Shown: piece after piece, positions 1 to 64,000 of the stretch
How positions within the stretch are numbered: the stretch's first letter is position 1
How the letters are laid out: each line of letters begins with the position of its first letter
DNA from: Nannocystis pusilla
GTDB lineage: Bacteria > Myxococcota_A > Polyangia > Nannocystales > Nannocystaceae
Reading direction: 5' to 3' (one strand)
Assembly (NCBI RefSeq): GCF_051105105.1
Contig: NZ_CP185339.1
DNA: 64,000 nt
Notes under the pieces: generated by a model
Told to the model about the DNA's origin: nothing
Database searches by the model: none
The model's input: the letters and a program-made list of their open reading frames with translations, nothing else
Made by a program: the position numbers and the translations under genes

Positions 1-1
1 C

Positions 2-490
2 GTCGGCGACCCGCGCGACGAGGAGACCTTCATCGGGCCGATCATCTCGGAGAAGGAGGCGGGCCGGATCGCCGAGTGGATCGACGCGGCGGTCAAGGCC
101 GGCGCCAGGCTCCTGTGCGGCGGCCAGCGCGACGGGGTGATGGTGGCGCCGACGCTGCTCGAGCACGTGCCGCGCGACCAGCCGATCGCCGCCGAGGAGG
201 CGTTCGGGCCGGTGGCGCTGCTGCAGGAGTTCGCCAGCTTCGACGAGGCGCTGTGGCAGGTCAACGACAGCAAGTTCGGCCTGCAGGCGGGCGTGTTCAC
301 CCGCGACATCGACCGCATGCACCAGGCGTGGGACTCGCTCGAGGTCGGCGGGGTGATCATCAACGACGTGCCGTCGTTCCGCGCCGACCCGATGCCCTAC
401 GGCGGGGTCAAGGAGTCCGGCCTCGGCCGCGAGGGGCTCCGCTTCGCCATCGAAGACATGTCGGAGATCCGGATGCTCGTGGTGCGGTGA
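2..490 (+). CDS. Aldehyde dehydrogenase family protein, C-terminal part (5' end outside window)
   Basis: Track ORF 137..490 stays open in-frame to the window edge. Translation VGDPRDEETFIGPIISEKEAGRI...PYGGVKESGLGREG is the conserved ALDH C-terminal catalytic region. Confidence 0.85.
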   Translation, partial: VGDPRDEETFIGPIISEKEAGRIAEWIDAAVKAGARLLCGGQRDGVMVAPTLLEHVPRDQPIAAEEAFGPVALLQEFASFDEALWQVNDSKFGLQAGVFTRDIDRMHQAWDSLEVGGVIINDVPSFRADPMPYGGVKESGLGREGLRFAIEDMSEIRMLVVR

Positions 491-562
491 CCTGAGGATG
501 TCCGTTCGAGCATGTCGCCAGGGACATGCTCGAAGAGACCTGTCGCCGCATTCGCGGCGGGC

Positions 563-1366
563 TCACACGACCGGGACGGTGCCGCCGTCGATGGTGGTCT
601 CGCTGCCGTGGATCGAGGCGGCGCGGTCGGAGACGAGGAAGGCGACGAGCTCGGCGACCTCCTCCGGCCGGCCGGGGCGGCCGATCGGGATGCCGCCGAG
701 CGAGGTCATGAGGCCGTTGCGGGCGGTGGCCTCGTCGGTGCCGGCCTCGGCGGCCAGGCGGACGACGAGGGCGTGGGCGGCGGCGGTCTCGACGTAGCCG
801 GGGGCGATGCTGTTGACGCGCACGCCCTGGGGGCCGAACTCCTTGGCCAGGCCCTTGCTGTAGGTGCTGAGGGCGGCCTTGGCCGCGGCGTAGGCGAGGG
901 TGGACTCGTAGAGCGGCATGCGCCGCTGGATCGACGAGACGTGGAGGATGACGCCGTAGCGCTGGGCGACCATGCCGGGCAGGAAGGCGCGGTCGAAGCG
1001 GACGGCGGCGAGCAGGTTGAGGTCGAGCTCGTGGCGCCACTGGTCGTCGTCGAGGGCGAGGGCGCCGCCGCCGGGAGCGGTCGAACCACCGGCGTTGTCG
1101 ACGAGGATGTCGAGGCCGCCGAAGGCGTCGGTCACGGCGCGGACGACCCGCTCGACGCCCTCGCGGGTGGAGATGTCGGCCTGCACGAACAGGGCCGGCT
1201 CCTGTCCTTCGGGCAAGGCGGAGCGCGCGGTGGTGGCGACCGAGGCGCCGCCGGCGGCGAGCCGGCGCACGATCGCGGCGCCCATGCCCTGCGTGCCGCC
1301 GGTGACGAGGACGCGCTTGCCGGTGAATTCGCGGGGGTCGTAGAAGAGGGGCGTTGCCTGGCTCAT
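563..1366 (-). CDS. Short-chain dehydrogenase/reductase (SDR) family oxidoreductase
   Basis: Track ORF of 267 aa. Rossmann motif VLVTGGTQGMGAAI, NAG motif, and catalytic Y..AAK (YAAAKAAL). Divergent from the HxlR regulator. Confidence 0.85.
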   Translation of the reverse strand: MSQATPLFYDPREFTGKRVLVTGGTQGMGAAIVRRLAAGGASVATTARSALPEGQEPALFVQADISTREGVERVVRAVTDAFGGLDILVDNAGGSTAPGGGALALDDDQWRHELDLNLLAAVRFDRAFLPGMVAQRYGVILHVSSIQRRMPLYESTLAYAAAKAALSTYSKGLAKEFGPQGVRVNSIAPGYVETAAAHALVVRLAAEAGTDEATARNGLMTSLGGIPIGRPGRPEEVAELVAFLVSDRAASIHGSETTIDGGTVPVV

Positions 1367-1453
1367 CGGTCAGTCTCCGGGCGAGCGCACGCGCGGCGCG
1401 TCGTTCGCCGCCGCCGATTGCTCGGACCGCGAAGATGGGACTAGTCTGGTGGA

Positions 1454-1834
1454 GTGACAAGTACGCACGAAAAAGTCAGCCGCTCACCCGCAGGTAAGTC
1501 CGAGCCGCTGACGCCGGAGGCGGCGGCCGAGGCGGTGAGCGAGGCGCTGGCGCTGCTCGAGGGGCGCTGGAAGCTGCGGATCTTGTTCAACCTGTTCGGT
1601 GGCAAGGTGCTGCGCTACTCGGAGCTCGAACGCGCCATCCCGGAGGTGTCGCAGAAGATGCTGGCGCAGCAGCTGCGCCGGCTCGAGAGCGACGGACTCG
1701 TGCAGCGCGAGGTGTTCGGCGAGGTGCCGCCGCGCGTCGAATACCGCCTGACCGATTGGGGCCAGTCGCTGTGCCCGACCCTCGATTCGCTGCTGCGCTG
1801 GTCGGCGCGGCGCGAGGCGGCGAGCGTGGAGTGA
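1454..1834 (+). CDS. HxlR-family winged-helix transcriptional regulator
   Basis: 126 aa. GRWKLRILFNLFGGKVLRYSELERAIPEVSQKMLAQQLRRLESDGLVQREVF is a typical HxlR/MarR-like HTH. Classic divergent pairing with the SDR. Confidence 0.8.
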   Translation: MTSTHEKVSRSPAGKSEPLTPEAAAEAVSEALALLEGRWKLRILFNLFGGKVLRYSELERAIPEVSQKMLAQQLRRLESDGLVQREVFGEVPPRVEYRLTDWGQSLCPTLDSLLRWSARREAASVE

Positions 1835-1940
1835 GCGGGGCGCCGTGAGCCGGGGGCGGCGGCCGCGAGCGCGTGGCGAGAGAGCGCCACGAGCGGGCGG
1901 CGAGCGACGTGCCGCGCGGCGTCGCGTTCGGCCGCGAGGC

Positions 1941-2250
1941 GGCTGTCGCCCTGGACAGGTGCTTCGCGGAAGGTGAGTGGCTGTCGCTTCGGACAGGTGG
2001 TCCGCGGAAGGTAAAAGGGCTGTCGCTTCGGACAGGCGGTCCACGGCGGTGAAGGGCTGTCGCTTCGGACAGTGCGCGCGGCCGTGAGGAGCTGCCTCTT
2101 CGGACAGGCGCGAGCTCGGTCGCGGGGCGGCTGTCGCTTCGGACAGGCGGTCCGGGCGGTGAACGGCTGTCGCTTCGGACAGGCGGTCCACGGATTTTGG
2201 CTGTCGTTTCGGACAGGCGCCCGGTGCTGCGACAGGCTGTCTCTTCGGAC
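1941..2250. repeat. Tandem array of 9 hairpin units (GCTGTCGCTTCGGACAGG, ~37 bp period) between convergent genes
   Basis: Units start near 1942, 1980, 2018, 2055, 2091, 2129, 2166, 2200 and 2236. Each has a 6-bp stem CTGTCG/CGGACAG around a CTTCG (UUCG-like) loop. Spacers are semi-conserved (GGTCCRCGG..GGTGAA). Track ORFs across it (1484..2275, 1615..2280, repeating ACPKRQP) are translation artefacts of the repeat. Confidence 0.8.
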
Positions 2251-2349
2251 AGGCGGAGCCATGCCGCCGGGACACTTCATCGGCGCGCGGTCGCGACGAA
2301 GCCGCCCGGAGTCGCGGGACGCCGGGCGGACGGGGCTCGGGCGCGCTTT

Positions 2350-2733
2350 TTAGCGCAGCGAGTTGCGGAGCCGCGGGATGGTGTCCGGGAGGACGACGCT
2401 GACGAGGATGCCGAGCGGCGCCTTGATGCAGTCGACGGCCATGCCCATGCGGTACTTGTCGGTCAGATCGACGACGATGATCATGACGTTGCCCTCCTCG
2501 CCGAGGCGCAGGAGCGTCTGATAGACGAAGTCGGGCACCGGCAGCTGGGACTTCTTGAGCGCCTCCGTGATTCGTTCACAGAGGATGTTGAAGAGGGCGC
2601 ACGCCTTGGGCGAGCTGCGGATGCCGGCGACCGACATACCGGACGTCTTGCTGAAGACGTCGATGGTGGCGAGGCCGCCCATCAGGCCGTCTTCGATCTC
2701 GGTGAGGGTCGAATTCACGTCTTTCAGGTTCAT
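2350..2733 (-). CDS. Small roadblock/LC7-like (MglB-like) domain protein, tentative
   Basis: Track ORF 2350..2970. The plausible start is the internal Met (MNLKDVNSTLTEIEDG...) at 2733, preceded by GAGAGG. 127 aa with an alpha-beta pattern reminiscent of the roadblock fold. Family assignment is by eye only. Confidence 0.4.
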   Translation of the reverse strand: MNLKDVNSTLTEIEDGLMGGLATIDVFSKTSGMSVAGIRSSPKACALFNILCERITEALKKSQLPVPDFVYQTLLRLGEEGNVMIIVVDLTDKYRMGMAVDCIKAPLGILVSVVLPDTIPRLRNSLR

Positions 2734-3094
2734 CTCGGTGTGCCTCTCGGGGCCGCGATCAGCGAGCAGGACCACACTACATGGAGCCGGGGTCCGATCG
2801 GTGGGGAGTCGGCGAGAAAGCGGCGCTGCCGTTCCGCGGGGACGAGCGCGTCGCGGGTTGCACGCGTTCCGCGAAAGCGGCCGCAGGGCCACCTCCGCGG
2901 CGGTTTGGCGTGGTGCGGGGTCGCGCAAACGGCGCCGGGCGGCGAGAAATCCCCCTCGGTCTGGGGGCATCCAGGGGCCTGGGGGGCCGGCGGCCGTAGA
3001 TCACCCCCGCCCCGGTCCGGGCGGCTCGGCGGTCAGATGTCCTGCACGTCAGGCGGGGCGGAGGGATGCGGCGCGCTCGCAAGGGAGGGCCGGC

Positions 3095-3270
3095 GGCTGT
3101 CCTTGAGGGCAGGTCAGGAGCGCTCGGCGACGCGCGGCGGTCGATCGAAGGCTGTCCTGGGGGACAGGTGATGCGCGGCGGCGGCGGTCGCGAGAGTCGG
3201 CCCGACGTCGCGACTGCGGCGAGGCCGGGTGAGCCGACCTCGCCGCGCGGGCTGTCCTTGCGGACAGGTT
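3095..3270. repeat. Three hairpin-family copies directly downstream of the DUF1552 gene stop
   Basis: gctgtccttgagggcagg (3098), ggctgtcctgggggacagg (3150) and gctgtccttgcggacagg (3251). The last lies 14 nt 3' of the stop at 3281-3283 on the minus-strand gene. Terminator-like. Confidence 0.6.
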
Positions 3271-3280
3271 TAGATGTCTC

Positions 3281-4663
3281 TCAGGCCAGGAGGGCGGCGC
3301 ACGGGGTGTTGGAGTAGCCGTCGCCGTCGGCGTTGGTGGCGCCGACCTCGGTGGCCTCCGGCACGACCGACTGCAGGCAGGCGAGCAGGATGTCGGAGGT
3401 GTTCTCGCTCGACTGCGAGTGGTAGTGCTCGGCGGGGTAGCGCAGGGTGCCGCCGCCGCGGCCGGCGACGATGCACGGCTGGTCGAACACGCTGTGGGTG
3501 TAGCCCGAGGCGGCGTCGCTGCCGAGGATCACGCACGAGTTGTCGAGCAGGTTGCCGTCGCCCTCGACCGTCTCCTTGAGGCGGTTCAGCAGGACCGCGA
3601 AGCACTCGACCGTCTTGATCGTGGCCTGGTCGACCGCCTCGTTGTCGGCGGTGTCGTGGGTCATGTCGTGGTGACCCTTGCTGTGGCCGAGGCTCTTGAA
3701 GATGTGGTAGCCGACCGAGCCCGAGAACTGGATGCTGACGATCCGGGTGAGGTCGCAGCGGAACGCCTCGATGATGATGTCGACCATGGCCGCGTTGACG
3801 AGCTCGATCGGCTCGGCGCCGTCGATGTCCATGTTGGTCTCGATCGGCATGCCCGGCAGGGTGCAGGCCGGCGGCAGGGTCTCGATCTGCTTCTTGATCT
3901 GCTCGACGCTGGCGAGGTGGGCGTCGAGGCGGAGCTTGTCGGCGCTGCCGACCCGCAGCTTGAGCGCCTTCACGTCCTCGCGCACGGCGTCGAGGATGTC
4001 GACGCGCGGGCCCTTGGTCGGGTCGTCGGGCGGGACGAAGCTCTCGAACAGGGCGGCGAACGCCTCCTGCGGGTTGAAGAACGGCGGCAGCGGCTGGTCG
4101 GGGCCCTTGTGCGAGAGGTACTGCAGGGTCGGCCCCTCGCCGGTGACGACTCGCTTCGACACCGCGAGCTGCAGCGACGGCAGGAAGGTCTGGCCGCCGA
4201 CGGCGGCGGCGGCGACCTGGTCGATCGAGGGGCCGCCGAACTTCGACGAGTAGCTGTTCTCGGCGTGCGGCAGCTCGATGAACGGGTAGCCGGAGAAGAA
4301 GCCGGCGCAGCCGTCGTGGTGGCCGCGGCGGTGCTTCGAGGAGGCCTTGATGTCGAAGCCGGTGAGCAGGTTGCAGTAGTCGCGCACGCCCTCGAGCGCG
4401 GCCAGCTGCGGGGTCAGCGGGTAGTTCGGCCCGGTCTCGGCGGGGGCCCAGCGGTTGCCCTTGCCGACGTCGGCGGGGTCGACGAGGGCGACGCCGTTGC
4501 CGAAGTGCCAGGTGATCATGCGCCGCGGCAGGGCGGTGCCGTCGGCGTGGGCGGTGCCGTTCGAGTTGAGCATGGCCTCGAGCAGCGGGAGCGCGAGCGC
4601 GACGGAGGTGCCCCCGGCGACGCCGCGGAGCAGGGTGCGACGGCTGAGTTGATGGCGCTTCAT
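3281..4663 (-). CDS. DUF1552 domain protein with Tat-like signal peptide
   Basis: Internal start MKRHQLSRRTLLRGVAGG (twin-Arg signal) in track ORF 3281..5575. AAGGAG RBS 8 nt upstream. Stop/start coupled to the upstream DUF1592 gene. Body matches the DUF1552 family. Confidence 0.8.
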   Translation of the reverse strand: MKRHQLSRRTLLRGVAGGTSVALALPLLEAMLNSNGTAHADGTALPRRMITWHFGNGVALVDPADVGKGNRWAPAETGPNYPLTPQLAALEGVRDYCNLLTGFDIKASSKHRRGHHDGCAGFFSGYPFIELPHAENSYSSKFGGPSIDQVAAAAVGGQTFLPSLQLAVSKRVVTGEGPTLQYLSHKGPDQPLPPFFNPQEAFAALFESFVPPDDPTKGPRVDILDAVREDVKALKLRVGSADKLRLDAHLASVEQIKKQIETLPPACTLPGMPIETNMDIDGAEPIELVNAAMVDIIIEAFRCDLTRIVSIQFSGSVGYHIFKSLGHSKGHHDMTHDTADNEAVDQATIKTVECFAVLLNRLKETVEGDGNLLDNSCVILGSDAASGYTHSVFDQPCIVAGRGGGTLRYPAEHYHSQSSENTSDILLACLQSVVPEATEVGATNADGDGYSNTPCAALLA

Positions 4664-4677
4664 GACTCGTGCTCCTT

Positions 4678-6492
4678 TCACTCCGGGGTGCCCACGCGCA
4701 GGAAGGCGGGGCTGGCGACGAGCTCGGCGAGGAGCTCCTTCATGCGGTACTCGTTGTCCTCGAACGCCTGGTCGAGGTCCTTCAGCGCCTCGGCCTCGCC
4801 GGGCACCTCGAGGTGGCCGGTGGCGTGGCGGAACAGGTTGCGCACGAGGCAGCGCGTGACCGCCGGGCTCTGGCGCAGGAGGGTGCCGAGCTCGCGGGCG
4901 CCGTCGAACTCGCCGAGGCTGTCGAGGTTGCTGACGGTATCGAGGGTGACGCCGTTCTCGACGAGGCGGAACACGCCGATGCCGTCGAAGTTCTCGAGGC
5001 CGAAGCCGATGTCGTCCATGAGCTTGTGGCAGCCCGAGCACGAGGGGTTGGTCTGGTGCTCGGCCAGGCGGTCGCGCATGGTCGGGTAGTCCTCGCCGAC
5101 CGGCAGCTCGGTGACGACGTTGGCCGGCGGCGCCGGGATGCCCTGACACATCAAGACCTCGCGCACGAACTTGCCGCGCAGGGTCGGCGAGGTGCTGCTG
5201 ATGTGCGCGTAGGCGGCGAGGAAGCCGCCCTGACCGAGCAGGCCGCCGCGCTTGCTGTCGACCGGGAGGTCGAACTGCTGCCAGGTGTCGCCGAGCACCG
5301 CAGGGTCGGGGATGAGGCCGTAGAGCGCGGCGAGCGGGCCGTTGGCGAAGGTGTACGGGGCGTCGAGGAAGTCGCGGAAGTCGGCCTCGCGCGTGAAGGC
5401 GATGTCGTCGATGAGCTTGAGCGACTCCTCGCGCATGGCGGCCCCGAGCGCGGGCGACCAGGCGGGGAAGGTGGCGGGATCCTTCGGCAGGGCCTCGAGC
5501 GTGCGCAGGCGCAGGACCTCGGCGAAGAACCCGCCGAGGGCGCCGCGCGCGGCTGGCGTTTCGAGCATGGTCCAAGCGACATCCCGGACGGCGTCGGCGG
5601 TGGCGAGGCCGTCGCCCTCGCCGAGGTCGATAAGCTCGCGCGTCGGAGTGGTGTCCATCAAGAAGAAGCTGAGGCGCGTGGCGAGCTCGACGCCGGTCAG
5701 CACGCGCTGCGCCGGATCGTCGGGATCGGGCTCGCCGACCTCGACCTGGTAGAGGAAGTAGGGCGACTGCAGCAGGCCGGCGACGGCGTACTCGCGGCCC
5801 GACTCCCAGTTGCCGAACGCCAGCGCGGCGTCGCGGCCGACCGCGCCGTAGCGATCGATCTCGGCCTGGGTGAGGCTGCGGCGCCAGGCGACGCGGCCGA
5901 AGTTGGCGACGAACTCCTTGTGACAGGCCTCGTCGTCGGCGCCGGTCGGCACACAGGTGTGGTAGCTGGCGAGGATGGCGTCGTCGGCGGCGGCCGCGAC
6001 CTTGCGCGCCGACTTCTCGTAGGTGTCGACGGCCTGATCGTTGAGCGCGAGCTGGGCGGCGCCGATCGCTTCGAAGCCGTTGAGCGCGCTGTCCGGCGGG
6101 GTCTCGACCACGGCGGCCGCGGCGTCGCCGAGCAGGTAGGCGACAGAGCTCCGGTACTGGCGCGCGAGCAGCAGACGCAGGCGCGCGGGGGCCGGGGCGA
6201 ACTCTTCCCCACCGCCGTCAGTCGGGTCGGTACCTTCGGTCGGATCGCCGTCGGTGCCGGCGGAGTTGGGCCCGCCGGTCTCGGTGGGATCCTCGCCGCC
6301 GGTCAGGGTGGGGTTGCTGGCGCTCTGGTCCTGGCCGGCGCCGTGGTAGCAACCGCCGGCGAGGCTCGCCGTGAGAGTGAGAAGGACCGCGAGCTCTCCC
6401 GGACCTTGCGGCCTGGATGGTGCGCGGGCGAAACGAGGCTGCCTGGGCATGGGCGGCTCCTTGCTGGGGGATCCACCATAAGGGAGGGTCAA
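4678..6492 (-). CDS. DUF1592/DUF1588/DUF1585-type protein (cytochrome-like CSGCH motif), lipoprotein-like N-terminus
   Basis: 604 aa track ORF with LAGGC lipobox-like N-terminus and a CSGCHKLMD motif. Canonical partner gene of DUF1552 in Planctomycetota and Myxococcota. An alternative start Met lies 14 codons in. Confidence 0.8.
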   Translation of the reverse strand: MTLPYGGSPSKEPPMPRQPRFARAPSRPQGPGELAVLLTLTASLAGGCYHGAGQDQSASNPTLTGGEDPTETGGPNSAGTDGDPTEGTDPTDGGGEEFAPAPARLRLLLARQYRSSVAYLLGDAAAAVVETPPDSALNGFEAIGAAQLALNDQAVDTYEKSARKVAAAADDAILASYHTCVPTGADDEACHKEFVANFGRVAWRRSLTQAEIDRYGAVGRDAALAFGNWESGREYAVAGLLQSPYFLYQVEVGEPDPDDPAQRVLTGVELATRLSFFLMDTTPTRELIDLGEGDGLATADAVRDVAWTMLETPAARGALGGFFAEVLRLRTLEALPKDPATFPAWSPALGAAMREESLKLIDDIAFTREADFRDFLDAPYTFANGPLAALYGLIPDPAVLGDTWQQFDLPVDSKRGGLLGQGGFLAAYAHISSTSPTLRGKFVREVLMCQGIPAPPANVVTELPVGEDYPTMRDRLAEHQTNPSCSGCHKLMDDIGFGLENFDGIGVFRLVENGVTLDTVSNLDSLGEFDGARELGTLLRQSPAVTRCLVRNLFRHATGHLEVPGEAEALKDLDQAFEDNEYRMKELLAELVASPAFLRVGTPE

Positions 6493-6620
6493 GATCTGCG
6501 TCCACGGCGCGCATCGTGAGGGGGGCTGTCTACTGAGGTTCCCTGTCCGCAGAAGACCCCACGCGCCGAGGTCGGGCCGTGACGCGCCCGCGAAAGCGTT
6601 GTATTACCGATCGTGGAGCG

Positions 6621-7151
6621 ATGAACCTCGTCCCGCCGACGTACATCTGCCTCGACCTGCCCGAGCCGCAGGCGTCGGAAGTGATGGCGCTGCGTCGCCG
6701 CTACTGTCAGCGCCTCAAAGACTTCCCGCCCGAGATCACGATCACGGGCTCGAGCGGCGTGGGCGCGATGCTGCCGCAGCTCCACTGGGACCGCGTCGAA
6801 CCCAAGCTCGAGGCCATCGCGCAGGAGTGGGCGCCGATCCGCGCGAGCCTCGGCGGGATGGTCCGCTTCCCGGACACCGACATCTTCTGCCTCAGCATGT
6901 CGGACCCGATGCCGTTCATGGCCCTCCACGAGGCGCTCAAACACTCGGGGATCGCGTTCGAGGAGAGCCAGTTCCCGTTCTTCCCCCACTGCACGATCCG
7001 CATGGCGGGGCCGCTCAGCGACGCGGACATCAGCGCGCTGTTCTCGTTGACCGTCCCCGGCGAGTTCACGATCGCCGAGCTGGCCCTGTATCAGCGCACG
7101 TCCGACGACCGGATCGTCCGCGTGTGGTCGCGGCCGCTCGCCGGCTCGTAG
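6621..7151 (+). CDS. 2H phosphoesterase (LigT-like) superfamily protein, tentative
   Basis: Start MNLVPPTYICLDL at 6621 (GGAGCG upstream) within track ORF 6579..7151. One clear H-x-T-x motif (PHCTIRM). The first motif is degenerate (EITITG). Confidence 0.4.
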   Translation: MNLVPPTYICLDLPEPQASEVMALRRRYCQRLKDFPPEITITGSSGVGAMLPQLHWDRVEPKLEAIAQEWAPIRASLGGMVRFPDTDIFCLSMSDPMPFMALHEALKHSGIAFEESQFPFFPHCTIRMAGPLSDADISALFSLTVPGEFTIAELALYQRTSDDRIVRVWSRPLAGS

Positions 7152-7211
7152 GCCCGTCGGCCGGCGAGAAGGTGTTGCCGGTCGGGCCCGCGCTCGGGTA
7201 CTCGGTCGATC

Positions 7212-9278
7212 GTGCGCAGATCCAGCCTCGTATCCCTCGTCGCCGTCGGCCTCGTCGCTTGCCAGGATCCGGCCGCCAGCAGCGCGACCGACAACGCCTC
7301 GAGCTCCGAGATGTCCGAGACGACAGGTCCGATGGAACCTGTCCCAACGACCTCGTCATCGGGCAGCTCCGGATCTACGGGCGCGCAGGACGGCTGCCCC
7401 GAGGGCTGCGCGATGGACGAAGCGTGTGTCGGGGGCAGCTGCGAGGCCGTCGGTCGCGCGGACATCGAGGCCGGCTGCCACCCGCTCGGCGACCCCGCAG
7501 GCCGCGGCCAGTGCGTGTACCCGTGGCCGTCGAACTTCTACACGACGCCGTCAGGCGACAGCCCGACCGGGCTGGCAGTGGCGTTGCCGGCGGCCCTGCT
7601 GCCGAAGAACACGCAGCAGGCGGAGTTCCCCGCAGACGAGTTCGTCAACGGAAAGCCAGGGTTCACTCCGAACGCGCAGCTCCGGTTCGCGTCGGCGCGG
7701 CCCATCGACGGGGCTTCGCTGCCGCCGCTGACCGACATCGGAAGTTCGCTGGCCGACGACGCGCCGATCGTGCTGCTCGAGGTCGGCTCGGGGGAACGCT
7801 GGCCGTACTTCGCGGAGGTCGATGCGACGGCAGTGGCAGGCGAACCCCAGACGATCTTCGTGCGGCCGATGCGGCAGCCGCGTGCAGGCGAGCGCTACGT
7901 AGTCGCCGTTCGTGGGCTGCGCGATAAAAACGGCGAGGAGATCCCGGCCTCGCCGCTGTTCCGCGCGCTGCGCGACGCGCTGACGACCGACGTGCCGCAG
8001 CTCGAGGCCGAGCGCGAACGCTACGACGAGATCTTCGCGGCGCTGGCCGCCGCAGGGATCGATCGCGGGTCGCTGCAGCTGGCGTGGGACTTCACGACGA
8101 ACACGCAGGCGGACCTGCAGCGCGACTTCACGGCGATCATGCCGCAGGTCGTGGCGAGCGCGGAGGCCGGAGACCTCGGCTACTCGATCGCGGAGGTGAG
8201 CGAATTTCCGGGTACGGAGGTGCCGCTGGTGGTGCGCGGGACGTTCACGGTGCCGAGCTGCCTGGGGGGCGACAGCGGGCCCGGCACGGTGTTCGCCCGC
8301 GATCCGGAGGGGCTGCCGGACTGCTCGAACACGGCGACCGCGAACTTCTGGATCGCGGTGCCGCAGGCGATCTACGAGGCGAAGACGCCGGCGCCGGTGG
8401 CGGTGTACGGGCACGGGCTGCTCGGCTCGGGCTCGGAGGCGGAGTCGGTGGCGAAGAAGAACGGGTCGCTCATCATGGCGGGGACCGACTTCTGGGGGAT
8501 GTCGGAGGACGACATCGCGGCGGTGCTCGGGATGCTCGGCGGCAACTTCGTCGGCGGCCGGACGCTGGGCGAACGACTGGTGCAGTCGACGGTGAACTTC
8601 ACGACGCTGGCGTACCTGGCCCAGGGCGAGCTGGCGCAGGAGCCGGCGCTCCAAGGGCTGATCGATCCGTCGACGGTGTACTACGTCGGCGGATCGCAGG
8701 GCGGGATCATGGGGGCGACGGTGACTGCGATGGCGCCGAACCTGCGACGCGGGGTGCTGGTGGTCGGCGCGTCGAACTACTCGCTGATGGTGTGGCGCTC
8801 GACGGCGTTCGAGCAGGTGAACTCGGTGTGGGCGGCGACGCAGCCGAGCACGCAGAACCGCGAGTTCCTGTTCGCGCTGTACCAGGCAGTGTTCGACGTG
8901 GCAGACCCGGTGACGTACCGCTCGGTGATCGAGGAGGCAGGCGATGCGCTGCTGCTCATCGAGTCGATCGGGGACGCACAGGTGGCAAACATCGCTTCGG
9001 AGGCGATGGCCCGCTCGTACGGGATGCGGATGGCAGGACCTTCGGTGTACCCGGTGTGGGGGATCGAGGATGCTCCGCCGGGGTTCACGGGGTCGGCGCT
9101 GCTGCAGGTCGATACGAAGAAGGGGCCGCTGCCTCCGGTCGAGAACCTGCCGGCTGGCGGGGACAACGGGGCGCACGGGGCGGCTGTCGACGATCCGGCG
9201 GTGCAGGGGATCCTCGGGGCGTTTCTGCTCGAGGGGGTGGTCTCGAACTCTTGCGATGGGGTTTGCGATCCCGGGTGA
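7212..9278 (+). CDS. Lipoprotein, possibly alpha/beta-hydrolase-like (GGSQGG nucleophile-elbow-like motif)
   Basis: 688 aa. Signal plus lipobox LVAC. Ser/Thr-rich linker and Cys-rich segment. YYVGGSQGGIMG resembles GxSxG. Confidence 0.6.
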   Translation: MRRSSLVSLVAVGLVACQDPAASSATDNASSSEMSETTGPMEPVPTTSSSGSSGSTGAQDGCPEGCAMDEACVGGSCEAVGRADIEAGCHPLGDPAGRGQCVYPWPSNFYTTPSGDSPTGLAVALPAALLPKNTQQAEFPADEFVNGKPGFTPNAQLRFASARPIDGASLPPLTDIGSSLADDAPIVLLEVGSGERWPYFAEVDATAVAGEPQTIFVRPMRQPRAGERYVVAVRGLRDKNGEEIPASPLFRALRDALTTDVPQLEAERERYDEIFAALAAAGIDRGSLQLAWDFTTNTQADLQRDFTAIMPQVVASAEAGDLGYSIAEVSEFPGTEVPLVVRGTFTVPSCLGGDSGPGTVFARDPEGLPDCSNTATANFWIAVPQAIYEAKTPAPVAVYGHGLLGSGSEAESVAKKNGSLIMAGTDFWGMSEDDIAAVLGMLGGNFVGGRTLGERLVQSTVNFTTLAYLAQGELAQEPALQGLIDPSTVYYVGGSQGGIMGATVTAMAPNLRRGVLVVGASNYSLMVWRSTAFEQVNSVWAATQPSTQNREFLFALYQAVFDVADPVTYRSVIEEAGDALLLIESIGDAQVANIASEAMARSYGMRMAGPSVYPVWGIEDAPPGFTGSALLQVDTKKGPLPPVENLPAGGDNGAHGAAVDDPAVQGILGAFLLEGVVSNSCDGVCDPG

Positions 9279-9281
9279 CGG

Positions 9282-9337
9282 CGGCGGTTCGGGTGTGGCG
9301 GTTCGGGTGTGGCGGTTCGGGTGTGGCGGTTCGGGGG
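9282..9337. repeat. Tandem 14-mer (GGCGGTTCGGGTGT) x4 immediately after the stop of the 7212..9278 gene
   Basis: Direct reading: ggcggttcgggtgtggcggttcgggtgtggcggttcgggtgtggcggttcgggggg. Confidence 0.8.
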
Positions 9338-9370
9338 GTCGGTTCGCGAATTGCCGACTGCGCCTCGCGG

Positions 9371-9472
9371 GGGGTCCGGGGAAGGTCCGGCCGCGAGTTA
9401 ACCGACCCGATGGGCGCTCGTGCCTCGCACCCATCGGGTCTCTAATTCGCGGCCGGCCCTTCCCCGGACCCC
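9371..9472. repeat. Long imperfect inverted repeat (~44-bp arms) forming a ~100-nt hairpin
   Basis: Left arm ggggtccggggaaggtccggccgcgagttaaccgacccgatggg. Right arm cccatcgggtctctaattcgcggccggcccttccccggacccc. Identical blocks GGGGTCCGGGGAAGG and GACCCGATGGG. Confidence 0.7.
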
Positions 9473-9555
9473 TGGCACGGCTGCAGCCGTGAGAGGCCGC
9501 CTCGCCGTCGTCGGCTCCGATGGCGGGTGTCTTTTGGGGCATGTCACGGGGCGCC

Positions 9556-9600
9556 TGTTCGGCGGCCAGGGCTGGCCGCCGAACAGACGCTTTCTCGCGT
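9556..9600 (+). terminator. Perfect 15-bp-stem hairpin (CTGTTCGGCGGCCAG ggc CTGGCCGCCGAACAG) followed by CTTTCTC
   Basis: Seen directly. Lies about 280 nt downstream of the nearest plus-strand stop, so it may terminate an unannotated transcript. Confidence 0.45.
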
Positions 9601-10004
9601 CCTTAACGGCGTGGCATCTCCGCGCGGGGAGGGCTGGCGATCGTCGACAGCGAGGTCGCCGACAGGGAGGCCGCCGTCGCCCGTCCCTGTCCGGCCTGCG
9701 CGGCCGCATGACGCGAGACCGCGAGGGGCGCGAGGCGTCGAGCATGTGTGGCCCCGTCGGCCTCCGCCTGTTCACGGGCGGAGCTGCGCGCGTCGATGAA
9801 CGGTGAGCGAGACGTTTACGAGGCTGCGACCCGCTGCGGGCGCTCCTCGTCGAGTCGGACGATGGCCGGCGGTTTGATGCAATGAGGGGCCGCATGTCGC
9901 CGATTCATCGCCGCGCGACACGGCGCTTCGAGCGGCGGGGTAGGCCATGCCTCCAGCGCCGCTCGCTCGCGGAGGGATACGCGCGGAGGCGTTGAGCCTG
10001 GCGA

Positions 10005-10090
10005 TGAAGACATGTCTCTTGGGGAATGTCGGATGAGCCATGTCGCGCAGGACATGCTCGGGAGGGCATGTCCGTCAGGGCATGGCGTGG
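10005..10090. repeat. Array of 3-4 CATGTC...GACATG hairpin-family elements overlapping the 3' end of the vWA gene
   Basis: gacatgtctcttggggaatgtc, catgtcgcgcaggacatg and gcatgtccgtcagggcatg. The minus-strand gene's stop (tca, 10075-10077) lies inside the last element. Confidence 0.7.
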
Positions 10091-11662
10091 AGGGTCGGCT
10101 GCAGCATGCCGGCGAGGCAGCCGAGGGCGGCGGTGTAGTCGCTGTCGCAGACGGACTCGATGCAGCAGCGCATGGCGCGTTCGTTGACGGCGGTGTCGGG
10201 GTCGTCGGGGATGTCGAGCGACTGGCAGACTTCCTGGATCCGCCCGGGGGGGACGGCCTGGCCGGCAGGGCCGACGCAGCCGGGGCCGATGCCGAACTCG
10301 AACTGCTTGTCGGCGGGGGTGTCGCTGTCGCCGGGCAAGATGTCGTCGGGCTGCCAGTCGCGGTAGACGAGGGCGTCGACGCCGCCGACGAGCGGCTCGA
10401 ACGGCGGGGCCTGGTTGTGCTCGGTGACCTGCGGGACGCCGCCGAGGACGAGCATGACGACGTCCTTGCCGTGGGCCTGGCGCAGGTCGGCGAGGGCCTC
10501 GGTGTAGCGGGCGACGGGCTGGAGGACGTGCTTGTCCTCGGACATGCACCACTCGTACTCGCCGTCGTCGTCGTCGTCGGCGCAGGTCATGCCGGCGTTC
10601 CAGCACACGGCGCTGGTCGGCTCGGTCCGCTGGCCGCTGCTGGGGTGGGACGGCCAGTACTTGCTGAACTCGGGGTCGTCGTGCAGCTTGGGGTCGAAGT
10701 AGGCGAAGTTGAGGGTGGAGCAGTCGGTCTCGTCGGTGACGATGACGACCGCCAGCGGGGCGCCGGGGCGCAAGAAGGGCCGCTCGCCGATGTTCCACCG
10801 CGCCCCCAGGTCGAGCGCGCGCAGCATGGCCTCGAGCGGCGACTCCATGCCGCAGCCGTCGATGCCCTGCGGGCCGATGCAGGCGAGGGCGTCAGCCGCG
10901 GGGTCGCCCATGCCGTCAGGGTCGATGACGTTGTGGCTGGTGGGGCTGAAGCGGATGAAGGGATCGGTGGGGACCGAGGGGGCAGCCTCGGCGCAGCGCG
11001 AGGTGCAGATCTCGGACATCTCCGGCGGATCGGCGCCAAGGCCGGTAAACCGCGCGAGCCTGTCGGTGCACGGGGTGTCGATCGGCTCGCCGTCGGCGGC
11101 GTCATAGTCGGGCTTCTCGAACGGGGTGCACAGCGGGTGCGGCACGTCGGTGGTGGTGACCATGATGTGCACGTCGGCGCCGACGAGCTGACCGTTGGCG
11201 TCGCTGAGGCCGCGCAGCAGCGAGACGAAGGCAGGGAAGCTGTCGGCGAGCTGGCTCTGCTCCTCGCCCATGGTGCCGGAGTTGTCGATGACGAACAGGA
11301 CGTTCGAGCTGCTCGCAGGCGCCGCCGTCGATGCAGCCGGTCTCCGGCGGCGGGTCCTCACCGGTGGTGACGGGCTCGCCGGTGGTGCCGTCAGGCGGGT
11401 CGCCGGTGGTGCCCGGCGACCCGGTGGTGGTCGGCAGCGGGCCGACTGTGGTGTCGTCGACGTGCTGCGAGGTGACGACGAGGGTGTCGATGCTGATGGT
11501 CTCGGCGCCGTCGGTGTCGCCCGGGAGCTCGCCCAGCGGGCTGGGATCGAGGATGCAGCCGAGATGTACGAAAGGACAGGTGAGAATCACGGCGAGGCAC
11601 GCCCTCGCCGCGGAGGCGATGGGGCTGCGGTGCGTTCGGGAAGTGGGCACGGGTCGTCTCAC
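10075..11662 (-). CDS. vWA-domain lipoprotein; signal, Thr/Pro linker and vWA lie in two frames, so there is an apparent 1-nt frameshift near 11320
   Basis: Frame A (track 11102..11662) has signal/lipobox AVILTCPFVHLGC plus a T/P-rich linker ending ...ETGCIDGGA. Frame B (track 10075..11361) continues AASTAAPASSSNVLFVIDNSGTM (MIDAS DxSxT) through a full vWA domain. Frames differ by 1 nt around ggcggcgcctgcgagc. Confidence 0.6.
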
Positions 11663-11674
11663 CCGCCGCGGGGG

Positions 11675-12385
11675 TCAGGGCTGCGCGGCCGATCCATTAC
11701 AGAGGGTGGCCGCCCGGTCGACCAGAGGCGAGCCCGGAAAACGCCGCGGGAAGCTGGCGGCCAGATCGCGGGCGGCGTCGCGCTGCCCGAGGGCGCAGCG
11801 GGCCTCGATCTCGAGCAGGCTGCGCTCGGCGGCCAAAATGCCGCCCGGGAACCGCCGGGCGTGCTCCTCGATAAGCTGCAGGCGTTCGCCAGGCGCGGCC
11901 AGCTTGGCCCGCCGCAGCAGGTCGACCTCGGCGGCGACGGTGTCCTCACGCGCAGGGCGGCGCGCCTTGGAGGTGTCCGCAGGGACAGGCTTGTCGGTGG
12001 GGAGCGCCTCGGGTGCGACCTCGGGCGCCGGAGCGGGCGCGGAGGCGCGGGCCGGATCGGGACGCTGGACGGACTCGGCGGTGTGGGTCGCGTCGTCTTC
12101 GCGGGCCTGGTACGGAGCAGCGACGTGGGTCTGCGGCGCCTCGCCGCCCTTCATGACGGCCCAGGTGAGAGCCAGCAGGACGCCGGCCGCCAAGGCGAAG
12201 CCGGCGAGCACCCGCGGGGCGAGGCGCGAGCGAGAGGGCGCTTCGTCGTCTAGATCGTCGCCGCCGCCCTCCTCGACGCGCTGCTCGAGCGCGGCGAGGA
12301 CTCGGTCGGCGATCGCGCGGTCGGGCGACTCGGCGCTGCGAAATGCGGCCAGGCGCGCCCGCGCCTCCGAACTCAGCGGTTCCAT
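11675..12385 (-). CDS. Anti-sigma factor (single TM, TPR-like C-terminal region)
   Basis: MEPLSSEARARLAAFR... starts 13 nt before the sigma gene stop. One TM helix VLAGFALAAGVLLALTWAV. It lies in the frame of track ORF 11675..12940. Confidence 0.65.
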   Translation of the reverse strand: MEPLSSEARARLAAFRSAESPDRAIADRVLAALEQRVEEGGGDDLDDEAPSRSRLAPRVLAGFALAAGVLLALTWAVMKGGEAPQTHVAAPYQAREDDATHTAESVQRPDPARASAPAPAPEVAPEALPTDKPVPADTSKARRPAREDTVAAEVDLLRRAKLAAPGERLQLIEEHARRFPGGILAAERSLLEIEARCALGQRDAARDLAASFPRRFPGSPLVDRAATLCNGSAAQP

Positions 12386-12940
12386 GCTGCTTGCCTCCCA
12401 TCCGCTCGTTCGGTCTCGGCGATGGCCCGCTCGAACTCGGCCCGAGCGGCCCGCAGACGCGAATAAACGGTGTTCAATTTGACATCGAGGGCCTGGGAGA
12501 TCTCCGGCGCCGTGAAGCCCTCGAGGTCGGCGAGGATGAAGACCATGCGCTTGTCGTTGTCGAGGCTGTCGAGGAAGCGTTGCACGAAATCGGCGGCCTC
12601 GGCGCGTTCGGCGACGCGCTCGCGCGGTTGATGGGTGTGGACGACGGCGAATGCCTGGATCCGGCGCTCGTGGCGCCGGAGGCCGCGGCGGAAGTCGCTG
12701 GCGACCCGCCGCGCGGTGCCGAACAGCCAACTCCGCAGCGAGATTCTGCGGGTCGAGGCCCGGGAGGCGGCGGTGCAGCACGAGGAACACGTCCTGGGCG
12801 GCGTCCTCGAGCTGGTCATAAGGGACCCCGAGGCGGCGAAGGATCCGCCAGACGAGGTCGAAGTATGCGTAGTACACGGTGGCGAACCCGCGCTGCGCGT
12901 GCTCCTCGGGGCCAGATATGGGCGGCTGAAGCTTCAGCAC
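12373..12940 (-). CDS. ECF (sigma-70 family) RNA polymerase sigma factor with an apparent +1 frameshift between regions 2.2 and 2.3 (~12760)
   Basis: Region 2 (FATVYYAYFDLVWRILRRLGV...EDAAQDVFLVLHRRLPGLDPQN) sits in the frame of ORF 11675..12940. Regions 2.3-4 (SWLFGTARRVASDFRR...FTAPEISQALDVKLNTVYSRLRAAR) sit in ORF 12373..12819. The switch is around aatctcgctgcgg. Confidence 0.7.
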
Positions 12941-12949
12941 GGCAGGTAC

Positions 12950-14029
12950 TTATTTCTTTGGCCGGGCCGAGGTCGATCCGTCACGCCGCGCGCCGGGCCC
13001 GAGACGAATCTCGAGGCCGCCGCCGAAGCGCACGCCGACCGGCTGGGTGATGAAGACGAGCTCGTCGCTGACGGTGAACTGGGCCCGCAGCGGGGCGATG
13101 ACGAAGTCGGTGCGGACGCCGAGGCCGACCCGCGGGTGCGGCGACCACACGAGGCCGAGTCCGAGCAGGACGGCGAACCAGGGCGGGCGGGCCTGTCGGC
13201 GGTCGATGGTGATGCCGGCGCCCTCGGCGAGGAGCTGACCGCCCTCGAGGCCGAGGCACACCGGGATCTCGAGCGAACCGGGGAGGAACCGGCCGCAACC
13301 GCGGACCCCCAGGGCCCAGCGGGCGACGACGCCGACCCGGGCGTCCTCGAAGGTCAGCGGGCGCGCCGGCATGTAGTGGCCCACGGCCTCGACGCGGAGG
13401 CGGTGGTAGAGGAAGCCGAACGCGCCGCCGATGTCGCCGGCGATCGTCGGGGTGGCGCCGGCGTCGATCGCCCCGTCGACGCGAAGGAGGACGCTGAGCT
13501 TGTGGGCGCGCGCGGGGCGGGCCGGGGGCGGACGCGAGGGCGGAGTGGCGGGCGGCTCAGGCGGGGGATCGCTGGCCGGCGGGGGATCGCTGGCCGGCGG
13601 GGGCTCGGGTCCGAGGGGCGCGGGCTCGACGAGGTCGGGCGGCGGCGGGACGGGGGTCGGAGGGGCGGGCTCGGGTCCGGGCTCGGGTTCAGGGGCCGGG
13701 GGCGCGAGCTGGTTGGCGAACTCGAGCGGGTCGATGGCGATGGCGATGATCAGGGCCGCGGCGCCGTCGAGCGACTCGCAAGCGTCGGCGCGCTCGACCC
13801 GGCGCTGAGTGAGGCGCTGCGTGTGGATGTCGAGCCGCAGCTCGTAGCGCCCGGCGACCCGGCGGACGACGCCGCGCACGCGCACGCCCTCGAGGTCGGG
13901 CGGTCGGGTGAGGGCGGCCAGAGCTTCGAGGACGTTGTCGCGGGTCGGGCAGCCGGCCGGGGCGCGCCACTCGATCGCGGGCGGTCCGGCCAGCGACAGG
14001 AGGAGCAGCGCGGAGGTCGGACCGAGCAT
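12950..14029 (-). CDS. Secreted hypothetical protein with Pro-rich linker, first gene of the sigma/anti-sigma/vWA cluster
   Basis: Internal start MLGPTSALLLLSLAGPPA (signal) in track ORF 12950..14149. Linker PPASDPPPASDPPP is encoded by a 21-bp DNA duplication. Beta-rich C-terminal domain. Stop is 10 nt from the sigma start. Confidence 0.5.
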   Translation of the reverse strand: MLGPTSALLLLSLAGPPAIEWRAPAGCPTRDNVLEALAALTRPPDLEGVRVRGVVRRVAGRYELRLDIHTQRLTQRRVERADACESLDGAAALIIAIAIDPLEFANQLAPPAPEPEPGPEPAPPTPVPPPPDLVEPAPLGPEPPPASDPPPASDPPPEPPATPPSRPPPARPARAHKLSVLLRVDGAIDAGATPTIAGDIGGAFGFLYHRLRVEAVGHYMPARPLTFEDARVGVVARWALGVRGCGRFLPGSLEIPVCLGLEGGQLLAEGAGITIDRRQARPPWFAVLLGLGLVWSPHPRVGLGVRTDFVIAPLRAQFTVSDELVFITQPVGVRFGGGLEIRLGPGARRDGSTSARPKK

Positions 14030-14318
14030 GGACGCAGCAGCCTCGGATGGTAGACGCGAGCCCCGCCGGGACGCCAGGGGGCTGCGGCGGGGCGATGGTG
14101 AGTTTGTTCGGCGTTCGGTGGCGTAGCGGTGAGCTGTCCTTCGGGACATGTGAGCAGCGAGCGCGACGCGGCGCCGGGGCGGAACCGCCCCGGCGCGCCG
14201 GGGCGCTCACGGCCGTGTCCGCGGGGTGTCAGCGCGGGCCCGGGGGCGGCGTTGTGGGGCTGCACGCCGAGGCACGAGGCTGTCAAGCTGGCCCGTGTCC
14301 CGGCCCAAGGAGACGCGC

Positions 14319-16490
14319 ATGAACCCGTGGATGAAGTGGATCCTCCTGGCGACCCCGCTCGCGCTGACGCAGTGCCGCTCGAGCTCGGTGACCCCGATCG
14401 GCACGGTGACGCCCGACGGCAACAACAACGTGATGCTGGCGCACGGGCAAGGGGACGTGGCCTACGAGGCGCCGCCGCACACGTTCTCGGCGCGTCCGCA
14501 TCCGCCGCGCAACCGCAGCGACGCGCCGCCGCCGAACCTGGCGGCGCTGCCGAAGATGGTGTCGCGGATCGATCAGTGCTACGGGCCGAGCGGCGGGGCC
14601 ATCGCGTCCGGTGGCGGTCCTTCGGGCGGGCCGATCCCCAAGCCGATCAAGAAGTCGACGCCGCCGAAGCCGAAGTACAAGCAGGTGACCTACGGCGGCG
14701 GCTCGGCGCCTCCGCCCGCGCCGTCGCCGATCCAGACGACGCCGTCGGCGGGGGCGCTCGGCAAGGGCGAGGGGGCGGCGGGTCGCGGCAGCAGCGGGGG
14801 ATTCGATGCCGGCGCAGCGGCGCCGCAGTCTCCTCCGCCGCCGCCGGTGACCGCCTCGAAGTCGGCGAACACGCGGGGGGACGCCGACATGCGGCGGGCC
14901 GAGAAGGCCGAGCAGAAGAAAAAGAAGGACTCGGGCCGCGGGCGCGACAAGGCGGCCGAGGAGCGCCCGGCCGCGAGCGCGCCGGCGCCGGCCGAGGCGC
15001 AGGTGGCCCGCGACGAGGCGGAGGACGCGAGCTCGGTGGCGTACGAGCCGGTCCAGCAGGTCGGCAACGACGACACGCAGTACAGCGACTGGGGTCAGGC
15101 GACGTACCTGTCGAACGACGACACGATGAGCCTGTCGTCGGCGCAGCGGGTGATCTTCGCCATCGACAAGTTCCTGCCGGTGCCGCTCGAGCACATCCGG
15201 CCGCACGAGCTGCTCAACTACTTCTCGTTCGAGACGGCCGAGGTGGCGCCGACCGACGACTTCTCGGTGCTGCCCGAGATCGCCAAAGATCCGAAGCAGG
15301 ACGGGATCTACAACCTGGCGCTGGCGATCCGCGGGCGCCCGGTCGACAAGCAGGCGCGGCGCAACGGCAACCTGACGTTCGTGGTCGACCGCTCGGGGTC
15401 GATGAGCGACGAGGGCCGCATGGACTACCTCAAGCGGGGCATGCGGAAGATGATGGGCGAGCTCAAGACCGGCGACCTCGTCAACGTGGTGCTGTTCGAC
15501 CACGAGGTGTGCGTGCCGGTCGAGAACTTCGTGGTCGGGCGCGACAAGCCGGAGGTGCTCGAGAAGGCGATCGAGCGCATGAAGCCGCGCGGGTCGACCG
15601 ACGTGCACGCGGGCCTGACCCGCGGCTACGAGCTGGCCGACCGCGGCTACCAGCACACCTACAACAACCGCGTGGTGCTCGTCACCGACGCGCTCGCCAA
15701 CACCGGCAACACCGACCCGCGGACCATGTCGATGGTGGCCAAGTACTACGACGAGCGGAAGATCCGCCTGTCGGGCGTCGGCGTCGGCACCGAGTTCAAC
15801 GACGCGCTGCTCGACAGGCTGACCGAGCGCGGCAAGGGGGCCTACGTGTTCCTCGGCTCCGAGGCCGAGGTCGACGCGGTGTTCGGCCCGCGCTTCATCT
15901 CGCTGCTCGAGACGACGGCGATGGACGTCCACTTCCAGCTGCACCTGCCGCCGTCGCTGCGCATGAACGTGTTCTACGGCGAGGAGAGCTCGGCGGTGAA
16001 GGAGGACGTGCAGGCGATCCACTACTTCGCCAACACGTCGCAGCTGTTCCTGTCCGACCTGATGGCGCGCGGCAAGAAGCTGCGGCCGCAGGACCAGATC
16101 ATGCTGACCATCGAGTACGAGGACCCGGAGTCGGGGCAGAAGATGGTCGAGGAGCGGGCGTTCCAGCTGGCGGAGATCGAGCGCGAGGCCTACAACATCC
16201 GCAAGGGCCGCCTGCTGATCGCGTGGGCCGATCGCCTGGCGCTGATGGCCTCGCGGCCGCAGCCGATCGGCACCGCGCCGGTCGCCGGGGCCTGGATCGA
16301 CGCCGACGGCTGGCAGCAGTGCGAGCAGGGCAAGGCCGACCTGCGCGACATGGCCCAGGGGATGAACGACCCCGAGGTCACCCGCGTGCTGTCGCTGTGG
16401 GACAAGTTCTGCGCGCGCTACGAGCAGCCGCGCAACCCCGTGCGCCGCACCCCGGCGTCCGGGCCCGACGCGTGGCCGTCGGCCCGCTGA
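14319..16490 (+). CDS. vWA-domain lipoprotein (BatA/VIT-like architecture)
   Basis: Start MNPWMKWILLATPLALTQC (lipobox) with GGAG upstream, within track ORF 14226..16490. Contains LTFVVDRSGSMSDEGRMDY (MIDAS). Divergent from the sigma cluster. Confidence 0.75.
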   Translation: MNPWMKWILLATPLALTQCRSSSVTPIGTVTPDGNNNVMLAHGQGDVAYEAPPHTFSARPHPPRNRSDAPPPNLAALPKMVSRIDQCYGPSGGAIASGGGPSGGPIPKPIKKSTPPKPKYKQVTYGGGSAPPPAPSPIQTTPSAGALGKGEGAAGRGSSGGFDAGAAAPQSPPPPPVTASKSANTRGDADMRRAEKAEQKKKKDSGRGRDKAAEERPAASAPAPAEAQVARDEAEDASSVAYEPVQQVGNDDTQYSDWGQATYLSNDDTMSLSSAQRVIFAIDKFLPVPLEHIRPHELLNYFSFETAEVAPTDDFSVLPEIAKDPKQDGIYNLALAIRGRPVDKQARRNGNLTFVVDRSGSMSDEGRMDYLKRGMRKMMGELKTGDLVNVVLFDHEVCVPVENFVVGRDKPEVLEKAIERMKPRGSTDVHAGLTRGYELADRGYQHTYNNRVVLVTDALANTGNTDPRTMSMVAKYYDERKIRLSGVGVGTEFNDALLDRLTERGKGAYVFLGSEAEVDAVFGPRFISLLETTAMDVHFQLHLPPSLRMNVFYGEESSAVKEDVQAIHYFANTSQLFLSDLMARGKKLRPQDQIMLTIEYEDPESGQKMVEERAFQLAEIEREAYNIRKGRLLIAWADRLALMASRPQPIGTAPVAGAWIDADGWQQCEQGKADLRDMAQGMNDPEVTRVLSLWDKFCARYEQPRNPVRRTPASGPDAWPSAR

Positions 16491-16597
16491 GGACGACGAC
16501 GAGGAAGGCCGCGTGCCGACGCTCCGTGAGCGGCGGCCGCGGCCTTCTGTTTCGGGGCGCTCACCGGCGTGAGCGGGCTCGGAGCCTGGCCCTGGGA

Positions 16598-16665
16598 GCA
16601 TGTCCTGAAGAGCCTGTCCTCCGGAGCATGCTCCGGAGGACCTGCCCTTCGGGTCACATGCAGGG
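16598..16665. repeat. Palindrome cluster between convergent gene ends, including a perfect 24-nt palindrome TCCTCCGGAGCATGCTCCGGAGGA
   Basis: gcatgtcctgaagagcctgtcctccggagcatgctccggaggacctgcccttcgggtcacatgcaggg. Lies between the vWA stop (16490) and the Cys-rich lipoprotein stop (16654). Confidence 0.7.
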
Positions 16666-17409
16666 CGGCGAGGCCTCGATCGTGTGGCCGCAGTGGACCT
16701 GGGCCTCGGCCGGGCCGGTGGCGGCGATCGTGAGGTGGTAGAGGCGGCAGGCGAGGGTGTTGCCGGCGGCGTCCTCGGTGTTGTACGGCTCGGTGTCCAT
16801 GAAGTTGGCGCAGGTGGCCATGCAGTCGCCGGGGCTCGGGTGCTCGGTCGGGCAGATCGAGGTGGCGATCGCGCAGAAGCCCTCGCAGCTCTGGCCGCAC
16901 GCGCCGGCGCCGCTGGGGCCGGCGTGGATGCAGTGGACGCCCGGATCGATCGAGGCCATGCCGGCGTGGTAGGCCCGGCAGGACAGCGAGTTGCCGGAGG
17001 TCTCGCCCGGCGAGCCCGGCGGGAGGCCGCCGCAGGCGCCGAGGCAGCTCTCGTTGCTCGGGTACTGGGCGTTGGTGCCGGTGCAGCTGCCCATCATCGC
17101 CGCGCAGTACATCTGGCAGCCGACGTTGGTGTCGCCGCCGGTGCTCGAGGTGCCGGTGGTCGGGTCGCTGGTGCTGGTGAGCGGATCGACGTTGCTGGTG
17201 GTGGTCGAGGTGGTGGGCTCGCCGGAGGTCCAGTCGGTCGTGGAGGTGCTGGTCGTCGTGGTGGTCGTGACGTCGCCGCTGACCTGGGTCGCGGTCGTGG
17301 TCATGACGGTGGTGCTCGCGGCCTGGCCGGTGTCGTCACCGCGCGAGTCGTCGAAGCAGGCGGGGAGCAGGAGGGTAACGAGGAGGGGAAGGTAGGCGCG
17401 AGAGGTCAT
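16654..17409 (-). CDS. Cys-rich lipoprotein with Thr-rich linker (paralog A)
   Basis: Start MTSRAYLPLLVTLLLPAC (lipobox) in track ORF 16654..17442. Poly-Thr linker. About 150-aa domain with ~16 Cys (CxxMMGSC...YHAG...HC). Ends SPPCM. Confidence 0.7.
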   Translation of the reverse strand: MTSRAYLPLLVTLLLPACFDDSRGDDTGQAASTTVMTTTATQVSGDVTTTTTTSTSTTDWTSGEPTTSTTTSNVDPLTSTSDPTTGTSSTGGDTNVGCQMYCAAMMGSCTGTNAQYPSNESCLGACGGLPPGSPGETSGNSLSCRAYHAGMASIDPGVHCIHAGPSGAGACGQSCEGFCAIATSICPTEHPSPGDCMATCANFMDTEPYNTEDAAGNTLACRLYHLTIAATGPAEAQVHCGHTIEASPPCM

Positions 17410-17460
17410 GCGTGGGCCTTGCGTGGCGGCGTGAACCGGCATGGTCGAAGGGACATGTCT

Positions 17461-18159
17461 TTACATGCAGGGTGGGGAGTTCTGGAGGGTGTGCGGGCAG
17501 TGCACGGCGGCGTCGGTCTCGCCGGTGGCCGCGACGGTGAGGTGGTAGAGGCGGCAGGCGAGGGTGTCGCCGGCGACGTTGCCGACGTTGAACTCCTCGT
17601 CGTCGGTGAAGCCGGCGCAGGTGGCGAGGCAGGCCTCGAGGCTCGGGTGCTCGCCGGGGCAGACGGACACGGCGAGGGCGCAGAAGCCGTCGCAGTTGTC
17701 GCCGCAGGCGCCGCCGCCGCTGGGGCCGGCGTGGACGCAGTGGGTGGGCGCGTCGGTGGCGGCGGCGTCGGTGTGGTAGCGGCGGCAGGCGTAGCTGTTG
17801 CCCGAGACGTCACCGCGCGCGCCGGCGGGGAAGCTGGCGCAGGCGCGCTTGCAGCTGTCGGCGCTCGGGTACTGGGCCTGCGGGTCGAGACAGTTCGTCA
17901 TGACGTTGGCGCAGTAGTCGGCGCACAGCGCCTCGTCGACGCCGGTGGTCGCGGTCTCGGTGTCGCTGGAGGTGGTCGACGTGGTGGTGAGCTCGGCGGT
18001 GGTGGGCCCGGCGGTGGTGGGCCCGGGGGTCGTGGCGGCGGCGGAGGTCGTGGTCGTGCTGCTGCCGTCGCTGCCGCTGCCGGTGCTCTCGTCCCCGGGC
18101 TCCGACTTGCAGGCGGCGAGCACGAGCGCGACGACGAGCGCGGTGGCCGGCTTCCCCAT
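17461..18159 (-). CDS. Cys-rich lipoprotein with Thr-rich linker (paralog B)
   Basis: 232 aa. Lipobox LVLAAC. Same Cys spacing and same C-terminus (SPPCM) as paralog A. A GACATGTC palindrome lies between the two genes (17440-17462). Confidence 0.7.
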   Translation of the reverse strand: MGKPATALVVALVLAACKSEPGDESTGSGSDGSSTTTTSAAATTPGPTTAGPTTAELTTTSTTSSDTETATTGVDEALCADYCANVMTNCLDPQAQYPSADSCKRACASFPAGARGDVSGNSYACRRYHTDAAATDAPTHCVHAGPSGGGACGDNCDGFCALAVSVCPGEHPSLEACLATCAGFTDDEEFNVGNVAGDTLACRLYHLTVAATGETDAAVHCPHTLQNSPPCM

Positions 18160-18310
18160 GGCGATCCGCAGTCTGCGGCCCGCGCGATCGCGTTGTCAAC
18201 CGCGGTCCGTGGGGCCGGAGAGCCGCAGCGGCGGCGCGTGATGCCTGTCTGAAAGGACAGGTGAGCAGAGGAGGCGGGCGCGGGGCCGCGGCGCGGCGCG
18301 TGGTCGCGCG

Positions 18311-18628
18311 TCAGCGCAGGCAGACGTGGCTGATCTCCTCGGCCGAGGCGGCCCGCGCGATGCACCCACGCGCGCCCGGCGGGAGCGACAGGCCCTCGCA
18401 GCGCTGCAGCTCGGGGACGAACCGCCGCGCGAACTCCTGCTGCTTGCGCCGCGTGAGTTCGGGGTCGCGGTAGCCCTGCTCGGCGAGCTCGAGAGCGACG
18501 ATCCGGTCGAGGATGACGGCGCAGTCGTCCGCGCCGGCCCGCTCCGAGCGACACGTGAGCAGCAACAGCGCGAGGCCCAGCGGGGCGAGGCGGGGCGGCT
18601 TCGGGGTCGGTGGCTGCGGGTCGAGCAT
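18311..18628 (-). CDS. Small secreted hypothetical protein (105 aa, 5 Cys)
   Basis: Signal LAPLGLALLLLTC. Immediately downstream of tonB. Confidence 0.45.
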   Translation of the reverse strand: MLDPQPPTPKPPRLAPLGLALLLLTCRSERAGADDCAVILDRIVALELAEQGYRDPELTRRKQQEFARRFVPELQRCEGLSLPPGARGCIARAASAEEISHVCLR

Positions 18629-18677
18629 GGGCGGCGATGGAGCGGTCTTCAGGACATGTCTCGAAGTGCAGGCGGAA

Positions 18678-19514
18678 TCAGCGGTCGCGGGTGAAGTGGA
18701 CGCGGATGGCAGGCGAGCGGGCGCGGACCGGGCGGCCGTCGCGGTCGAGGGCGGGGGTGAAGCGGGTGCGGCGGGCGCAGGCGAGGGCGGCGGCGCCGAA
18801 GCCGTCGCCGGGATCGGCGACGAGCTCGGCGGACTCGACGACGCCGCGGGCGTCGACGACGACGCGGATCGTGGTGACCTGTTCGTCGAGCGCGAGGCCG
18901 TCGGCCTCGAGCGGCCAGGGGCAGTTCCACTCGTCGCTGGCGAGGGCGACCGGGCGCGAGCGATCGACGGCGCCGGGTGGGGCAGGCGGAGGGCTGGCGG
19001 GCGGCGCGGGCGACGGCGACGGCTCCGAGCTGGCGTTCGGGACAGGTTTGGTGCCGGTGCCGGTCGAGCTGGTGGCGCCGCCGACGTAGGCGCTGGCGCT
19101 GCCGACGACGACGACGTTGCCGGTGAGGTCGAGGGCGCCCGGCGGGGCGGCGACGACCTTGCCGGCGCCGGCGGGGGCGGGCCGGGCCGGTCGCGCGGGC
19201 GCGGGCGCCGGCGGGGTCGCGGCGACGGCGGGGGCCGGCTCGTTGGCGGGCGGGGGCGGCTCTGACGGGGGCGGCTCGGGCGGCGGAGGCGGGGGCTCGG
19301 TGCGCTCGACGTCGGCGAGCTGCAGGCGGGTCAGCTCGTCGTGGACGCGCGCGGCCATGGTGGCGCTCCAGGTCTCCAGCGTGGGCTGGGCCCGCAAGAT
19401 CATCACCGCGACGCCGAGGTGCAGGAGGACGGCGACGATGATCGCGTGGTGCCGCCGCGAGGCCGGCGGCGCGGCGGCGGCGAACACCTGGGCGGCGATG
19501 CCCGGCCGGGTCAC
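18678..19514 (-). CDS. tonB: Energy transducer TonB (TM anchor, Pro-rich spacer, TonB_C domain)
   Basis: TM HHAIIVAVLLHLGVAVMIL. PPPPPPEPPPSEPPPP spacer. C-terminal VTTIRVVVDARGVVESAELVADPGDGFGAAALACARRTRFTPALDRDGRPVRARSPAIRVHF. Confidence 0.8.
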   Translation of the reverse strand: MTRPGIAAQVFAAAAPPASRRHHAIIVAVLLHLGVAVMILRAQPTLETWSATMAARVHDELTRLQLADVERTEPPPPPPEPPPSEPPPPANEPAPAVAATPPAPAPARPARPAPAGAGKVVAAPPGALDLTGNVVVVGSASAYVGGATSSTGTGTKPVPNASSEPSPSPAPPASPPPAPPGAVDRSRPVALASDEWNCPWPLEADGLALDEQVTTIRVVVDARGVVESAELVADPGDGFGAAALACARRTRFTPALDRDGRPVRARSPAIRVHFTRDR

Positions 19515-19524
19515 GCGCGGACCT

Positions 19525-19700
19525 CCGCGGCTGTTTTAAAAGACAGGTGAGGCGCGGCGGCGCTCGCCCGGGCTCGCGGCAGGGCTCGTGGAGGCGCCTG
19601 CACGAGCGCGGGGGAGGATGGCCCGAGGGACAGGTGGTGAGCCGCGCCGGGCGCGGCGGAGGATGTCCTGAACGACATGTGATTCGACGACCGGGTCACG
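19525..19700. repeat. Cluster of hairpin-family elements between tonB and exbD
   Basis: ctgttttaaaagacagg, gagggacaggtg and gatgtcctgaacgacatg. Confidence 0.5.
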
Positions 19701-20136
19701 GCGTCGCCTCCTGGCCGGCGGGGCCTGGCGCGGGGGACAGGGTGGCGAAGGCGACGCGGTAGACGCCGCCGCGCTGGAGGGCGTCGATGGTGGCGATCAC
19801 GCGGCGGTGGGGGACCTCGCCGTCGGCGTGGATGACGGCGCGGACCTGCGGGCTGCGGGCGCGCACCGCGGCGGCGCGGGCGACGAGCTCGTCGTCGCCG
19901 GCGATCGGCTCGCCGTCGACGAGGGTGGCGCCGCGCTCGGGGACGATCACCGACAGGACGACCTGGACCTCGCCGGCGGTGCTGGCCTCCGGCAGGTCCA
20001 TCTCGACCGCGGGGGTGACGATGATCTTGGCGGTGACGATGAAGATGATGAGCAGCACCAGGACGATGTCGACCATCGGCGTGACGTTGATGCCGACGAT
20101 CATGCCGCCCTGCTCGCCGCTGCTGTGGCCGGCCAT
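19696..20136 (-). CDS. exbD: ExbD/TolR family biopolymer transport protein
   Basis: MAGHSSGEQGGMIVGINVTPMVDIVLVLLIIFIVTA... is the canonical ExbD N-terminus. ATGA overlap with the exbB stop. Confidence 0.85.
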   Translation of the reverse strand: MAGHSSGEQGGMIVGINVTPMVDIVLVLLIIFIVTAKIIVTPAVEMDLPEASTAGEVQVVLSVIVPERGATLVDGEPIAGDDELVARAAAVRARSPQVRAVIHADGEVPHRRVIATIDALQRGGVYRVAFATLSPAPGPAGQEATP

Positions 20137-20825
20137 CAGCGCGCCTCCTGCTGTCCTTCGGGACCTGTCGTATCGGACATGTACGCGAGGACGAGGTTGG
20201 TGAGCGCCTCGCTGCCCTGGCACAGCGAGGTGATCTTGCGCTGGAAGGCGTTGTAGGCGGCGACCGCGGGGAGGGCCACGAGGAGGCCGACGGCGGTGGC
20301 GACGAGGGCCTCGGCGATGCTCGACATGACGGCGTTGGAGGCGACCTGCGAGGCGGCGCCGGTGCCCCCGCCGTGGCCGGGGGCGGCGTGGCCGAGCTCC
20401 TCGAAGGCGGCGATGACGCCGATGACCGTGCCGAGCAGGCCGACGAACGGGGCGTTGTTGCCGAGGGTGCCGAGGAAGATAAGGCCGCGCTCGAGCTGGC
20501 CGCGCTCGAGCGCGAGGGCGCTCTGCATGGCGTACTCGGCGGCCTTGGGCCCGCGGTCGGCGAGGCGCAGGCCGGCGGCGGCGATCGCCGCGGCGACGCT
20601 CGGCGAGGCGGCGAGCAGGCTCAGGGCGCCGTCGCGGTCGCCGCTCTGCAAGAGCGCGGCGACGCGACCGGCGAGCCCGCGCAGGTCGCCGCCGCGGGCG
20701 CGCAGGACCAGCCAGCGCTCGACGGTGAGGGCGACGCTGACGAGCGAGAGCAGGCCGAGCAGCCACAGCACCCAGCCGGCGCCGGCGCGGAGGAAGAGCT
20801 GCTGGAGGGCGTCGATCGAGGTCAT
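20136..20825 (-). CDS. exbB: MotA/TolQ/ExbB proton-channel family protein
   Basis: 229 aa with GTLGNNAPFVGLLGTVIGVIAAF and AEALVATAVGLLVALPAVAAYNAF. The C-terminal 14 aa (YMSDTTGPEGQQEAR) are encoded by hairpin-family elements at 20150-20195. Confidence 0.85.
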   Translation of the reverse strand: MTSIDALQQLFLRAGAGWVLWLLGLLSLVSVALTVERWLVLRARGGDLRGLAGRVAALLQSGDRDGALSLLAASPSVAAAIAAAGLRLADRGPKAAEYAMQSALALERGQLERGLIFLGTLGNNAPFVGLLGTVIGVIAAFEELGHAAPGHGGGTGAASQVASNAVMSSIAEALVATAVGLLVALPAVAAYNAFQRKITSLCQGSEALTNLVLAYMSDTTGPEGQQEAR

Positions 20826-20829
20826 GGGG

Positions 20830-21564
20830 TCATTCTTCGGCGGTCCAGGCGAACCGCGGCGGGACGGCGATCATGGCGAAGCGGACGGCGGCCAGCGCGT
20901 CGGCGGCGGGGGAGGCCGGATCGTCGGCGGCCAGGGCGGCGAGGTCGTGCGGGCCGGGGCCGAGCGCGGCGAGGGCGTCGAAGTCGACGCCGGCCCACCA
21001 GGCGGCGCCGTCGATGGTGACGTCGAGGGCGCCGCCGACGTCGAGGTCGAACGGGCCGACCCGCAGGCCCTCGATCGTGCGGCTGCCGCGGAGCACGGGG
21101 GCGACGTCGAGGTCGGCGGTGAACTCGAAGGACATGTCCGCAGAGACAGCCGTGCCGGCGAACCGGGCCGCGCGCCCGCCCGGGGCCCCGTCCTGGGCGC
21201 CCGGCTTGGCCTGCGTCTTGAGCCAGGTGACGCCGTAGTCGAGCATGGCCGAGCGGACCTGGCCGGGCAGGACGTCGAGCTCGCCGAGCGCCTGGGGCCC
21301 CGGGTCGCGCAGGTCGACGGGGGCGACCGCGGCGAACTCGGCGGCCGCGGTGGCGCACAGCTCGGAGGAGGCGGCCGCGGTGGCGCACAGGTAGAGCGGG
21401 CCGAGGCCGACTTCGGCCCGCGTGAGGGTCACGGTCCAGGCGCCCACGGTCAGCTCGGCCGCGGCCCCGCGCGCCCGCAGCGGGGCCTGAAAGGCCGGCT
21501 CGCCGGTGGCGCCGCAGGCGGCGCAGAGCAGGAGGAGCATGGCTGGTCGGAGGGACATGCGCAA
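20830..21564 (-). CDS. Lipoprotein of unknown function, translationally coupled upstream of exbB
   Basis: Lipobox LLLCAACG. Stop is 5 nt from the exbB start. Confidence 0.55.
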   Translation of the reverse strand: MRMSLRPAMLLLLCAACGATGEPAFQAPLRARGAAAELTVGAWTVTLTRAEVGLGPLYLCATAAASSELCATAAAEFAAVAPVDLRDPGPQALGELDVLPGQVRSAMLDYGVTWLKTQAKPGAQDGAPGGRAARFAGTAVSADMSFEFTADLDVAPVLRGSRTIEGLRVGPFDLDVGGALDVTIDGAAWWAGVDFDALAALGPGPHDLAALAADDPASPAADALAAVRFAMIAVPPRFAWTAEE

Positions 21565-21625
21565 AAAGACCGGTGACGATGGACAGGTGCGAGAGGACAG
21601 GTCCGGAGGGACAGGCGGCTAGAAG
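21555..21625. repeat. Direct repeats GGACAGG x3 plus GGGACATG between the TBDR stop and the lipoprotein start
   Basis: gggacatgcgcaaaaagaccggtgacgatggacaggtgcgagaggacaggtccggagggacaggcgg. Confidence 0.6.
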
Positions 21626-24246
21626 TGCAGGGTGAGGGTGCCCATGACGCTGAGCGGGGGGCCGGCGGCGAAGTGGCGGGCGGGCAGGAGGGAGGGGATC
21701 GGGCGGGTGCCCCAGTCGGACACGAAGTTGTACTCGGTGGCGGCCCAGCGGCGGGCCAGCAGGTTGAAGGCCTCGACGCCGACCTCGACGACCGACCAGC
21801 GCACCGCGGCGCTGGCGTCGAGGAGGTGGACGGGGTCGGCGAACTGTCCGTAGGGAAGTGGCCGCGGGGACAGGTAGGAGTAGCCGAGGCCGACGCGCAG
21901 GCCGAGCGGGCGGCCCTTGACCTGGGCGAGGTCCTTGTCGATGCCGATGTCGGCGCGCACGACCACCGGCGGGACGTAGGGCAGCAGCTGGCCGGGGACG
22001 TAGGGCGGAGAGGGGTTCTCGGCGGTGGCCGGCGGCGGGGCGCGCAGGACGGCGTGGACGTAGGTGACGCTGCCGGCGGCGACGAGCCACGGCAGCGGGC
22101 GCGCGATCAGCTGGACCGCGGCGCCGGCCCGCCGCGTCGGACCGACCTTCTCGAGCCGGCCTTCCTCGGGGTCGAAGGCGAGGTCCTGGGCGAGGAAGGT
22201 GGCGAAGCCGGCGGCGTTGAGCTGGAGGCGGCCGCCGAGCGGGCTCATGCGCACGCCGCCCTCGGTGCTGTGGACCTTGGCGAACGGGGCCCGCTCGCCC
22301 TCGTCGAGCTGGCGCGCCTGCGGCGAGCGGTAGCCCTGGCCGTAGGCGGCGAACAGGCTGACCCAAGGGACAGGCGCGACCTCGAGGCTGACGCGCGGGC
22401 CGGCGGCCACGCCGGTGGCGGTGCGGCGGTGGCCGACGAGGTGGCTCTCGATCTGGTAGGGGGCGATGAAGTTGCCGAGGCGGTCGTCGATGTCGTAGTG
22501 GAGGACGTCGGCCCGACCGCCGCCGCGCAGGCGCACGCGCTTGCCGAAGCGGAGGTCGAGGTCGCCGTAGAGGCCGACGTCGCTGGCGAGCACGGTGGCG
22601 TCGACGCGCCGGTCCCAGGTCTCGTTCTGCGGCGCCTGCAGCAGGTTCTGCGCCTGCTGGATGTTGTGGATCCGCGCGGCGGCGCCGACCTCGAGGGCGG
22701 CGTGGAACCACGGGGCGGGGCGCCAGCCGGCTGTCCGATGGGACAGGCGTATGCCGCCGCCGAAGTCGCGGTTCTGCTGCTCGATGAGGTCGCCGCGGCC
22801 GACCCACTGCGGCATGACGACGCCGCGCTGGGTGTAGCCGGTGAAGTTCTCGCGGCTGTGGAAGTCGACGAGGGCGGTCCACACCGCCATGCGGGTGACG
22901 GCCCCGCCCTCGCCGCGGCGCTCGAGCTCGAGCGAGAGGTGGCCGCGCGCGGCCGAGGCGGACTGACTGTTGGCCGAGGGGTCGCCGTAGCTGTCGTAGA
23001 AGCCGACGACGCCGGCGGCGACGTCGTCGCGGCGCAGGACGCCGGCGAGGCCGGCCCGCGCGGCGTAGGCGGCGACGTGGACCTTGCCGCGCCAGCCGCC
23101 CGCGGCCGAGAAGGCGAACTGGCCCATGGCCATGCCCGAGAGGCCGCCGCGGTTCATGCCGAAGCCGCGGGTGCGGCGGACGGCGGCGGCGGCGAAGGTC
23201 TCGTCCTCCTGGCCCTTGGGGGCCCACAGGACGAGCTGGCGGAAGGTGGCGAAGGAGCCGCCGGTGCTGCGCAGCTGGACGCCGCGGCGCGGGACGGCGA
23301 GGTCGAAGTCGATGCTGCCGGCGACCGCGAAGTCGCCCTGCCGCGGGTCGTAGACGCCCTCGGTGACGCGGATCGATCGCACGGTCTCGGGGACGATCCA
23401 GTTGAGGTCGGCGTAGCCCTGGCCGTGCAGGTGCGAGACCTGGTTGAGCGGCAAGGCGCCGGCGGTGATCTCGATGTCCTGGCCGTGCGCCGCGTTGAAG
23501 CCGCGCAGGGTGATCTCGTGCGCCACGGCCTCGCCCTCGGCCCGGGCGACGTAGACGCCGGGGGCGCTGCTCAGCATGTCGGCGGCGCTCTGCCGCGGCG
23601 GGGCGGCGAGGACGTCGCGCTCGACCACGAAGTCGCTGGCGGCCCGCGGCGGCGGCCGGCGGCTGCGCGCGGCGACGTCGAGCACCGGCTCGGGCTGGCT
23701 GGCCGAAGCGGCAGGTTGGGACGAGGGGGACGCGCTGTCCGAAGGGACAGGCCCGGAAGGGCTGGCCGAAGGGGCAGGTGGGGGCGACGCCGGCTGGCTG
23801 GCCGAAGAGCCAGGTTGCGAGGGACCCGGCTGGCTGGCCGCAGGGGCAGGTTGCCCGGGCGGGGCCGAAGGGGCAGGTTCACCCGCGGGCGCCTCGGCAG
23901 GCTGGGCCGGCGGGGCGAAGTTGAAGGGCACGCGGATCTTGACGGCCACCGCGACGTCGTCGCGGCGCGCGGGGTCGAACCGCCACTGCTTGACCGCGGC
24001 GACGGCGGCGTCGTCGAAGGCCGCGCCCCCGCTCTTCAGCACCTCGACGGCGCCGACCCGCCCGTCAGCCTCGACGGTGACGGCCAGCTCGACGGCGACG
24101 GTGTCGCTGCGCGCCTCGGCGAGCGGATAGACGGCGTCGACCCGGGTCCGCGGGCTCGGCGGGACCACCGCGGGCGCGGCGCGGCCCGGCGAGGCCCACA
24201 GGCACGCCGCGAGGCAGGTGCAGAGCGTGGCGCGTGCGCGTGGCAC
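21619..24246 (-). CDS. TonB-dependent outer-membrane receptor with N-terminal TonB_C-like domain
   Basis: 875 aa. Signal. AVYPLAEARSDTVAVELAVTVEADGRVGAVEVLKSGGAAFDDAAVAAVKQWRFDP matches the TonB C-terminal fold. Pro/Ser linker. Plug domain (ITLRGFNAAHGQDIEITAGALPLNQVSHLHGQGYADLNWI). Beta-barrel ending in terminal Phe (TLTLHF). Confidence 0.8.
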   Translation of the reverse strand: MPRARATLCTCLAACLWASPGRAAPAVVPPSPRTRVDAVYPLAEARSDTVAVELAVTVEADGRVGAVEVLKSGGAAFDDAAVAAVKQWRFDPARRDDVAVAVKIRVPFNFAPPAQPAEAPAGEPAPSAPPGQPAPAASQPGPSQPGSSASQPASPPPAPSASPSGPVPSDSASPSSQPAASASQPEPVLDVAARSRRPPPRAASDFVVERDVLAAPPRQSAADMLSSAPGVYVARAEGEAVAHEITLRGFNAAHGQDIEITAGALPLNQVSHLHGQGYADLNWIVPETVRSIRVTEGVYDPRQGDFAVAGSIDFDLAVPRRGVQLRSTGGSFATFRQLVLWAPKGQEDETFAAAAVRRTRGFGMNRGGLSGMAMGQFAFSAAGGWRGKVHVAAYAARAGLAGVLRRDDVAAGVVGFYDSYGDPSANSQSASAARGHLSLELERRGEGGAVTRMAVWTALVDFHSRENFTGYTQRGVVMPQWVGRGDLIEQQNRDFGGGIRLSHRTAGWRPAPWFHAALEVGAAARIHNIQQAQNLLQAPQNETWDRRVDATVLASDVGLYGDLDLRFGKRVRLRGGGRADVLHYDIDDRLGNFIAPYQIESHLVGHRRTATGVAAGPRVSLEVAPVPWVSLFAAYGQGYRSPQARQLDEGERAPFAKVHSTEGGVRMSPLGGRLQLNAAGFATFLAQDLAFDPEEGRLEKVGPTRRAGAAVQLIARPLPWLVAAGSVTYVHAVLRAPPPATAENPSPPYVPGQLLPYVPPVVVRADIGIDKDLAQVKGRPLGLRVGLGYSYLSPRPLPYGQFADPVHLLDASAAVRWSVVEVGVEAFNLLARRWAATEYNFVSDWGTRPIPSLLPARHFAAGPPLSVMGTLTLHF
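23700..23880. repeat. Degenerate tandem copies of the hairpin element (ctgtccgaagggacagg, ctggccgaaggggcagg ...) inside the TBDR CDS, encoding its SQP-rich linker
   Basis: At least 5 units read directly from the sequence. The minus-strand translation gives PAPAASQPGPSQPGSSASQPASPPPAPSASPSGP. Confidence 0.6.
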
Positions 24247-24470
24247 CGGGATCGAACGGTTAAGAGATCCCAGCCGAGGCCGTCAAGCGAGCGGGCCGCT
24301 CTCGCACTCGAGTCGCTGTTGTCAGCCGACTGCAGTTGCAATGCGAGTGCATGTGCGGCTGGCACGCGAACGCGCTTCGGCGGGCGACAGGGGCGTGCGC
24401 GGGCGCGACGGGGCGATCGACCGCGCGAGCGAGCCGCGGCGGAGGCCGCCCGGTCGGAGTTAGGTCACGA

Positions 24471-25916
24471 TCAACCGGGCGGGCGGTCGCCGCCGGCGAT
24501 GTCGAGCGCGCCGTCCATCAGCGGCCGCGGATCGCCGTCGACGTCGGTCCGCGGGTCGCCCTGCTTCCAGCGGGCGACGCCGGCGAGCGGGAGGCCGTCG
24601 CCGAACACGTGCAGGTCGCCGCCGTTCCAGTCCATGAAGATCTGCGGGACGGCCTGCGGCGGGATGACGCCGGTGTTGGTGTCGACGTTCTCGAGCTCGG
24701 AGGCGCTGACGACCGAGTCGGAGAGCTGGGCCGCGCTGGTGGCACAGGAGAAGGTGTTGACGAGGCCGTGGCTCAGGAGCGCCGAGTTGCGCGCGTCGAG
24801 CCCGGCGGTGCCGTCGAGGCAGGCGAACAGGCCCGACTCGTGCTGGGTGATGTCGCCGAGCGTGGTGTAGAGCAGGTGTGCGGCGCTGGCGTTGCCGATC
24901 TCGAGCGCGGCGCCCATGTTGAAGTGGGCGACGAGGCTGTTCTCCAGCCGCATGGTGGTGCCCTCGGCGATGTGGATGGAGTGGAGGTTCAGCGCGAGCT
25001 GGTTGCGGCGGACCACGGTGGTGCAGTCGGCGGCCGAGATGGCGCGACCGCCGTAGGCGACGATCCGGACGTTGTCGAGCCACAGCTGGGCGGAGGACCG
25101 GCAACGGACCGCGGCGGCGCCCTGACCGTTCTCGATGCGGATCCGCGAGACGTAGAGCTCGCTGTCGATGGCGAGGTCCTGCATCTCGACGCCGAGGAGG
25201 ATGGTGGGCTCGACGTCGACGGTGAAGGTGGTGAGCTCGCTGCCGAGGATGGCGACTTTGCGCCCGCCCTGTTCGAGGTGGATGCCGGTCGAATAGGTGC
25301 CGGGGAGCAGGTGGAGGACGAGGTGCACCGCGTCCTGGTGCTGGCTCATGGCCTGGCCGATCGAGCAGCACGGCTGATCCTTGGCGCAGGACTGCTCGCC
25401 GCAGACGAGGGTGGGGTCGATGAAGGCGTGGCTGGTGCTGTCCTTGGGGAAGCAGACGCCGTCGTCGAGCTCGCAGGCGGTCTCCGGGCACTCGTCGTGC
25501 TCGCGGCAGGCGCGGCAGACGTGATCGACCGGGTCGCACACGCCGCCGTTGCAGGTGGCGCTGTCGATGCACTCGACGCACTGGCCCTCGTGACACTGCT
25601 GGCCGGACTGGCACTCGGTGGCGTTGTCGCAGGGGCACACGTCGAGGTCGCAGGGCTGGCCGGTGGTGTCGGTCCCGGTCGAGGCGTCGCCGGTGAGCGT
25701 GCCGGTGCTCTCCTCGCCGGTGGTGGGCCCGGTGGGCCCGAGGCTGGTGCCCGGGCCCTCGCTGCTGACGGTGCTCCCGGTCTCGACCGTGGTGGTGCTG
25801 GTGGTGGCCGGGCCGTCGCTGCCGCCGGCGCCGGTCGTGTCGCTGCCGACCGGGTCGAAGCAGGCGGCGAAAAGGAGGGATGACGCGAGGGACAGGAGAG
25901 ATGTCTTCACGGTCAT
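24471..25916 (-). CDS. Lipoprotein with Thr-rich linker, Cys-rich module and parallel beta-helix-like repeats
   Basis: Lipobox LLFAAC. Block CPCDNATECQSGQQCHEGQCVECIDSATCNGGVCD. Repetitive beta-helix-like C-terminal half. Confidence 0.5.
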   Translation of the reverse strand: MTVKTSLLSLASSLLFAACFDPVGSDTTGAGGSDGPATTSTTTVETGSTVSSEGPGTSLGPTGPTTGEESTGTLTGDASTGTDTTGQPCDLDVCPCDNATECQSGQQCHEGQCVECIDSATCNGGVCDPVDHVCRACREHDECPETACELDDGVCFPKDSTSHAFIDPTLVCGEQSCAKDQPCCSIGQAMSQHQDAVHLVLHLLPGTYSTGIHLEQGGRKVAILGSELTTFTVDVEPTILLGVEMQDLAIDSELYVSRIRIENGQGAAAVRCRSSAQLWLDNVRIVAYGGRAISAADCTTVVRRNQLALNLHSIHIAEGTTMRLENSLVAHFNMGAALEIGNASAAHLLYTTLGDITQHESGLFACLDGTAGLDARNSALLSHGLVNTFSCATSAAQLSDSVVSASELENVDTNTGVIPPQAVPQIFMDWNGGDLHVFGDGLPLAGVARWKQGDPRTDVDGDPRPLMDGALDIAGGDRPPG

Positions 25917-26076
25917 GCTCTTTGGGTCATGGTGGTTGGGTCATGACGGTCGAGGCGGCGCCGGGTTCGCAAGCGCAGCGGCGCGGCGGGCTCGACCGAG
26001 GAGGACACGGGCGAGGACGCGTGCGCGCGAGCAGGCGGACATGGCAGCGCGTCGGCGCCGGGGCAGCGGCAGGGCT

Positions 26077-27783
<1,707 letters not shown>

Positions 27784-28593
27784 GCCTGGTCTCGCTTACC
27801 TACACCAGCCGTGGCCGTTCTGCACGCTAGAACGAAGTCCGTTCTGGAGCGAGGCCGTGGGCGGGCGCTGGTGCCCGGGGCGGGCGGATCTGCGCTGAAA
27901 CGGCGTCTGGCGCGACGTTGGCGGCGAAACGTCGACCGGCTGGGGTGTGCTCGCGGCGATCGAGCGCCGGGCCGTGCAGGCGAGCGGGATCCTCCCCGCC
28001 TGCCGGCCGTGATGTGGGTCCCCGGCGCGGCTCGCTGCCCCGCCGGCTGCGGTTCACGGGCAGCGACCGCCGCGCCGGGGTTCATCGTCGTGCACGTGCG
28101 CCGACCTCGGGGCTTCGGGCCTCAGGCTCGTCGCGCGAGGCTGGCGGACGCGACGGGAGATGACAGGGCGACGCGCGACGCGAGAGCCTCGGCAGCGACC
28201 GCGTCGCGACGAAGAACGCGAAGGCGTCGCAGTCCGCCGAACGCGGGGCGGCGCGCTGCAGCGAGGTGGCTGTCGGCCGCGAGGGCCCCGGAGGCGGCCC
28301 GTGCAGCGGCAGCGAGGGGCCCGGCGGCGCGCCGGCGGCGCGGATCAGCGCGACGCTCGGCGGGCGGAGGTGTTGTACACTCGCGCCGGTTTTTCCCCGG
28401 ATGTCGCGCCGCTTCGCCCGCACCTGGTCGCTCGCCCTCGTCGAGGTCGACCGCGCCTGTGCGGGCCCGGACGGGCCGCCCCCCTCGGCCCTGCCCGCAG
28501 CCCGGCCCTCGCCCCCCGAGGCGCCCTGCTGACCGCGATGGCGCCGCGCACCGGTCCGATCCGCCCTGTCCTTTCGGACATCCCCCACACGAC

Positions 28594-29478
28594 ATGAAGC
28601 ACGCCACGCGTCCCTCTCGGGTCCTGTCTCTCCTCACCGCGCTCGCTCTGGTGGCGCCCTCGCCGGCGCTGGCGGCACCCGCCCAGGACACCAAGGCGCT
28701 GGCGGCGTTCGAGGCCGGGTTCAACGAGGGACAGGCCAAGTTCGACCGCGGCGAGGACCTCGAGGCGGCGCGCACGTGGATCGCGGCGGCGGCCAACCTC
28801 AAGGAGACGACGGCCCACCGGGACAACCGCGCGGCCGTCTACGAGTACGTGGTCGACGCGTTCACGCGCGGGCTGCAGGGCGAGAAGCGGCCGGAGGCGT
28901 TGCGTGAGGCGGCCCAGGCGCTCGACGCCTACTGCGAGGGATTCACCCGCGCGTACGGGACCGAGACGCCCATCAGTCCCAAGATCGTGGCGGCGCGCGA
29001 CGACTTCAAGCAGCGGCTGGCCGAGGCCGAGGCCGCGTCGGCGGCCGAGAAGCCGCCGGTGGATAACCAGGTCGAGGGGCCCGAGGAACTGCCGCCGCCG
29101 CCGCCCGACGAGCTGCCGGAGCCCAAGCCGTGGAAGGGGCTGGCGATCGGCGGCGGGGTAATGATCGGGCTCGGCGTCGGCGCGGCGGTGGTGGCCGGGG
29201 TCGGCGGAGCGCGCGTGTCTTCGCTCGAGAAGCAGGTCGACGACCCGGCCAGCATGTGCGTGCTCAGCATGCCGTCGCCGTCGTGCCAGGACCTGCTCGA
29301 CCGCGGCAAGGCGGCCGAGTCGATGACCATTGCAGGGGCAGTGCTGGCCCCGCTGCTGGCGGGCGCCGGCGTGGCCCTGCTGGTCGTCGGGCTCAAGCGC
29401 CGCTCGCAGCCAAGCACCGCGTTCGCGCCGGCGCTGGCGCCGGGGTTCGTCGGGCTCAGCCTGCGCGGCTCGTTCTGA
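28594..29478 (+). CDS. Hypothetical membrane-anchored secreted protein
   Basis: Start MKHATRPSRVLSLLTALALVAPSPALA (signal) in track ORF 25618..29478. Two TM helices near the C-terminus. A hairpin CTGTCCtttcGGACAT lies 12 nt upstream of the ATG, with no obvious SD. Confidence 0.5.
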   Translation: MKHATRPSRVLSLLTALALVAPSPALAAPAQDTKALAAFEAGFNEGQAKFDRGEDLEAARTWIAAAANLKETTAHRDNRAAVYEYVVDAFTRGLQGEKRPEALREAAQALDAYCEGFTRAYGTETPISPKIVAARDDFKQRLAEAEAASAAEKPPVDNQVEGPEELPPPPPDELPEPKPWKGLAIGGGVMIGLGVGAAVVAGVGGARVSSLEKQVDDPASMCVLSMPSPSCQDLLDRGKAAESMTIAGAVLAPLLAGAGVALLVVGLKRRSQPSTAFAPALAPGFVGLSLRGSF

Positions 29479-29529
29479 CTCACCCGGTGACGTTGCCCGG
29501 CGCGTGCGAGCCGACCGGGCGAGCTCGCC

Positions 29530-29720
29530 GGGACGAAGAGGCATGTCCGCAAGGGCATGTCTTCGAGGGCAGGTCGTGAAGGGCATGTCGGGGAGGGCAT
29601 GTCCCCAAGGCCCGGGCGCGGTTGCGGCCCGCGGGCCTCCCGTCCAGGGGAGGCCGGCGTGTCCACGAGGACATGCTCGAAGAAGCATGTCCGATACGGC
29701 ATGCCCCCTTCGGGCACGCC
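29530..29720. repeat. Dense array of at least 8 hairpin-family elements (GGGCATGTC direct repeats, ~15-nt period, plus CATGTCC..GGACATG palindromes) between convergent genes
   Basis: gcatgtccgcaagggcatgtcttcgagggcaggtcgtgaagggcatgtcggggagggcatgtccccaagg ... gtgtccacgaggacatgctcgaagaagcatgtccgatacggcatgcccccttcgggcacgcc. Confidence 0.75.
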
Positions 29721-29723
29721 GGC

Positions 29724-31337
29724 CTACTCGCCGCCGAGGCAGACGCCGTCGCGGCGGGGGTCGCCGAAGCCCGACAGGCGGCCGTCCTTGGCGCGCTGGA
29801 CGGTGTGGACGCCGCCGAAGAACATGTTGAGGCCGGGCCAGGCGGTGGTGCGGGCGAACAGGCCGGCGAGGGTCTCGGCGGCGGCGGGGGAGAGGCCGGC
29901 CTCGAAGCTGACGTGGTCGTCCTCGACGTGGATCCGCGGGGCCGCGATCGCCGCGGGCAGGGGCAGGCCGAAGTCGAGGACGTTGGAGACGACCTGGAGG
30001 ACGGCGGTGCGGATCCGCTTCGAGCCGCCGCTGCCGCACACCAGCAGGCTGCCGTCGTCGCCGACGATCGCGGTCGGCGACATCATCGACGCCAGGCGCT
30101 GGTCGAGCGGCCAGGCGTGCGGGCCCGGCGGGTTGACGTCGTCCTCGCCGAGCATGTTGTTGAGCATCATGCCGGTGCCCGGGACGATCTCGCCGCAGCC
30201 CTCGCCGTTGCTGACGGTGGCGGTGGCGGCGTTGCCGGCGGCGTCGATGACGCTGACGTGGGTGGTGCCGCGGCTGCGCAGCGGGCCGGCCAGCGCCGCG
30301 GCGTGGGCGGCCAGCAGGTCGCCGCCGAGCCAGGCCGCCTCGACGCCCTCGCGCGGCGGGCCGGCGGCCGCGCGCGCGCGCACGGTCTCGGCCTGGACGC
30401 GGGCCAGCAGGGCCAGGTGCTCGGCTGTCTGAAAGCCCATGTCCTTCAGGCCATGTCCGGAGAGCAAGGCGAGGGCGAAGGCGATCATCAGGCCGCCGGC
30501 GGCCGGCGGCGGGTTGGTGAGCAGGGTGGCGTCGCGGTAGCGCAGGCGCAGCGGGGCGCGGGCCTGCACGCGGTAGGCGGCGAGGTCGTCGGCGGTGATG
30601 TGGCCGCCGGCCTCGCGGCTCTGGCGGACGATCGCGGCGGCGACGTCGCCGCGGTAGAACAGGTCCTCGCCCTCGCGCGCGAGCTGCTCGAGCATGTCCC
30701 CGAGGACAGGGTTGACGAGGCGCCCGCCGGCCTTGACCGGCGTCGGCGCGCCGCCCTCGACGGCCGCGGGATCGCCGAAGATCGCGCGGGCGGCCGGCAG
30801 CTCGAGGTAGATCGGCGCCACCAGCGTCATGAGGTAGGCCATGAACGGCGACACGGCGATGCCGTCGCGGGCGGCCTGCACCGCGGGCGCGGCGATGACG
30901 GGCATCGGCAGGCGCGCGAGCTCGCGGTGGACCGCGAACATGCCGGCGACGAGGCCCGGCGTGGCGGCGCAGCCGACTCCGATGTGGAACGCTTGCTGCG
31001 CGGTGCCCCAGTCGGTGATCACCTCGCGCGCGTTGGCCTCGGCCGGCGGCCGGCGCACGCGCGGCGTGTGGACGAAGGCGTCGTAGAGCCGCGGCTCGCC
31101 GCCGGCCGGGAGCGCGAGGATGAAGCCGCCGCCGCCCGGCGAGGCGAGCACCGGCTCGGCGACACACGCGGCCATCAGCGCGGCGAGCACGGCGTCGAAC
31201 GCGTTGCCCCCGGCCGCGAGCGCGTGCATGGCGGCCGCTGCGGTGACGGGGTGACCGGCGGCGACGCAGCCGCGGCGGTCGTGATGGAACTCGGGTGCCG
31301 TGACCGCTGTGTATCGTGCGTGAGGGGTCGCGCGCAA
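29724..31337 (-). CDS. ggt: Gamma-glutamyltranspeptidase family protein
   Basis: 537 aa. The nucleophile-region block TTHVSVIDAAGNAATATVSNGEGCGEIVPGTGMMLNNMLGE and GSGGSKRI are characteristic of GGT. Confidence 0.85.
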   Translation of the reverse strand: MRATPHARYTAVTAPEFHHDRRGCVAAGHPVTAAAAMHALAAGGNAFDAVLAALMAACVAEPVLASPGGGGFILALPAGGEPRLYDAFVHTPRVRRPPAEANAREVITDWGTAQQAFHIGVGCAATPGLVAGMFAVHRELARLPMPVIAAPAVQAARDGIAVSPFMAYLMTLVAPIYLELPAARAIFGDPAAVEGGAPTPVKAGGRLVNPVLGDMLEQLAREGEDLFYRGDVAAAIVRQSREAGGHITADDLAAYRVQARAPLRLRYRDATLLTNPPPAAGGLMIAFALALLSGHGLKDMGFQTAEHLALLARVQAETVRARAAAGPPREGVEAAWLGGDLLAAHAAALAGPLRSRGTTHVSVIDAAGNAATATVSNGEGCGEIVPGTGMMLNNMLGEDDVNPPGPHAWPLDQRLASMMSPTAIVGDDGSLLVCGSGGSKRIRTAVLQVVSNVLDFGLPLPAAIAAPRIHVEDDHVSFEAGLSPAAAETLAGLFARTTAWPGLNMFFGGVHTVQRAKDGRLSGFGDPRRDGVCLGGE

Positions 31338-31380
31338 CGGCGCTTGGCGCGTCGGGGGGCCGCCGGTATCCTCGCCGCCG

Positions 31381-32307
31381 ATGTCGACCCCGCATCCTGC
31401 TTCGCCCGAGGCCCGTGATCGTCTGGTGCTGGGAGTCGTCGGCGGCTCGGGGCTGTACGAGATCGAAGGGCTCGAAGAGGTCGAGCAGGTCGCGCTCGAG
31501 ACGCCCTTCGGACGACCGTCCGACGCCTACACGGTGGGGCTCCTGCCGCGGGTGGACGGGCTGCCGCCGGTGCGCGCGGTGTTCCTGCCGCGACACGGCC
31601 GCGGACACGTGCTGCTGCCTTCGGAGATCAACTTCCGCGCCAACGTCCACGGCTTCAAGCAGCTCGGCGTGACCCACCTGCTCAGCGTGTCGGCGGTCGG
31701 CTCGCTGCGCGAGGACATCGCGCCCGGCGACGTCGTCATCCCCGATCAGTTCATCGACCGCACGGCCGGCCGCGCCCAGACCTTCTTCGGCGGCGGGCTG
31801 GTGGCGCACGTGCAGATGGGCGACCCCGTCGACGCCGGGCTGTCGCGCCGCGTCGCCGGCGCGGCCGAGGCCGAGGGCGCCCGCGTCCACGTCGGCGGCA
31901 CCTGCGTGGTGATGGAGGGCCCGGCGTTCTCGACCCGCGCCGAGTCCAACCTGTACCGCTCGTGGGGCGCGCACGTGATCGGCATGACCGCGCTGCCCGA
32001 GGCGAAGCTCGCCCGCGAGGCCGAGATCGCCTACGCCCTGGTCGCGCTGGCCACCGACTACGACTGCTGGCACCAGAGCGAGGGCGAGGTCAGCGTCGAG
32101 GCGGTGATCGCGGTGCTGAAGGCCAACGTGGCGCTGTCGCGCCGGCTCATCGCCCGCGTGGCCGCGGGGCTGCCGGTGTCGACCGCCGAGCTGCCGTACC
32201 CGCGCGCGCTGCAGCACGCGCTCATCACCGACAAGGCGCGGATCCCGGCCGACACGCGCAAGCGCCTCGAGCTGATCGCAGGGCACCTGCTGCAGGCGCC
32301 GGAGTGA
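31381..32307 (+). CDS. mtnP: S-methyl-5'-thioadenosine phosphorylase (PNP/MTAP family)
   Basis: 308 aa with VLGVVGGSGLYEI, FLPRHGRGH and ATDYDCW. The true start may be downstream of 31381, because the divergent ggt start is only 43 nt away. Confidence 0.8.
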   Translation: MSTPHPASPEARDRLVLGVVGGSGLYEIEGLEEVEQVALETPFGRPSDAYTVGLLPRVDGLPPVRAVFLPRHGRGHVLLPSEINFRANVHGFKQLGVTHLLSVSAVGSLREDIAPGDVVIPDQFIDRTAGRAQTFFGGGLVAHVQMGDPVDAGLSRRVAGAAEAEGARVHVGGTCVVMEGPAFSTRAESNLYRSWGAHVIGMTALPEAKLAREAEIAYALVALATDYDCWHQSEGEVSVEAVIAVLKANVALSRRLIARVAAGLPVSTAELPYPRALQHALITDKARIPADTRKRLELIAGHLLQAPE

Positions 32308-32375
32308 GATGTCCCCGAGGACATGTGCCAGTGCGCATGTCCGTCGATGCCTGTCCTTTCAGGCATGTTTGAACG
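32308..32375. repeat. Three hairpin-family elements between the mtnP stop and the PfkB start
   Basis: gatgtccccgaggacatg (perfect ATGTCC/GGACAT), gcatgtccgtcgatgcc and gcctgtcctttcaggc. Confidence 0.7.
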
Positions 32376-32396
32376 AACAGCAACGAAGAGAGAGCC

Positions 32397-33338
32397 ATGA
32401 CCGTCAGTAAGCCCCACCTCGTCGTCGTCGGCAGCGTCGCCATCGACTGGATCATCACGCCCCGCGCCGAGCGGCCCGAGAGCGTCGGCGGGTCGGCGAC
32501 CTTCTTCGCGATGGCGGCGTCGTACCTGTCCCAGGTGCGGCTGGTCGGCGTGGTCGGGCGCGACTTCCCCGACTACGCGGTGGCCGACCTCAAGGCGGCC
32601 GGCGTCGACACGTCCGGCCTCGAGATCGTGCAGGACGGGCTGACCTTCCGCTGGAAGGGCCAGTACCACGAGAACATGAACGACCGGACGACGCTCGAGA
32701 CGCACCTCAACGTGTTCGAGAAGTTCCAGCCGCGCCTGCCGGACGAGTTCCGCGGCAGCGAGTTCCTGTTCCTGGCCAACATCCAGCCGCGCCTGCAGAG
32801 CGACGTGTTCGCGCAGATGCAGCGGCCGCGCCTGGTCGGCCTCGACACGATGAACCTGTGGATCTCGATCGCCAACGACGACCTCAAGGCGGTGCTCAAG
32901 AACGTGGACGTGCTGACCCTCAACGACGAGGAGGCCCGCCAGCTCAGCGGCGAGCACAACATCGTGAAGGCGGCCCGCGCGGTCCGGGCCCTCGGCCCCC
33001 GCAACGTGGTGATCAAGCGCGGCGAGTACGGGGCGCTGCTGTTCGACGCGGACGGCGAGGTGTTCTCGGCGCCGGCGCTGCCGCTCGAAGACGTGGTCGA
33101 CCCGACCGGCGCCGGCGACAGCTTCGCGGGCGGCTTCATGGGCTATCTGGCCCGCCCCGGGGTGGAGACGAGCGGGGCGTCGCTGCGCACGGCGATGATC
33201 TACGGGTCGGTGATGGCTTCGTTCTGCGTCGAGGGGTTCTCGTACGACCGGCTGAAGGGGCTCGATGCGGCGACGATCCAGAAGCGCTTCGAGACGTTCG
33301 CTGCGCTGACGAACTTTGCTCGGGCCAGCTTGACCTGA
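32397..33338 (+). CDS. PfkB-family carbohydrate/nucleoside kinase
   Basis: 313 aa. N-terminal VVVGSVAIDWI and the C-terminal DPTGAGDSFAGGF anion-hole motif of ribokinase-like kinases. Confidence 0.8.
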   Translation: MTVSKPHLVVVGSVAIDWIITPRAERPESVGGSATFFAMAASYLSQVRLVGVVGRDFPDYAVADLKAAGVDTSGLEIVQDGLTFRWKGQYHENMNDRTTLETHLNVFEKFQPRLPDEFRGSEFLFLANIQPRLQSDVFAQMQRPRLVGLDTMNLWISIANDDLKAVLKNVDVLTLNDEEARQLSGEHNIVKAARAVRALGPRNVVIKRGEYGALLFDADGEVFSAPALPLEDVVDPTGAGDSFAGGFMGYLARPGVETSGASLRTAMIYGSVMASFCVEGFSYDRLKGLDAATIQKRFETFAALTNFARASLT

Positions 33339-33394
33339 GCCGGGGCGCCGCCCACCGCGAGCAGCGTGAGCAGGCTGTGCCTGTCACCCGCTGC

Positions 33395-33500
33395 CGAAGA
33401 TGCGGCGGCCGCATGCGTGTCCTCGCGGTCGTCTCCGACCCCGACGCCATCGCCCGCATCCTGCACGGCGCCGGGTTCCTCCTGCGCCCGCCCTTCGTCC
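33395..33500 (+). pseudogene. Possible 3'-terminal remnant of an IS transposase gene (C..CGGRMRVLAVVSDPDAIARILH..G motif)
   Basis: Frame of track ORF 32858..33811 reads CRRCGGRMRVLAVVSDPDAIARILHGAGFLLRPP. I recall this as similar to conserved C-terminal tails of some IS-family transposases. There is no upstream catalytic domain. Low confidence. Confidence 0.3.
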
Positions 33501-33807
33501 TCGCTGCCCATCTCGGGCCGATGGCCGGGCGCTTCGTCATGCTTGCGTTTCTCCTTGCGGCCAGGACTCTGCCAAATCCTCCCGTCCGCGCGCTGCACTG
33601 CGCGCTGCTCACCGGGCCGCGCCGTACTCGCCCTCGCGCCCGAAATTCTCGCTTCTCAGGCACTGGACCCGGCGCGGGAAGTACGGCATCAAACTTCTTG
33701 AGCGCAGGGCAAGACGGACCGGTTCACCTTCAAGTGACCCACGCAGGCAGCCGGGACCGGCATGCCGGTTCCGGCCCCAAAACAGACGTTGAAGAGGGCA
33801 GAATAAG

Positions 33808-34377
33808 ATGAATATCGATCAAATGCTCGAGGCGGCAGTTCACGTCAATGAACTGCAAAGATTTCAAAACTATTATCTGATCAATTTTTACGGCGATCAT
33901 ATCGGATGGCCTATGCGAGTGCCGGCCGACTATAGTGATGGCTACTGCAGCATACGGGCAGAATCGGGCGAATGGGCGAGAGATGATCCGCGCTTCCAAT
34001 GGCATTTCAACGATGCGCAAGGCCCGCATCGGGTCCCGAGTTATCCAGAGTTCGAGGCTGTGACGATTGTATGCCGGTTCAAGGCTGTCTTCGCATTCCA
34101 GGATGATGCGATTACCACCGACATTGATTTTCCATTTTATAGAGTAAAGGGGCATTCTGGCTTGAATTCCGCGTTCGAGGATCGCGCCAATTTCGGGCTT
34201 GTGCCGGTCGAGGGAAAGAAATGGTTCAATATGATCTCCTTGGCGACTTTCAACGGATCGCCCACATTTATCAGTTGTGGGCCCAGGAATGGGCCGAGCG
34301 TCTGGGCTGAGCCGGAATCATGGGCCCACAAAGGTATCAGCGACCTGCGATGGCTCGCCGTTCCCGCGACGGGATAG
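33808..34377 (+). CDS. Hypothetical protein in a low-GC islet (orphan-like)
   Basis: 189 aa. Visibly AT-richer codon usage (aatatcgatcaaatgctc..., ttttacggcgatcat). No recognisable family. Confidence 0.5.
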   Translation: MNIDQMLEAAVHVNELQRFQNYYLINFYGDHIGWPMRVPADYSDGYCSIRAESGEWARDDPRFQWHFNDAQGPHRVPSYPEFEAVTIVCRFKAVFAFQDDAITTDIDFPFYRVKGHSGLNSAFEDRANFGLVPVEGKKWFNMISLATFNGSPTFISCGPRNGPSVWAEPESWAHKGISDLRWLAVPATG

Positions 34378-34634
34378 ATCTGCGCGCCCACATCCGCCCG
34401 AGCCCAGGTGCTTGATCCCCGGGTTTGATGGCGCAGTCTTCTCACAGGCATGGAGGGACGCGCCATGGGCCAGGTGCTTCACGGCTGCGCCACCACGACG
34501 GAGGCGATCCGTCGAGCGATACAGCATCGTCAAGCGAGCCTGAGGACGCCGGCCAAACGCGACGGGATCGCTGCTACCGCTAGATGACTGTCTCCATGCC
34601 CTCCAGCCGACCATCCCGCACCTGACCCGGGGAC

Positions 34635-34693
34635 GTCGGCGTCGATGCGACGGCCAGGGCGGGCCGTCGCATCGACGCCTTCTTTCGAGCTTT
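34635..34693 (+). terminator. Perfect 18-bp-stem hairpin GGCGTCGATGCGACGGCC-agggcg-GGCCGTCGCATCGACGCC followed by TTCTTTCGAGCTTTC
   Basis: Seen directly at 34635-34676, with a T-rich tail. Lies downstream of a short ORF fragment (MGQVLHGCATTTEAIRRAIQHRQASLRTPAKRDGIAATAR, 34457-34579). Confidence 0.6.
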
Positions 34694-34862
34694 CGGCGCG
34701 GCCTGGTTGGCGGCGAACTCCAGGGCGCGCGGGCGCGAGCGCGTGGGACGGGTCCGCAGAACGCTGTGTCCTCGCGTCGCGGCGGGGAGACGTGCGCAGC
34801 ATCAACCTTCATCGTTGCCGGATCTGCGACCTGTCGCATATTCGATGCGCCTGGAGAATCTC

Positions 34863-35030
34863 ATGACCGACACCACGATCGCGTTGAGCGGCCTCTCGTG
34901 CACAATCCCCTATGTTCGGAATTGCGAGGTCGATCACGACGATCAGGACGACCACGACGATGACGACGACCAGGACGAAAACGACGACCTCGACGATGAT
35001 GACGATGACGGCTTCGGGCCGCAGTACTGA
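34863..35030 (+). CDS. Small Cys-containing peptide with extreme poly-Asp/Glu C-terminal tail (55 aa), hypothetical
   Basis: MTDTTIALSGLSCTIPYVRNCEVDHDDQDDHDDDDDQDENDDLDDDDDDGFGPQY. GGAGAA lies 7 nt upstream. An alternative start 6 codons earlier is MRLENL. Within track ORF 34707..35030. Confidence 0.35.
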   Translation: MTDTTIALSGLSCTIPYVRNCEVDHDDQDDHDDDDDQDENDDLDDDDDDGFGPQY

Positions 35031-35042
35031 GCGGGGCCGCAG

Positions 35043-35336
35043 GTGGGCGTGCCCGCGGGCGACAAGCACGAGGCCAACGGGGTCGCCTGGTACTTCAGCG
35101 GCGATTGGTCGTGGGGCTTCGCGCTCGCAGGCGACGAGGTGAATCGTACGGAATGCGACACTGCTGAGGACCACTCGAAGCTGCGCCTGTGTCGGCACAC
35201 CATCGGTACCCAGCTCGATAACGGCTGGCGCTGTGGCGCGGACACGTCCCTCGACGATTCGTTCGAGTTCGAGCGGTGGGTCTTCGCGGCCGATGGACGA
35301 GGGGGCAAGAACGACATGGCCCCGCAGACAGGTTGA
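35043..35336 (+). CDS. Small Trp/Cys-containing hypothetical protein (GTG start), 12 nt after the acidic peptide stop
   Basis: Track ORF of 97 aa (GVAWYFSGDWSWGFALAGDEV...CRHTIGTQLDNGWRCG). No family recognised. Confidence 0.3.
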   Translation: MGVPAGDKHEANGVAWYFSGDWSWGFALAGDEVNRTECDTAEDHSKLRLCRHTIGTQLDNGWRCGADTSLDDSFEFERWVFAADGRGGKNDMAPQTG

Positions 35337-35337
35337 C

Positions 35338-36321
35338 TCAGGACCGCGAGCGCGCGGCCGGGGGCCGGAGGGCGGCGACGACGAGGGCGCGGAAGAACTG
35401 CGCGCCGGGGTCGGCGTCGGTGCGCGCGTGCCAGTGCAGCGCGAGCGGGAAGTCGACGATCTCGAGCGGGGCGGCGACGGTGCGCAGGGGGAGGCGGCGG
35501 CTGACCTCGGCGGCGAAGCGGCGCGGGAGGCCGGTCATCCAGTCGGTGCGCGAGACGGCGACCGCGGCGGCCATGAAGTGCGGGACGGTGAGGACGACGC
35601 GGCGGCGCAGGCCGGCGCGGGCGAGGTTGTCGCGGGCGACGCGGTGGCCGTGGCCGCCCTCGCCGAGGATCTGCACGTCGACGTAGGGGGTGGCCTCGAA
35701 GGCGGCGCGGTCGAGGCGACGGCCGACCTTGCGGTTGTCGCGGCGGACGACGAGGACGCCCTGTTCGCTGTAGAGCGGGGTCTGGCGCAGGCCGGGGGCC
35801 GTGACCGCGGCGGGGGCGAGGGCGAGGTCGACGAGGCCGGCGGCGAGGCCGTCGCTGGCGATCAGCCGCTCGACCGTGACGACCTGCAGGGAGGCGCGAG
35901 GGAGCTGGCGTTCGAAGCGGGCGACGATCCGCGGCAGGTCGGAGACCTCCTGGTTGTCGGTGAGGGCGATGGAGAAGCGGCGGGTGGTGGTGGCAGGGTC
36001 GAACTCGCGGCCAGCGGCGAGGGCGGCCCGCAGCTCGTGCAGGCCGGCGGCGATCCGCGGCTGCAGCTGGACCGCCACCGGCGTCGGCGCCAGGCCGCGG
36101 CCCCGCCGAACCACGAGCGGGTCGCCGACGACCTCGCGCAGCCGCGCGAGGGCGTTCGAGACCGCCGACTGGGTGACGTGCAGGCGCCGCGCCGCCGCGG
36201 TGGCGCTGCCCTCGGTGAGCACTGCGTCGAGGACGAGGAACAGGTTGAGGTCGATCGCTGCGAGATCCACGAGTATCACCGCTGGTGATGGATACGATGA
36301 GGGAATATCACTGGTCGTCAT
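35338..36321 (-). CDS. LysR-family transcriptional regulator
   Basis: N-terminal HTH (IDLNLFLVLDAVLTEGSATAAARRLHVTQSAVSNALARLRE) plus a LysR substrate-binding domain. Divergent from the NTF2-like gene. Confidence 0.85.
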   Translation of the reverse strand: MTTSDIPSSYPSPAVILVDLAAIDLNLFLVLDAVLTEGSATAAARRLHVTQSAVSNALARLREVVGDPLVVRRGRGLAPTPVAVQLQPRIAAGLHELRAALAAGREFDPATTTRRFSIALTDNQEVSDLPRIVARFERQLPRASLQVVTVERLIASDGLAAGLVDLALAPAAVTAPGLRQTPLYSEQGVLVVRRDNRKVGRRLDRAAFEATPYVDVQILGEGGHGHRVARDNLARAGLRRRVVLTVPHFMAAAVAVSRTDWMTGLPRRFAAEVSRRLPLRTVAAPLEIVDFPLALHWHARTDADPGAQFFRALVVAALRPPAARSRS

Positions 36322-36346
36322 CGCCGGCCAGGGCTACTCCGGTCGC

Positions 36347-36820
36347 ATGCAAACCGACGAGGCGGCGATCCGTGGGCATGTGCTGGCGACCTTCGAGGCG
36401 TGGAGCCGCGGCGACGCGCGGGCGTTCGCGGCCCTGTTCGCGCCGGAGGTCGATTACGTGACGTTCGACGGCGGGCTGGCGCGCGGGCGGGCGGAGGTCG
36501 AGCGGGCCCACGCGGCGCTGTTCGCCACGGTGCTGCGCGGGACGAGCCTGCGCGGGGAGGTCACGGCCGTGCGCCGGATCGGCGACGACGCGGCGGTGGC
36601 CCACGCGATCGGCGGGGCAGTGTGGCCGTGGCAGCGCGGGATCCCGGCGGACCGGCTGTCCCGGCAGACCTACGTGCTGGTCCGCGCCGGCGAGGGCTGG
36701 ACGATCACGGCGTTTCACAACACGCGGGTGCGGCCGCTGCCGCCCCCGGAGTCGCTCGCGTTCAAGCTGTTCGCGTGGTTCGTGCGGCTGCGGCTGCGGC
36801 TGCGCGGGGCGATCGGGTGA
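36347..36820 (+). CDS. NTF2-like (SnoaL/DUF4440/SgcJ-EcaC-type) small protein
   Basis: Start MQTDEAAIRGHVLATFEAWSRGDARAFAALFAPEVDYVTFDG within track ORF 35801..36820. Confidence 0.6.
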   Translation: MQTDEAAIRGHVLATFEAWSRGDARAFAALFAPEVDYVTFDGGLARGRAEVERAHAALFATVLRGTSLRGEVTAVRRIGDDAAVAHAIGGAVWPWQRGIPADRLSRQTYVLVRAGEGWTITAFHNTRVRPLPPPESLAFKLFAWFVRLRLRLRGAIG

Positions 36821-37012
36821 GTGAACGAGCGCACGCAGGCGCAGGGGGCCGCGGGCGGGCCGCCCGCGAGCGCGCGTGCGTGAGGCCGAACGAGGTTCGG
36901 CGCAGCACGCGGACGGGCGAGAGGGCGCTTCGCCGCGCGCGTCGCCGAGCGGGGCCGGGGGGCGCGGGCGAACCTGGTGGTTTTCCCCGGCGGGCCACGC
37001 CAGGGTATTTGC

Positions 37013-40000
37013 ATGGGCGACGCAGGGACAGCCGACCCGGCGAAGTACCGCGCCACCGGACTGCTCAGTCAGAGCGCAGGCGCGGGCATCTACCGCGCGG
37101 TTCGGGTGGAGGACAACCGCGCGGTCGTCATCAAGACGCTCGACCCACGGCTGCGTCCGGCGCGGGAGCTCGAGCGCTTGCGGGCGGAGTACGAGCTCGG
37201 GCGGTCGCTCGACATCCCGGGGACGGTCAAGCCGATCGCGCTGGACACGTACCGCGGCATGCCGGCGCTGGTGCTCGAGCACTTCGAGGGGACGTTCCTC
37301 GAGCAGCTGCTCACGGCGACGCCGCTGCCGCTCGAGCGCTTCTTGACGCTGGCGATCGGCATCGCCGGGGCGGTCGAGGAGCTCCACCGGCGCGACGTGA
37401 TCCACAAGGACCTCAAGCCCGACAACATCGTGGTCGACCCGGTCCGCGGCGAGGTCAAGCTGGCCAACCTCGGGGTGGCGTCGCCGCGGCACCGCGAGCC
37501 CGGGCTCGCGCCGACCGCGGGGATCTTGACCGGATCGCTGCCGTACATGTCGCCGGAGCAGACCGGGCGGATGAACCGACCGCTCGACTTCCGCAGCGAC
37601 CTCTACTCGCTGGGCGTCACGTTCTATCGGATGCTCACCGGGCGCCTGCCGTTCCGCGCCAGCGATCCGCTGGAATGGATCCACTGCCACGTGGCGCGCC
37701 GCGTCACGCCGCCTTCGGCGCTGCGTCCGTCGGTGCCGGAGGTGGTGTCGGCGATCGTGGTAAAGCTGCTGGCCAAGGTCGCGGAGGACCGCTACCAGAG
37801 CGCGCGAGGGCTGCGTCGCGACCTCGAGCGGTGCCTGGCGGCATGGCACGCGCACGGGCGGATCGAGCCGTTCCCGCTCGGCGAGGAGGACCTGTCGGAG
37901 CGGCCCCGCGTGCCGCAGCAGCTGTACGGCCGCGAGCGCGAGCTGGCGGCGCTCCGCGGCGCGTTCGAGGCGATGGTCGAGACCGGAGCGCCGGGGGTCG
38001 TGCGCGTGTCCGGCTATTCAGGGGTGGGCAAGTCGACGCTCGTCCACAAGCTGCAACGACCGATCGTCCAGGCCCACGGGTTCTTCCTCTCGGGCAAGTT
38101 CGATCAGTACCAGCGAGGGATCCCCTACGCGACGCTCTCGCAGGCCTTCCGCGCCCTGGTCCGCGACATCCTCGCCGAGCCGGACGAGCGCGTCAGCGAG
38201 TGGCGCGGACGCTTGACGGCGGCGCTCGGCCTGAACGCGCGGCTGATCGTCGACATCATCCCGGAGCTGGCGCTCGTGATCGGCGAGCAGCCGCCCGTGC
38301 CCGAGCTGTCGGGGCCCGACGCGCAGAGCCGGTTTCACCTGGTCTTTCGCCAATTCCTCGGGGTGTTCACGGCCCGCGAGCACCCCGTGGCGCTGTTCCT
38401 CGACGACCTGCAATGGGTCGATTCGGCCAGCCTGGCGCTGCTCACCCACCTGGTCACGCACCCGGACGTCCATTACTTCCTGTGGATCTGCGCTTACCGG
38501 GACAACGAGGTGAGCGGGGCGCACCCCTTGATGACGGCGCTCGCGCGGGTGCGCGCGGCCAACGTGGCGGTGCGCGACATCTTCCTCGGGCCGCTGTCCG
38601 AGGAGCACCTCGCCGCGCTCGTCACTGCGACGTTCGGCGGGCGCGTCCGCGACGCGGCGGCGCTCGCCCGCCTGATCCACGGCAAGACCGCCGGCAACCC
38701 GTTCTTCGCGCTGCAGTTCTTGAATATGCTGCACCAGGAGGGGCTCATCGCGATCGACCTGTCATCCGGACTGTGGGCCGGCGACATCCCGCGGATCCAG
38801 GCCAAGACGGCGACGAGCAACGTCGCCGAGCTGATGGTGCAGACGCTGCAGCGCCTGTCACCGGCGGCGCGCGAGGCCCTCGAGCTGGCCGCCTGTCTCG
38901 GCGGCGTCTCCGAGCTCGGCCTGCTCGCGGCGCTCGCCGAGCGGCCGGAGGAGGAGGTACGGCGCGACCTGTCGGCGGCGGTCCAGGCGGGGCTGGTGCT
39001 GCGCGACGGCGACACCTACAAGTTCGTCCACGACCGCGTGCAAGAGGCGGCGTTCAGCCTGATCCCCGCGGCGGAGCGGGCGGCCGTCCACCTGCGGATC
39101 GGGCGGGCGCTGCTGGCTCGCCTGGCGCGCGAGGAGCTCGAGGCGCAGCTGTTCGAGGTCGCCGGTCATTTCGAAGCGGGGGCGCACCTGCTCGAGCCGA
39201 GCGAGGAGAAGGTGCGGGTCGCAGCGCTCCACCTGGCGGCCGGACGCAAGGCCCAGGCCGCGACCGCCTACGACGCGGCGGTCCGCTACTACTCGGCCGG
39301 CAGCGCGCTGCTCGGCGCCGAGGCGTGGGACGAGCAGCATTCGCTGGCCTTCTCCCTGGGGTTCGGGCGGGCCGAGTGTGAATATTTGCAGGGCCGATTC
39401 GACGCTGCCGAGTCGCAATTCGGGGCGCTGTTCGAGCACGCGCGGACCCGCCGCGAGCGCGCGGAGATCCGGCGGGTCGAGGTCGATCTGTTCACGAGCC
39501 GGCAGGAGCTCCGCACCGCGGTCGAGCGCGGGATCGAGGGCCTGCAGTGGCTCGGGGTCGAGGTGCCGGTCCACCCGACGCGCGCGCAGGTGCAGCGCGA
39601 GCTGCAGACCATCCAGGAGGCGCTCGGCGAGCGGCGGATCGAAGATCTCGTCGATCTGCCGCCGCTCGTCGACCCCGACATGCGCGCGGCGCTCGGGATC
39701 CTCGCGGTGCTGTTCGCGCCGGCGCTCAACACCGACCCCGAGCTGCCGTTCCTCTGCTATTGCCGCATGGTCGAGATCAGCCTGCGCCACGGCAACGGCG
39801 AGGCCTCGGCGCTCGGCTACGCGTACTTCGGGATGGTGCTGGGCCCGTCGTTCGGCCGCTATCGCGAGGGGTACCAATTCGGCAAGCTGGGGTACGACCT
39901 GGCGGAGCGGCTCGGGCTGGTGGCGTACCGCGCCAAGCTCCACTGCATCTTCGGCGATTGCATCTGCTTCTGGACGCAGCACCTGCGCGGCGCGCTGCGC

Positions 40001-42718
40001 TACCTCGACACCGCGTTCCAGACGGCGCTGCAGACCGGCGACATCACGTTCGCCTGCTACTGCTGCAATCATTACGTGGCCGACCTGCTGGTCCTCGGCG
40101 AGCCGCTCGACCAGGTCGACCAGGAGATCGAGCGCCGGCTGGACTTCACGCGCAACGCGAACTTCGCCGGCTCGTCGCAGGTGCTGGTCGGGATCCAGCG
40201 GCTGGTCCGCAACCTCCAGGGGCGGACCTGCAGCCGCGCGAGCTTCAGCGACGAGGTCTTCGACGACGAGGCGTACCAGGCGGAGATGACCGCGTCGCCG
40301 TGGATGGTGGTGAAGTGCTGGTACTTCATCATGAAGCTGCAGGGCCTGTTCCTCAGCGGCGATTACGCGGCGGCGCTGGCGGCCGGCGACGCGGCGGGGC
40401 CGCTGCTGTGGTGCTCGCTGGCGCATATCCAGGAGCCCGAGTACTGGTATTATTACGCGCTGGCGCTGGCGGCCCACGTGTCATCCTCCGCGCCGGTGCG
40501 GCAGCGAGAGGCGCTCGCGGTGCTGGCGCGCCACGAGGCGAAGCTGGCGGAGTGGGCGGCCTCCTGCCCGCAGAACTTCGGCCACAAGCACGCGCTGATC
40601 TCGGCCGAGATCGCCCGCCTCGAGGGCCGCGAGCGCGACGCCCTGCAATGCTACGACCGCGCGATCAAGGGGGCGCGGGAGCACGGCTTCGTGCAAAACC
40701 TGGCGATCGCCCACGAGCTGCTGGCCCGCTTCTACCGCGATCGCGGGCTCGAGATGCTGGCGGAGACGCACCTGCAGGCCGCGCGCGCCGGCTACTTGAA
40801 GTGGGGCGCGCACGGCAAGGTCCGCCAGCTCGACGAGCAGGAGGAGGGCCTGTCCGAGGCGCCGCCGGGCGGCAGCCAGGCCAGCGACACGGTCACCGCG
40901 GAGCACATCGATCTGCTGGCGGTGACCAAGGCGTCGCAGTCGATCTCGAGCGAGATCGTGCAGGAGAAGCTGCTCCGCCGCTTGCTCAGCGTGGTGCTCG
41001 AGCAGAGCGGGGCCCACACCGCGCACCTCATCGGGGTCCGGCACGGCGAGCTGACGCTCGAGGCCAGCGCCACGCTCGACGAGGCGGGGATGCGCGCCGA
41101 CCTGCGCCGACGCGGGCCCGAAGAGCTCGCCAGGCTGGTCCCGGCGTCGATCGTGCAATACGTCCAGCGCACCGGGGAGCGCGTGCTCCTCGACGACGCG
41201 CGCGCCGACCCGGGTCGGTTCGGCCTCGACGAGTACGTGGCGCAGGTCCAGCCGCGCTCGCTCCTGTGCTTCCCGATCCGCCGCCGCGGCACGGTGCAGG
41301 ACGTCCTCTACCTCGAGAACAGCCTGGTCCCGAGCGCGTTCCGCAGCGAGCACCTGACGGTGCTCGAGCTGCTGGCCGCGCAGGCCGCGATCTCGCTCGA
41401 GAACGCGACGCTGCTGACGCAGGAGCAGGCGGCGCGGCAGGCGGCCGAGGCGGACCACCGGCGCGCGGCGTTCCTCGGCGACGCGAGCAAGCTGCTCGGC
41501 GAGTCGCTCGACTATGAAGAGGTGCTGCATCGGCTGGCCGACCTGTGCGTGGGCTCGTTCGCCGACTGGTGCGCGATCGATATCGTCGAGGGCCAGGAGA
41601 TCCGCCGCCGCACGTCGGCGTCGGCCAGCTCCGCGGAGGCGGGGGTGCTCGAGGAGATGCGCGCCCGCTACCCGCCGCGCCTGGATTCACCGCACCCGTC
41701 GTCGACGGCGATCCGCGCCGGCGCGCCGCTCCTCGTCGAGATGACCGACGAGAACCTCGCGCGCTACTGCGTCGACGCGGGCCACGTCCGGCTGCTGCGC
41801 GAGCTCGGGGTCAGGACGGCGATCGTGGCGCCGCTCCCGGCCGGCTCGCGGATCATCGGCGCCATCACTCTCGGCTCGCGGCGCCCCGAATTCCGCTACA
41901 CGACCGCCGACCTCGAGCTGCTGGTGGAGCTGTCCCGCCGCGCGGCGATGGCGATCGACAACGCCAGGCTGTACCGCCAGACCCAGGCGGCGCTGCGGCT
42001 GCGCGACGAGTTCCTGTCGGTCGCGTCGCACGAGCTGCGCACGCCGATGACGTCGCTGACCCTCGCGCTGCAGACGATCGTCAAGCGGACCCCGAGCGGC
42101 AAGCCGCTCGATCCGCAGGTGACGAGCAAGCTGCTCGATCTGGCGATCCGTCAGTCGGGGCGGATGAACCGGCTGATCGGCGATCTCCTCGACGTGTCGC
42201 GCATCGAGACCTGGCAGCTCGCGCTGTCGCTCGCCGAGGTCGAGCTGAGCGGCCTCGTGCGCGAGGTCGTGGCCCGGTTCCAGCCCGACCTGGCGCGCGC
42301 CGGCAGCTCGGCGACGATCGAGGCCCCGGCGCCGGTGGTCGGACGCTGGGACCGCTCGCGCCTCGAGCAGGTCGTCTCCAACATCCTCTCGAACGCGGCC
42401 AAGTTCGGGGCCGGGGCGCCGATCGAGATCGCGGTGGTGCGCGCCGGCGACGTGGCCCGGTTGACGATCCGCGACCACGGGCTCGGCATCGACCCGGACC
42501 GCTTGCCGCGGATCTTCGACCGCTTCGAGCGCGGCGTGTCGGCGCAGAACTACGGCGGGCTCGGGCTGGGCCTCTACATCGCGCGCAGGATCGTCGAGGG
42601 CCACTGTGGTACGATCCGCGCCACGAGCACGCCGGGCGAGGGGACGACGTTCATCGTCGAGCTGCCGTGCACGAGCGCGCCTTCGCCCGCGGCGACCGAC
42701 GGAGGTCCACAGTCATGA
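37013..42718 (+). CDS. Giant multidomain signalling protein: Ser/Thr kinase, P-loop AAA/NTPase, TPR-like region, GAF domains, and histidine kinase (HisKA + HATPase_c)
   Basis: Kinase motifs HKDLKPDNIVV, GSLPYMSPEQ. P-loop VSGYSGVGKSTLVHKL. H-box LSVASHELRTPMTSL. C-terminal G-boxes (GLGLGLYIARRIVEGHCGTIRAT). The start could also be 36977. Confidence 0.85.
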   Translation: MGDAGTADPAKYRATGLLSQSAGAGIYRAVRVEDNRAVVIKTLDPRLRPARELERLRAEYELGRSLDIPGTVKPIALDTYRGMPALVLEHFEGTFLEQLLTATPLPLERFLTLAIGIAGAVEELHRRDVIHKDLKPDNIVVDPVRGEVKLANLGVASPRHREPGLAPTAGILTGSLPYMSPEQTGRMNRPLDFRSDLYSLGVTFYRMLTGRLPFRASDPLEWIHCHVARRVTPPSALRPSVPEVVSAIVVKLLAKVAEDRYQSARGLRRDLERCLAAWHAHGRIEPFPLGEEDLSERPRVPQQLYGRERELAALRGAFEAMVETGAPGVVRVSGYSGVGKSTLVHKLQRPIVQAHGFFLSGKFDQYQRGIPYATLSQAFRALVRDILAEPDERVSEWRGRLTAALGLNARLIVDIIPELALVIGEQPPVPELSGPDAQSRFHLVFRQFLGVFTAREHPVALFLDDLQWVDSASLALLTHLVTHPDVHYFLWICAYRDNEVSGAHPLMTALARVRAANVAVRDIFLGPLSEEHLAALVTATFGGRVRDAAALARLIHGKTAGNPFFALQFLNMLHQEGLIAIDLSSGLWAGDIPRIQAKTATSNVAELMVQTLQRLSPAAREALELAACLGGVSELGLLAALAERPEEEVRRDLSAAVQAGLVLRDGDTYKFVHDRVQEAAFSLIPAAERAAVHLRIGRALLARLAREELEAQLFEVAGHFEAGAHLLEPSEEKVRVAALHLAAGRKAQAATAYDAAVRYYSAGSALLGAEAWDEQHSLAFSLGFGRAECEYLQGRFDAAESQFGALFEHARTRRERAEIRRVEVDLFTSRQELRTAVERGIEGLQWLGVEVPVHPTRAQVQRELQTIQEALGERRIEDLVDLPPLVDPDMRAALGILAVLFAPALNTDPELPFLCYCRMVEISLRHGNGEASALGYAYFGMVLGPSFGRYREGYQFGKLGYDLAERLGLVAYRAKLHCIFGDCICFWTQHLRGALRYLDTAFQTALQTGDITFACYCCNHYVADLLVLGEPLDQVDQEIERRLDFTRNANFAGSSQVLVGIQRLVRNLQGRTCSRASFSDEVFDDEAYQAEMTASPWMVVKCWYFIMKLQGLFLSGDYAAALAAGDAAGPLLWCSLAHIQEPEYWYYYALALAAHVSSSAPVRQREALAVLARHEAKLAEWAASCPQNFGHKHALISAEIARLEGRERDALQCYDRAIKGAREHGFVQNLAIAHELLARFYRDRGLEMLAETHLQAARAGYLKWGAHGKVRQLDEQEEGLSEAPPGGSQASDTVTAEHIDLLAVTKASQSISSEIVQEKLLRRLLSVVLEQSGAHTAHLIGVRHGELTLEASATLDEAGMRADLRRRGPEELARLVPASIVQYVQRTGERVLLDDARADPGRFGLDEYVAQVQPRSLLCFPIRRRGTVQDVLYLENSLVPSAFRSEHLTVLELLAAQAAISLENATLLTQEQAARQAAEADHRRAAFLGDASKLLGESLDYEEVLHRLADLCVGSFADWCAIDIVEGQEIRRRTSASASSAEAGVLEEMRARYPPRLDSPHPSSTAIRAGAPLLVEMTDENLARYCVDAGHVRLLRELGVRTAIVAPLPAGSRIIGAITLGSRRPEFRYTTADLELLVELSRRAAMAIDNARLYRQTQAALRLRDEFLSVASHELRTPMTSLTLALQTIVKRTPSGKPLDPQVTSKLLDLAIRQSGRMNRLIGDLLDVSRIETWQLALSLAEVELSGLVREVVARFQPDLARAGSSATIEAPAPVVGRWDRSRLEQVVSNILSNAAKFGAGAPIEIAVVRAGDVARLTIRDHGLGIDPDRLPRIFDRFERGVSAQNYGGLGLGLYIARRIVEGHCGTIRATSTPGEGTTFIVELPCTSAPSPAATDGGPQS

Positions 42719-43113
42719 CGGTCGAAAAGAAGGAGGCTGGCGGACTGGTGCTCGTCGTCGACGACGACCCCAACGTCTGCGAGACGCTGCAGACGGTGCT
42801 CGAGGTGTCGGGCTATCGCGTCGCCGCGGCGGGCAACGGTCAGGAGGCCCTGAACGCGCTGCGCAGCGGGGTCCGCCCGTGCCTGGTCCTGCTCGATCTG
42901 ATGATGCCGGTGATGAACGGGCAGGAGTTCCGCGCCGAGCAACGCGAGGACCCGGCGATCGCCGGGGTCCCGGTGGTGGTGGTCTCGGGCGATCACCGCG
43001 TGGCCGAGAAGGCGGTCGAGATGGGCCTGGAAGGGCTGAGCAAGCCGATCGACATCGACGATCTGCTGCAGCTCGTGGGCCGCTTCTGCGGGCCGCCGGC
43101 GTGCACGTGCTGA
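42715..43113 (+). CDS. Single-domain response regulator (CheY-like receiver)
   Basis: MTVEKKEAGGLVLVVDDDPNVCETL...LDLMMPVMNG...VVVVSG. ATGA overlap with the kinase stop. GGAGG RBS. Confidence 0.85.
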   Translation: MTVEKKEAGGLVLVVDDDPNVCETLQTVLEVSGYRVAAAGNGQEALNALRSGVRPCLVLLDLMMPVMNGQEFRAEQREDPAIAGVPVVVVSGDHRVAEKAVEMGLEGLSKPIDIDDLLQLVGRFCGPPACTC

Positions 43114-43157
43114 CTTCGACGTTCGCGACCTTCGAGGGTCCGCGAGCGCGCGCCGCG

Positions 43158-44660
43158 TCACTGCGGGAGGACGAGCTTGAGGCCCTGGCCGGTCATGTCG
43201 GAGTAGGTGTAGGGATTGACGAGGCCGGTGACGACGAGCTTGATCTCGTAGGTGTCGGGGTCGACCTTGTAGGCCTTGTTGGCCTTGTCGACGACCCACA
43301 CGTAGCCCTCGTTGTCGATGCTGACGCCCCACGGCGAGCCGCAATCGGGTAGCGTGATGTTCTGGTTGGTCCAGGTCTTGGTGTCGCCGTCGAGCTCGAT
43401 GAGGCGGCACGGGCCGTTGGCGGCGCCCCACACCCGGTTCTCGTCGTCGACGGCGATGCCGAGCGCGCCGCCGCCGTTGTTGCCGCCGTTGCCCATGCCC
43501 TGCCACTGCTTGGCGACCGGGTCGTAGAAGTACATGTGATCGGTGCCGGAGAAGCTGCCGACCCACATGTTGCCGTTCTGGTCGACGCCCATGCCGTACT
43601 TGTACTGGCCGGGGGAGAGGCCGAGCTCCTCGATCTCGAGGGTGGCGGCGTCGATGCGGATCGAGACCTCGTTGTCGTAGCCGATGACGAACAGGTCGCC
43701 GGCGGAGTTGACGGCGCCGCCGTAGGGGCCGAACGTGTTGGTGGTCCAGCCGGGGCGCTGGACGTCGTCGAGGATCGCGCCGGTGTCGCCTTCGAGGCGC
43801 GCGAAGTGGGCGACGCCGTTCACGTCCTTGTAGCCGACCCACAGCCGCGGGACCGGGGTCTCGCAGGTGACGGGGTCCTGAGCCACCCCCTCCCACGCGG
43901 TCGGGCGCGCGCCGCCGTAATAGCCGTCGGCCAGCGGCAGCGCGGTGTGCCACACCACGCATTCGTCCTGACCCCACGGGCGAATGTCGCCAGGGCCGGT
44001 CGAGGTGTCGATCACGCCGTTGCCGTTGTTGTCGACGCACTTCTCCGGCAATGCCATGACCTTGGTGACGCTGCCCGGATTGCGGTTGCTGACCGCGACG
44101 TCGCCGAACTGGTTGACGGAGGTGCGCGACGGCTCGCCGCTGCCGGGCACCGGGTTGGTGTAATAGCGGCCCTCCTCGACGCCCGTCATCGTGTTGATCT
44201 TGGAGACGGTGCCCTGGGTGGTGTTGGCGATCCAGATGTAATCGAAGGTGACGGGCTGATCGTCGGGCGGACAGACCGGCGGGCCGCCCATGTCGAGCTT
44301 CATGCCGCCCGTGGTGGTCGTCGTCGTCGCGGTGGTCGCGGTGCCGTCGGTGCTGGTGACCGTGACGCCCTCGGTGGTCGTGGCGGTGGTCGTGCTCGTC
44401 GGCGCGGTGGTGGTCGGCGCGGTGGTGGTGGTGCCCTGCGTCTCGCCCTGCGTGCCGGTGCCCGTGGGCACGTCGCCCGAGGTCTCGGTGGCGGTGCCAG
44501 TGCCGGTCATCGTCCCGGCGGTGCCGGTCGGGCTGGTGCCCTGGGTGGCCGTGCCGTCGCTCGTCGTGCCGCCGCCGGCGTCGCTGCATCCGTGGATCGC
44601 CCCGAGAGAGGCGAGGGTAAATGCGGTGGCTTGCCAGCGAAGACGAGTCGAACTACGCAT
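43158..44660 (-). CDS. Lipoprotein with long Thr-rich linker and beta-propeller-like domain
   Basis: Lipobox LASLGAIHGC. Linker TTTAPTTTAPTSTTTATTTEGVTVTSTDGTATTATTTTTTGG. Repeated GxxxVD/W-rich blocks. Confidence 0.55.
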   Translation of the reverse strand: MRSSTRLRWQATAFTLASLGAIHGCSDAGGGTTSDGTATQGTSPTGTAGTMTGTGTATETSGDVPTGTGTQGETQGTTTTAPTTTAPTSTTTATTTEGVTVTSTDGTATTATTTTTTGGMKLDMGGPPVCPPDDQPVTFDYIWIANTTQGTVSKINTMTGVEEGRYYTNPVPGSGEPSRTSVNQFGDVAVSNRNPGSVTKVMALPEKCVDNNGNGVIDTSTGPGDIRPWGQDECVVWHTALPLADGYYGGARPTAWEGVAQDPVTCETPVPRLWVGYKDVNGVAHFARLEGDTGAILDDVQRPGWTTNTFGPYGGAVNSAGDLFVIGYDNEVSIRIDAATLEIEELGLSPGQYKYGMGVDQNGNMWVGSFSGTDHMYFYDPVAKQWQGMGNGGNNGGGALGIAVDDENRVWGAANGPCRLIELDGDTKTWTNQNITLPDCGSPWGVSIDNEGYVWVVDKANKAYKVDPDTYEIKLVVTGLVNPYTYSDMTGQGLKLVLPQ

Positions 44661-44888
44661 CGCTCGATGAGAGCAGAAACCCTCGATCGAGACAAGCGCG
44701 AGAGCGCTCGCAGGGCCTGGGAAGGGGCCAGGCGAGGCCGCTTGATCATCTGGCAGGTCGAGGTCGGGAATAGGCGCGGGTAGGCATCGGTGCGTCCCTT
44801 GCGCGGGACCGCGAGCGCGCCGCCGTCGGTGATGGCGACGAGGGCCCGGTCGCGGTCGAGGAGGCGCGCGGGTCGTTGCGACGACGGA

Positions 44889-46421
44889 TCAGCGCGGCGG
44901 GAACGGGAGGGTCCAGATGCCCGGCCTGGACGCCTCGAGGTCGAGGTACAGGAGCCCGACGCCCTCGACGAGCGCCGCCTCGCCTGTCCTTTCGACCAGG
45001 AGCTCGTAATCACCGGTGTCGGGGTCGACCAGCGCGTACTCGAACTCGTGCTTGATCTCGTCGTCGCTGATGTCGAGGCGCGAGAGGAGGCGGCCGTCCT
45101 CCAGGGGGAGCCACGAATCGCCGATCCGCGGGATCACCGTGGTGGCCTCGCCCGAGGCCAGATCGACGGCGATTCGTCGCATGCTGCCGTCGCCGTTCGG
45201 GCGCTCGTAATGCACGCGACCGCTGTCGTGGGTCAGGCGGAACCGCCAGTCCGGCTCGGGGCCGCGGTAGACCTCGACCATGGCGCCGGTCAGCGCGTTC
45301 CACACCGCGATCACGTGGTCCTCGGGATCGGGCACGACGAGCGCGAATCCGGGGTAACTCCCCTCGATGAAGGACGAGGAGCCGACGTGGTCGGGGATCG
45401 CGAGGGGCTCGAGGGTGTCGAGGCGGTAGGCCTCGACGAAGCGAGAGTCGAGGCCCCGGAGCGCGAACACCGTGGTGTCCGGGCCGGCCGCCACGCGCCA
45501 ATGGCCGGCGCCGGTCGTCGGACCGCGGCCCCAGGATTCGGCCGCGAAGTCGTTGACGGTGACCTCGCGCTCCTCGCCGGTCTCGAGGTCGCGGATGCGT
45601 ACGGGCTCGGACGCGTCGTCGCCCATGACCTGGTAGAGCAGGTGGAGGTGGTCGTCGGCGGTCCACACCGATTCGATGTATCGCGCGCCGTCGAGGATGT
45701 GCGCGGCCTCGCCGGTCTCGCGGTCGAAGGTGTCGACGCTGCCGTCGTCGCGGAGCATGAAGGCCAGGTTGTCGGCCTGGTAGTAACGGACGATGTCGTC
45801 GCCGATGAGCACGGCCTGCGTGTCGGGGTCGCCGCTGTGGAAGTAGCGGCGCGAGCGCGCGCCGCCGAGCCCCGCCACGCCGTCGGTGACGCGGCCCGGC
45901 GCCGTACTGGTCAGGGTGAATCCGTACACCGTGCCGAAGTCGCCGCCGCGCCACTCCACTGACAGCAAGTCGTCTTCGTCGCCCGGGGGCGGGGAGAAGT
46001 CACCGACTCGCCGGATCTCGTCGCGGCCGGGGACCTCGAGGCGATCGATCAAGTCCAGCGTGTAATCCTGCCCGAATTTGTAGAACACCGGGCCTTGCTC
46101 GGAGTTCATCACCGAATAGGCCGTGTATGGGCGGGCCTCCTCGGCGACGAGCTCGGGGGCGCCGCCGCAGAGGGGGACGAGGTCGAACCGGGTCTTTTGC
46201 TCCGCGTCGTCGAAGGCGTAGAGCAGGTGATCGTCGGTGACCCACATGTTGAGGCTGGACGATCGCTCGTCCGGATCCCAACCGGCGGGCAGCGGCACGA
46301 GGAGGGACGGCTGGTCGAGCGCGCAACCATCCTCGGGCTGGTCCTCAAGCGGGCGATCGCCGCACGCGAAGAGAAAGAGGGTCGATAGGGCGAAGACGGC
46401 GGACAGGCTTCGAGTTCCCAT
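44889..46421 (-). CDS. Lipoprotein, hypothetical (beta-rich)
   Basis: Lipobox LFLFACG. 510 aa. No family recognised. Confidence 0.5.
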   Translation of the reverse strand: MGTRSLSAVFALSTLFLFACGDRPLEDQPEDGCALDQPSLLVPLPAGWDPDERSSSLNMWVTDDHLLYAFDDAEQKTRFDLVPLCGGAPELVAEEARPYTAYSVMNSEQGPVFYKFGQDYTLDLIDRLEVPGRDEIRRVGDFSPPPGDEDDLLSVEWRGGDFGTVYGFTLTSTAPGRVTDGVAGLGGARSRRYFHSGDPDTQAVLIGDDIVRYYQADNLAFMLRDDGSVDTFDRETGEAAHILDGARYIESVWTADDHLHLLYQVMGDDASEPVRIRDLETGEEREVTVNDFAAESWGRGPTTGAGHWRVAAGPDTTVFALRGLDSRFVEAYRLDTLEPLAIPDHVGSSSFIEGSYPGFALVVPDPEDHVIAVWNALTGAMVEVYRGPEPDWRFRLTHDSGRVHYERPNGDGSMRRIAVDLASGEATTVIPRIGDSWLPLEDGRLLSRLDISDDEIKHEFEYALVDPDTGDYELLVERTGEAALVEGVGLLYLDLEASRPGIWTLPFPPR

Positions 46422-46568
46422 GACAGGCCCGACAGGGCTGCGTAAGCCTGGATCGGCGGGGCCGGGCGTTCAAGGGCGGGCCGGAGGACGGGCGTGCGCG
46501 GGCGATCGCGGGCTCGCGTGTGAGCGCGCCACGTTGCCCTCGCCGGCGTTTGATCGTAGGCGTAGGCG

Positions 46569-47930
<1,362 letters not shown>

Positions 47931-47933
47931 GGT

Positions 47934-50257
47934 TCAGGGGACGTTGAAGGTCGCGACGTCGGTGGGGCTGCCGCTGGCCGGCGGGACGTGAGCGGTGACG
48001 CTCCACGAATGATTGGACCACTGCGAACCGCCGAGGATGCACGGGTTGTCGGCCGGGGTGAAGGTGCACTCGCCCCAGCCGTCGTCGCCGAGCGGGACGC
48101 ACTGGAGGTCCCACTCGGGGAGGCCGCCGCGGAAGGCGGTGTTGACGACGTAGTCGTAGAGGCCGTGCTGCTGGTGCGTCGCGTTCACGTGGATGGTGAA
48201 CTGATGCGGGCTGTTCACGTCCTCGGTGGTGGCGGCCCCGGGCGCGCGGAACACCAGCTTCGGGTATTGCTGGCAGTCGAGGAGGACGCCGTCGCGCGGG
48301 CGGACGATGACGGGGCCGCCCGACAGCGGCTCGCAAGCCGGCCCCGTGGCCTCGCACTCCTTCCAGATCTCGCCGGCGGCGAGGATGATCTTGATCGCGT
48401 CGAACAGCTCGCTGCCGAAGGCCTCCCACCCGAACTCGGCGCCGCCCTCCCAGAAGGCCATGTTGCAGGTCTCGCAGCCGTTCATGGTGTTGCGCAGGCC
48501 GACGGTGGCCAGCGGCGCGACGTAGGGGCCGTCGAGGAAGCCGAGCGTCATCACGAACTTGGCCAGCAAGGTGGCGCTGAGCCTCGGGGCCCATGGCGGC
48601 GCCGAAGTTGTCGAGGAAGCCGTTCACGTGGGTCTCTAGCCCGGTCCGCCAGCCGGTGTGATCCTTGAAGGCGGTGCCGGTGGCGCTCGCAGCGACGGTG
48701 CCGGTGAACTTGTAGGCGGCCTCGATCTCCAGCTCGGGCCGCAGCATGATCGACACCGGGATGGCCAGCGGCAAAGTCCCGAGGTAGAACTCGCCGAACT
48801 CGAGGGACTGGGTGAGGCCGGCCTTGACGATGATGCTGGCGTGGATGGTCGGCGTGATCGCCACGTCCGCGTGGGGGATGCTGAGCCAGTCGACGTCGAG
48901 CTCGAAGCGCTCGAACGTCGAGGCCGGGGGAGAAGTGGAGCTCGCCGTGGCCGCCGAACTTGAACACCAGCCTGGGGCCGCCAGGAGGGGGGATCGGGTC
49001 CTCGTCGAGCGCGAGCGTTCCGAGCTCCACGAGCTCGCCGGAGCCCGCGGGCTCGGGGAGCACGACGATCTCGTCGGGGCACGGCGCCTCGACGCAGGCG
49101 ATGTCGGAGGTGTCGATCGGCAGGTCGCGCACGCCGAAGAAGCCGCCGGCGAGGACGGCGTCGAGGCCGACCGGCTCGCCGAGGAGCACGAGGTCGGCGT
49201 CGTCGTAGGTGACGGATTCGACGCGCAGCATGTAGCCGCGCGCGCCGCCGTGGCCGACGACGACCTCGCCCGCGGCGACGTCGGGGAGCGTCGCCGCGTC
49301 CTTGAAGTGGAGCACGACCTGGCTCAGGTCGGGGGCGGGCTTGACGGTGACGTCGGCGCCGAGGAAGTCGGGCCGCTGCTCGAGGAAGTGGACATCGGGC
49401 TTGTAGTCGAGGTGGTTGGCGTAGATGTCGGTGCCGGCCCAGATCCGCCGCTGGCCGTCGCTGACGACGAGCTCGGGCCGGTGCTTGCCGACGGCGTAGG
49501 TCCACTGCGGCAGGGCGGCGGTCTTGACGAGCTCGGTGGTGCGGCTGCAGGGCTCGTGGATCACGTCGGGCTGGCCGTCGGCGTCGAAGTCGAACTCGCA
49601 GCGCAGCTGGGCTGCCGGGTCGGCGGTGAGCCGCCAGCCGAAGTGGGCGGACACGGGAGCGTCGCCCCAGCCGGCCTCGACGGGATCGAAGCGCTCGACC
49701 GTGAGGGGGGCCTCGTCGCAGGTGTCGTCGCCGCCGATCGCGGCGAAGATCAGGCGCGACTGGGCGGCGTAGGAGAGCTTGGGCCGCTGGACCGGGAGCG
49801 GCTCGCCGAACGCGAGGTCGAGCTCGTAGTAGCAGTCGGGCAAGCGCACGCGCAGGAGGTAGGTGTCGCCGGTGAGGCGGGTGGTGTGGACGTCGAAGGC
49901 GGTCGGCGGGTGGATCGGGTCGAGGCCGAGGTTGATGCCCTGGGTGGTGTAGGCGGCGAGGGTGAGGCGACGGTGGTCGGCGGCGCACTGGGGGGTGACC
50001 GCGAAGGACAGCTCGACGACGTCGCGGGGCCGCGCGAGCTCGGCGAGGCCGGTGGCGAGGTCGGTGGTGACGTCGAGGGTGCCGTCGTCGTGATGCAGGC
50101 GCAGCTTGGTGTCGGTGAGACAGTCGAGCCCGGGAGCGGCCATGAGGCTGGCCTCGCGCGGGGAGATTTCGGTCTGCGGCGCGAGCTCGGGGTCGCAAGC
50201 GGCGACGACTGCGAGGCTGACGGCAGAAATGAGGAGGCGCGGCGGAAGAGCGGGCAT
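47934..50257 (-). CDS. Large lipoprotein split over three frames by two 1-nt frameshifts, both at C-homopolymers (~48925 ccccc; ~48590 cccc)
   Basis: Start MPALPPRLLISAVSLAVVAAC (lipobox) in track ORF 48551..50938. Continues as ...FERFELDVDWLSIPHADVAITPT... in ORF 47788..48864, then ...LLAKFVMTLGFLDGPYVAPLA... to the stop in ORF 47934..48569. Removing one C at each site restores a single frame. Confidence 0.55.
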
Positions 50258-50582
50258 GGTCGTTCTCGCCGGCGGCAGTGCAGCGCCCATGCCACGCGCG
50301 TCGGCGGGGCGCAGGGCGGTTGGAGGCGGGTTGTGGTCGGGCGGTCGACACCCGCCGCGTGGGCGTGGTCCGGCCGACGACAGGGGCGGGAGAGCGAGGG
50401 TCGGGGCGCCGGGTGAGGGTCGGCGGCTCGTGGGCACCAGCGGGTGGCGAGCCCGGAGCGGACGGCCTCGGCCTCGCGCGCGTGGCCGTCGGCGGACGCG
50501 AGGTTCACGGCCGGCGCGCGGCGCTGCCAACCGGGGCGGCCTCGCGCCCCCAGTCGGGCCCGGGACTTGCACAGGCGCGGGC

Positions 50583-51512
50583 ATGCGACCTGTCTTGCAG
50601 TCCTGGACCCCTGTCCGCCTCCTCCTCGCGTCCCTGCTGTGGACCGCCTGTGCCCCCGAAGACGAGGAGGTCGAGCTCCGCGTCCTGCTCACCGGCGGCA
50701 ACTCGGGCGGCGGCCCGGTGTTCAACACCCACGCCCTCGACGACCACCAATTCTCCGAGCTCGGGCCGCTCGGGGTGCCGCACGTCGGCGCGGGGCTCGA
50801 CGGGGTGGCGCTCGCGGGCGACGTCGCGTTGACGGAGCTGGGAGTGGACACCGGCGAGCTCGTCGGTGTGGACGGGGTCGGCGAGGAGCACCGCGGGGCC
50901 GCGCTGCTGGGCTCGGAGTGGACCATCGGCTTCAACATGGGGCTCGTGTCGCTGCCGATGTTCCTGCTCGACGTGCTCGAGATCGACGGCGTGCCGCACT
51001 ACCAGTTCTTCCACCACCAGGGCGACGTCGAGGTGCCGAACTGTCCCGAAGGCCAGGGCGGCCCCGGCCTCGCGCGGGTGCTGTCGGGGCTCACCATCCA
51101 CGAGGCCACCGGCGAGGTGATGTCCGCGCCGGGGCTGCTCTACCTGGCCTGCGACACCGGCGCGACCGGCAAGGCGGCGGCGCTCGGGTACTATGATTTG
51201 GCGAAGACGACGCAAGACCTCGAATTGTTCGAGACGGCGATCCGGGTGGTCCGCGCCGATTATTGCTACGACGGGAGCGCGCACACGCAGGCCGGGGTCT
51301 CGGTGGTGCTGGAGGACGTGTGGGGGATCCACGGGACCACCGACGAAACCTTCAAGAGCCCGGTGGAGGCCGCGTGGGGCCGGGCGGGGCTGATCTGCCG
51401 CGGCAAGGGCCGGCTCGACGCGATCGATTGCCACGACAAGATCCCCACGTGTCCGGTGGGGGCGACGTTCGCGTCGCTGCCGGACGCGCTGTTCATCACC
51501 CGCCTGCCGTGA
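50583..51512 (+). CDS. ADYC-domain lipoprotein
   Basis: Start MRPVLQSWTPVRLLLASLLWTAC (lipobox) in track ORF 50106..51512. C-terminal motif VVRADYCYDGSAHTQAG is the ADYC signature. Confidence 0.7.
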   Translation: MRPVLQSWTPVRLLLASLLWTACAPEDEEVELRVLLTGGNSGGGPVFNTHALDDHQFSELGPLGVPHVGAGLDGVALAGDVALTELGVDTGELVGVDGVGEEHRGAALLGSEWTIGFNMGLVSLPMFLLDVLEIDGVPHYQFFHHQGDVEVPNCPEGQGGPGLARVLSGLTIHEATGEVMSAPGLLYLACDTGATGKAAALGYYDLAKTTQDLELFETAIRVVRADYCYDGSAHTQAGVSVVLEDVWGIHGTTDETFKSPVEAAWGRAGLICRGKGRLDAIDCHDKIPTCPVGATFASLPDALFITRLP

Positions 51513-53055
51513 ACGCGCTGGGATGGTTCGGCGAGCGAGGGGGATGTCCGCGGGGACATGTCACTCGAGGCGGCCGTGCCAGATTCGAGCGATCGCCGAC
51601 CTGGTACGCGCCGCACACCGCGAACTCGAGCGCGCCGGCCGGGGCGGGCTGGTAAGTCGGTGATTCGACGTAGATCGCCGACGGGGCGGCGAAGCCGGGG
51701 TCGGGGCCGGCGACGTTGACGATCTCGGCGGCCGCCCAGTCGACCGGCCCGCAGCGCCGGTTCGGGGACCGCAGCAGCTCGACGCCCTGGCCGCCGGCGC
51801 TGCCGCGGACGAGCCACAGGCGGTCGTCCGCGGGTCGGATGAAGCGGGCGCGATAGGTGTCGGGGAACACGTGCAGCGGGGCGGTGTGGCCGGCCCAGCT
51901 CGCGCCGGCGGGGCGGTGATAGTACGCGACGACGCCGTCGAAGTAGGCGAGCACGTGGGTGTCGCCGGCGTCGTCGTGGAACAGGTCGGCGCCGCTGCGG
52001 ACCTGCGCGGCCGGGTCGGGTGGCTCGAGGGACAGGAACGTAGGGACCTGTCCTAAAGTGACGTCAGCGACCACCGCGGCGTACGTGCCGTCGGGGTACT
52101 GACCGGTGAAGGTCTGGCCGACCAGCGCGAGCTGGCCGCCGGGCGTGGCCATGGCGTGGACGTAGCCGAGGTCGTTGGCGCCGCCGAGGTCGACCTCGAC
52201 CGGCCCGTTCCAGCCGCCGCCGAAGTTGTAGGTGTAGACCCAGCGACCGGGGCCGCCGCCCTCGCCGACGACGGTAAACCACACGACGCGCGCGCCGGGG
52301 CCGAGCACCGCGGCGCCGACGTAGTTCGAGGCGGGCGGGGTGGTGTAGACCTGGCCGCTGATGAGCACTGCGTTGCAGGCGTGCACCGACGGATCGGCGG
52401 TGTCGAGGTAGCACTCCTCGAGGAAGTGCTGCTGGATGTTGACGCCGTAGGTGAGGATCGTCGAGCCGACCAGCACGCTGGCGGCGTTCTGCTGGATTCC
52501 GTCGGTGTGCGGCTGTTCGGCGACGAGGCTCCACGCGGGCTCGCCGGCGCCGCGGCGGAGGTAGCGGATCGTGCGGTTGTGATCCACGTCCTCGCCCGCG
52601 TCGACGTGAAACCACAGGCTGTCGTCGGGCGCGCGCATGAGGCCGCGCAGGTGCGGGCCCCAGCCGCCGTGCATCTCGACGTAGGCGCGGTTGTCGTCGG
52701 TGAGGAGCGTCAGGGCGACCTCCGGCGGCGGGGCGACCTCGGTAGTACCGGTGCCGGTGATCGTGGGGTCGGGCGCGTCGCCGGTGGTCGAGGTGGTGAC
52801 GGGCTCGCCGGAGGGGGTCGTCGTCGTTGCGACCTCGGTGGTGGCGAGCGTGGTGGCTGGATCGACGCCGGTGCTCGCGGAGGTGAGCGGGGGGGCGTCG
52901 GTGGTGCCGGCGCTGTCCGCCGGGCAGGCGGCGAGCAGCAGCGCGGCTGCGAATCGCAGGCGCGGGCGGAGCGAGCGAGGGACACGCACATGGCGGACGC
53001 CAGCCTCGGCGGTGGGCATGAGGGCAGTGTGACGCGAGGCCGCGCGCGGGCTCAA
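51496..53055 (-). CDS. Lipoprotein, hypothetical, with Thr-rich linker
   Basis: AALLLAACP lipobox after an N-terminal extension; the start may be the Met 12 codons in. The 3' end overlaps a perfect hairpin ATGTCCgcggGGACAT at ~51545-51570. Contains an in-frame GGACAGG..CCTGTCC element at ~52030-52065. Confidence 0.5.
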   Translation of the reverse strand: MSPRAASRHTALMPTAEAGVRHVRVPRSLRPRLRFAAALLLAACPADSAGTTDAPPLTSASTGVDPATTLATTEVATTTTPSGEPVTTSTTGDAPDPTITGTGTTEVAPPPEVALTLLTDDNRAYVEMHGGWGPHLRGLMRAPDDSLWFHVDAGEDVDHNRTIRYLRRGAGEPAWSLVAEQPHTDGIQQNAASVLVGSTILTYGVNIQQHFLEECYLDTADPSVHACNAVLISGQVYTTPPASNYVGAAVLGPGARVVWFTVVGEGGGPGRWVYTYNFGGGWNGPVEVDLGGANDLGYVHAMATPGGQLALVGQTFTGQYPDGTYAAVVADVTLGQVPTFLSLEPPDPAAQVRSGADLFHDDAGDTHVLAYFDGVVAYYHRPAGASWAGHTAPLHVFPDTYRARFIRPADDRLWLVRGSAGGQGVELLRSPNRRCGPVDWAAAEIVNVAGPDPGFAAPSAIYVESPTYQPAPAGALEFAVCGAYQVGDRSNLARPPRVTCPRGHPPRSPNHPSAFTAGG

Positions 53056-53100
53056 GTCGCGGCCCGGCGCGAGGACGCGCCGGGCGAGGGGTCCGGGCCC

Positions 53101-53874
53101 TCAAAAGCCGCAGCAGGTCGCTGCCTTGGCGACGATGGCGTCGCCCGCGGCGCAGACGCCCTCGGCCGCGCACTCGCCGACGGCCAACTCGTCCTCGAGG
53201 CAGGTGCAGGTCTGAGCGTCGCAGACCATCTTCTGCACCGGCCCGTCGGGGCACTCGAGCTGGACCTCGCACTCGTCGCCGCCGCCGAGCACGCTCTGAG
53301 CGCACTCGTCCCCGGCGCAGGCGGCGGTGACTGCGGCCTTCTGCTCGCTGCAGGCGGCGCTATTCTCGTCGACGGACACCAGCAGGTCGTCGCAGCTCAG
53401 GGCGGTGAAGCAGACGAGGACGTTGAGGTTGGCCTGCTTGCATTCGCCGACGAGCCCCCATTGATTGTCGCTGCAGCCGGCGATGCAGCCGGCGAGATCA
53501 GGCTGGAAGCCGCATTCGCCCCAGCGCTCGCAGTAACCCTGGCAGGCGCTCAGGGCGTCGGGATCGAGGCCGCCCGTGGTGGTGTCGACGTCGGTCGTCG
53601 CGCCGGTGTCGGTGGACGGATCGCCGGTGGTGACGTTGGTAGTGACGTCGGTGGTCGCGTCGGTGGTCGCGTCGGTGGGGGTCTCGCCGTCGCTGGTGGT
53701 GGGCGTGGCCTCGGTGGTGCTGGTGGGCGATTCGTCGGTGGTCGCGGCGGTGTCGTCCGTCGTCGGTGCGTCCGCGGTCGCGCCGGTGGTGTCCGCGGGG
53801 CCGTCGCCGTCGTCGCCGCAGGCGCCGGTGAAGAGGAGCATCGCAAACGGGAGTACGAAGATTCTTGCTGACAT
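53101..53874 (-). CDS. Cys-rich lipoprotein with acidic Thr/Asp-rich linker
   Basis: Start MSARIFVLPFAMLLFTGACG in track ORF 53101..54729. About 30 Cys in the C-terminal 150 aa, ending CCGF. Confidence 0.6.
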   Translation of the reverse strand: MSARIFVLPFAMLLFTGACGDDGDGPADTTGATADAPTTDDTAATTDESPTSTTEATPTTSDGETPTDATTDATTDVTTNVTTGDPSTDTGATTDVDTTTGGLDPDALSACQGYCERWGECGFQPDLAGCIAGCSDNQWGLVGECKQANLNVLVCFTALSCDDLLVSVDENSAACSEQKAAVTAACAGDECAQSVLGGGDECEVQLECPDGPVQKMVCDAQTCTCLEDELAVGECAAEGVCAAGDAIVAKAATCCGF

Positions 53875-54486
53875 GATAATCCTACGCGGTGCTGCGATTC
53901 GCGGGGCCCGAAGCCGGCCGCGTCGCCGCGCCATGCCGGAGTAGCTGCGAGAGGCGTGGCGGCGGATCACGGCGGCGTCGCGGGGAGGCTGTTGCGTCCG
54001 CACGCGGCGGCGCGGACGGCGGTGAAACCAATCGGGCTGGCGACCCGGTGATGCGAAACGCCACATGTTGCACCGACGCTCGGCCGGCGACACCACCCGG
54101 GCACACCGCGGGGAGCGGCGCGTTCGCGAGCGGGGGCGAGGACCGGTCGTCCTCGCTCGCCGAGGATGGCTCTCCGATCTTGCGATGGCGCGGATGCCCG
54201 AAGGACCGCGCCACGCGCTGGCCGCTCCGACGCTTGGTGGACGTTCGTCGGTTGGATGGTCAATTAAACATGTTCGATTGGTAATGTCTTCATGTTTATG
54301 TCTCCAAGAACATGCCCGATTGGACCTGTCGAATAGGGCACATCGCTCACGGGTCGAGCCCATTAAAGGAGGTCGAACAATGGGCTGCGCTAGTTGCGCA
54401 TCTCGTGGCTGACATGTACGAAAGTGCAGGTCGGCGCGTTTCCGCGCCTCCGCTTTGGAAGGCCGCCAGGGGCCGAAAATTCTCGC

Positions 54487-54516
54487 TTGACGGCTTACTA
54501 CACCTGTAGTACTACG
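54487..54516 (+). promoter_or_regulatory. Promoter plus BlaI-type operator: TTGACG (-35) then a 7-2-7 palindrome TACTACA-CC-TGTAGTA just upstream of the repressor start
   Basis: ttgacggcttactacacctgtagtactacg read directly. The TACA/TGTA half-sites match the BlaI/MecI/CopY operator style. Embedded in a locally AT-richer intergenic stretch (54240-54520). Confidence 0.6.
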
Positions 54517-54526
54517 TTTGTCGTTC

Positions 54527-54928
54527 ATGGGTGAGGTACTCCAGCTCAGCGATCTGCAGCTCGGCCTGCTGCGGATCTTGTGGGACCGCGGGGAGGCGAC
54601 GGCGCTCGAGGTGCATGCGGCTCTGGTCGAGCAAGAGCGGGGGCTCGCGCCGACGACGGTGTCGACGATGCTGTCGCGGCTGGAGAAGAAGGGGACCATC
54701 GCGCACCGCACGGAGGGCCGGCAGTTCATCTACCGGGCGCTCGTCTGTGAGGTGGACGTGAGGCGCTCGATGCTGGGCAGGCTCACCGACTACTTCTTCG
54801 GCGGGGACGTGGCGGCGCTGGTCAGCCACCTCGTCGAGGGCCGCGACGCCGAACCGGACGACGTTGCGCGCCTGCAACAACTATTGGCCGAACGATCCGG
54901 CGGAGCTGAGGAACACGACGATGTTTGA
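54527..54928 (+). CDS. BlaI/MecI/CopY-family transcriptional repressor
   Basis: MGEVLQLSDLQLGLLRILWDRGEATALEVHAALVEQERGLAPTTVSTMLSRLEKKGTIAHRTEGRQFIYRALV. The track ORF begins 3 codons earlier at a TTG. Confidence 0.8.
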   Translation: MGEVLQLSDLQLGLLRILWDRGEATALEVHAALVEQERGLAPTTVSTMLSRLEKKGTIAHRTEGRQFIYRALVCEVDVRRSMLGRLTDYFFGGDVAALVSHLVEGRDAEPDDVARLQQLLAERSGGAEEHDDV

Positions 54929-57143
54929 TCTTGCGATCGATCCTGCCGGCCTCGCCGGTCTCGCGGCGCCTGCCGCTCACACGACGGTGAGCTGGCTCGG
55001 CACCTACTTCGTCCACTCGACGGTGCTCATCGGCGGCGTGTGGATGTTCAGCCGCTTCCTGCCGCTCGACGCGCTGACCCGCAGCTTGCTGTGGAAGACA
55101 TCGCTGGTCGGCGGGCTGTTCACGGCGACGCTGCAGACGGGGCTCGGGGTCGAGCCGATGTTCGGCCGCGTCACCGTGGCGGCGAGCAGCCCGGACCTGG
55201 GCGCGCCCACGACGGCCCCGGCGCCGCCGCCGGTGGTGGAGGAGGAGCCGGCGACGCTGCTGGTGCCGTTCACCCGCGCGTGCGTCGGCTGCGAGTCGCA
55301 CGTGGTAGTCGTCAGCGACGACGACATCACGGCGGTGTTCGCCTCGCCGCCGCTGTTCGTCGACGCGCCGGGCTGGGCGGTCGCGCCGACGCCGGCGCTG
55401 ATGCCCGCGCCGACGACCGAGCCGCCGCTGGCGGCCGCGCCGATGCAGATCGCTACGGCGGGTCCGGTCGGGGGCGTGAGCGCGGCGGTGTGGGCATTCG
55501 CGGGGCTGTTCGTGTTCGGCGCCGCGGCCTCGCTCGGCCGGCTCGGGATGACGTTCTCTCGCCTGCGCCGCGGGCTCCGCGGTCGTCGCCTGCTCGGCTC
55601 GGGCTCGCTGCGCGAGCGCCTGACGCGGCTGCTGGCCCACGCGCGGCTGCCCGGCCACAGCGTCACGCTGAGCGAGTCGGCGGACATCAGCTCGCCCATC
55701 GCCCTCACCGGCCGCGAGATCGTGGTGCCGGAGCAGGTGCGCGAGCTGGCGCCGCGGCAGCAGGAGGCGATGCTGGCCCACGAGCTGGCCCACGTGCTGC
55801 GCCGCGATCCGGCGTGGCAGGTGATGGCGGCGTTCGTCGAGTCGCTGCTGTTCTTCCAGCCGCTCAATCGAGTGGCCCGTCGCGGCATGCAGGAGGCGGC
55901 GGAGGAGCTGTGCGACGACTGGGCGGTCCGCCACACCGGTTCGGAGGTGCACCTGGCGCGCTGCCTGGCCGAGGTCGCGGCGTGGCCTGGCCATCGGGAC
56001 ATGTCGGCGTTCGCCAGCCCGATGGCGGGGCACGCCTCGCAGCTGGTGCGCCGGGTGCAGCGCCTGCTCGACGTGCACCTGCGCGACCGCGGGCTGTGGG
56101 CCCGGCGCTGGCGGGTGGCCCTCGGCGCGGCGCTGCTGGCGATGGTGACGTTCGGCGCGCCCGGGCTGTCGATCGCGGCCGAGGCGCAAGATGCCCCCGA
56201 GTGGCCGACGACGCCCGACAACGGGCCGGCGCCGCAGCCGTCGCTGTCGTTCGTCCACGTGCCCGAGACGCCGATCGTGGCCGTGCGGACGCCGCATAGC
56301 CACGCGGTCCACGGGCACGACATCATCGTCGTCGAGCATGCGCAGGAGCTGACCCGCAAGCAGAAGCGACTGCTGCGCCGCGCCGAGCGGCACGCCCGCA
56401 AGGCGGCCAAGCTGCGCGCCAAGAGCGGGCTGTACGCGGTGCCGGCGACGCACGCGGTGTACGTGCCGGTGTCGCACGTGACGCCGCCGACGCCGCCGAC
56501 GCCGCCGACGCCGCCGACGCCGCCGACGCCGCCGACGCCGCCGACGCCGCCGAGCTTCAAGGTCGTCGTCGCGCACGACCACGACGACTGCGACGACGAC
56601 GATCACGACGTGATGGTCCACCGGATGGCCGTCCCGCACGTGGCCGTCCACCCGCCCGTGTTCCACGTGCCGGACATCGACGAGGAGGCGATCGCGGCCC
56701 AGGCCGAGGCGATCGCGGCCCAGGTCGAAGCCCAGCTCCAGGGCCTCGACGAGCAGATCGAGCGCGAGCTGGAGAGCATCGACTTCGACAAGATCGCCGC
56801 CGACGTGGAGCGCGGGGTCAAGGCGTCGCTCCGCGGCGTCGAGCGGGCCCGCGAGGACGCCGAACGGGCCCGCGAAAACGCCGAGCGGGCGCGCGAGCGG
56901 GCGGACCGGGCGCGCGAGCAGGGCGACCGGGCGCGTGAACAGGGCGACCGGGCGCGCGAGCGGGCCGAGCGGGCGCGCGAGCGGGCCGAGCGGCAGGCCG
57001 AGAAGGGCCGCCGCAAGGCCGACGCTTCGCGGGCCGCGGCCGCGGTCCGCAGCGCGGTCGACGAGGCGCTGCGCGACGGAGTGATCGACGCCGAGGAGCA
57101 GCGCAAGATCAGCGAGGCGGCCCGCCAGGTCCGCATGAAGTGA
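54921..57143 (+). CDS. BlaR1/M56-family membrane metallopeptidase signal transducer with unusual C-terminus ((PPT)8 tract plus charged coiled-coil RAREQGD repeats)
   Basis: Start MFDLAIDPAG overlaps the repressor stop. Four TM helices. HELAHVLRRD zinc motif. A 9-bp tandem repeat (ccgccgacg x8, ~56473-56550) encodes PPTPPT... C-terminal ERARENAERARERADRAREQGDRAREQGDRARERAERARERAERQ. Confidence 0.8.
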   Translation: MFDLAIDPAGLAGLAAPAAHTTVSWLGTYFVHSTVLIGGVWMFSRFLPLDALTRSLLWKTSLVGGLFTATLQTGLGVEPMFGRVTVAASSPDLGAPTTAPAPPPVVEEEPATLLVPFTRACVGCESHVVVVSDDDITAVFASPPLFVDAPGWAVAPTPALMPAPTTEPPLAAAPMQIATAGPVGGVSAAVWAFAGLFVFGAAASLGRLGMTFSRLRRGLRGRRLLGSGSLRERLTRLLAHARLPGHSVTLSESADISSPIALTGREIVVPEQVRELAPRQQEAMLAHELAHVLRRDPAWQVMAAFVESLLFFQPLNRVARRGMQEAAEELCDDWAVRHTGSEVHLARCLAEVAAWPGHRDMSAFASPMAGHASQLVRRVQRLLDVHLRDRGLWARRWRVALGAALLAMVTFGAPGLSIAAEAQDAPEWPTTPDNGPAPQPSLSFVHVPETPIVAVRTPHSHAVHGHDIIVVEHAQELTRKQKRLLRRAERHARKAAKLRAKSGLYAVPATHAVYVPVSHVTPPTPPTPPTPPTPPTPPTPPTPPSFKVVVAHDHDDCDDDDHDVMVHRMAVPHVAVHPPVFHVPDIDEEAIAAQAEAIAAQVEAQLQGLDEQIERELESIDFDKIAADVERGVKASLRGVERAREDAERARENAERARERADRAREQGDRAREQGDRARERAERARERAERQAEKGRRKADASRAAAAVRSAVDEALRDGVIDAEEQRKISEAARQVRMK

Positions 57144-57168
57144 GGCGGTAGGTCCTCAGGTGTCCAGA

Positions 57169-57200
57169 GGGACATGCTCGCTCGAGCATGTCCCTTTTTT
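57169..57200 (+). terminator. Intrinsic terminator: perfect 12-bp stem GGGACATGCTCG-ct-CGAGCATGTCCC followed by TTTTTT
   Basis: Seen directly, 26 nt after the BlaR1-like stop. Followed at 57203-57250 by three tandem GGGCATGGCC-cgaa units, each forming a small GCCCgaaGGGC hairpin. Confidence 0.75.
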
Positions 57201-57317
57201 CATGGCCCGAAGGGCATGGCCCGAAGGGCATGGCCTTTCGGGCATGCCCGCAAAGATGACCTCGGCGCGGCCGCGGCGGCCTCGCGGGTCGGCGCGGCGA
57301 CCGAGGGCGGAGCGCGG

Positions 57318-57872
57318 TCAGGGGGCCGCCCAGGTGCAGGGGTCGGGCGTGGTCTCGCCGCCGGCGTCGGGATCGGCGGGCAGGTCGAGGGAGACGACGA
57401 GGCGGTCCTGCAGCTTGATCGCTCCGGCCAGCGCCTTGTACGGGGCGATGCCCCACTGGGAGGGCACGAGCGTGAAGTCGGCGCGCAGGCGGTCGCCCTC
57501 GACGCGGACCGGGGCGCGCACCGGAGCTGTCCTTCCGAGCATGACCAATCGGCCATCCAGGATCCCGCCGGGGGTGAGCGCCCCGGTGAAGGTGACCTCC
57601 GGGTGCTGCGCGGTCAGCAGGATCTCGTCGGTGATGTTGCGCTGGATCTTGGCCTTGTCGCCGGCGCCGAGGCCGTCGACGTCGACGCGCCCGTCCTTGC
57701 CGACGACGCCGTCGACCTTCAGCGTGGCCGGCCAGAAGCGACCGCTGAGCGCGGTGCCTTCGCGGCGGATCTCGAAGCGACCCAGCGACAGCCGGAGATC
57801 GTGGGCGAGCCGCGCGAGCAGGCCGTCCTTGAACGTGAAGACGTGGATCGTGCCTTTGTCCTGCGTGTTCAT
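57318..57872 (-). CDS. YceI-like family protein
   Basis: Start MNTQDKGTIHVFTFKDG in track ORF 57318..58199. 184 aa with a YceI-like beta-barrel pattern (FTGALTPGGILDGRLVMLGRTAPV). Confidence 0.7.
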   Translation of the reverse strand: MNTQDKGTIHVFTFKDGLLARLAHDLRLSLGRFEIRREGTALSGRFWPATLKVDGVVGKDGRVDVDGLGAGDKAKIQRNITDEILLTAQHPEVTFTGALTPGGILDGRLVMLGRTAPVRAPVRVEGDRLRADFTLVPSQWGIAPYKALAGAIKLQDRLVVSLDLPADPDAGGETTPDPCTWAAP

Positions 57873-58183
57873 GGGAATTCCCGGTCCGTTGCCTGCGTTG
57901 CCAGTCCGTCGCCGGCGGGCGGCGGGTCGAGGACGGCCACCGCGAGAGCAGCCAATTCCACATTGCGGATGTGGATGTAGGGGCGCATCGTCGCTTCGAG
58001 CGTGCTGTGACGGGCTAGCTTCTGCAAGGCCAGCGGAGGCACACCGACCTGCGCGGCGAGCTTCAGGGCGGTGTGTCGGTGCATGTGAGGGGCCTTGGGC
58101 GCAACACCCGCCTCCCGCTGGATGGCATCGACCCGGGTGGCGTCTCCGCGAGCTCGACCCCGAAGCGGCCCACCCGCGGACAT
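57869..58183 (-). pseudogene. 3' fragment of a tyrosine recombinase/phage-integrase gene (catalytic H-x-x-R ... Y box only)
   Basis: Track ORF of 104 aa. PHMHRHTALKLAAQVGVPPLALQKLARHSTLEATMRPYIHI is the integrase C-terminal catalytic region (HxxR, catalytic Tyr). No N-terminal or core domain upstream. It abuts the YceI start. Confidence 0.6.
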
Positions 58184-58265
58184 CCCGTGGCGGCGTCATC
58201 TCGACCGGACGCCCGGCGGCTCGGGGGGCGGCGTCTCGTCCATGCTCCCAGGTTTTAAAGCTCCG

Positions 58266-58874
58266 TTACCCGCTCTTCTCCCGCGAGGGATGAGCCCCGA
58301 CGCCGAACTGGTACCCGAACGCTGCGATGTCGGCCGCGTAGATCTCTTCGACGATCGACCTGGTCTCGTCTTCGTAATAGTCAGTGTAGAATTTGTGTTC
58401 AGTCTTGAAGACATGCGGCAACTGTCTGGCCCCGATCTGAAGATGTGAGCAGATCCTGGCGAAGTCGCTCTGAAGCGCCTCGAAGCGGCCGATGAAATCG
58501 ACGGCGATCGTTCCCCCGACGCTCAGGCGTGTCACCTGCGGCGACAACGCGTCTTCTAGCCACAGTGCCGAGGATGACAGCCTGACCCCGTTCTTCAGCC
58601 GTCGTAGCATCTCGGAGAAGTCATAGTCGAACAGACGCTGATGATCTCTGCTCCAGAAGTACCTGGACACCAACCAGTCCCATGGATTGCGGACGAACGC
58701 GAACTTGTAGTACGTGCGAAACCTGTCGGGGAAATTTTCGCTGTAGAAGGCCGCCGTCGCGTGTTTCAGATCCACGTCCCTTCGATCGGCCGCAGCATCG
58801 AAGACCTTTTCGATGCTGGTTCCCCCCGTCTTGTTGATATGGATAAAGATGAATTTGTGAGCATCGGAGATCAT
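58266..58874 (-). CDS. Sulfotransferase family protein (PAPS-dependent; 5'-PSB-like KTGGTS and 3'-PB-like RNPWDWLVSRY motifs)
   Basis: 202 aa starting MISDAHKFIFIHINKTGGTSIEKVF. GC visibly lower (~55%) than surrounding genes. Confidence 0.7.
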   Translation of the reverse strand: MISDAHKFIFIHINKTGGTSIEKVFDAAADRRDVDLKHATAAFYSENFPDRFRTYYKFAFVRNPWDWLVSRYFWSRDHQRLFDYDFSEMLRRLKNGVRLSSSALWLEDALSPQVTRLSVGGTIAVDFIGRFEALQSDFARICSHLQIGARQLPHVFKTEHKFYTDYYEDETRSIVEEIYAADIAAFGYQFGVGAHPSREKSG

Positions 58875-58901
58875 GAGGAGACCCCAGAGGAAGTCGGTGC
58901 G

Positions 58902-59774
58902 TCAGATGGATGGGGCGTCCGGCTCGCGGTCGGCGCCACCGATGAGGATCGCATACACGACGGCCTCCGTGGCCGGCTCCAGGCCGAGCAGCGCGTTGAA
59001 GGGCTCGTCCCAGAAGCCGCCGACGGGCACCGCGTGAAGGTCGAGCGCCGTGGCCGCGAGCAGGATGTTCTGCGCGATGTGCCCGGCTTCCAGCAGCGCG
59101 AATCGATACCCGCGCTCGAGGTACTTCGCCTGGACGCGGGCGAACACGACGGTGAGCGCGAGCACCAGCGGAGGCCCGGAATCGAAGAGATCGGGCGGCA
59201 GGAACTCTCGCATCACGTCGAAGCCGGCGACCGGACGCACGAGCTCGAGGGCGTGATCGAGCGCGGCGTAGTGATACACGCCAGGAGTGAGCGCTTCGAG
59301 CGAGAAGACGAGCGGGTAGACCTCCACCGGGTAGAGCCCGCCGGGCGACGGCGCGGCGCGGCGTGGAACCTCCAGCGGCGCGGTGACGCCCGCCGAGAGC
59401 TCGAGCAATTTCGCCAGCTCGCGCTGGGAGACGGTTCTACGCGAGAACGTCCGCGCCGATCGCCGCCGGCGGATCAACGCCTCGAAGCTGGCGGTCAGCG
59501 GCTCCGGCCGCGGCAGAGCGATCGTGGGCGCGCCGGGGTATCGCTTGTAGTCGAGGTTGAGCGTGAGGGCCTCGACCTCCGCGACGGTCAGGGTGCCGGT
59601 CCACTCCGGACCCATGGAGCTGTGCTGGTGATAGACGCGTGAGGCCGGCCAGCGGCACTCCGCGGGCAGGCCGAACGGCGCGAATTGAGCCCGGCGCTCC
59701 ACGTCCATGCGCTGGCGCAGCGCCTCCAACGCGCGGCCGATCTGCTCGGCCGTCCACGGCGCTTCGTCGTTCAC
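58902..59774 (-). CDS. SagB-type dehydrogenase / nitroreductase-superfamily protein (McbC/SagB-like)
   Basis: GTG start (VNDEAPWTAEQ...) with GGAGGTG 5 nt upstream, in the frame of track ORF 58902..61061. RRRSARTFS...RRAAPSPGGLYPVEVYPLVF...AKYLERGYRFALLEAGHIAQNILLAATALDLHAVPVGGFWD matches the SagB-type dehydrogenase domain. Confidence 0.7.
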   Translation of the reverse strand: MNDEAPWTAEQIGRALEALRQRMDVERRAQFAPFGLPAECRWPASRVYHQHSSMGPEWTGTLTVAEVEALTLNLDYKRYPGAPTIALPRPEPLTASFEALIRRRRSARTFSRRTVSQRELAKLLELSAGVTAPLEVPRRAAPSPGGLYPVEVYPLVFSLEALTPGVYHYAALDHALELVRPVAGFDVMREFLPPDLFDSGPPLVLALTVVFARVQAKYLERGYRFALLEAGHIAQNILLAATALDLHAVPVGGFWDEPFNALLGLEPATEAVVYAILIGGADREPDAPSI

Positions 59775-61061
59775 GTCGCACCTCCGAGGTTCTGCTCGGG
59801 CGCAACGACGGCGAGGAGCCCGAGACCGACGAGTTTTTCGGCGAGGGCGAGCTTGGCGGGGGCGGTCAGGCCGTCGTCGATGTCGGCGATCCGAAACGGA
59901 CCCTCCGCGGCGAGGATGCCACGCAAGGCCGCCTCTGCGACCCTGCCTGTCCGGAGCATGCCGCCTCCGGCGAGGACGAGCACGGCTGCGTCGGCGTCTC
60001 GCGTGAGCTGGAATTCGAGCTCCGGCCGGCGCGCCACCAGGGTCTGCAACGAGATCTCGTGCGCCATGAACGACGATTCCAGGCGGGCGAGCGGAGGAGC
60101 CATCATTCCCTGCAGGTGGCGCTGCGCGAGGCCCTCGCACAGATCCTCGAGACTCAAGTTCGCAAGCGCCTCGCGCACCCGCTCGAGGCGGGCCGCGAAC
60201 TCTCGGCGGAGCGGCTCGTGCCGATGTCCGTCGAACAACGCGCCCGCCGGGAGCGGGGCCGTGAAATCGCGGGTCCGGGCGAGGCTCGCCCGCAGGAGGT
60301 CCAGCACGGAGCTCCACTGGAACGGCTTGAACACGACAGTGAGGGAGAACGAGGCTGATTCGTTCGTGACCTCGTGGACGAAGCCGCGGGGGAGGTAGAG
60401 CAGGTCGCCGGGTTCGAGGACCAGGTCGTGCGTCGGCTCCCCGAGGTCGGCCCGGGAGTGCATGCCCGGACCCTCGGCCTCGACGCGGGGAAAGATCTGC
60501 CATCGCTTCGAACCGGAGATCTGGAGCGTGAAGATCTCCGTCTCGTCGTGATGCGGGCCCAGGCCGGCCGCCCTGGGGGGCGCGATGTAACACGAGAGCG
60601 AATCTTCTGGGGTGCTGGAGCGTGCGCTCCATCTGCCGCAACATCGCCATCACGGGGGCGCCGGGATCCAGGAAGCATTCCATGCGCCGCAGCCGAATCG
60701 GGCTTCCGAGCAGCACACGCTCGTGGAGCTCGTCGAGCGCGGCCGGCGGAGCTGCCGGCCAATGGCCGTCCTGCGACGGTGTGGTGATCGAGCGCCGGCC
60801 GAATATCCCCTCTATCGAGAGGTAGCGCTCGACCTCGGCGAGGTGGATGAGGTCTTTATAGTAGTCGCGCCTCCCGCGGGCCAGGTGGAGCGGGCGTCTC
60901 CCCCAGTACTCCGAGCAGAACGCGTGGAACGGCAGCGGCTCGATGAGCGCGGCGAACGACCAGGGCGCCGCGAAGACGGCGGAGCCCTCGCCGCGAACGA
61001 GGAAACGCTCCCCGAGGTCGAGGTCACGCGGAAGCCCAGCGGGACGGCCGTGCATCGACAA
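59771..61061 (-). CDS. JmjC/cupin-4-like Fe(II)/2OG oxygenase (HHDE facial triad) with apparent 1-nt frameshift at a G/C4 run (~60610)
   Basis: N-terminal part MSMHGRPAG...FHAFCSEYWGRRPLHL...MERTLQHP in the frame of ORF 58902..61061. Continues in another frame as EDSLSCYIAPPRAAGLGPHHDETEIFTLQISGSKRWQIFP...LEPGDLLYLPRGFVHEVTN (track 59771..60463). Deleting one C in cacccca joins them. Confidence 0.65.
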
Positions 61062-61328
61062 TAGGTGGGACGGAATGTCGGGGGCTCGATGGAGCGAATG
61101 ATCGAACGTCGTTGGCAGCCGCCGTAAGGCGTTCTTCTGGTGTGATTGTTGGTTCAGAACCGAGCCTCTCGAATTCGACCTGCCGCGCCGTCGGGCGGCC
61201 GGACGTGGCGATGATTCAGCGCTGCTGTAACGAAGCTAACCTCACTCGATGATTCGCCGGCGACATATTCGACAAGGGCTCGGACTCGGCTCATTTAACA
61301 TACCGCCAAATGCACCCGGAGGATTGGG
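61062..61328. promoter_or_regulatory. Divergent promoter region between the oxygenase/SagB/sulfotransferase operon and the precursor-peptide genes; AT-richer; GGAGGATTGGG-ATG RBS for the precursor
   Basis: 267-bp intergenic stretch with reduced GC. A strong SD lies immediately before 61329. Confidence 0.5.
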
Positions 61329-61610
61329 ATGGCAGACAAGACGAAGCAGGCCAAGTTCGACGAGATTTTGGGACGCGCGATCCGTGACCGAGAGTTCAGG
61401 ATGAAGCTCGTGAACAACCCGAAGGCGACGGCCGCAGAGGTCGGGCTGACGGAAGAGGAGGCGAACCTGATCACGGGCGGTCTGGCGATCGGGAATACGT
61501 TGCTCTCGCCGGGCAGCGTCGCGTGGTGCACGGCCAAGACGTGCTACGAGAAGGGCGATTCGCGCTCTCTCGACATCGACCCGGTCAAAAAAGGCGGCGG
61601 TCAGCCGTAG
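61329..61610 (+). CDS. Putative RiPP precursor peptide with NHLP (nitrile-hydratase-leader-like) leader, GG cleavage motif and Cys/Ser/Thr core
   Basis: MADKTKQAKFDEILGRAIRDREFRMKLVNNPKATAAEVGLTEEEANLITGG | LAIGNTLLSPGSVAWCTAKTCYEKGDSRSLDIDPVKKGGGQP. The leader aligns residue-for-residue in character with the NHLP/TOMM-type leader pattern (..KAW.DeaFkq.LL.nPkaa..e.G..lpe). Strong RBS. Confidence 0.6.
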   Translation: MADKTKQAKFDEILGRAIRDREFRMKLVNNPKATAAEVGLTEEEANLITGGLAIGNTLLSPGSVAWCTAKTCYEKGDSRSLDIDPVKKGGGQP

Positions 61611-61622
61611 GCGAGGCGACAC

Positions 61623-61874
61623 GTGCGGTCATTCGCCGAGAGCTGCGCCTTACTCGACAGCATCGTCGGTCGCTGCGTGCGCGAGCCGGAGTTCGCGGAG
61701 CGCGTGCTCGACGAGCCCGAGGCGGCGCTCGCCGCCTACGGGCTCGCCAGACACGAGCTCGACGACTTCCTCGCGCTCGCCGGCGACCACAAGCAGGAGG
61801 CCGCGGAGACCTGGGCGGCGATCCGGGCGGGCATCGAAGCCCGGCGGCGGGCGCGTCGTCATCCTCGCGGATGA
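61623..61874 (+). CDS. Second NHLP-like leader-containing small protein (GTG start), possible second precursor or degenerate copy
   Basis: VRSFAESCALLDSIVGRCVREPEFAERVLDEPEAALAAYGLARHELDDFLALAGDHKQEAAETWAAIRAGIEARRRARRHPRG. The central segment parallels the leader of the upstream peptide. No GG/Cys-rich core is apparent. Confidence 0.4.
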   Translation: MRSFAESCALLDSIVGRCVREPEFAERVLDEPEAALAAYGLARHELDDFLALAGDHKQEAAETWAAIRAGIEARRRARRHPRG

Positions 61875-61890
61875 GGCCGATGCGAGCGGT

Positions 61891-62535
61891 TCACGGCTCG
61901 GCCCAGAGCCTCAGCAGTCCATCGTAGGACCTGCGGAGCCGATCGCCTTCTGCCTGGGTCCCGCCCCCGAAGAGCTCGAGGTAGTGCAGCGCGCAGCCCA
62001 TGTCGTAGAGGATCTCTCGCTGGGCCGGGTCGCGGACCCGGCTCTGAACTCGAAGTGTGCCGCTCCAGCGCGTCCCACGAGTCACTGGAGCGACACGATG
62101 CGACGCCGACGCAGGGAGCACGACGCACACGCCAGCGCCTTCCCTGTACGTCTCGTCGCCGTAGCCGCTGTCGATCAGGAGCTCGCCGCCGTCATAGTCG
62201 GCCGGATCGCTCAGGAGGACGGTGGCGAACGCGTCGACGCGAGCCAGAGCGGTGCGCTCGCCGCCTGGGGGCGGGTGAATATCGGTACAGCGCCCCATTT
62301 CGTGGCACGCGAACGTCACGGGGGCGACTGCGCTCGGCTGGACGCCGAGGCAGAAGAGGGGGTGGGCACGCAGCGCGTCCGCCAGGCGCCGGCCGGCCTC
62401 GCCCTCGACCTCTGCGTCGACTTCGCTCGCTACCCGCGAGGTCGGTCTGCCGCCGCGAACGCGACCGGAGAGCGATTCTGCCAGTCGGGCGGCCGCCGCG
62501 GCGGGCAGCACGTCGTGCAGGCGGATGATCATCAT
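61891..62535 (-). CDS. PKHD-type (PiuC/YbiX-like) Fe(II)/2OG hydroxylase paralog with atypical first metal motif (HEM instead of HxD)
   Basis: Start MMIIRLHDVLPAAAAARL in track ORF 61891..62913. LLSDPADYDGGELLIDSGYGDETYREGAGVCVVLPASASHRVAPVTRGTRW parallels PiuC-type LFLSDPxxYxGGELVV...SxLHxVxPVTRGxR. Confidence 0.65.
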   Translation of the reverse strand: MMIIRLHDVLPAAAAARLAESLSGRVRGGRPTSRVASEVDAEVEGEAGRRLADALRAHPLFCLGVQPSAVAPVTFACHEMGRCTDIHPPPGGERTALARVDAFATVLLSDPADYDGGELLIDSGYGDETYREGAGVCVVLPASASHRVAPVTRGTRWSGTLRVQSRVRDPAQREILYDMGCALHYLELFGGGTQAEGDRLRRSYDGLLRLWAEP

Positions 62536-62611
62536 GCAGAATGCATGGACCAGGGGAGGGCGGCAGGCAAGGACCGGGCCCAATCTCAGGGTCTGCAGAC
62601 AGGTGCGAATC

Positions 62612-63259
62612 ATGCCCATGTGCTTCGTCATCAAGAATGTATTGAGTCTGGAAGACCTCACGCAAATCCGCGCGTCGCTGATGAATGAGGCGTTCATCGA
62701 CGGCCGGGCAACGTCGACGCTCGCAGGCAAGAATAACCTCCAGCTCCCGCAAGAGGGGGCGACGTACGAGGCGGCCAGCGCGCTGGTGCGGCGCCGCCTG
62801 CTGGCGAACGAGAGCTTCCAGCTCGCCGTGTACCCGCGAACCCTCACGTCGCCGCTCTTCAGCAAGTATGAGATGGGGATGGAATACCCCGAGCACGTCG
62901 ACAGCGCGGTCATGGGCGGGTGCCGGGCCGACGTCGCGGTGACGCTGTTCCTCAGCGAGCTCGATGCCTATGAAGGCGGCGAGTTGGTCGTGGACACCGG
63001 GAATGGCGAGCGTCGCTATCGACTCGACGCGGGCGACGCCATCGCCTATCCGGCGTCGACGCTCCATCGCGTGGCTCGTGTCGCCCGCGGGACGCGGCTC
63101 GTCGCGGTGATGTGGGTGCAGAGCCTGATCCGCGATCCCGCGAAGCGACAGCTCCTCCACGACCTCGGCTCCGCCGTGAATGACCTGAAGGAGAGCGTCT
63201 ACAGCGCGCGAGTGCGCCGCAGCCACGCGAACCTGCTGCGACTGTGGGCCGAGCTCTGA
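62612..63259 (+). CDS. PKHD-type (PiuC/YbiX-like) Fe(II)/2OG hydroxylase, canonical HVD...H...R
   Basis: Start MPMCFVIKNVLSLEDLTQIRASL in track ORF 62525..63259. EHVDSAV, LFLSELDAYEGGELVVDTGNGERRYRLDAGDAIAYPASTLHRVARVARGTRLVAVMWVQSLIRD closely follows the E. coli PiuC/YbiX pattern. Divergent from the paralog, sharing a ~76-bp intergenic region. Confidence 0.75.
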   Translation: MPMCFVIKNVLSLEDLTQIRASLMNEAFIDGRATSTLAGKNNLQLPQEGATYEAASALVRRRLLANESFQLAVYPRTLTSPLFSKYEMGMEYPEHVDSAVMGGCRADVAVTLFLSELDAYEGGELVVDTGNGERRYRLDAGDAIAYPASTLHRVARVARGTRLVAVMWVQSLIRDPAKRQLLHDLGSAVNDLKESVYSARVRRSHANLLRLWAEL

Positions 63260-63295
63260 TCGCCGGCGGCGGCGGCGGCGGGGGCTGAGCCGCGT

Positions 63296-64000
63296 TCAAA
63301 GCGCGCCGCGGAGGTGCTCCACCGTGCGCAGCGCCAGCGCGATCACGGCGAGGGTCGGATTCGCATAACCTCCGGTGGGGAACACGGAGCTGCCGGCGAT
63401 GAACAGGTTCTCTATCCCATGGACCTTCGCGTCGCGATCGACGACCCCAAAGCGGGGATCCGTGCTCATGCGCGTCGTCCCGAGGTGATGGCAACCCCAG
63501 GGGCGATAATGGTCCTTGTTGGTGGGCTGCGAGGGCCAGGGAGCGTCCCTCGTCACTGCGAGCTCGACGCGGCCCTCGCCGTGGCGCTCGAGGGCGGCCG
63601 CGACGATCTCGGCGGTGGTGCAGATGCTGTCCCAGTCGAGCGGCGTGAGCTGCCAATCGAGGCGAGCGACGGGCACCCCGAAGGCGTCGAGCTCGTCGGC
63701 GAGGGTCACGCGGCTGTCCGGGTTCGGGCTTTGCTCGGCGCGCAGCAGCAGCCGCACGCGGGCGACGTCCGGATCGGAGCTGCCCTCCGGGGCGTCGTCC
63801 GGCCACAGTTGTACGGTCGCGTTGAGCAGACGATGAGCGCGCTGCGCCGCTGCGGTCAGGCCCAGCGCCGACATGGTCGCGTGGCCGAGGGCCGGGTCGA
63901 TGTGCTCTTGATAGGCGTGCCACCGCCCTCGGCTGGGCAGCGCGGCGATGCCGATCTGGACGTGCGGGTGCTCCATGAACCAGCGGCCCACATGATCGTG
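63296..64000 (-). CDS. GMC-family FAD oxidoreductase, C-terminal part (5' end beyond window)
   Basis: Track ORF 63296..63991 is open to the window edge. HHLGTTRMSTDPRFGVVDRDAKVHGIENLFIAGSSVFPTGGYANPTLAVIALALR is the GMC_oxred_C signature. Confidence 0.8.
   Translation of the reverse strand, partial: HDHVGRWFMEHPHVQIGIAALPSRGRWHAYQEHIDPALGHATMSALGLTAAAQRAHRLLNATVQLWPDDAPEGSSDPDVARVRLLLRAEQSPNPDSRVTLADELDAFGVPVARLDWQLTPLDWDSICTTAEIVAAALERHGEGRVELAVTRDAPWPSQPTNKDHYRPWGCHHLGTTRMSTDPRFGVVDRDAKVHGIENLFIAGSSVFPTGGYANPTLAVIALALRTVEHLRGAL

Follow-up and report, generated by a model that had tools for sequence, protein, structure and literature searches.

A probable horizontally acquired, incomplete copy of a conserved thiazole/oxazole-type RiPP cluster in Nannocystis pusilla

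Closest described systems

Two kinds of described system resemble the Nannocystis pusilla locus analyzed here: TOMM (thiazole/oxazole-modified microcin) clusters whose peptides have nitrile-hydratase-like leaders (NHLP; Haft et al. 2010, cited in PMC7726476), and linear azole peptides, for example microcin B17 (McbBCD). The locus shares with them a precursor whose NHLP-clan leader is long and helical and closes with GG, together with a SagB/McbC-type FMN dehydrogenase with a K-Y motif; in its relatives, a fused TIGR03882 + TIGR03604 cyclodehydratase is joined by an exporter of the C39-peptidase ABC type. Several features set it apart. The local peptides score below the TIGR03793 cutoff and group with the sister Os1348 family; in place of a Cys/Ser/Thr-rich core of variable sequence there is a short conserved motif; the family has additional proteins, namely one to three JmjC enzymes, a pair of PKHD proteins, sulfotransferases and a kinase-fold protein of 430 aa; and the N. 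pusilla copy is without a cyclodehydratase. Haft's TIGR04509-TIGR04511 system joins an NHLP-related peptide to a SagB-related dehydrogenase, a combination of small peptide and SagB-like enzyme that is also seen here; the local SagB was tried as a TIGR04511 member and rejected (89 bits vs a cutoff of 240).

No paper describing the cluster family was found in the literature and, as far as could be found, the family is uncharacterized. Among systems that have been studied, the nearest is cluster OS3 (Os1348-Os1351) of Pseudomonas sp. Os17 (Takeuchi et al. 2020, PMC7726476; crystal structure PDB 6LK7), which encodes an 85-aa helical PF14407/NF038399 protein alongside a SagB-domain protein, with YcaO absent from the vicinity. 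The two small N. pusilla proteins, pepA and pepB, match the same HMM and, weakly, 6LK7, although the similarity is confined to ~40 N-terminal residues (E 0.016-0.33 vs 6LK7). The OS3 partners differ, being a GNAT, a HEXXH protein and a 650-aa SagB-domain protein, and OS3 has neither JmjC, PKHD and sulfotransferase genes nor a GG-plus-CTxKTC core peptide. Curacozole biosynthesis (CzlA/CzlD/CzlBC/CzlI; PMC11575548) offers a YcaO/dehydrogenase azole RiPP pathway with a JmjC-subfamily Fe/2OG peptide hydroxylase, an enzyme that depends on sequences flanking the core. It differs in its cyanobactin-like macrocycle, its precursor and its lack of a PKHD pair and of sulfation; moreover, CzlI resembles YxbC, whereas the solved structures closest to an ortholog of the present JmjC are the ribosomal oxygenases MINA53, NO66 and YcfD.

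Genes of the locus and their conservation

The block lies at the end of the window (the whole 64,000-nucleotide stretch of N. pusilla DNA analyzed) and consists of two tandem NHLP-clan small ORFs, divergent from a JmjC-SagB-sulfotransferase operon and followed by a pair of PKHD-type paralogs and part of a GMC oxidoreductase gene (Table 1). Every gene that the preliminary description had listed for this island was found where it had been placed. The synteny is common to nine independent relatives (L001/L004, from Methylobacterium aquaticum, and the loci L084, L085, L087, L088, L089, L090, L091 and L092), as a comparison of related genomes for the gene set confirmed, with SagB 47-66% identical to the local protein. 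SagB and pepB (the latter by HMM matches) are present in all nine, and pepA and the big JmjC in eight each, bearing out the proposal that the cluster is of RiPP type and that its enzymes go together with the peptides.

Table 1. Features of the N. pusilla block, in window coordinates
Feature	Coordinates	Strand	Length	Profile and remarks
Tyrosine recombinase/integrase, 3' fragment	57869-58183	-		PF00589; left edge of block
Sulfotransferase (Sulfotransfer_2)	58266-58874	-	202 aa	PF03567
SagB/McbC-type FMN dehydrogenase, azoline oxidase type	58902-59774	-	290 aa	TIGR03605
ROX-type JmjC (JmjC_2) Fe/2OG protein hydroxylase gene	59771-61061	-		PF08007; frameshifted
Divergent intergenic region	61062-61328	.		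GC 0.60
pepA, precursor peptide	61329-61610	+	93 aa	NF038399; conserved core motif
pepB, NHLP-clan/Os1348-like small protein	61623-61874	+	83 aa	NF038399, E 1.4e-5, 25.1 bits
PKHD-2, divergent PKHD paralog	61891-62532	-		NF003974, 109 bits, under cutoff 143
PKHD-1, PiuC/YbiX-type Fe/2OG dioxygenase	62618-63259	+	213 aa	NF003974; intact
GMC-family FAD oxidoreductase, 3' part	63296-64000, runs past window end	-		PF05199 (GMC_oxred_C), 92 bits

The leader of pepA had been assigned to the NHLP pattern. It does belong to the NHLP clan and closes with GG (residues 50-51 of a leader spanning 1-51), but it scores below the TIGR03793 NHLP cutoff (E 1.8e-4, 21.3 bits vs 50.9) and sits in the sister Os1348 family, just under that cutoff also (NF038399, 'Os1348 family NHLP clan', E 4.6e-9, 36.2 bits vs 40; PF14407, 25.7 bits vs 48). 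The 42-aa core contains 2 Cys and 4 Ser, as reported before, and 3 Thr rather than 4; its residues 62-76 hold the family motif GSVAWCTAKTCYEKG, followed by a variable 17-aa tail. Fifty-one relatives of pepA were found among 1.84 billion representative proteins. The motif (consensus V-A-W/F/Y-C-T-x-K-T-C-N/Y-E-x-G, with two Cys) occurs in 29 of 43 short sequences inspected (41 short representatives, N. pusilla pepA, which carries it, and the tail of one SagB fusion); in 10 of the 29 it stands precisely at the C-terminus. A Shine-Dalgarno sequence (GGAGGA, 61318-61323) stands 5 nt ahead of the pepA ATG; scanning of the intergenic region found no sigma-70-type promoter consensus.

pepB is conserved over its full length, with two conserved Cys (SCxLLDxIVGRC) and no GG motif, and is 53-64% identical to its partners in the relatives fetched at that stage. 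Its single-sequence AF2 model is all-helical and has Os1348 (6LK7) as its top three PDB matches, none significant (E ~1). We regard pepB as a putative helical partner of the Os1348 kind, conserved in the family. That both small ORFs are spurious or coincidental neighbors of enzymes acting on a non-peptide substrate is hardly credible. PGAP labels the two as hypothetical proteins, both are under every curated HMM cutoff and PKHD/PiuC enzymes are without an established peptide substrate; against this, pepA and pepB match the peptides of syntenic loci by tblastn at E 1e-18 to 1e-28, which as a sequence comparison is far beyond chance, pepA orthologs lie in the syntenic loci together with SagB, orthologous peptides exceed the NF038399 cutoff, and in some relatives pepA is fused to SagB. 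The synteny and the SagB-pepA fusions effectively refute such a reading.

The SagB assignment was clearly upheld: the protein passes TIGR03605 (115.5 bits vs 78.4), aligns its invariant K217-Y218 with McbC K201-Y202 and is closest among solved structures to 3EO7, CyaGox, McbC and BmdC. It is 100% identical to the NCBI entry 'SagB/ThcOx family dehydrogenase [Nannocystis pusilla]', and its GTG start overlaps the stop codon of the JmjC gene (GTGA). That JmjC gene is present in the operon as described, but its frameshift had escaped the first reading. A 1-nt insertion in the C4 run at 60609-60612 splits it, tblastn segments in two different frames meet at 60606/60610, and GenBank lists no protein accession between SagB (XWX14652) and pepA (XWX14653). 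Removal of one nucleotide yields a 429-aa protein that is colinear with six homologs and has HHD...H intact. The frameshift (a single base, in a homopolymer, in a single-contig 12.2-Mb assembly) could stem from faulty sequencing, as the two halves otherwise match homologs in perfect colinearity.

The two PKHD proteins had both been taken for hydroxylases, which holds for one of them. PKHD-1 passes NF003974 (217 bits vs 143), keeps HVD...H...RGTR, is 51-60% identical to cluster-linked orthologs and is closest among solved structures to 3DKQ and PiuC. PKHD-2 is a dead paralog without the HxD...H iron triad. The HxD is absent in all four full-length PKHD-2 sequences (alignment A3; the L084 copy ends before this region) and the distal His has been lost from L001 and L088, while in L084 it is displaced; iron ligands are lost in the PKHD-2 of every family member examined, and the protein is probably non-catalytic.

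Foreign genes and genes missing from the local copy

The sulfotransferase, located 27 nt downstream of SagB, passes PF03567 (55.9 bits vs 22), contains the PAPS-loop motif KTGGTS and is named 'sulfotransferase family 2 domain-containing protein' by PGAP. Its assignment as a sulfotransferase stands. Positions 58294-58761 (468 bp) are 93% identical to a 5'-truncated copy that Nannocystis sp. RBIL2 carries at an unrelated locus, and the sulfotransferases in four relatives are of the PF13469 type, a family different from that of the local enzyme. This low-GC gene is of separate origin and has its own evolutionary history. The adjacent integrase 3' fragment is real, but its PF00589 match is weak and under cutoff (E 2.3e-5, 24.7 bits vs 27.1; NF040815, E 6.7e-4) and spans profile positions 113-169 of 172, which represent no more than the final ~60 aa of the catalytic domain. 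With only 82 nt between the fragment and the sulfotransferase stop, two-thirds of the gene, at its 5' end, are missing.

The GC dips noted earlier were confirmed for the sulfotransferase (0.56), the intergenic region (0.60) and pepA (0.62), with PKHD-1 at 0.66 and the rest of the window at 0.72. The SagB, pepA, pepB and PKHD-1 proteins form singleton clusters at 90% identity, and the next-best SagB match, 66% identical, comes from a metagenome, though the database includes other Nannocystis genomes. The cluster is an accessory element.

A fused leader-binding/YcaO cyclodehydratase of 694-769 aa, named 'TOMM precursor leader peptide-binding protein' by PGAP, is encoded in eight of the nine relatives and passes TIGR03604 (269.5 bits vs 219) and TIGR03882 (48.1 bits vs 36.9); therefore the family is of the TOMM/azole type, with canonical YcaO/SagB chemistry and an unusual set of tailoring oxygenases. 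This largely answers the earlier question of a YcaO beyond 64 kb or a non-canonical chemistry. C39-ABC exporters are found in L087, L091 and L092, and an ATP-sulfurylase/APS-kinase gene in L088.

The N. pusilla copy retains pepA, pepB, SagB, PKHD-1/2 and GMC and is without the cyclodehydratase, the second JmjC, the 430-aa kinase-fold protein and the exporter. tblastn matched YcaO, JmjC340 and unk432 (the family-specific 430-aa hallmark protein) nowhere in the window, and no N. pusilla protein occurs among 32 YcaO database matches (word-index protein search, not exhaustive) or 57 unk432 profile matches, in searches that are blind to pseudogenes. We consider it likely that the block is a member of a conserved TOMM/LAP (thiazole/oxazole-type) RiPP cluster family whose local copy was acquired horizontally and is incomplete. 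The preliminary description of a horizontally acquired RiPP-like cluster is right as to an accessory element of RiPP type; the local copy is not a system both compact and complete, having a frameshifted JmjC and one dead PKHD.

The window ends inside the GMC gene; the encoded part has 58% identity to residues 242-470 of an L087 protein whose gene closes a YcaO-containing operon (JmjC-SagB-YcaO-PhyH-unk426-GT-rSAM-GMC); therefore more cluster genes may lie past 64000. A complete cluster, with cyclodehydratase, kinase-fold protein and exporter just beyond that point, upstream of GMC, and the JmjC frameshift an assembly error, is nevertheless decidedly unlikely. The 1-nt change in a C4 homopolymer and the full colinearity of the repaired protein fit it, but the database that yielded no N. 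pusilla YcaO or unk432 does contain the N. pusilla sulfotransferase, SagB, pepA, pepB and PKHD-1. The search was also calibrated, reaching the family: the M. aquaticum YcaO was recovered inside the cluster of match P0130. Furthermore, YcaO usually adjoins SagB in the relatives, and in N. pusilla this place is taken by the sulfotransferase and integrase remnant.

Proposed pathway and the state of the N. pusilla copy

For complete clusters, we infer the following reaction order and modified residues. pepA would be made with its helical NHLP-clan leader ending in GG; the fused cyclodehydratase would turn both core Cys into thiazolines, which SagB, with FMN, would oxidize to thiazoles. The ribosomal-oxygenase-type JmjC and the PKHD-type Fe/2OG enzyme, the latter paired with its dead paralog, may then hydroxylate side chains, with optional decoration by a sulfotransferase with PAPS supply, GMC oxidoreductase, PhyH, glycosyltransferase and kinase-fold protein, before cleavage after GG by the C39-peptidase ABC exporter.

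A YcaO-free mode of action exists somewhere in the wider group, because both L089 and the Os17 Os1348 system are without YcaO. In the Deltaproteobacteria metagenome-assembled genome L089, SagB-pepA-pepB and JmjC genes occur with no YcaO within 10 kb, and Pseudomonas sp. Os17 encodes its PF14407 and SagB-domain proteins with no sagC/sagD in the genome, a mutant losing antibiotic activity (PMC7726476). It is unlikely that N. pusilla has such a variant, carrying out a non-azole modification of pepA and/or pepB or borrowing an unlinked cyclodehydratase. Every local ORF except JmjC is intact, as such a variant would have it, but the local SagB shares 60-66% identity with YcaO-linked SagBs and only 47% with that of L089, its azoline-oxidase K-Y motif is preserved, both Cys of an azole-type core are still present in pepA, and the broken gene is JmjC, which every YcaO-free relative keeps.

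An incomplete copy of the azole-type cluster thus remains the preferred reading; as it stands, this copy is probably unable to make the family's azole product, and it would have picked up its foreign sulfotransferase beside the integrase remnant. None of SagB, PKHD-1, pepA, pepB or the sulfotransferase is disrupted, and catalytic residues are in place, which argues against long-standing decay. No product has so far been observed for any member, and the cluster family is a good lead for genome mining, a complete cluster being present in cultured Methylobacterium aquaticum.

Gene content of the block and state of its reading frames

The map of the block, built from an ORF listing, translation and HMM scans of the window, is given in the table below. 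It bears out the gene set of the preliminary description with three corrections: the core of the putative precursor peptide pepA contains three Thr residues rather than four, the JmjC gene is present with its reading frame broken, and of the two genes described as PKHD hydroxylases, PKHD-1 is normal and PKHD-2 is no normal hydroxylase. The membership of the dehydrogenase in TIGR03605 and of the sulfotransferase in PF03567 stood up to the scans. A promoter and terminator scan found nothing.

Features of the block, of its left flank and of relative loci (L-handles), with coordinates
Feature	Coordinates	Strand	Remarks
Signalling protein, 1913 aa	36977-42718	+	Ser/Thr kinase, AAA_16 ATPase, GAF and HisKA/HATPase domains
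ADYC-domain protein	50106-51512
BlaI-type repressor (PF03965) and BlaR1-type M56 peptidase pair	54518-57143	+
Tandem repeats, C-terminal half of M56 peptidase	~56500-56555		9-nt units coding (PPT)n
Tandem repeats, same peptidase	56819-57028		21-nt units coding charged heptads
Integrase 3' fragment	57869-58183	-	PF00589 24.7 bits, under gathering cutoff; last ~60 aa of domain only
Sulfotransferase	58266-58874	-	PF03567 55.9 bits (cutoff 22)
SagB	58902-59774	-	TIGR03605 115.5 bits (cutoff 78.4); GTG start overlaps stop of upstream gene
JmjC_2 gene	59771-61061	-	frameshifted
Divergent intergenic region	61062-61328		low GC; GGAGGA 5 nt ahead of pepA ATG
pepA, 93 aa	61329-61610	+	NHLP clan
pepB, 83 aa	61623-61874	+	NHLP clan
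PKHD-2	61891-62532	-	NF003974 109 bits (cutoff 143)
PKHD-1	62618-63259	+	NF003974 217 bits (cutoff 143)
Inverted repeat	61891-61917 / 63233-63259		paralogous 3' ends of both PKHD genes
GMC oxidoreductase, 3' part	63296 to beyond 64000	-	PF05199 92 bits
PKHD-2 copies of relatives, from alignment	L085:7262-7861; L001:11502-12092; L088:7460-8038; L084:4735-5109
420-433 aa protein copies, outside window	L084:6080-7378; L085:16103-17404; L001:13205-14503; L087:13927-15207; L088:13918-15216
Two YcaO-TfuA pairs (thioamidation-type) and cupin, joining the core cluster	L088:223-5823
ATP-sulfurylase/APS-kinase gene	L088:16481-18253

The SagB ORF is 100% identical to a database entry named 'SagB/ThcOx family dehydrogenase [Nannocystis pusilla]', and its nearest solved relatives are the azoline oxidases CyaGox, McbC and BmdC. 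K217-Y218 do not vary in any of 22 family sequences, and in the alignment they fall on McbC K201-Y202; this Lys-Tyr pair is the catalytic active-site motif in McbC/BcerB-type azoline oxidases. The TIGR04509-TIGR04511 system was considered and rejected (89 bits for the local SagB vs a cutoff of 240).

The C-terminal half of the JmjC gene matches PF08007 (41 bits; cutoff 22). In the deposited sequence an extra base in a CCCC run at 60609-60612 (minus strand; junction 60606-60612) shifts the frame. With one base deleted the gene reads through as a protein of 429 aa, colinear with six homologs, gapless at the junction and carrying the HHD motif and the distal His. The proteins of the locus carry the GenBank accessions XWX14651-XWX14656 (WP_434427081-86). 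As the accession numbers run straight from SagB (XWX14652) to pepA (XWX14653), with none for a JmjC protein in between, the depositors' annotation has no such protein. The frameshift may be a genuine recent mutation or a homopolymer sequencing or assembly error; a GC3 frame-plot for gauging the assembly error rate gave output too noisy to read. Among solved structures, the big JmjC of the family comes closest to the ribosomal oxygenases MINA53, NO66 and YcfD, enzymes that hydroxylate protein side chains. A 2025 survey found bacterial PF08007 JmjC homologs in RiPP-like genomic contexts and some eukaryotic JmjC proteins with fused RRE-like domains (PMC12710340), and the curacozole pathway is an established case of a YcaO pathway with a JmjC peptide hydroxylase (PMC11575548).

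PKHD-1, a PiuC/YbiX-type Fe/2OG gene, encodes the full HVD...H...RGTR set (iron triad and 2OG-binding Arg). In its divergent paralog PKHD-2, HxD is absent from all four full-length sequences aligned (the copy in the relative locus L084 is truncated ahead of this region and lies outside the count), and the distal His is also missing from the copies of L001 (Methylobacterium aquaticum) and L088. PKHD-2 is thus a predicted pseudo-enzyme paralog conserved in the family, perhaps a partner subunit of PKHD-1 or a scaffold.

Family membership and core motif of the peptides

The preliminary description had seen the NHLP/TOMM leader pattern in both peptides and proposed a search with the NHLP leader family TIGR03793, whose cutoff neither peptide reaches: pepA scores 21.3 bits (E 1.8e-4) against a curated cutoff of 50.9, and pepB gives no match. 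Better scores are obtained with NF038399, 'Os1348 family NHLP clan protein' (cutoff 40), at 36.2 bits for pepA (E 4.6e-9) and 25.1 bits for pepB (E 1.4e-5), and both peptides also fall under the cutoff of 48 for PF14407, the Pfam Frankia_peptide family (25.7 and 24.5 bits, respectively). Syntenic orthologs lie narrowly above the NF038399 cutoff (L084 pepA, 40.9 bits; L085 pepB, 40.5 bits). The window peptides are therefore best described as putative Os1348-family members, by orthology, that are borderline by score; PGAP labels both 'hypothetical protein'. Among solved structures, both weakly match 8TB1 (an NHLP leader chimera), 6LK7 (Os1348) and nitrile hydratase alpha chains.

Relatives of pepA are scarce: an exhaustive HMMER search of 1.84 billion representative proteins returned only 51, almost all metagenomic. 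The long repetitive proteins P0229, P0245 and P0254 among the pepA matches are compositional false positives. We inspected 43 short family sequences (41 short representatives, the window pepA and one SagB fusion tail), and 29 of these share a conserved core, V-A-(W/F/Y)-C-T-x-(K/R)-(T/I)-C-(N/Y)-E-x-G, which stands exactly at the C-terminus in 10. In the window pepA the motif reads GSVAWCTAKTCYEKG (residues 62-76); a putative GG cleavage motif precedes it at residues 50-51, and a variable tail of 17 aa comes after it. By contrast, pepB is conserved over its whole length, with two conserved Cys near the N-terminus and no GG motif. It is predicted to be all-helical in a single-sequence AF2 model, and the top PDB matches of that model are to the Os1348 crystal structure 6LK7 without reaching significance (E ~1), so that the structural likeness between the two is suggestive only.

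Four metagenomic SagB proteins (P0077, P0085, P0091 and P0101) carry a pepA-like leader and core at their C-terminus, ending ...GGRAVMYCTSKTCYENG. Possible explanations are a fusion of enzyme with substrate and a missing stop codon conserved in one lineage. Fusion of pepA to the SagB C-terminus in that lineage further supports a direct functional link between the two.

A predicted TOMM-type cluster family

Relatives of SagB number in the hundreds; the best reaches 66% identity and, Methylobacterium aquaticum apart, nearly all are metagenomic. In nine independent loci with a SagB 47-66% identical to the local one, scored with family-built HMMs, pepB and SagB are present throughout, pepA, the big JmjC and a fused YcaO of 694-769 aa in eight, PKHD-1 in seven and PKHD-2 in six. 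The preliminary description had proposed co-occurrence of the gene set in related genomes as a check, and these counts provide it. Seven of the nine also encode a protein of 420-433 aa with no Pfam or NCBIfam match, four (L085, L087, L088 and L091) a PF13469 sulfotransferase, and three (L087, L091 and L092) a C39-peptidase ABC exporter. The GMC oxidoreductase of L087 is 58% identical to the fragment in the window, and L088 is the one relative with an ATP-sulfurylase/APS-kinase gene. The core cluster of L088 is joined by YcaO-TfuA pairs (table), and one of the TfuA proteins faintly matches PF14407.

The fused YcaO scores above the cutoffs of both TIGR03604 and TIGR03882 and is named 'TOMM precursor leader peptide-binding protein' by NCBI. 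Because the relatives share a gene set that includes this protein, the family is a predicted TOMM-type RiPP cluster family in which peptides and enzymes belong together. The alternative, that the enzymes act on a non-peptide substrate, is contradicted by synteny across the nine relative loci and by the SagB-pepA fusions; the grouping of enzymes with peptides made in the preliminary description was sound. A further 79 SagB loci, more distant at 32-47% identity, were set aside: a YcaO-like gene lies beside SagB in eight of them, and cluster genes are otherwise not shared. A graspetide cluster was considered, since PF14407 was originally defined from ATP-grasp contexts, and rejected, with no ATP-grasp gene seen in any of these loci. 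The family is best filed as a variant within TOMM/NHLP-type RiPP clusters, and full-text literature searches, subscription-only papers aside, found no description of it.

The family-specific ~430-aa protein has 57 homologs, all labeled hypothetical, and KGLEP and CCQPQNxCxDGGFVDLDSL are among its conserved motifs. AF2 models it with confidence (pLDDT 91), and the predicted fold weakly resembles protein kinases (top E 4e-4, TM 0.39).

State, origin and meaning of the N. pusilla copy

Set beside its relatives, the N. pusilla copy looks incomplete. YcaO and a leader-binding partner, together with dehydrogenase and precursor (the TOMM criterion), are found in eight of the nine relatives and not in the 64-kb window. 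In most relatives YcaO follows SagB directly or within a few genes; in N. pusilla, SagB is followed by 27 nt, the sulfotransferase and the integrase remnant. Used as tblastn queries, the YcaO, the second JmjC and the ~430-aa protein of the relatives matched nowhere in the window, and no C39 transporter was found among the window ORFs scanned against Pfam. Database searches with YcaO (32 matches) and with the profile of the ~430-aa protein (57 matches), which are blind to pseudogenes, returned no N. pusilla entry; the database searched does contain the sulfotransferase, SagB, pepA, pepB and PKHD-1 of N. pusilla. In a calibration look-up the M. aquaticum YcaO was found inside the cluster of one match (P0130), and the YcaO search therefore reaches this family. 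The locus looks like an eroded or mosaic family member; further cluster genes may lie beyond the window end, as the window stops inside the GMC gene. A YcaO-free mode is conceivable though less likely, since YcaO is absent from L089, a Deltaproteobacteria metagenome-assembled genome, and from the experimentally studied Os1348-Os1351 cluster of Pseudomonas sp. Os17, where antibiotic activity drops once the 85-aa PF14407 protein is lost (PMC7726476). The local SagB is 60-66% identical to YcaO-linked SagBs vs 47% to that of L089.

Horizontal acquisition of the block is supported by several lines of evidence: clustering at 90% identity leaves the locus proteins as singletons, the SagB matches listed include no further Nannocystis sequence, the nearest relatives come from an alphaproteobacterium and from metagenomic contigs with a GC content of 52-64%, and the block contains an integrase remnant and GC dips. 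The last two bear out part of the integrase-marked acquired island proposed at the outset; no tRNA gene and no flanking direct or att-like repeat were found in the window. As for an integrase-bounded island, the integrase is a sub-threshold 3' fragment only and the right boundary lies beyond the window. The left flank comprises ordinary genes (YceI-like, a BlaI/BlaR1-like pair and a large kinase).

The sulfotransferase seems to have been acquired separately, and its movement or decay seems unconnected with that of the RiPP genes, because a truncated copy occurs in an unrelated locus, the local protein belongs to a different family (PF03567) from those of the relatives (PF13469), and its GC content of 0.56 is the lowest of any gene in the block. 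Specifically, 468 bp of the gene (58294-58761) are 93% identical to L093:10042-10509 of Nannocystis sp. RBIL2, where the copy is 5'-truncated, lacks the PAPS loop, is itself a low-GC patch and sits in a locus with no other cluster genes. A third member, of 111 aa, is found in Nannocystis sp. ILAH1. The N. pusilla protein retains the phosphosulfate-binding loop K-T-G-G-T-S (residues 15-20), and no solved relative was found for it by sequence. A putative role in the pathway is plausible, since sulfation recurs in the family.

A more far-reaching reading, which we consider improbable as a whole, is that the product is no conventional bacteriocin but a conserved molecule derived from the peptide by heavy oxidation and by sulfation or glycosylation, perhaps a signal, metal binder or cofactor-like compound, made by new machinery of which the YcaO-less N. 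pusilla subset is functional. Were it so, the invariant C-terminal motif (W/F/Y)-C-T-x-K-T-C-N/Y-E-x-G may serve as the scaffold, the winged-helix domain of the ribosomal-oxygenase-type JmjC would read the leader, and pepB would be a free-standing leader-like helper protein. An active/dead PKHD heterodimer and a protein-kinase-fold enzyme would complete this machinery, all of it new to RiPPs, and the N. pusilla SagB would carry out chemistry other than azoline oxidation.

If the TOMM-type assignment is true at the level of the family, the clusters represent an unexplored branch of azole-type RiPPs whose tailoring set would combine a ROX-type JmjC, a PKHD dioxygenase with its conserved pseudo-enzyme, peptide sulfation backed by its own PAPS supply and a protein of kinase fold, a combination for which no precedent was found in characterized RiPP pathways. 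It would also offer the first candidate peptide substrate for PiuC/YbiX-type enzymes and a biochemical context for Os1348/PF14407 proteins. The Nannocystis copy is mainly of interest as a case of an eroded or mosaic cluster and poorly suited to product discovery; the better experimental entry point is cultured Methylobacterium aquaticum DSM 16371 (L004; contig NZ_LABX01000191.1, 977-21813), whose complete cluster makes the family question directly testable.

Follow-up and report, generated by a model that had tools for sequence, protein, structure and literature searches.

Few genetic tools are available for Nannocystis; in other myxobacteria, Mx8/Mx9-type integration modules are the standard workhorses. 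Mx8 targets tRNA-Asp genes, and Tojo and colleagues are said to have described, in 1996, the replacement of about 112 residues in this phage. [quoted passage not shown] Here, we analysed a stretch of 64,000 nucleotides (hereafter the window) from the 12.2-Mb chromosome of the myxobacterium Nannocystis pusilla. The feature under study is a tyrosine-integrase pseudogene relic at a decayed integrative element, a well-known and ordinary kind of genomic scar. The best overall explanation, to which we assign a probability of roughly 85%, is that an element inserted upstream of a YceI-family gene, was destroyed in the window strain, and left a slot that was later filled by a RiPP-like block.

A truncated integrase gene at the YceI start codon

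The YceI neighbourhood was compared among seven related loci: those of N. punicea (L001), N. radixulma (L002), the N. pusilla-type strains L003 and L008, Nannocystis sp. ILAH1 and RBIL2 (L006/L007), and N. exedens (L009). YceI was syntenic in all seven, and the YceI of the window fell in one exact-sequence cluster with those of N. pusilla, N. punicea, N. exedens, ILAH1, and RBIL2. The order of genes on this conserved core side was YceI, BlaR1-like, and BlaI-like. In the BlaR1-like M56 peptidase (54864–57143, plus strand), the C-terminal half is long and of low complexity; it contains a run of PPT repeats and a coiled repeat of the (E/D)RARE type and gives rise to spurious long ORFs on the opposite strand. 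Approximately 4.9 kb (about 46498–51425) was common to the window, ILAH1, and RBIL2 and missing in L003 and L008, the core side being otherwise syntenic. The features around the YceI start codon were the following:

57318–57872, minus strand: YceI-family gene (PF04264, 32.2 bits; cutoff 23.7), the first gene on the conserved core side
57869–58183, minus strand: 104-codon ORF, a chimera of 14 junction codons, the integrase remnant, and 8 read-through codons, followed by TGA
57873–57913, minus strand: attachment-site-like module of GGCAAC-type repeats and the 10-bp palindrome GGGAATTCCC; putative attR-side remnant
57893–57895, minus strand: stop-loss codon CAG, aligned with the TAG integrase stop of N. 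exedens, N. punicea, L003, and L008
57896–58141, minus strand: integrase-derived DNA, a pseudogene remnant corresponding to approximately residues 395–479 of the 479-aa N. exedens integrase
58142–58265: junction DNA between the stub and the sulfotransferase stop, without homology to integrase or to the related loci

A tblastn search of the 64-kb window with the N. exedens integrase aligned residues 395–479 with 58141–57896 at 81% amino acid identity (E 5e-34), and no second match was found in the rest of the window. By blastn, the remnant was 88.8% identical to the N. exedens locus, starting at L009 position 8536. The PF00589 Phage_integrase profile matched the 104-aa product over positions 113–169 of 172 (E 2.3e-5); its score of 24.7 bits fell below the gathering score of 27.1 because only these profile positions are there. 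Alignment to the N. exedens integrase showed that the H-x-x-R motif (HMHR), the second His (ARHS), and the Tyr (RPYIH) are still found in the stub, and that Arg-I (LRIGE motif) and the beta-hairpin Lys (SPKGE) fall within the 394 residues that were lost. The HTH_17 and Phage_int_SAM_3 domains of the N. exedens protein were not found in any frame of the window. These results bear out the initial annotation, which had recognised only the C-terminal catalytic box of a tyrosine recombinase, with neither a core-binding nor an N-terminal domain. Because it is without Arg-I, the Lys, and both DNA-binding domains, the stub is non-functional as a recombinase. The 104-codon frame is the decayed last fifth of a phage-type integrase gene, derived from the family and not a functional member of it.

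Only 57896–58141 within the ORF is integrase DNA. Codons 1–14 (58183–58142), which include the start codon, derive from junction DNA that is unrelated to the integrase gene. At the other end of the ORF, 8 sense codons and the TGA exist because the ancestral TAG turned into CAG, which opened the frame into the YceI start, where the ORF stop (57871–57869) and the YceI ATG (57872–57870) share an ATGA overlap. The overlap of the stub with the YceI start (57869–57872) had been noted earlier, and the identity of YceI was confirmed by PF04264. At the stub, the NCBI annotation has just a 71-aa hypothetical protein starting with MHRHT (P0001); stub homologues are 147 aa in N. punicea (“phage integrase family protein”) and 66 aa in short-read assemblies. 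The promoter and terminator scan found nothing, including no sigma-70-like promoter, and the Rfam scan gave a spurious miRNA match only. In agreement with the earlier statement that no tRNA is adjacent, ARAGORN detected neither tRNA nor tmRNA in the whole 64 kb; the junction sits at the YceI start codon instead.

We regard as practically negligible the probability that a full-length integrase is hidden here by a sequencing or assembly error. The neighbouring JmjC gene does have a frame break, so indel errors are conceivable. However, integrase homology stopped abruptly at 58141 in every frame, and the sulfotransferase stop follows 123 nt on, leaving no space for 394 codons, so that no full-length frame is recoverable. 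The other two minus-strand frames yielded no additional integrase sequence, and an in-frame stop lies immediately 5′ of the ATG of the ORF. Truncated stubs were, moreover, present in independent assemblies of other strains. Alignments (blastn) with L001, L003, L008, and L009 all terminated at 58141/58142, and local alignment of the window junction with that of L008 scored 17, no better than chance (shuffles, 14.4 ± 2.2).

The intact element and a candidate attachment site

N. exedens carries a full-length 479-aa integrase (L009 7354–8793), with 20 nt separating its end from the start of the orthologous YceI. It comprises HTH_17, Phage_int_SAM_3, and Phage_integrase domains (PF00589, 75.6 bits) and matches phrog_1 (E 1e-41). 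The genes 5′ of it are phage-like: one encodes an S49/head-maturation-type protease and another an endolysin-like PG_binding_1 protein. The left end of this element is cut off by the contig end at L009 position 1. A 10-kb activated-sludge contig (L011) has the same set of genes, its integrase being 66% identical, and the set therefore represents a real element family. Apart from the integrase stub, the window contained none of the genes of the N. exedens element. With an intact integrase and phage-like genes at the orthologous N. exedens position, the stub can be taken as what the initial annotation had proposed, the remnant of an integrative element. An Mx8-style split integrase, in which an orphan 3′ piece lies at the far end of a prophage and reads inward, was considered and rejected: the stub points with its 3′ end toward the conserved host flank, and in N. 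exedens the intact gene lies in the same place. When the full-length integrase was searched against 50,697 phage records (tblastn, E ≤ 1e-5), 203 matches were obtained, none from a Myxococcus phage; IMG/VR contained no close relative of it, the one match being 30% identical.

The module next to YceI consists of a degenerate GGCGAC (57913–57908), two GGCAAC repeats (57902–57897 and 57893–57888), and GGGAATTCCC (57882–57873), which abuts the YceI ATG and occurs once in the window. At approximately 20 loci, including those from a metagenome scan, three direct GGCAAC repeats followed by GGAATTCC were found in the last integrase codons, even at protein identities of 40–46%. Homology between the window and the integrase-less ILAH1 and RBIL2 loci begins exactly at the palindrome (57882), and L011 departs from the Nannocystis sequence right after GAATTCC; together, these two boundaries place the element/host junction at 57872/57873. 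Judged by conservation and by the positions of these boundaries, 57873–57913 is likely an att remnant that overlaps the 3′ end of the integrase gene. The HTH_17-integrase, the target upstream of YceI, and the GGCAAC/GGAATTCC module in the 3′ end of the gene point to an undescribed family of myxobacterial elements.

Direct repeats at the flank of the island, which had been suggested as a signature to look for, were not recovered: when the 100 nt next to YceI were aligned locally to the rest of the window and of each relative's locus, no direct repeat scored above the range of shuffled sequences. Up to 64 kb, the window contained no second GGAATTCC site and no further GGCAAC cluster, with none in 58.2–64 kb. 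An 11-nt match to CCGGGAATTCC at L009 position 466 was considered as attL and rejected, as it lies inside a coding ORF and has no GGCAAC repeats nearby.

The metagenomic loci L016–L031, with integrases of about 41% identity, have the module of three GGCAAC repeats and GGAATTCC in common. Approximately 50–60 nt past the integrase stop they are joined, in either orientation, to myxobacterial Cys-rich repeat genes (…CDDGN…; GGCAAC = Gly-Asn). L016 carries two integrase copies in inverted arrangement, and L025, L027, and L031 have more GGCAAC/GTTGCC arrays 250–370 nt further downstream, which may represent tandem elements or second att arms.

Decay of the stub and turnover of the slot upstream of YceI

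In integrase numbering, the stub starts at residue 325 in N. punicea, 380 in L008, 393 in L003, and 395 in the window; the ILAH1, RBIL2, and N. radixulma loci (three of the seven) have none. Each of several copies bears its own lesion: the catalytic Tyr is a Cys in L003, HxxR reads HAPH in N. punicea, and TAG is CAG in the window. Across the 74 codons shared by the three N. pusilla-type stubs (Nei-Gojobori method), dN/dS was 1.09–2.06 for the stub vs. 0.12–0.26 for YceI in the same genome pairs; the counts are small, but the direction of the difference fits neutral drift. When the window was compared with L003 and L008, dS was 0.09–0.12 for the stub and 0.086 for YceI, and this match indicates that the stub was vertically inherited in these three. 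Truncation thus apparently predates the split of the window strain from L003 and L008, whose upstream DNA is unrelated. In N. punicea, stub dS was 0.87–1.0 vs. 0.24–0.28 for its YceI, an excess suggesting that a related element was acquired separately at the same site.

The breaks at residues 395 (window) and 393 (L003) lie only two codons apart, though the upstream DNA is unrelated, and this near-match was treated as coincidence. The window, L003, and N. punicea had seemed to break at one and the same 5′ position, as an intragenic recombination hot spot would explain; this idea was dropped, as tblastn and alignment placed the starts at the different residues given above. An example of stepwise stub erosion was seen between L003 and L008, where a 238-nt deletion (L008 9480–9717; L003 9717) at the junction of a 232-aa ORF and the integrase stub, flanked by the near-repeat ccggact/cgggagt, removed 13 more integrase codons in L003. 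The closest relatives of the window strain, ILAH1 and RBIL2 (92–95% nucleotide identity), are stub-less and more distant strains keep the stub, so that the history requires at least one extra loss or allele replacement.

These patterns also bear on whether the stub has been domesticated, its 104-aa product being translationally coupled to YceI via ATGA and having a function such as the regulation of YceI or the binding of core sites in related att sequences. Such a role would fit a frame that has stayed open with HxxR, His, and Tyr preserved, and also the 4-nt ATGA overlap with YceI. We nevertheless consider it very improbable in view of the stub dN/dS of about 1 or above, its absence from the closest relatives, and the mutation of key residues in sister copies. 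The overlap is, furthermore, due solely to the stop loss in the window strain, the start codon lies within unrelated junction DNA, and neither the 71-aa hypothetical protein called by NCBI nor the promoter scan lends such a product any support.

Upstream of the junction DNA, the visible part of the RiPP-like block comprised the following features:

58266–58874, minus strand: sulfotransferase family 2 gene (PF03567, E 9e-15; GC approximately 57%), the first gene of the strain-specific block
58902–59774, minus strand: SagB/ThcOx-type dehydrogenase gene (PF00881, 83 bits; P0034, 290 aa)
59771–61061, minus strand: JmjC-type gene in two reading frames, with a break near 60567–60610 (tblastn with the L053 protein)
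61329–61610 and 61623–61874: PF14407-like small ORFs, with matches below the Pfam gathering score
61891–62520 (minus strand) and 62618–63259 (plus strand): divergent pair of PKHD-type dioxygenase genes

GC content was 0.69–0.74 on the YceI side vs. 0.57–0.59 across the sulfotransferase (58250–59000); it was 0.61 at 61000–61500 and 0.64 at 62500–63000, against approximately 0.70–0.76 in the flanking core. The best relatives of SagB were metagenomic proteins of 66–69% identity, none from Nannocystis, and the dioxygenase and both small peptide ORFs had no cluster mates at 90% identity. The sulfotransferase, SagB, JmjC, peptide, and dioxygenase genes were not found at the YceI site in any of the seven related loci. 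Taken together, the distant SagB relatives, the lack of cluster mates, and the absence from seven loci identify the block as strain-specific acquired DNA. In L053, the metagenomic locus with the closest SagB cluster, YcaO, an ABC transporter, further JmjC genes, PhyH, and a methyltransferase lie beside SagB; neither YcaO nor an ABC transporter gene was detected in the visible part of the window cluster (58.2–64 kb). The 422-aa JmjC protein of L053 matched the window by tblastn in two frames (aa 15–162 in frame −3, aa 149–419 in frame −1), and the PF08007 match covered the 3′ part of the gene only. This break is either a true frameshift in a decaying cluster or a sequencing error, and it makes the “719-aa SagB ORF” an artefact, the real SagB being 58902–59774.

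An internal 468 nt of the sulfotransferase gene (58294–58761) is 93% identical to a lone sulfotransferase gene in RBIL2 (L005 10042–10509), on the same contig as YceI and about 1.9 Mb away, both limits of the homology falling within the gene; in ILAH1 there is a sulfotransferase fragment of 111 aa. The gene appears to move, or to fragment, independently of the RiPP block.

The slot between a conserved PAS/STAS gene and YceI is variable. It measures 1.07 kb in ILAH1 and RBIL2 and approximately 7.1 kb in L003 and L008, where it holds genes for an M4 peptidase, OmdA, a nitroreductase, and the 232-aa ORF; the N. exedens slot holds the element, and that of the window exceeds 6.1 kb and runs past the window end. 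For the stub-less loci, homology to the window ended at 57882 (ILAH1/RBIL2) or about 57921 (N. radixulma). The initial annotation had placed the stub exactly where composition and gene content change, which agrees with the drop in GC to 0.57–0.59 and with the ends of homology at 58141/58142 or 57882–57921. It had also taken the stub as the boundary of a RiPP-like island and had called for a comparison with syntenic relatives. That comparison placed the block at this site in none of seven, so the boundary claim holds as far as the edge of strain-specific DNA is concerned; that the island is a single discrete insertion would be no more than a possibility, as no att duplication was found in the window, which ends before the island does. 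The block is, moreover, not in the gene set of the intact element.

Whether the block could have been cargo of a variant element was weighed against this evidence. An internal deletion would then have fused the sulfotransferase end to the stub, and the DNA from 57873 to beyond 64 kb would be one decayed element. The layout, running from cargo through an outward-reading integrase and att to the host flank, is the classical one; the absence of the block from the site in all relatives, combined with the distance of the SagB relatives, implies horizontal acquisition; and GC is heterogeneous across the block. Against this stand the intact or near-intact elements of N. exedens and L011, which have phage-like genes and no RiPP genes, and the equal dS of stub (0.09–0.12) and YceI (0.086), which indicates a vertical stub that was already truncated in L003 and L008 with different upstream DNA. 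In addition, 58.2–64 kb is without an att-like site or GGCAAC cluster, and the L053 SagB cluster has no integrase nearby. We therefore consider cargo unlikely. Since intact elements are without such genes, the stub was apparently already truncated in the ancestor shared with L003 and L008, the visible block contains no att-like site, and L053 has no integrase nearby, the RiPP-like block was probably a separate, later arrival.

In the history that we prefer, that of an inserted and later destroyed element, a phage-like integrative element would have inserted immediately 5′ of the Nannocystis YceI. It would have encoded, at its end and reading outward to YceI, a tyrosine integrase of 479 aa whose N terminus bears an excisionase-type HTH, and the att sequences of the element (GGCAAC repeats plus the GGGAATTCCC palindrome) would have overlapped the last integrase codons and the next 20 nt. 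In the window strain the element would have been destroyed, with the last ~85 integrase codons and the att-side module surviving; a secondary event probably replaced the body of the element and cut the integrase back to residue 395. The remnant then drifted neutrally and lost its stop codon, so that its frame came to run into the start of YceI. Strain-specific DNA would have filled the slot that the element left: the low-GC sulfotransferase, SagB, the frameshifted JmjC, two Frankia-type peptide genes, and the dioxygenases.

A broader proposal is offered only tentatively, and we would not presently bet on it. HTH_17-Int elements may constitute an undescribed myxobacterial family with att (three GGCAAC repeats plus a GGAATTCC core) inside the integrase 3′ end, as in Mx8. 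Their target in front of YceI may be a recurrent hot spot of insertion and replacement, hit at least two times independently and now capturing unrelated DNA, including a RiPP-type cluster.

Significance and comparison with known systems

The stub alone is routine genome archaeology, a dead integrase at a variable locus. What it offers is precision, as the edge of the strain-specific RiPP-like cluster can be fixed to the base, at 58141/58142, and the element/host junction at 57872/57873. For anyone mining the cluster, it matters that it was recently acquired and is in part decayed, with a frameshifted JmjC gene and no YcaO in its visible part. The locus also points to an integrase/att system of Nannocystis that has so far gone uncharacterised and that has a defined site in the chromosome. 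Its less common features are the target, which lies in front of YceI and not at a tRNA gene, the HTH_17-integrase architecture, and the GGCAAC/GGAATTCC module in the 3′ end of the gene.

The strain-specific block resembles RiPP clusters with Franean1_4349-type (PF14407) peptides and SagB in having SagB, JmjC, PKHD-type dioxygenases, and two PF14407-like small ORFs, and it shares with the metagenomic L053 the order JmjC then SagB. It differs from such clusters in that its visible part is without YcaO and ABC transporter genes, its JmjC gene is frameshifted, its PF14407 matches are sub-threshold, and a low-GC sulfotransferase is added.

With lambda-type tyrosine integrases of phages and ICEs and their remnants, the stub shares the box II HxxR, the His, and the Tyr. 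The placement of the integrase gene is also that of these systems: it lies at the element end, reads toward att, and abuts host DNA. As in decayed islands, the remnant marks a strain-variable region. In contrast to these systems, the target here is the bases before the YceI gene and not a tRNA or tmRNA, the parent integrase has an N-terminal excisionase-type HTH_17, and the sequence available here has no flanking direct repeats.

Mx8 offers a further comparison. The element here differs from it in showing no sequence similarity to any Myxococcus phage (E ≤ 1e-5), in involving only approximately the last 10–15 codons, and in targeting the region upstream of YceI. The likeness lies in the host, which is also a myxobacterium, and in the GGCAAC repeats and palindrome, which overlap the last integrase codons. 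Since the integrase ORF ends a few bases from the element/host junction, integration would set the C-terminal tail of the integrase.

Follow-up and report, generated by a model that had tools for sequence, protein, structure and literature searches.

The window analysed here is the whole stretch of 64,000 nucleotides from Nannocystis pusilla. Near its right end, two short genes, pep1 and pep2, stand in tandem among genes for a SagB-family dehydrogenase, oxygenases and a sulfotransferase. The locus comprises the following features:

58266..58874, minus strand: sulfotransferase (Sulfotransfer_2; PF03567, 55.9 bits), the leftmost gene of the cluster
58902..59774, minus strand: SagB-family peptide dehydrogenase with an FMN nitroreductase fold (TIGR03605, 118.2 bits, cutoff 78.4; PF00881, 83 bits)
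59771..61061, minus strand: JmjC_2 (cupin-4) Fe(II)/2OG oxygenase (PF08007, 83.6 bits on the frame-corrected translation), with a 1-nt insertion near 60605-60608
61062..61328, no strand: divergent intergenic region between the JmjC, SagB and sulfotransferase genes (minus strand) and pep1-pep2 (plus strand), holding the pep1 Shine-Dalgarno sequence
61329..61610, plus strand: pep1, 93 aa, ATG at 61329, TAG stop at 61608-61610; precursor-like, sub-threshold in the Os1348/Frankia_peptide branch of the NHLP clan
61329..61481, plus strand: pep1 leader domain, residues 1-51, ending LITGG; helices in the AF2 model and a profile match to PDB 6LK7
61524..61556, plus strand: pep1 core motif WCTAKTCYEKG, residues 66-76, near-invariant; presumed modification site
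61557..61607, plus strand: pep1 C-terminal tail, 17 residues, variable
61623..61874, plus strand: pep2, 83 aa, GTG at 61623; leader-only paralogue, an Os1348-like helical protein predicted to be folded throughout
61891..62535, minus strand: degenerate PKHD/PiuC-type 2OG oxygenase paralogue, convergent with pep2 (NF003974, 111 bits, below the cutoff of 143)
62612..63259, plus strand: intact PKHD-type Fe(II)/2OG dioxygenase (NF003974, 217.8 bits, cutoff 143; PF13640, 44 bits)
63296..64000, minus strand: C-terminal part of a GMC oxidoreductase (PF05199, 92 bits), whose gene runs off the right end of the window

The preliminary description of this DNA had reported two tandem ORFs with a nitrile-hydratase-like leader domain, and both are found where it placed them, separated by 12 nt (61611-61622) and with a GTG start for pep2; the peptide strings that it quoted agree with the translations. 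Each gene is preceded by a ribosome-binding motif, GGAGGA at 61318-61323 (5 nt upstream of the ATG) for pep1 and GAGG at 61613-61616 (6 nt upstream of the GTG) for pep2. Third-position G+C is 0.85 in pep1 and 0.87 in pep2, similar to the neighbouring genes, and NCBI lists a hypothetical N. pusilla protein with 100% identity to pep1. The divergent intergenic region has a G+C content of 0.59, compared to 0.716 across the window. Consensus scans found no sigma-70-type promoter or intrinsic terminator in or around the locus, and an Rfam scan in and around pep1-pep2 gave no match. Spurious frames are abundant in high-G+C genomes, and numerous overlapping ORFs were listed for the window, as would be expected if pep1 and pep2 were chance open frames in G+C-rich DNA. 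That explanation retains virtually no probability: the ribosome-binding motifs and codon-position G+C of both genes are as expected of coding sequence, pep2 has a confident AF2 fold, and Methylobacterium and over 15 metagenome contigs contain orthologues whose protein sequence and gene order are conserved. These conservation data already refute the chance explanation, and pep1 and pep2 are real, conserved genes.

Orthologues of pep1 and pep2 in other genomes and metagenomes share 45-69% identity with the Nannocystis peptides (tblastn E values from 1e-17 to 1e-32); the cluster family is scattered over Nannocystis, Methylobacterium and many soil metagenome contigs. In 13 independent loci from metagenomes (L085-L088, L090-L092, L094-L098 and L102), pep2 directly follows pep1, as in the window, and the distance from the pep1 stop to the start of the pep2 match ranges from a few nt to about 155 nt and is mostly below 50 nt. 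The metagenome scan covered 17 loci, mostly of 1-3 kb, which inform pep1-pep2 adjacency and not whole clusters. A lack of conservation of these small ORFs in syntenic loci had been named beforehand as an outcome that would count against the peptides; because they are conserved there, with the pair recurring in the 13 loci, the proposal is not refuted on this count. The usual gene order, the same as in the window, is SagB and JmjC (minus strand), pep1 and pep2, degenerate PKHD (minus strand), and PKHD and sulfotransferase (plus strand); in relatives a Sulfotransfer_3 gene follows PKHD in place of Sulfotransfer_2. The degenerate PKHD paralogue lies after pep2 in 11 other loci; 10 tandem loci have it immediately next to pep2, whereas L001 and L005 have it slightly further on. 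The flanks of L091 and L095 hold unannotated ORFs, RadC, a Mu transposase and a Kazal-domain protein, with no alternative partner enzyme. When genome contigs were scanned with a SagB profile, the only true relative among the matches listed was that of Methylobacterium aquaticum (L005). The other 79 listed loci (L006-L084) have no pep1 or pep2 homologues, and the peptides are therefore specific to one SagB clade. Read-through of the pep1 stop codon was also considered, as the two genes share a frame in the window with only the TAG and four codons between them. It was rejected because the frame is shared in just 3 of 14 tandem pairs (the 13 loci plus the window), which is not above the one-in-three chance expectation.

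The peptides had been described as carrying NHLP-type leaders, that of pep1 close to the canonical one. Both do have an NHLP-clan leader domain, but the canonical assignment fails: pep1 scores 21.3 bits (E 1.8e-4) against a TIGR03793 cutoff of 50.9, its L102 orthologue scores 17.2 bits, and pep2 has no match at E values up to 10. Membership in Nif11, suggested for checking, found no support either, as neither peptide matches the leader models TIGR03798 and PF07862 (NCBIfam and Pfam) at E values up to 10. On NF038399 (Os1348 family NHLP clan), pep1 scores 36.2 bits (E 4.6e-9) and pep2 25.1 bits (E 1.4e-5) against a cutoff of 40, and the L102 orthologues score 40.4 (pep1) and 40.5 (pep2). The PF14407 (Frankia_peptide) scores are 25.7 bits (E 1.4e-5) for pep1 and 24.5 bits (E 3.3e-5) for pep2, both below the gathering threshold of 48. 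In precomputed database annotation, pep1 and most of its relatives are labelled PF14407, and the M. aquaticum orthologue of pep1 is named “Os1348 family NHLP clan protein” at NCBI. A profile-profile alignment (hhalign) of the pep1 leader and pep2 families places pep1 residues 5-50 on pep2 residues 6-51 with 97.2% probability (E 3e-11). Judged by the profile scores, this alignment and the orthologues, the leader-like similarity of the two peptides is beyond chance. Within the NHLP clan, pep1 and pep2 are best placed in the short-leader Os1348/Frankia_peptide branch as divergent representatives below the NF038399 cutoff that their L102 orthologues reach, and their annotation is corrected from canonical NHLP or Nif11 precursors to Os1348-branch NHLP-clan peptides.

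An alignment-based search found 46 relatives of pep1; a search with the single pep1 sequence retrieved pep1 alone. The AF2 model of pep1 has helices at residues 2-19, 21-29, 31-38 and 42-58 (pLDDT 75-82), and the core motif region is disordered (pLDDT below 50). The family profile matches PDB 6LK7 (Os1348) at E 2.6e-7, as well as nitrile hydratase alpha chains. At its GG leader end pep1 has GLTEEEANLITGG, and between AE and LITGGLA its sequence can be weakly aligned to AEGELSDEDLGAVTGGLTV in the proteusin precursor 8TB1 (E 0.0014 for pep1 alone versus 8TB1). A GG site followed by a Cys/Ser/Thr core, as first proposed, is present in pep1, and the GG lies 5-15 residues upstream of the core in 37 of 45 relatives but is missing in 6 of them. 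The motif [WYF]C[TS]x[KR][TS]CxE, with a fuller form ending in CxExG, is present in 42 of the 46 relatives. Seven family proteins terminate exactly at the motif, and the tails that follow it in others reach 56 residues and are unconserved between subclades. Functional constraint sits on WCTxKTCxExG and not on the whole 42-residue core of the preliminary description; the region downstream is variable and sometimes absent.

The nitrile hydratase matches suggest another origin for the motif, which we consider very unlikely: that CTxKTC(Y) descended from the metal site C(T/S)LCSC(Y) of nitrile hydratase alpha, and that pep1, with pep2, is a small metal-binding or Cys-oxidised protein and not an azole peptide. 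MAFFT places WCTAKTCY in register with VCTLCSCY (shared pattern C-T-x-x-[ST]-C-Y) in two bona fide nthA products; the motif lies 44 residues (pep1) and 40 residues (nthA) past a common DP(E/D)F motif. The Pfam NHase_alpha and TIGR01323 alignments of pep1 span residues 7-8 to 73, and an invariant core is atypical of a RiPP. However, these NHase matches are insignificant (E 0.02-0.04, far under the cutoffs), local HMMER alignments of the family profile with real NHase sequences end before the motif, and Lys replaces the central metal-binding Cys. The “ELS..L..V.GG” block corresponds to the C-terminal NHase motif in Table 3 of Haft et al., and a match would therefore be non-collinear; the clusters, moreover, carry complete azole-forming machinery. 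The evidence supports the identification of pep1 as RiPP-precursor-like, its leader belonging to the nitrile hydratase clan and its core being of Cys/Thr type.

The AF2 model of pep2 (pLDDT 95.8, pTM 0.81) has helices over residues 4-79, and its top Foldseek matches are chains A to C of 6LK7 (probability 0.93-0.97, TM 0.55-0.66, rmsd 2.6-2.9 Å over 64-67 residues). Os1348 (PDB 6LK7) is a six-helix protein that is a homodimer in the crystal (PMC7726476). Among 1.84 billion proteins, pep2 homologues comprise 19 representatives, every one a full-length match. Conservation stops at W64; the tails beyond it are 10-30 residues long and Arg/Gln/Ala-rich with no common motif, and some orthologues terminate 10 residues past W64, inside the predicted last helix. 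The Arg-rich tail without Cys or GG that had been noted is correctly described: pep2 has no GG, its cysteines C8 and C18 are both in the helical N-terminal part, and the tails show no excess of Cys, Ser or Thr. Cys18 is near-invariant, and the corresponding pep1 residue is Ala in a GRAxRD motif. Each cluster has one copy of pep2, always together with pep1, and pep2 is fused to a glycosyltransferase in some cases.

Of the roles first offered for pep2, a decoy and a second precursor are not favoured and a recognition partner is; pep2 is most likely an accessory partner protein. As a second precursor, it could contribute to a two-component product or be modified on its short C-terminal tail or at Cys18. 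We regard this as unlikely, and it does have precedents. Because Os1348/PosA is itself a precursor, with a folded leader of about 79 residues and modification only on a short segment near the C terminus (PMC12636437; PMC7726476), a substrate role is compatible with the folded 80-residue body of pep2. In addition, TIGR03795 peptides (the NHLP-Burk pairs) occur only in tandem, sometimes fused, and two-peptide products have been proposed for them (Haft et al. 2010). The variable pep2 tails, as usual in RiPP cores, and the near-invariance of Cys18 where pep1 has Ala point in the same direction, and the glycosyltransferase-pep2 fusion could be an enzyme-substrate fusion parallel to SagB-pep1. These points are opposed by the end of conservation at W64, the orthologues that stop within the last helix, the lack of Cys, Ser or Thr enrichment in the tails, the single copy invariably accompanied by pep1, and the position of Cys18 inside helix 1 of a domain that AF2 folds confidently.

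The neighbouring genes bear on the role of pep1 as a substrate. The SagB of the window, 100% identical to the “SagB/ThcOx family dehydrogenase” of N. pusilla, lies 1.5 kb from pep1, which places beside the precursor the SagB-type FMN dehydrogenase expected of a TOMM/LAP system. In five clusters of relatives, pep1 is fused to the C terminus of SagB. The intact PKHD dioxygenase keeps the EHVD...H iron ligands, and its degenerate paralogue, with IHPPP in place of the HxD motif, is probably a pseudo-enzyme. To the left of the sulfotransferase, the genes YceI, BlaR1 and BlaI are unrelated. On the right, the GMC gene is 61% identical to one that adjoins a SagB-pep1 fusion in L004, and the cluster probably continues past the window end at this gene. 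Long contigs with orthologous clusters (L001, L002/L005, L102, L103 and L104) add a YcaO of 727-752 aa, and a YcaO is present in L004 too; the L102 protein scores as a fused TOMM cyclodehydratase on TIGR03604 (279.7 bits, cutoff 219) and carries a leader-binding domain (TIGR03882, 59 bits, cutoff 36.9). Of the azol(in)e, lanthionine and hydroxylation chemistries first suggested for the core, azole formation and hydroxylation fit this context, with SagB, JmjC and two PKHD-type oxygenases in the window and the fused cyclodehydratase in orthologous clusters. A C39-peptidase ABC transporter, the expected partner, is not borne out: the 64-kb window contains none, and the exporters of orthologous clusters (563-585 aa) have ABC_membrane and ABC_tran domains only.

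The gene content could also mean that the cluster is decaying or only partly present in N. pusilla, with the peptides kept by descent and the pathway incomplete. Two tblastn HSPs of the JmjC gene, in different frames, abut at 60606-60610; with one A removed, the translation reads QHPRDSLSCYI and is back in register with that of the L102 orthologue. Since the gene is frameshifted, outside any long homopolymer, the pathway copy in N. pusilla may be impaired. Moreover, the 64-kb window lacks a YcaO, an ABC transporter and a conserved 432-aa gene of unknown function, all within about 10 kb of the peptides in relatives, and the related locus L091 is truncated beside a Mu transposase. Nevertheless, we give decay a low probability: the ORFs of pep1, pep2, SagB, the two PKHD proteins and the sulfotransferase are uninterrupted and their codon bias is normal, the frameshift could be an assembly error in a long-read genome, and the cluster evidently extends past the window end, where the GMC gene is of a kind associated with the cluster in L004.

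With moderate confidence, we propose that pep1-pep2 is a co-transcribed pair central to an azole-type (TOMM/LAP-like) RiPP cluster, in which pep1 is the substrate and pep2, a core-less leader paralogue, is likely a non-substrate partner. The reality of the genes, their homology, fold class, synteny and motif conservation are shown by the results above, whereas the modified residues, the chemistry and the pep1-pep2 interaction are inferred as follows. The helical leader of pep1, of about 50 residues and belonging to the nitrile hydratase clan, would serve as a handle for the enzymes, with the disordered C-terminal part presenting W-C-T-x-K-T-C-(Y/N)-E-x-G. Cys67/Thr68 and Thr71/Cys72 may then be cyclodehydrated by the fused E1-YcaO, an enzyme known from orthologous clusters and absent from the window, and the SagB dehydrogenase (58902-59774) may oxidise the resulting azolines to azoles. 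Dehydrogenation of residues by SagB-type domains is also possible where no YcaO takes part, as with the nitroreductase domain of PflD (PMC12636437). The JmjC and PKHD Fe(II)/2OG oxygenases could hydroxylate the product, which the sulfotransferase might then O-sulfate. pep2 would be a leader paralogue turned into a stable helical protein of about 80 residues, with the Os1348 fold and no core, and as an adaptor, chaperone or leader mimic it may pair with either an enzyme or the leader of pep1.

The precursor peptides encoded in the RiPP clusters pos and pfl, Os1348/PosA (Pseudomonas sp. Os17; NF038399, PDB 6LK7) and PflA, have the same leader fold and sequence family. Like the Nannocystis cluster, these clusters have a SagB-type nitroreductase-fold enzyme and Fe/2OG-type hydroxylation, and lack a protease and a C39 transporter (PMC7726476; PMC12636437). 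In contrast, pos/pfl of Pseudomonas encode an HEXXH hydroxylase, an MNIO-nitroreductase fusion and a GNAT but no YcaO, with a core made up of poly-Gln and then ARMD. In the Nannocystis system, SagB stands alone, the oxygenases are of the JmjC and PKHD types and a sulfotransferase is present; orthologous clusters have a fused TOMM YcaO, the pep1 core is CTxKTC, and there is a second, core-less paralogue. Canonical NHLP precursors (TIGR03793; TOMM and proteusin; Haft, Basu and Mitchell 2010) share with pep1 the motif xxxAxxDxEFxxxL (motif 1) and the leader end “L(S/T)xEExxLIxGG”, and both families are tied to YcaO/SagB azole chemistry. They differ in leader length (about 51 residues in pep1 versus about 87), in core conservation (near-invariant versus hypervariable) and in the C39-ABC transporter of canonical systems, which pep1 clusters lack, along with the GG in some pep1 relatives. 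The tandem NHLP-clan genes of NHLP-Burk, which lie beside a fused cyclodehydratase and are fused in some species, resemble pep1-pep2 in arrangement. However, the two NHLP-Burk members are both considered precursors, and one of them has Cys or Cys-Cys at its end, whereas a conserved core is present only in pep1, and NHLP-Burk fusions join two peptides whereas those of pep1 and pep2 join peptides to enzymes.

The pep1-pep2 pair marks a compact and widely scattered RiPP cluster family; our literature searches found no paper on this cluster type and no product of any member. It departs from the usual RiPP pattern in its near-invariant core, conserved core-less leader paralogue, conserved pseudo-oxygenase and natural enzyme-precursor fusions. 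We speculate, while considering the full scenario doubtful, that pep2 represents a new type of RiPP accessory protein that forms a helical heterodimer with the precursor leader, comparable to the Os1348 homodimer, and presents the one invariant core CTxKTCxExG to enzymes of azole formation, hydroxylation and sulfation. In that case we would expect a conserved product, cofactor-like or metal-binding and directed at a single target, unlike a hypervariable antibiotic; its core might have arisen from the metal site of nitrile hydratase. The 11-residue motif of pep1 is a concrete target for heterologous expression and mass spectrometry, and pep1-pep2 offers a clean system for the role of a stand-alone leader-like protein. 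If pep2 is an obligatory partner, genome-mining tools that count each NHLP-like small ORF as a precursor will need adjustment.

PF14407 (Frankia_peptide) is reportedly the predicted RiPP family of Iyer et al. 2009. ATP-grasp systems provided the setting in which it was defined (PMC8939145); in the family described here, an MvdD-like ATP-grasp gene occurs only in some distant relatives (L004, L098 and L104), and not in the window. An ECOD reclassification places LigA-like and NHLP helical domains in one fold class (PMC12353581), which includes the LigA-like helical domains that dock RiPP substrates to enzymes in split or fused borosins (SonA/SonM, OphMA) and in the N-terminal domain of TglI. 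SonA chains appear among the fold matches of the pep2 model, as weak ones (Foldseek E above 1, TM about 0.4). A methyltransferase is absent from the pep1-pep2 cluster, and the borosin logic of fusing enzyme, helical domain and core resembles that of the SagB-pep1 fusions.

The two small open reading frames (ORFs) of the preliminary description lie exactly where it placed them, on the same strand, among the genes listed below. The first, pep1, encodes a precursor-like peptide identical (100%) to an NCBI Nannocystis pusilla "hypothetical protein", and the second, pep2, encodes a leader-like paralogue. Shine-Dalgarno-like motifs precede both (GGAGGA at 61318-61323 for pep1, GAGG at 61613-61616 for pep2), and their third-codon-position G+C (0.85 and 0.87, respectively) resembles that of neighbouring genes.

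Genes around the two ORFs, in window coordinates
58266-58874, minus strand, left side: short sulfotransferase (Sulfotransfer_2), adjoining the SagB gene
58902-59774, minus strand, left side: SagB-family peptide dehydrogenase (TIGR03605, 118 bits, cutoff 78)
59771-61061, minus strand, left side: JmjC_2 oxygenase, divergent from the peptides
61329-61610, plus strand: pep1, ATG start, 93 amino acids
61623-61874, plus strand: pep2, GTG start, 83 amino acids, 12 nt downstream of pep1
61891-62535, minus strand, right side: PKHD/PiuC-like gene, convergent with pep2
62612-63259, plus strand, right side: intact PKHD-type Fe(II)/2OG dioxygenase
right side, extending off the window end: GMC oxidoreductase, C-terminal part

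Scored against NCBIfam and Pfam models, both peptides matched NF038399 (Os1348 family NHLP clan, cutoff 40; pep1 36.2 bits, E 4.6e-9; pep2 25.1 bits, E 1.4e-5) and PF14407 (Frankia_peptide, cutoff 48; 25.7 and 24.5 bits). The canonical NHLP model TIGR03793 (cutoff 50.9) gave 21.3 bits for pep1 and no match for pep2, and neither peptide matched the Nif11 model TIGR03798. The "NHLP-type" label given earlier to these peptides thus holds at the level of the clan and fails at the level of the family. The orthologues of pep1 and pep2 in a forest soil contig (L102) attain the NF038399 cutoff, with 40.4 and 40.5 bits, and the Methylobacterium aquaticum orthologue of pep1 is named "Os1348 family NHLP clan protein" by NCBI. 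Profile-profile comparison showed that the leader of pep1 (residues 5-50) is homologous to residues 6-51 of pep2 (97.2% probability, E 3e-11). This leader family is already known and named. A crystal structure exists for its namesake, whose chemistry has been partly worked out since 2025, and NHLP-clan peptides have been linked to TOMM enzymes since 2010.

In an alignment of 46 relatives of pep1, conservation covers the N-terminal ~50 residues, where D11, G15, A17, R19, F23 and R24 are invariant. The leader is followed by a GGLAIGxSLLxP block in 32 of the 46, replaced in a second subclade by NFxxDAADEFFGKVVGG. The motif [WYF]-C-[TS]-x-[KR]-[TS]-C-x-E is present in 42 of the 46, the other four being near-variants or truncated, and a GG lies 5-15 residues upstream of it in 37 of 45 relatives (missing in six). 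Past the motif, the tails (0-56 residues) diverge completely, and in seven proteins the motif is the exact protein end. The AF2 model built on this alignment has a helical leader (pLDDT 75-82) and disorder from residue 56 on (pLDDT <50). The predicted anatomy matches a RiPP precursor, although the core is strikingly invariant. In several metagenomic relatives, SagB continues in frame at its C-terminus into a pep1 homologue with both leader and CTxKTC core (proteins P0078, P0086, P0092, P0102 and P0147, and JGI contig L004, 5953-7047); such joining of enzyme and substrate recalls the borosin OphMA. We read pep1 as the substrate.

A different origin for the core, homology of WCTAKTCY (residues 66-73, window 61524-61547) to the metal site of the nitrile hydratase alpha subunit, is speculative and in our view very improbable. 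When pep1 was aligned by MAFFT with two genuine nthA products, this motif stood in register with VCTLCSCY (pattern C-T-x-x-S/T-C-Y), each lying at a comparable spacing after a shared DP(E/D)F motif (44 versus 40 residues). However, the HMMER alignments stop short of the motif, giving the match no statistical support, and the middle Cys ligand of the metal site is a Lys in pep1. Canonical NHLP leaders are said to be without the metal-motif region. A further point against homology comes from the motif table in Haft et al. (PMC2887384), where the GG block seems to correspond to a C-terminal nitrile hydratase segment.

A recurrent cluster surrounds SagB homologues of the same clade as the window's SagB (45-69% identity). 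We examined clusters on a Logan soil contig (L001), in M. aquaticum (L002, L003, L005), on JGI contigs (L004, L103, L104) and on the ENA forest soil contig L102. Common to these are SagB, JmjC (often two or three), a 727-752-aa YcaO, PKHD with its degenerate paralogue, and a 427-433-aa protein. An ABC exporter of 563-585 aa, without a C39 domain, is often found, and the variable tailoring genes encode sulfotransferase, PhyH, GT1 glycosyltransferase, MvdD-like ATP-grasp, radical SAM and GMC oxidoreductase enzymes. The YcaO of L102 is a fused TOMM cyclodehydratase (TIGR03604, 279.7 bits, cutoff 219) with a leader-binding domain (TIGR03882, 59 bits, cutoff 36.9). No YcaO, ABC transporter or protease is encoded in the whole 64-kb window, whose SagB is identical (100%) to an N. 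pusilla protein annotated as "SagB/ThcOx family dehydrogenase".

A tblastn synteny census of all loci with a pep1 homologue found pep2 directly after pep1 in 13 independent loci (L085-L088, L090-L092, L094-L098 and L102), the pep2 match beginning a few to ~155 nt, mostly <50 nt, after the pep1 stop. The preliminary description had made its reading depend on conservation of the small ORFs in syntenic loci and, given these 13 pairs, clearly stands on that point. In L001 and L005, pep1 and pep2 are separated, yet inside one cluster; loci around generic SagB genes contained pep1 or pep2 in 0 of 79 cases. The usual order, as in the window, is SagB(-) JmjC(-) / pep1 pep2 / degenerate PKHD(-) / PKHD(+) sulfotransferase(+). 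In the searchable literature, we found no description of a cluster type combining YcaO/SagB, JmjC, PKHD, pseudo-PKHD and sulfotransferase, of the near-invariant CTxKTC core, of a conserved core-less leader paralogue such as pep2, or of enzyme-peptide fusions of the pep1/pep2 kind.

The genes at 61891-62535 (-) and 62612-63259 (+) are divergent paralogous PKHD/PiuC-type oxygenases. In the one adjoining pep2, which accompanies the peptides in 11 other loci, IHPPP replaces the iron-binding HxD motif, and its orthologues too have lost ligands. Because the orthologues share this degeneration, its predicted product is a conserved pseudo-enzyme rather than a case of local decay. The frame of the window's JmjC gene is shifted by a 1-nt insertion near 60605-60608, within 60600-60612 (coding strand AGA[A]GAT); removal of one A restores QHPRDSLSCYI (QHPRDSLSCYIAPP) in register with orthologues. 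Either the gene is a true pseudogene or the assembly is wrong at this point. In L086, L090, L092 and L102, a 373-aa Sulfotransfer_3 protein follows PKHD, whereas the window has Sulfotransfer_2; the sulfation step looks to be conserved through non-orthologous genes. The 427-433-aa protein (L001 2080-3378, L002 11205-12503, L102 1085-2386, L103 317-1600) has no Pfam or NCBIfam match and always adjoins the second JmjC gene in complete clusters; its gene is absent from the window, and it is a candidate new enzyme or protease. In the soil contig L091 (5331-8912), RadC-like and Mu-transposase genes follow pep1-pep2 in place of the PKHD genes; a mobile element seems to have cut this cluster short.

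A possible chemistry can be derived from what is established for TOMM systems (Haft et al. 2010 and references therein). Azolines would form by YcaO/E1-catalysed cyclodehydration of Cys and Thr and then be oxidised to azoles by SagB. The paired dipeptides C-T and T-C in the motif could yield two adjacent bis-heterocycles on either side of x-Lys. Hydroxylation of side chains, in proteins as well as RiPPs, is catalysed by Fe/2OG oxygenases of the JmjC family and PKHD type, for example CzlI (PMC11575548). The retention of sulfotransferase function via non-orthologous genes points to a putative O-sulfation. The pos and pfl RiPP clusters likewise encode no protease, and because none is encoded here, leader removal, if any, may occur elsewhere.

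An exhaustive phmmer search recovered only 19 relatives of pep2 among 1.84 billion representatives, nearly all of 74-104 aa and aligned across their whole length. Conservation spans L10-W64, with D12, G16, C18, F24, V28, P32, L36, Y39, D48, F49, L52 and W64 invariant or nearly so; the 10-30 residues beyond W64 are Arg/Gln/Ala-rich without a common motif. The AF2 model is confidently all-helical (pLDDT 95.8, pTM 0.81; helices 4-20, 22-30, 32-35, 43-55 and 57-79). Of the solved structures, the three chains of Os1348 (PDB 6LK7; probability 0.93-0.97, TM 0.55-0.66) match it best, followed by the NHLP proteusin precursor 8TB1 and then SonM-bound SonA borosin precursors. A pep2 domain also forms the C-terminus of GT1 (EryCIII-like) glycosyltransferases (L104 4014-5426, which is P0182, and P0184), and L104 has no separate pep2 gene.

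On our reading, pep2 looks like a leader paralogue turned stand-alone folded protein. We infer that it is a partner of pep1 (adaptor, chaperone or leader mimic), because it has no conserved modifiable segment, is always single in a cluster and together with pep1, and is encoded in tight linkage with it, and because hydrophobic helices mediate dimerisation of the Os1348 fold (PMC7726476). The chief objection is that Os1348/PosA, from Pseudomonas sp. Os17, is itself now known to be a precursor: its folded leader has ~79 residues, and hydroxylation, dehydrogenation and oxidative cleavage take place on a short C-terminal segment (bioRxiv 10.1101/2025.10.30.685615, PMC12636437). Haft et al. also proposed two-peptide products for tandem NHLP-Burk pairs (PMC2887384). 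For these two reasons we retain a second precursor as an unlikely reading of pep2.

Beyond the sulfotransferase, further left, lie the unrelated YceI, BlaR1 and BlaI genes. The BlaI-type repressor and BlaR1 (M56 peptidase) sensor pair (54518-57143, plus strand) is just left of the YceI-like gene at the cluster boundary, and this BlaR1 has a long C-terminal extension rich in Pro/Thr and Arg/Glu. Elsewhere in the window are a 1944-aa multidomain signalling protein (36884-42718, plus strand) with Ser/Thr kinase, AAA_16 ATPase, GAF, HisKA and HATPase_c domains, and an 887-aa protein (21619-24282, minus strand) in which a TonB C-terminal domain is joined to the Plug and beta-barrel domains of a TonB-dependent receptor.
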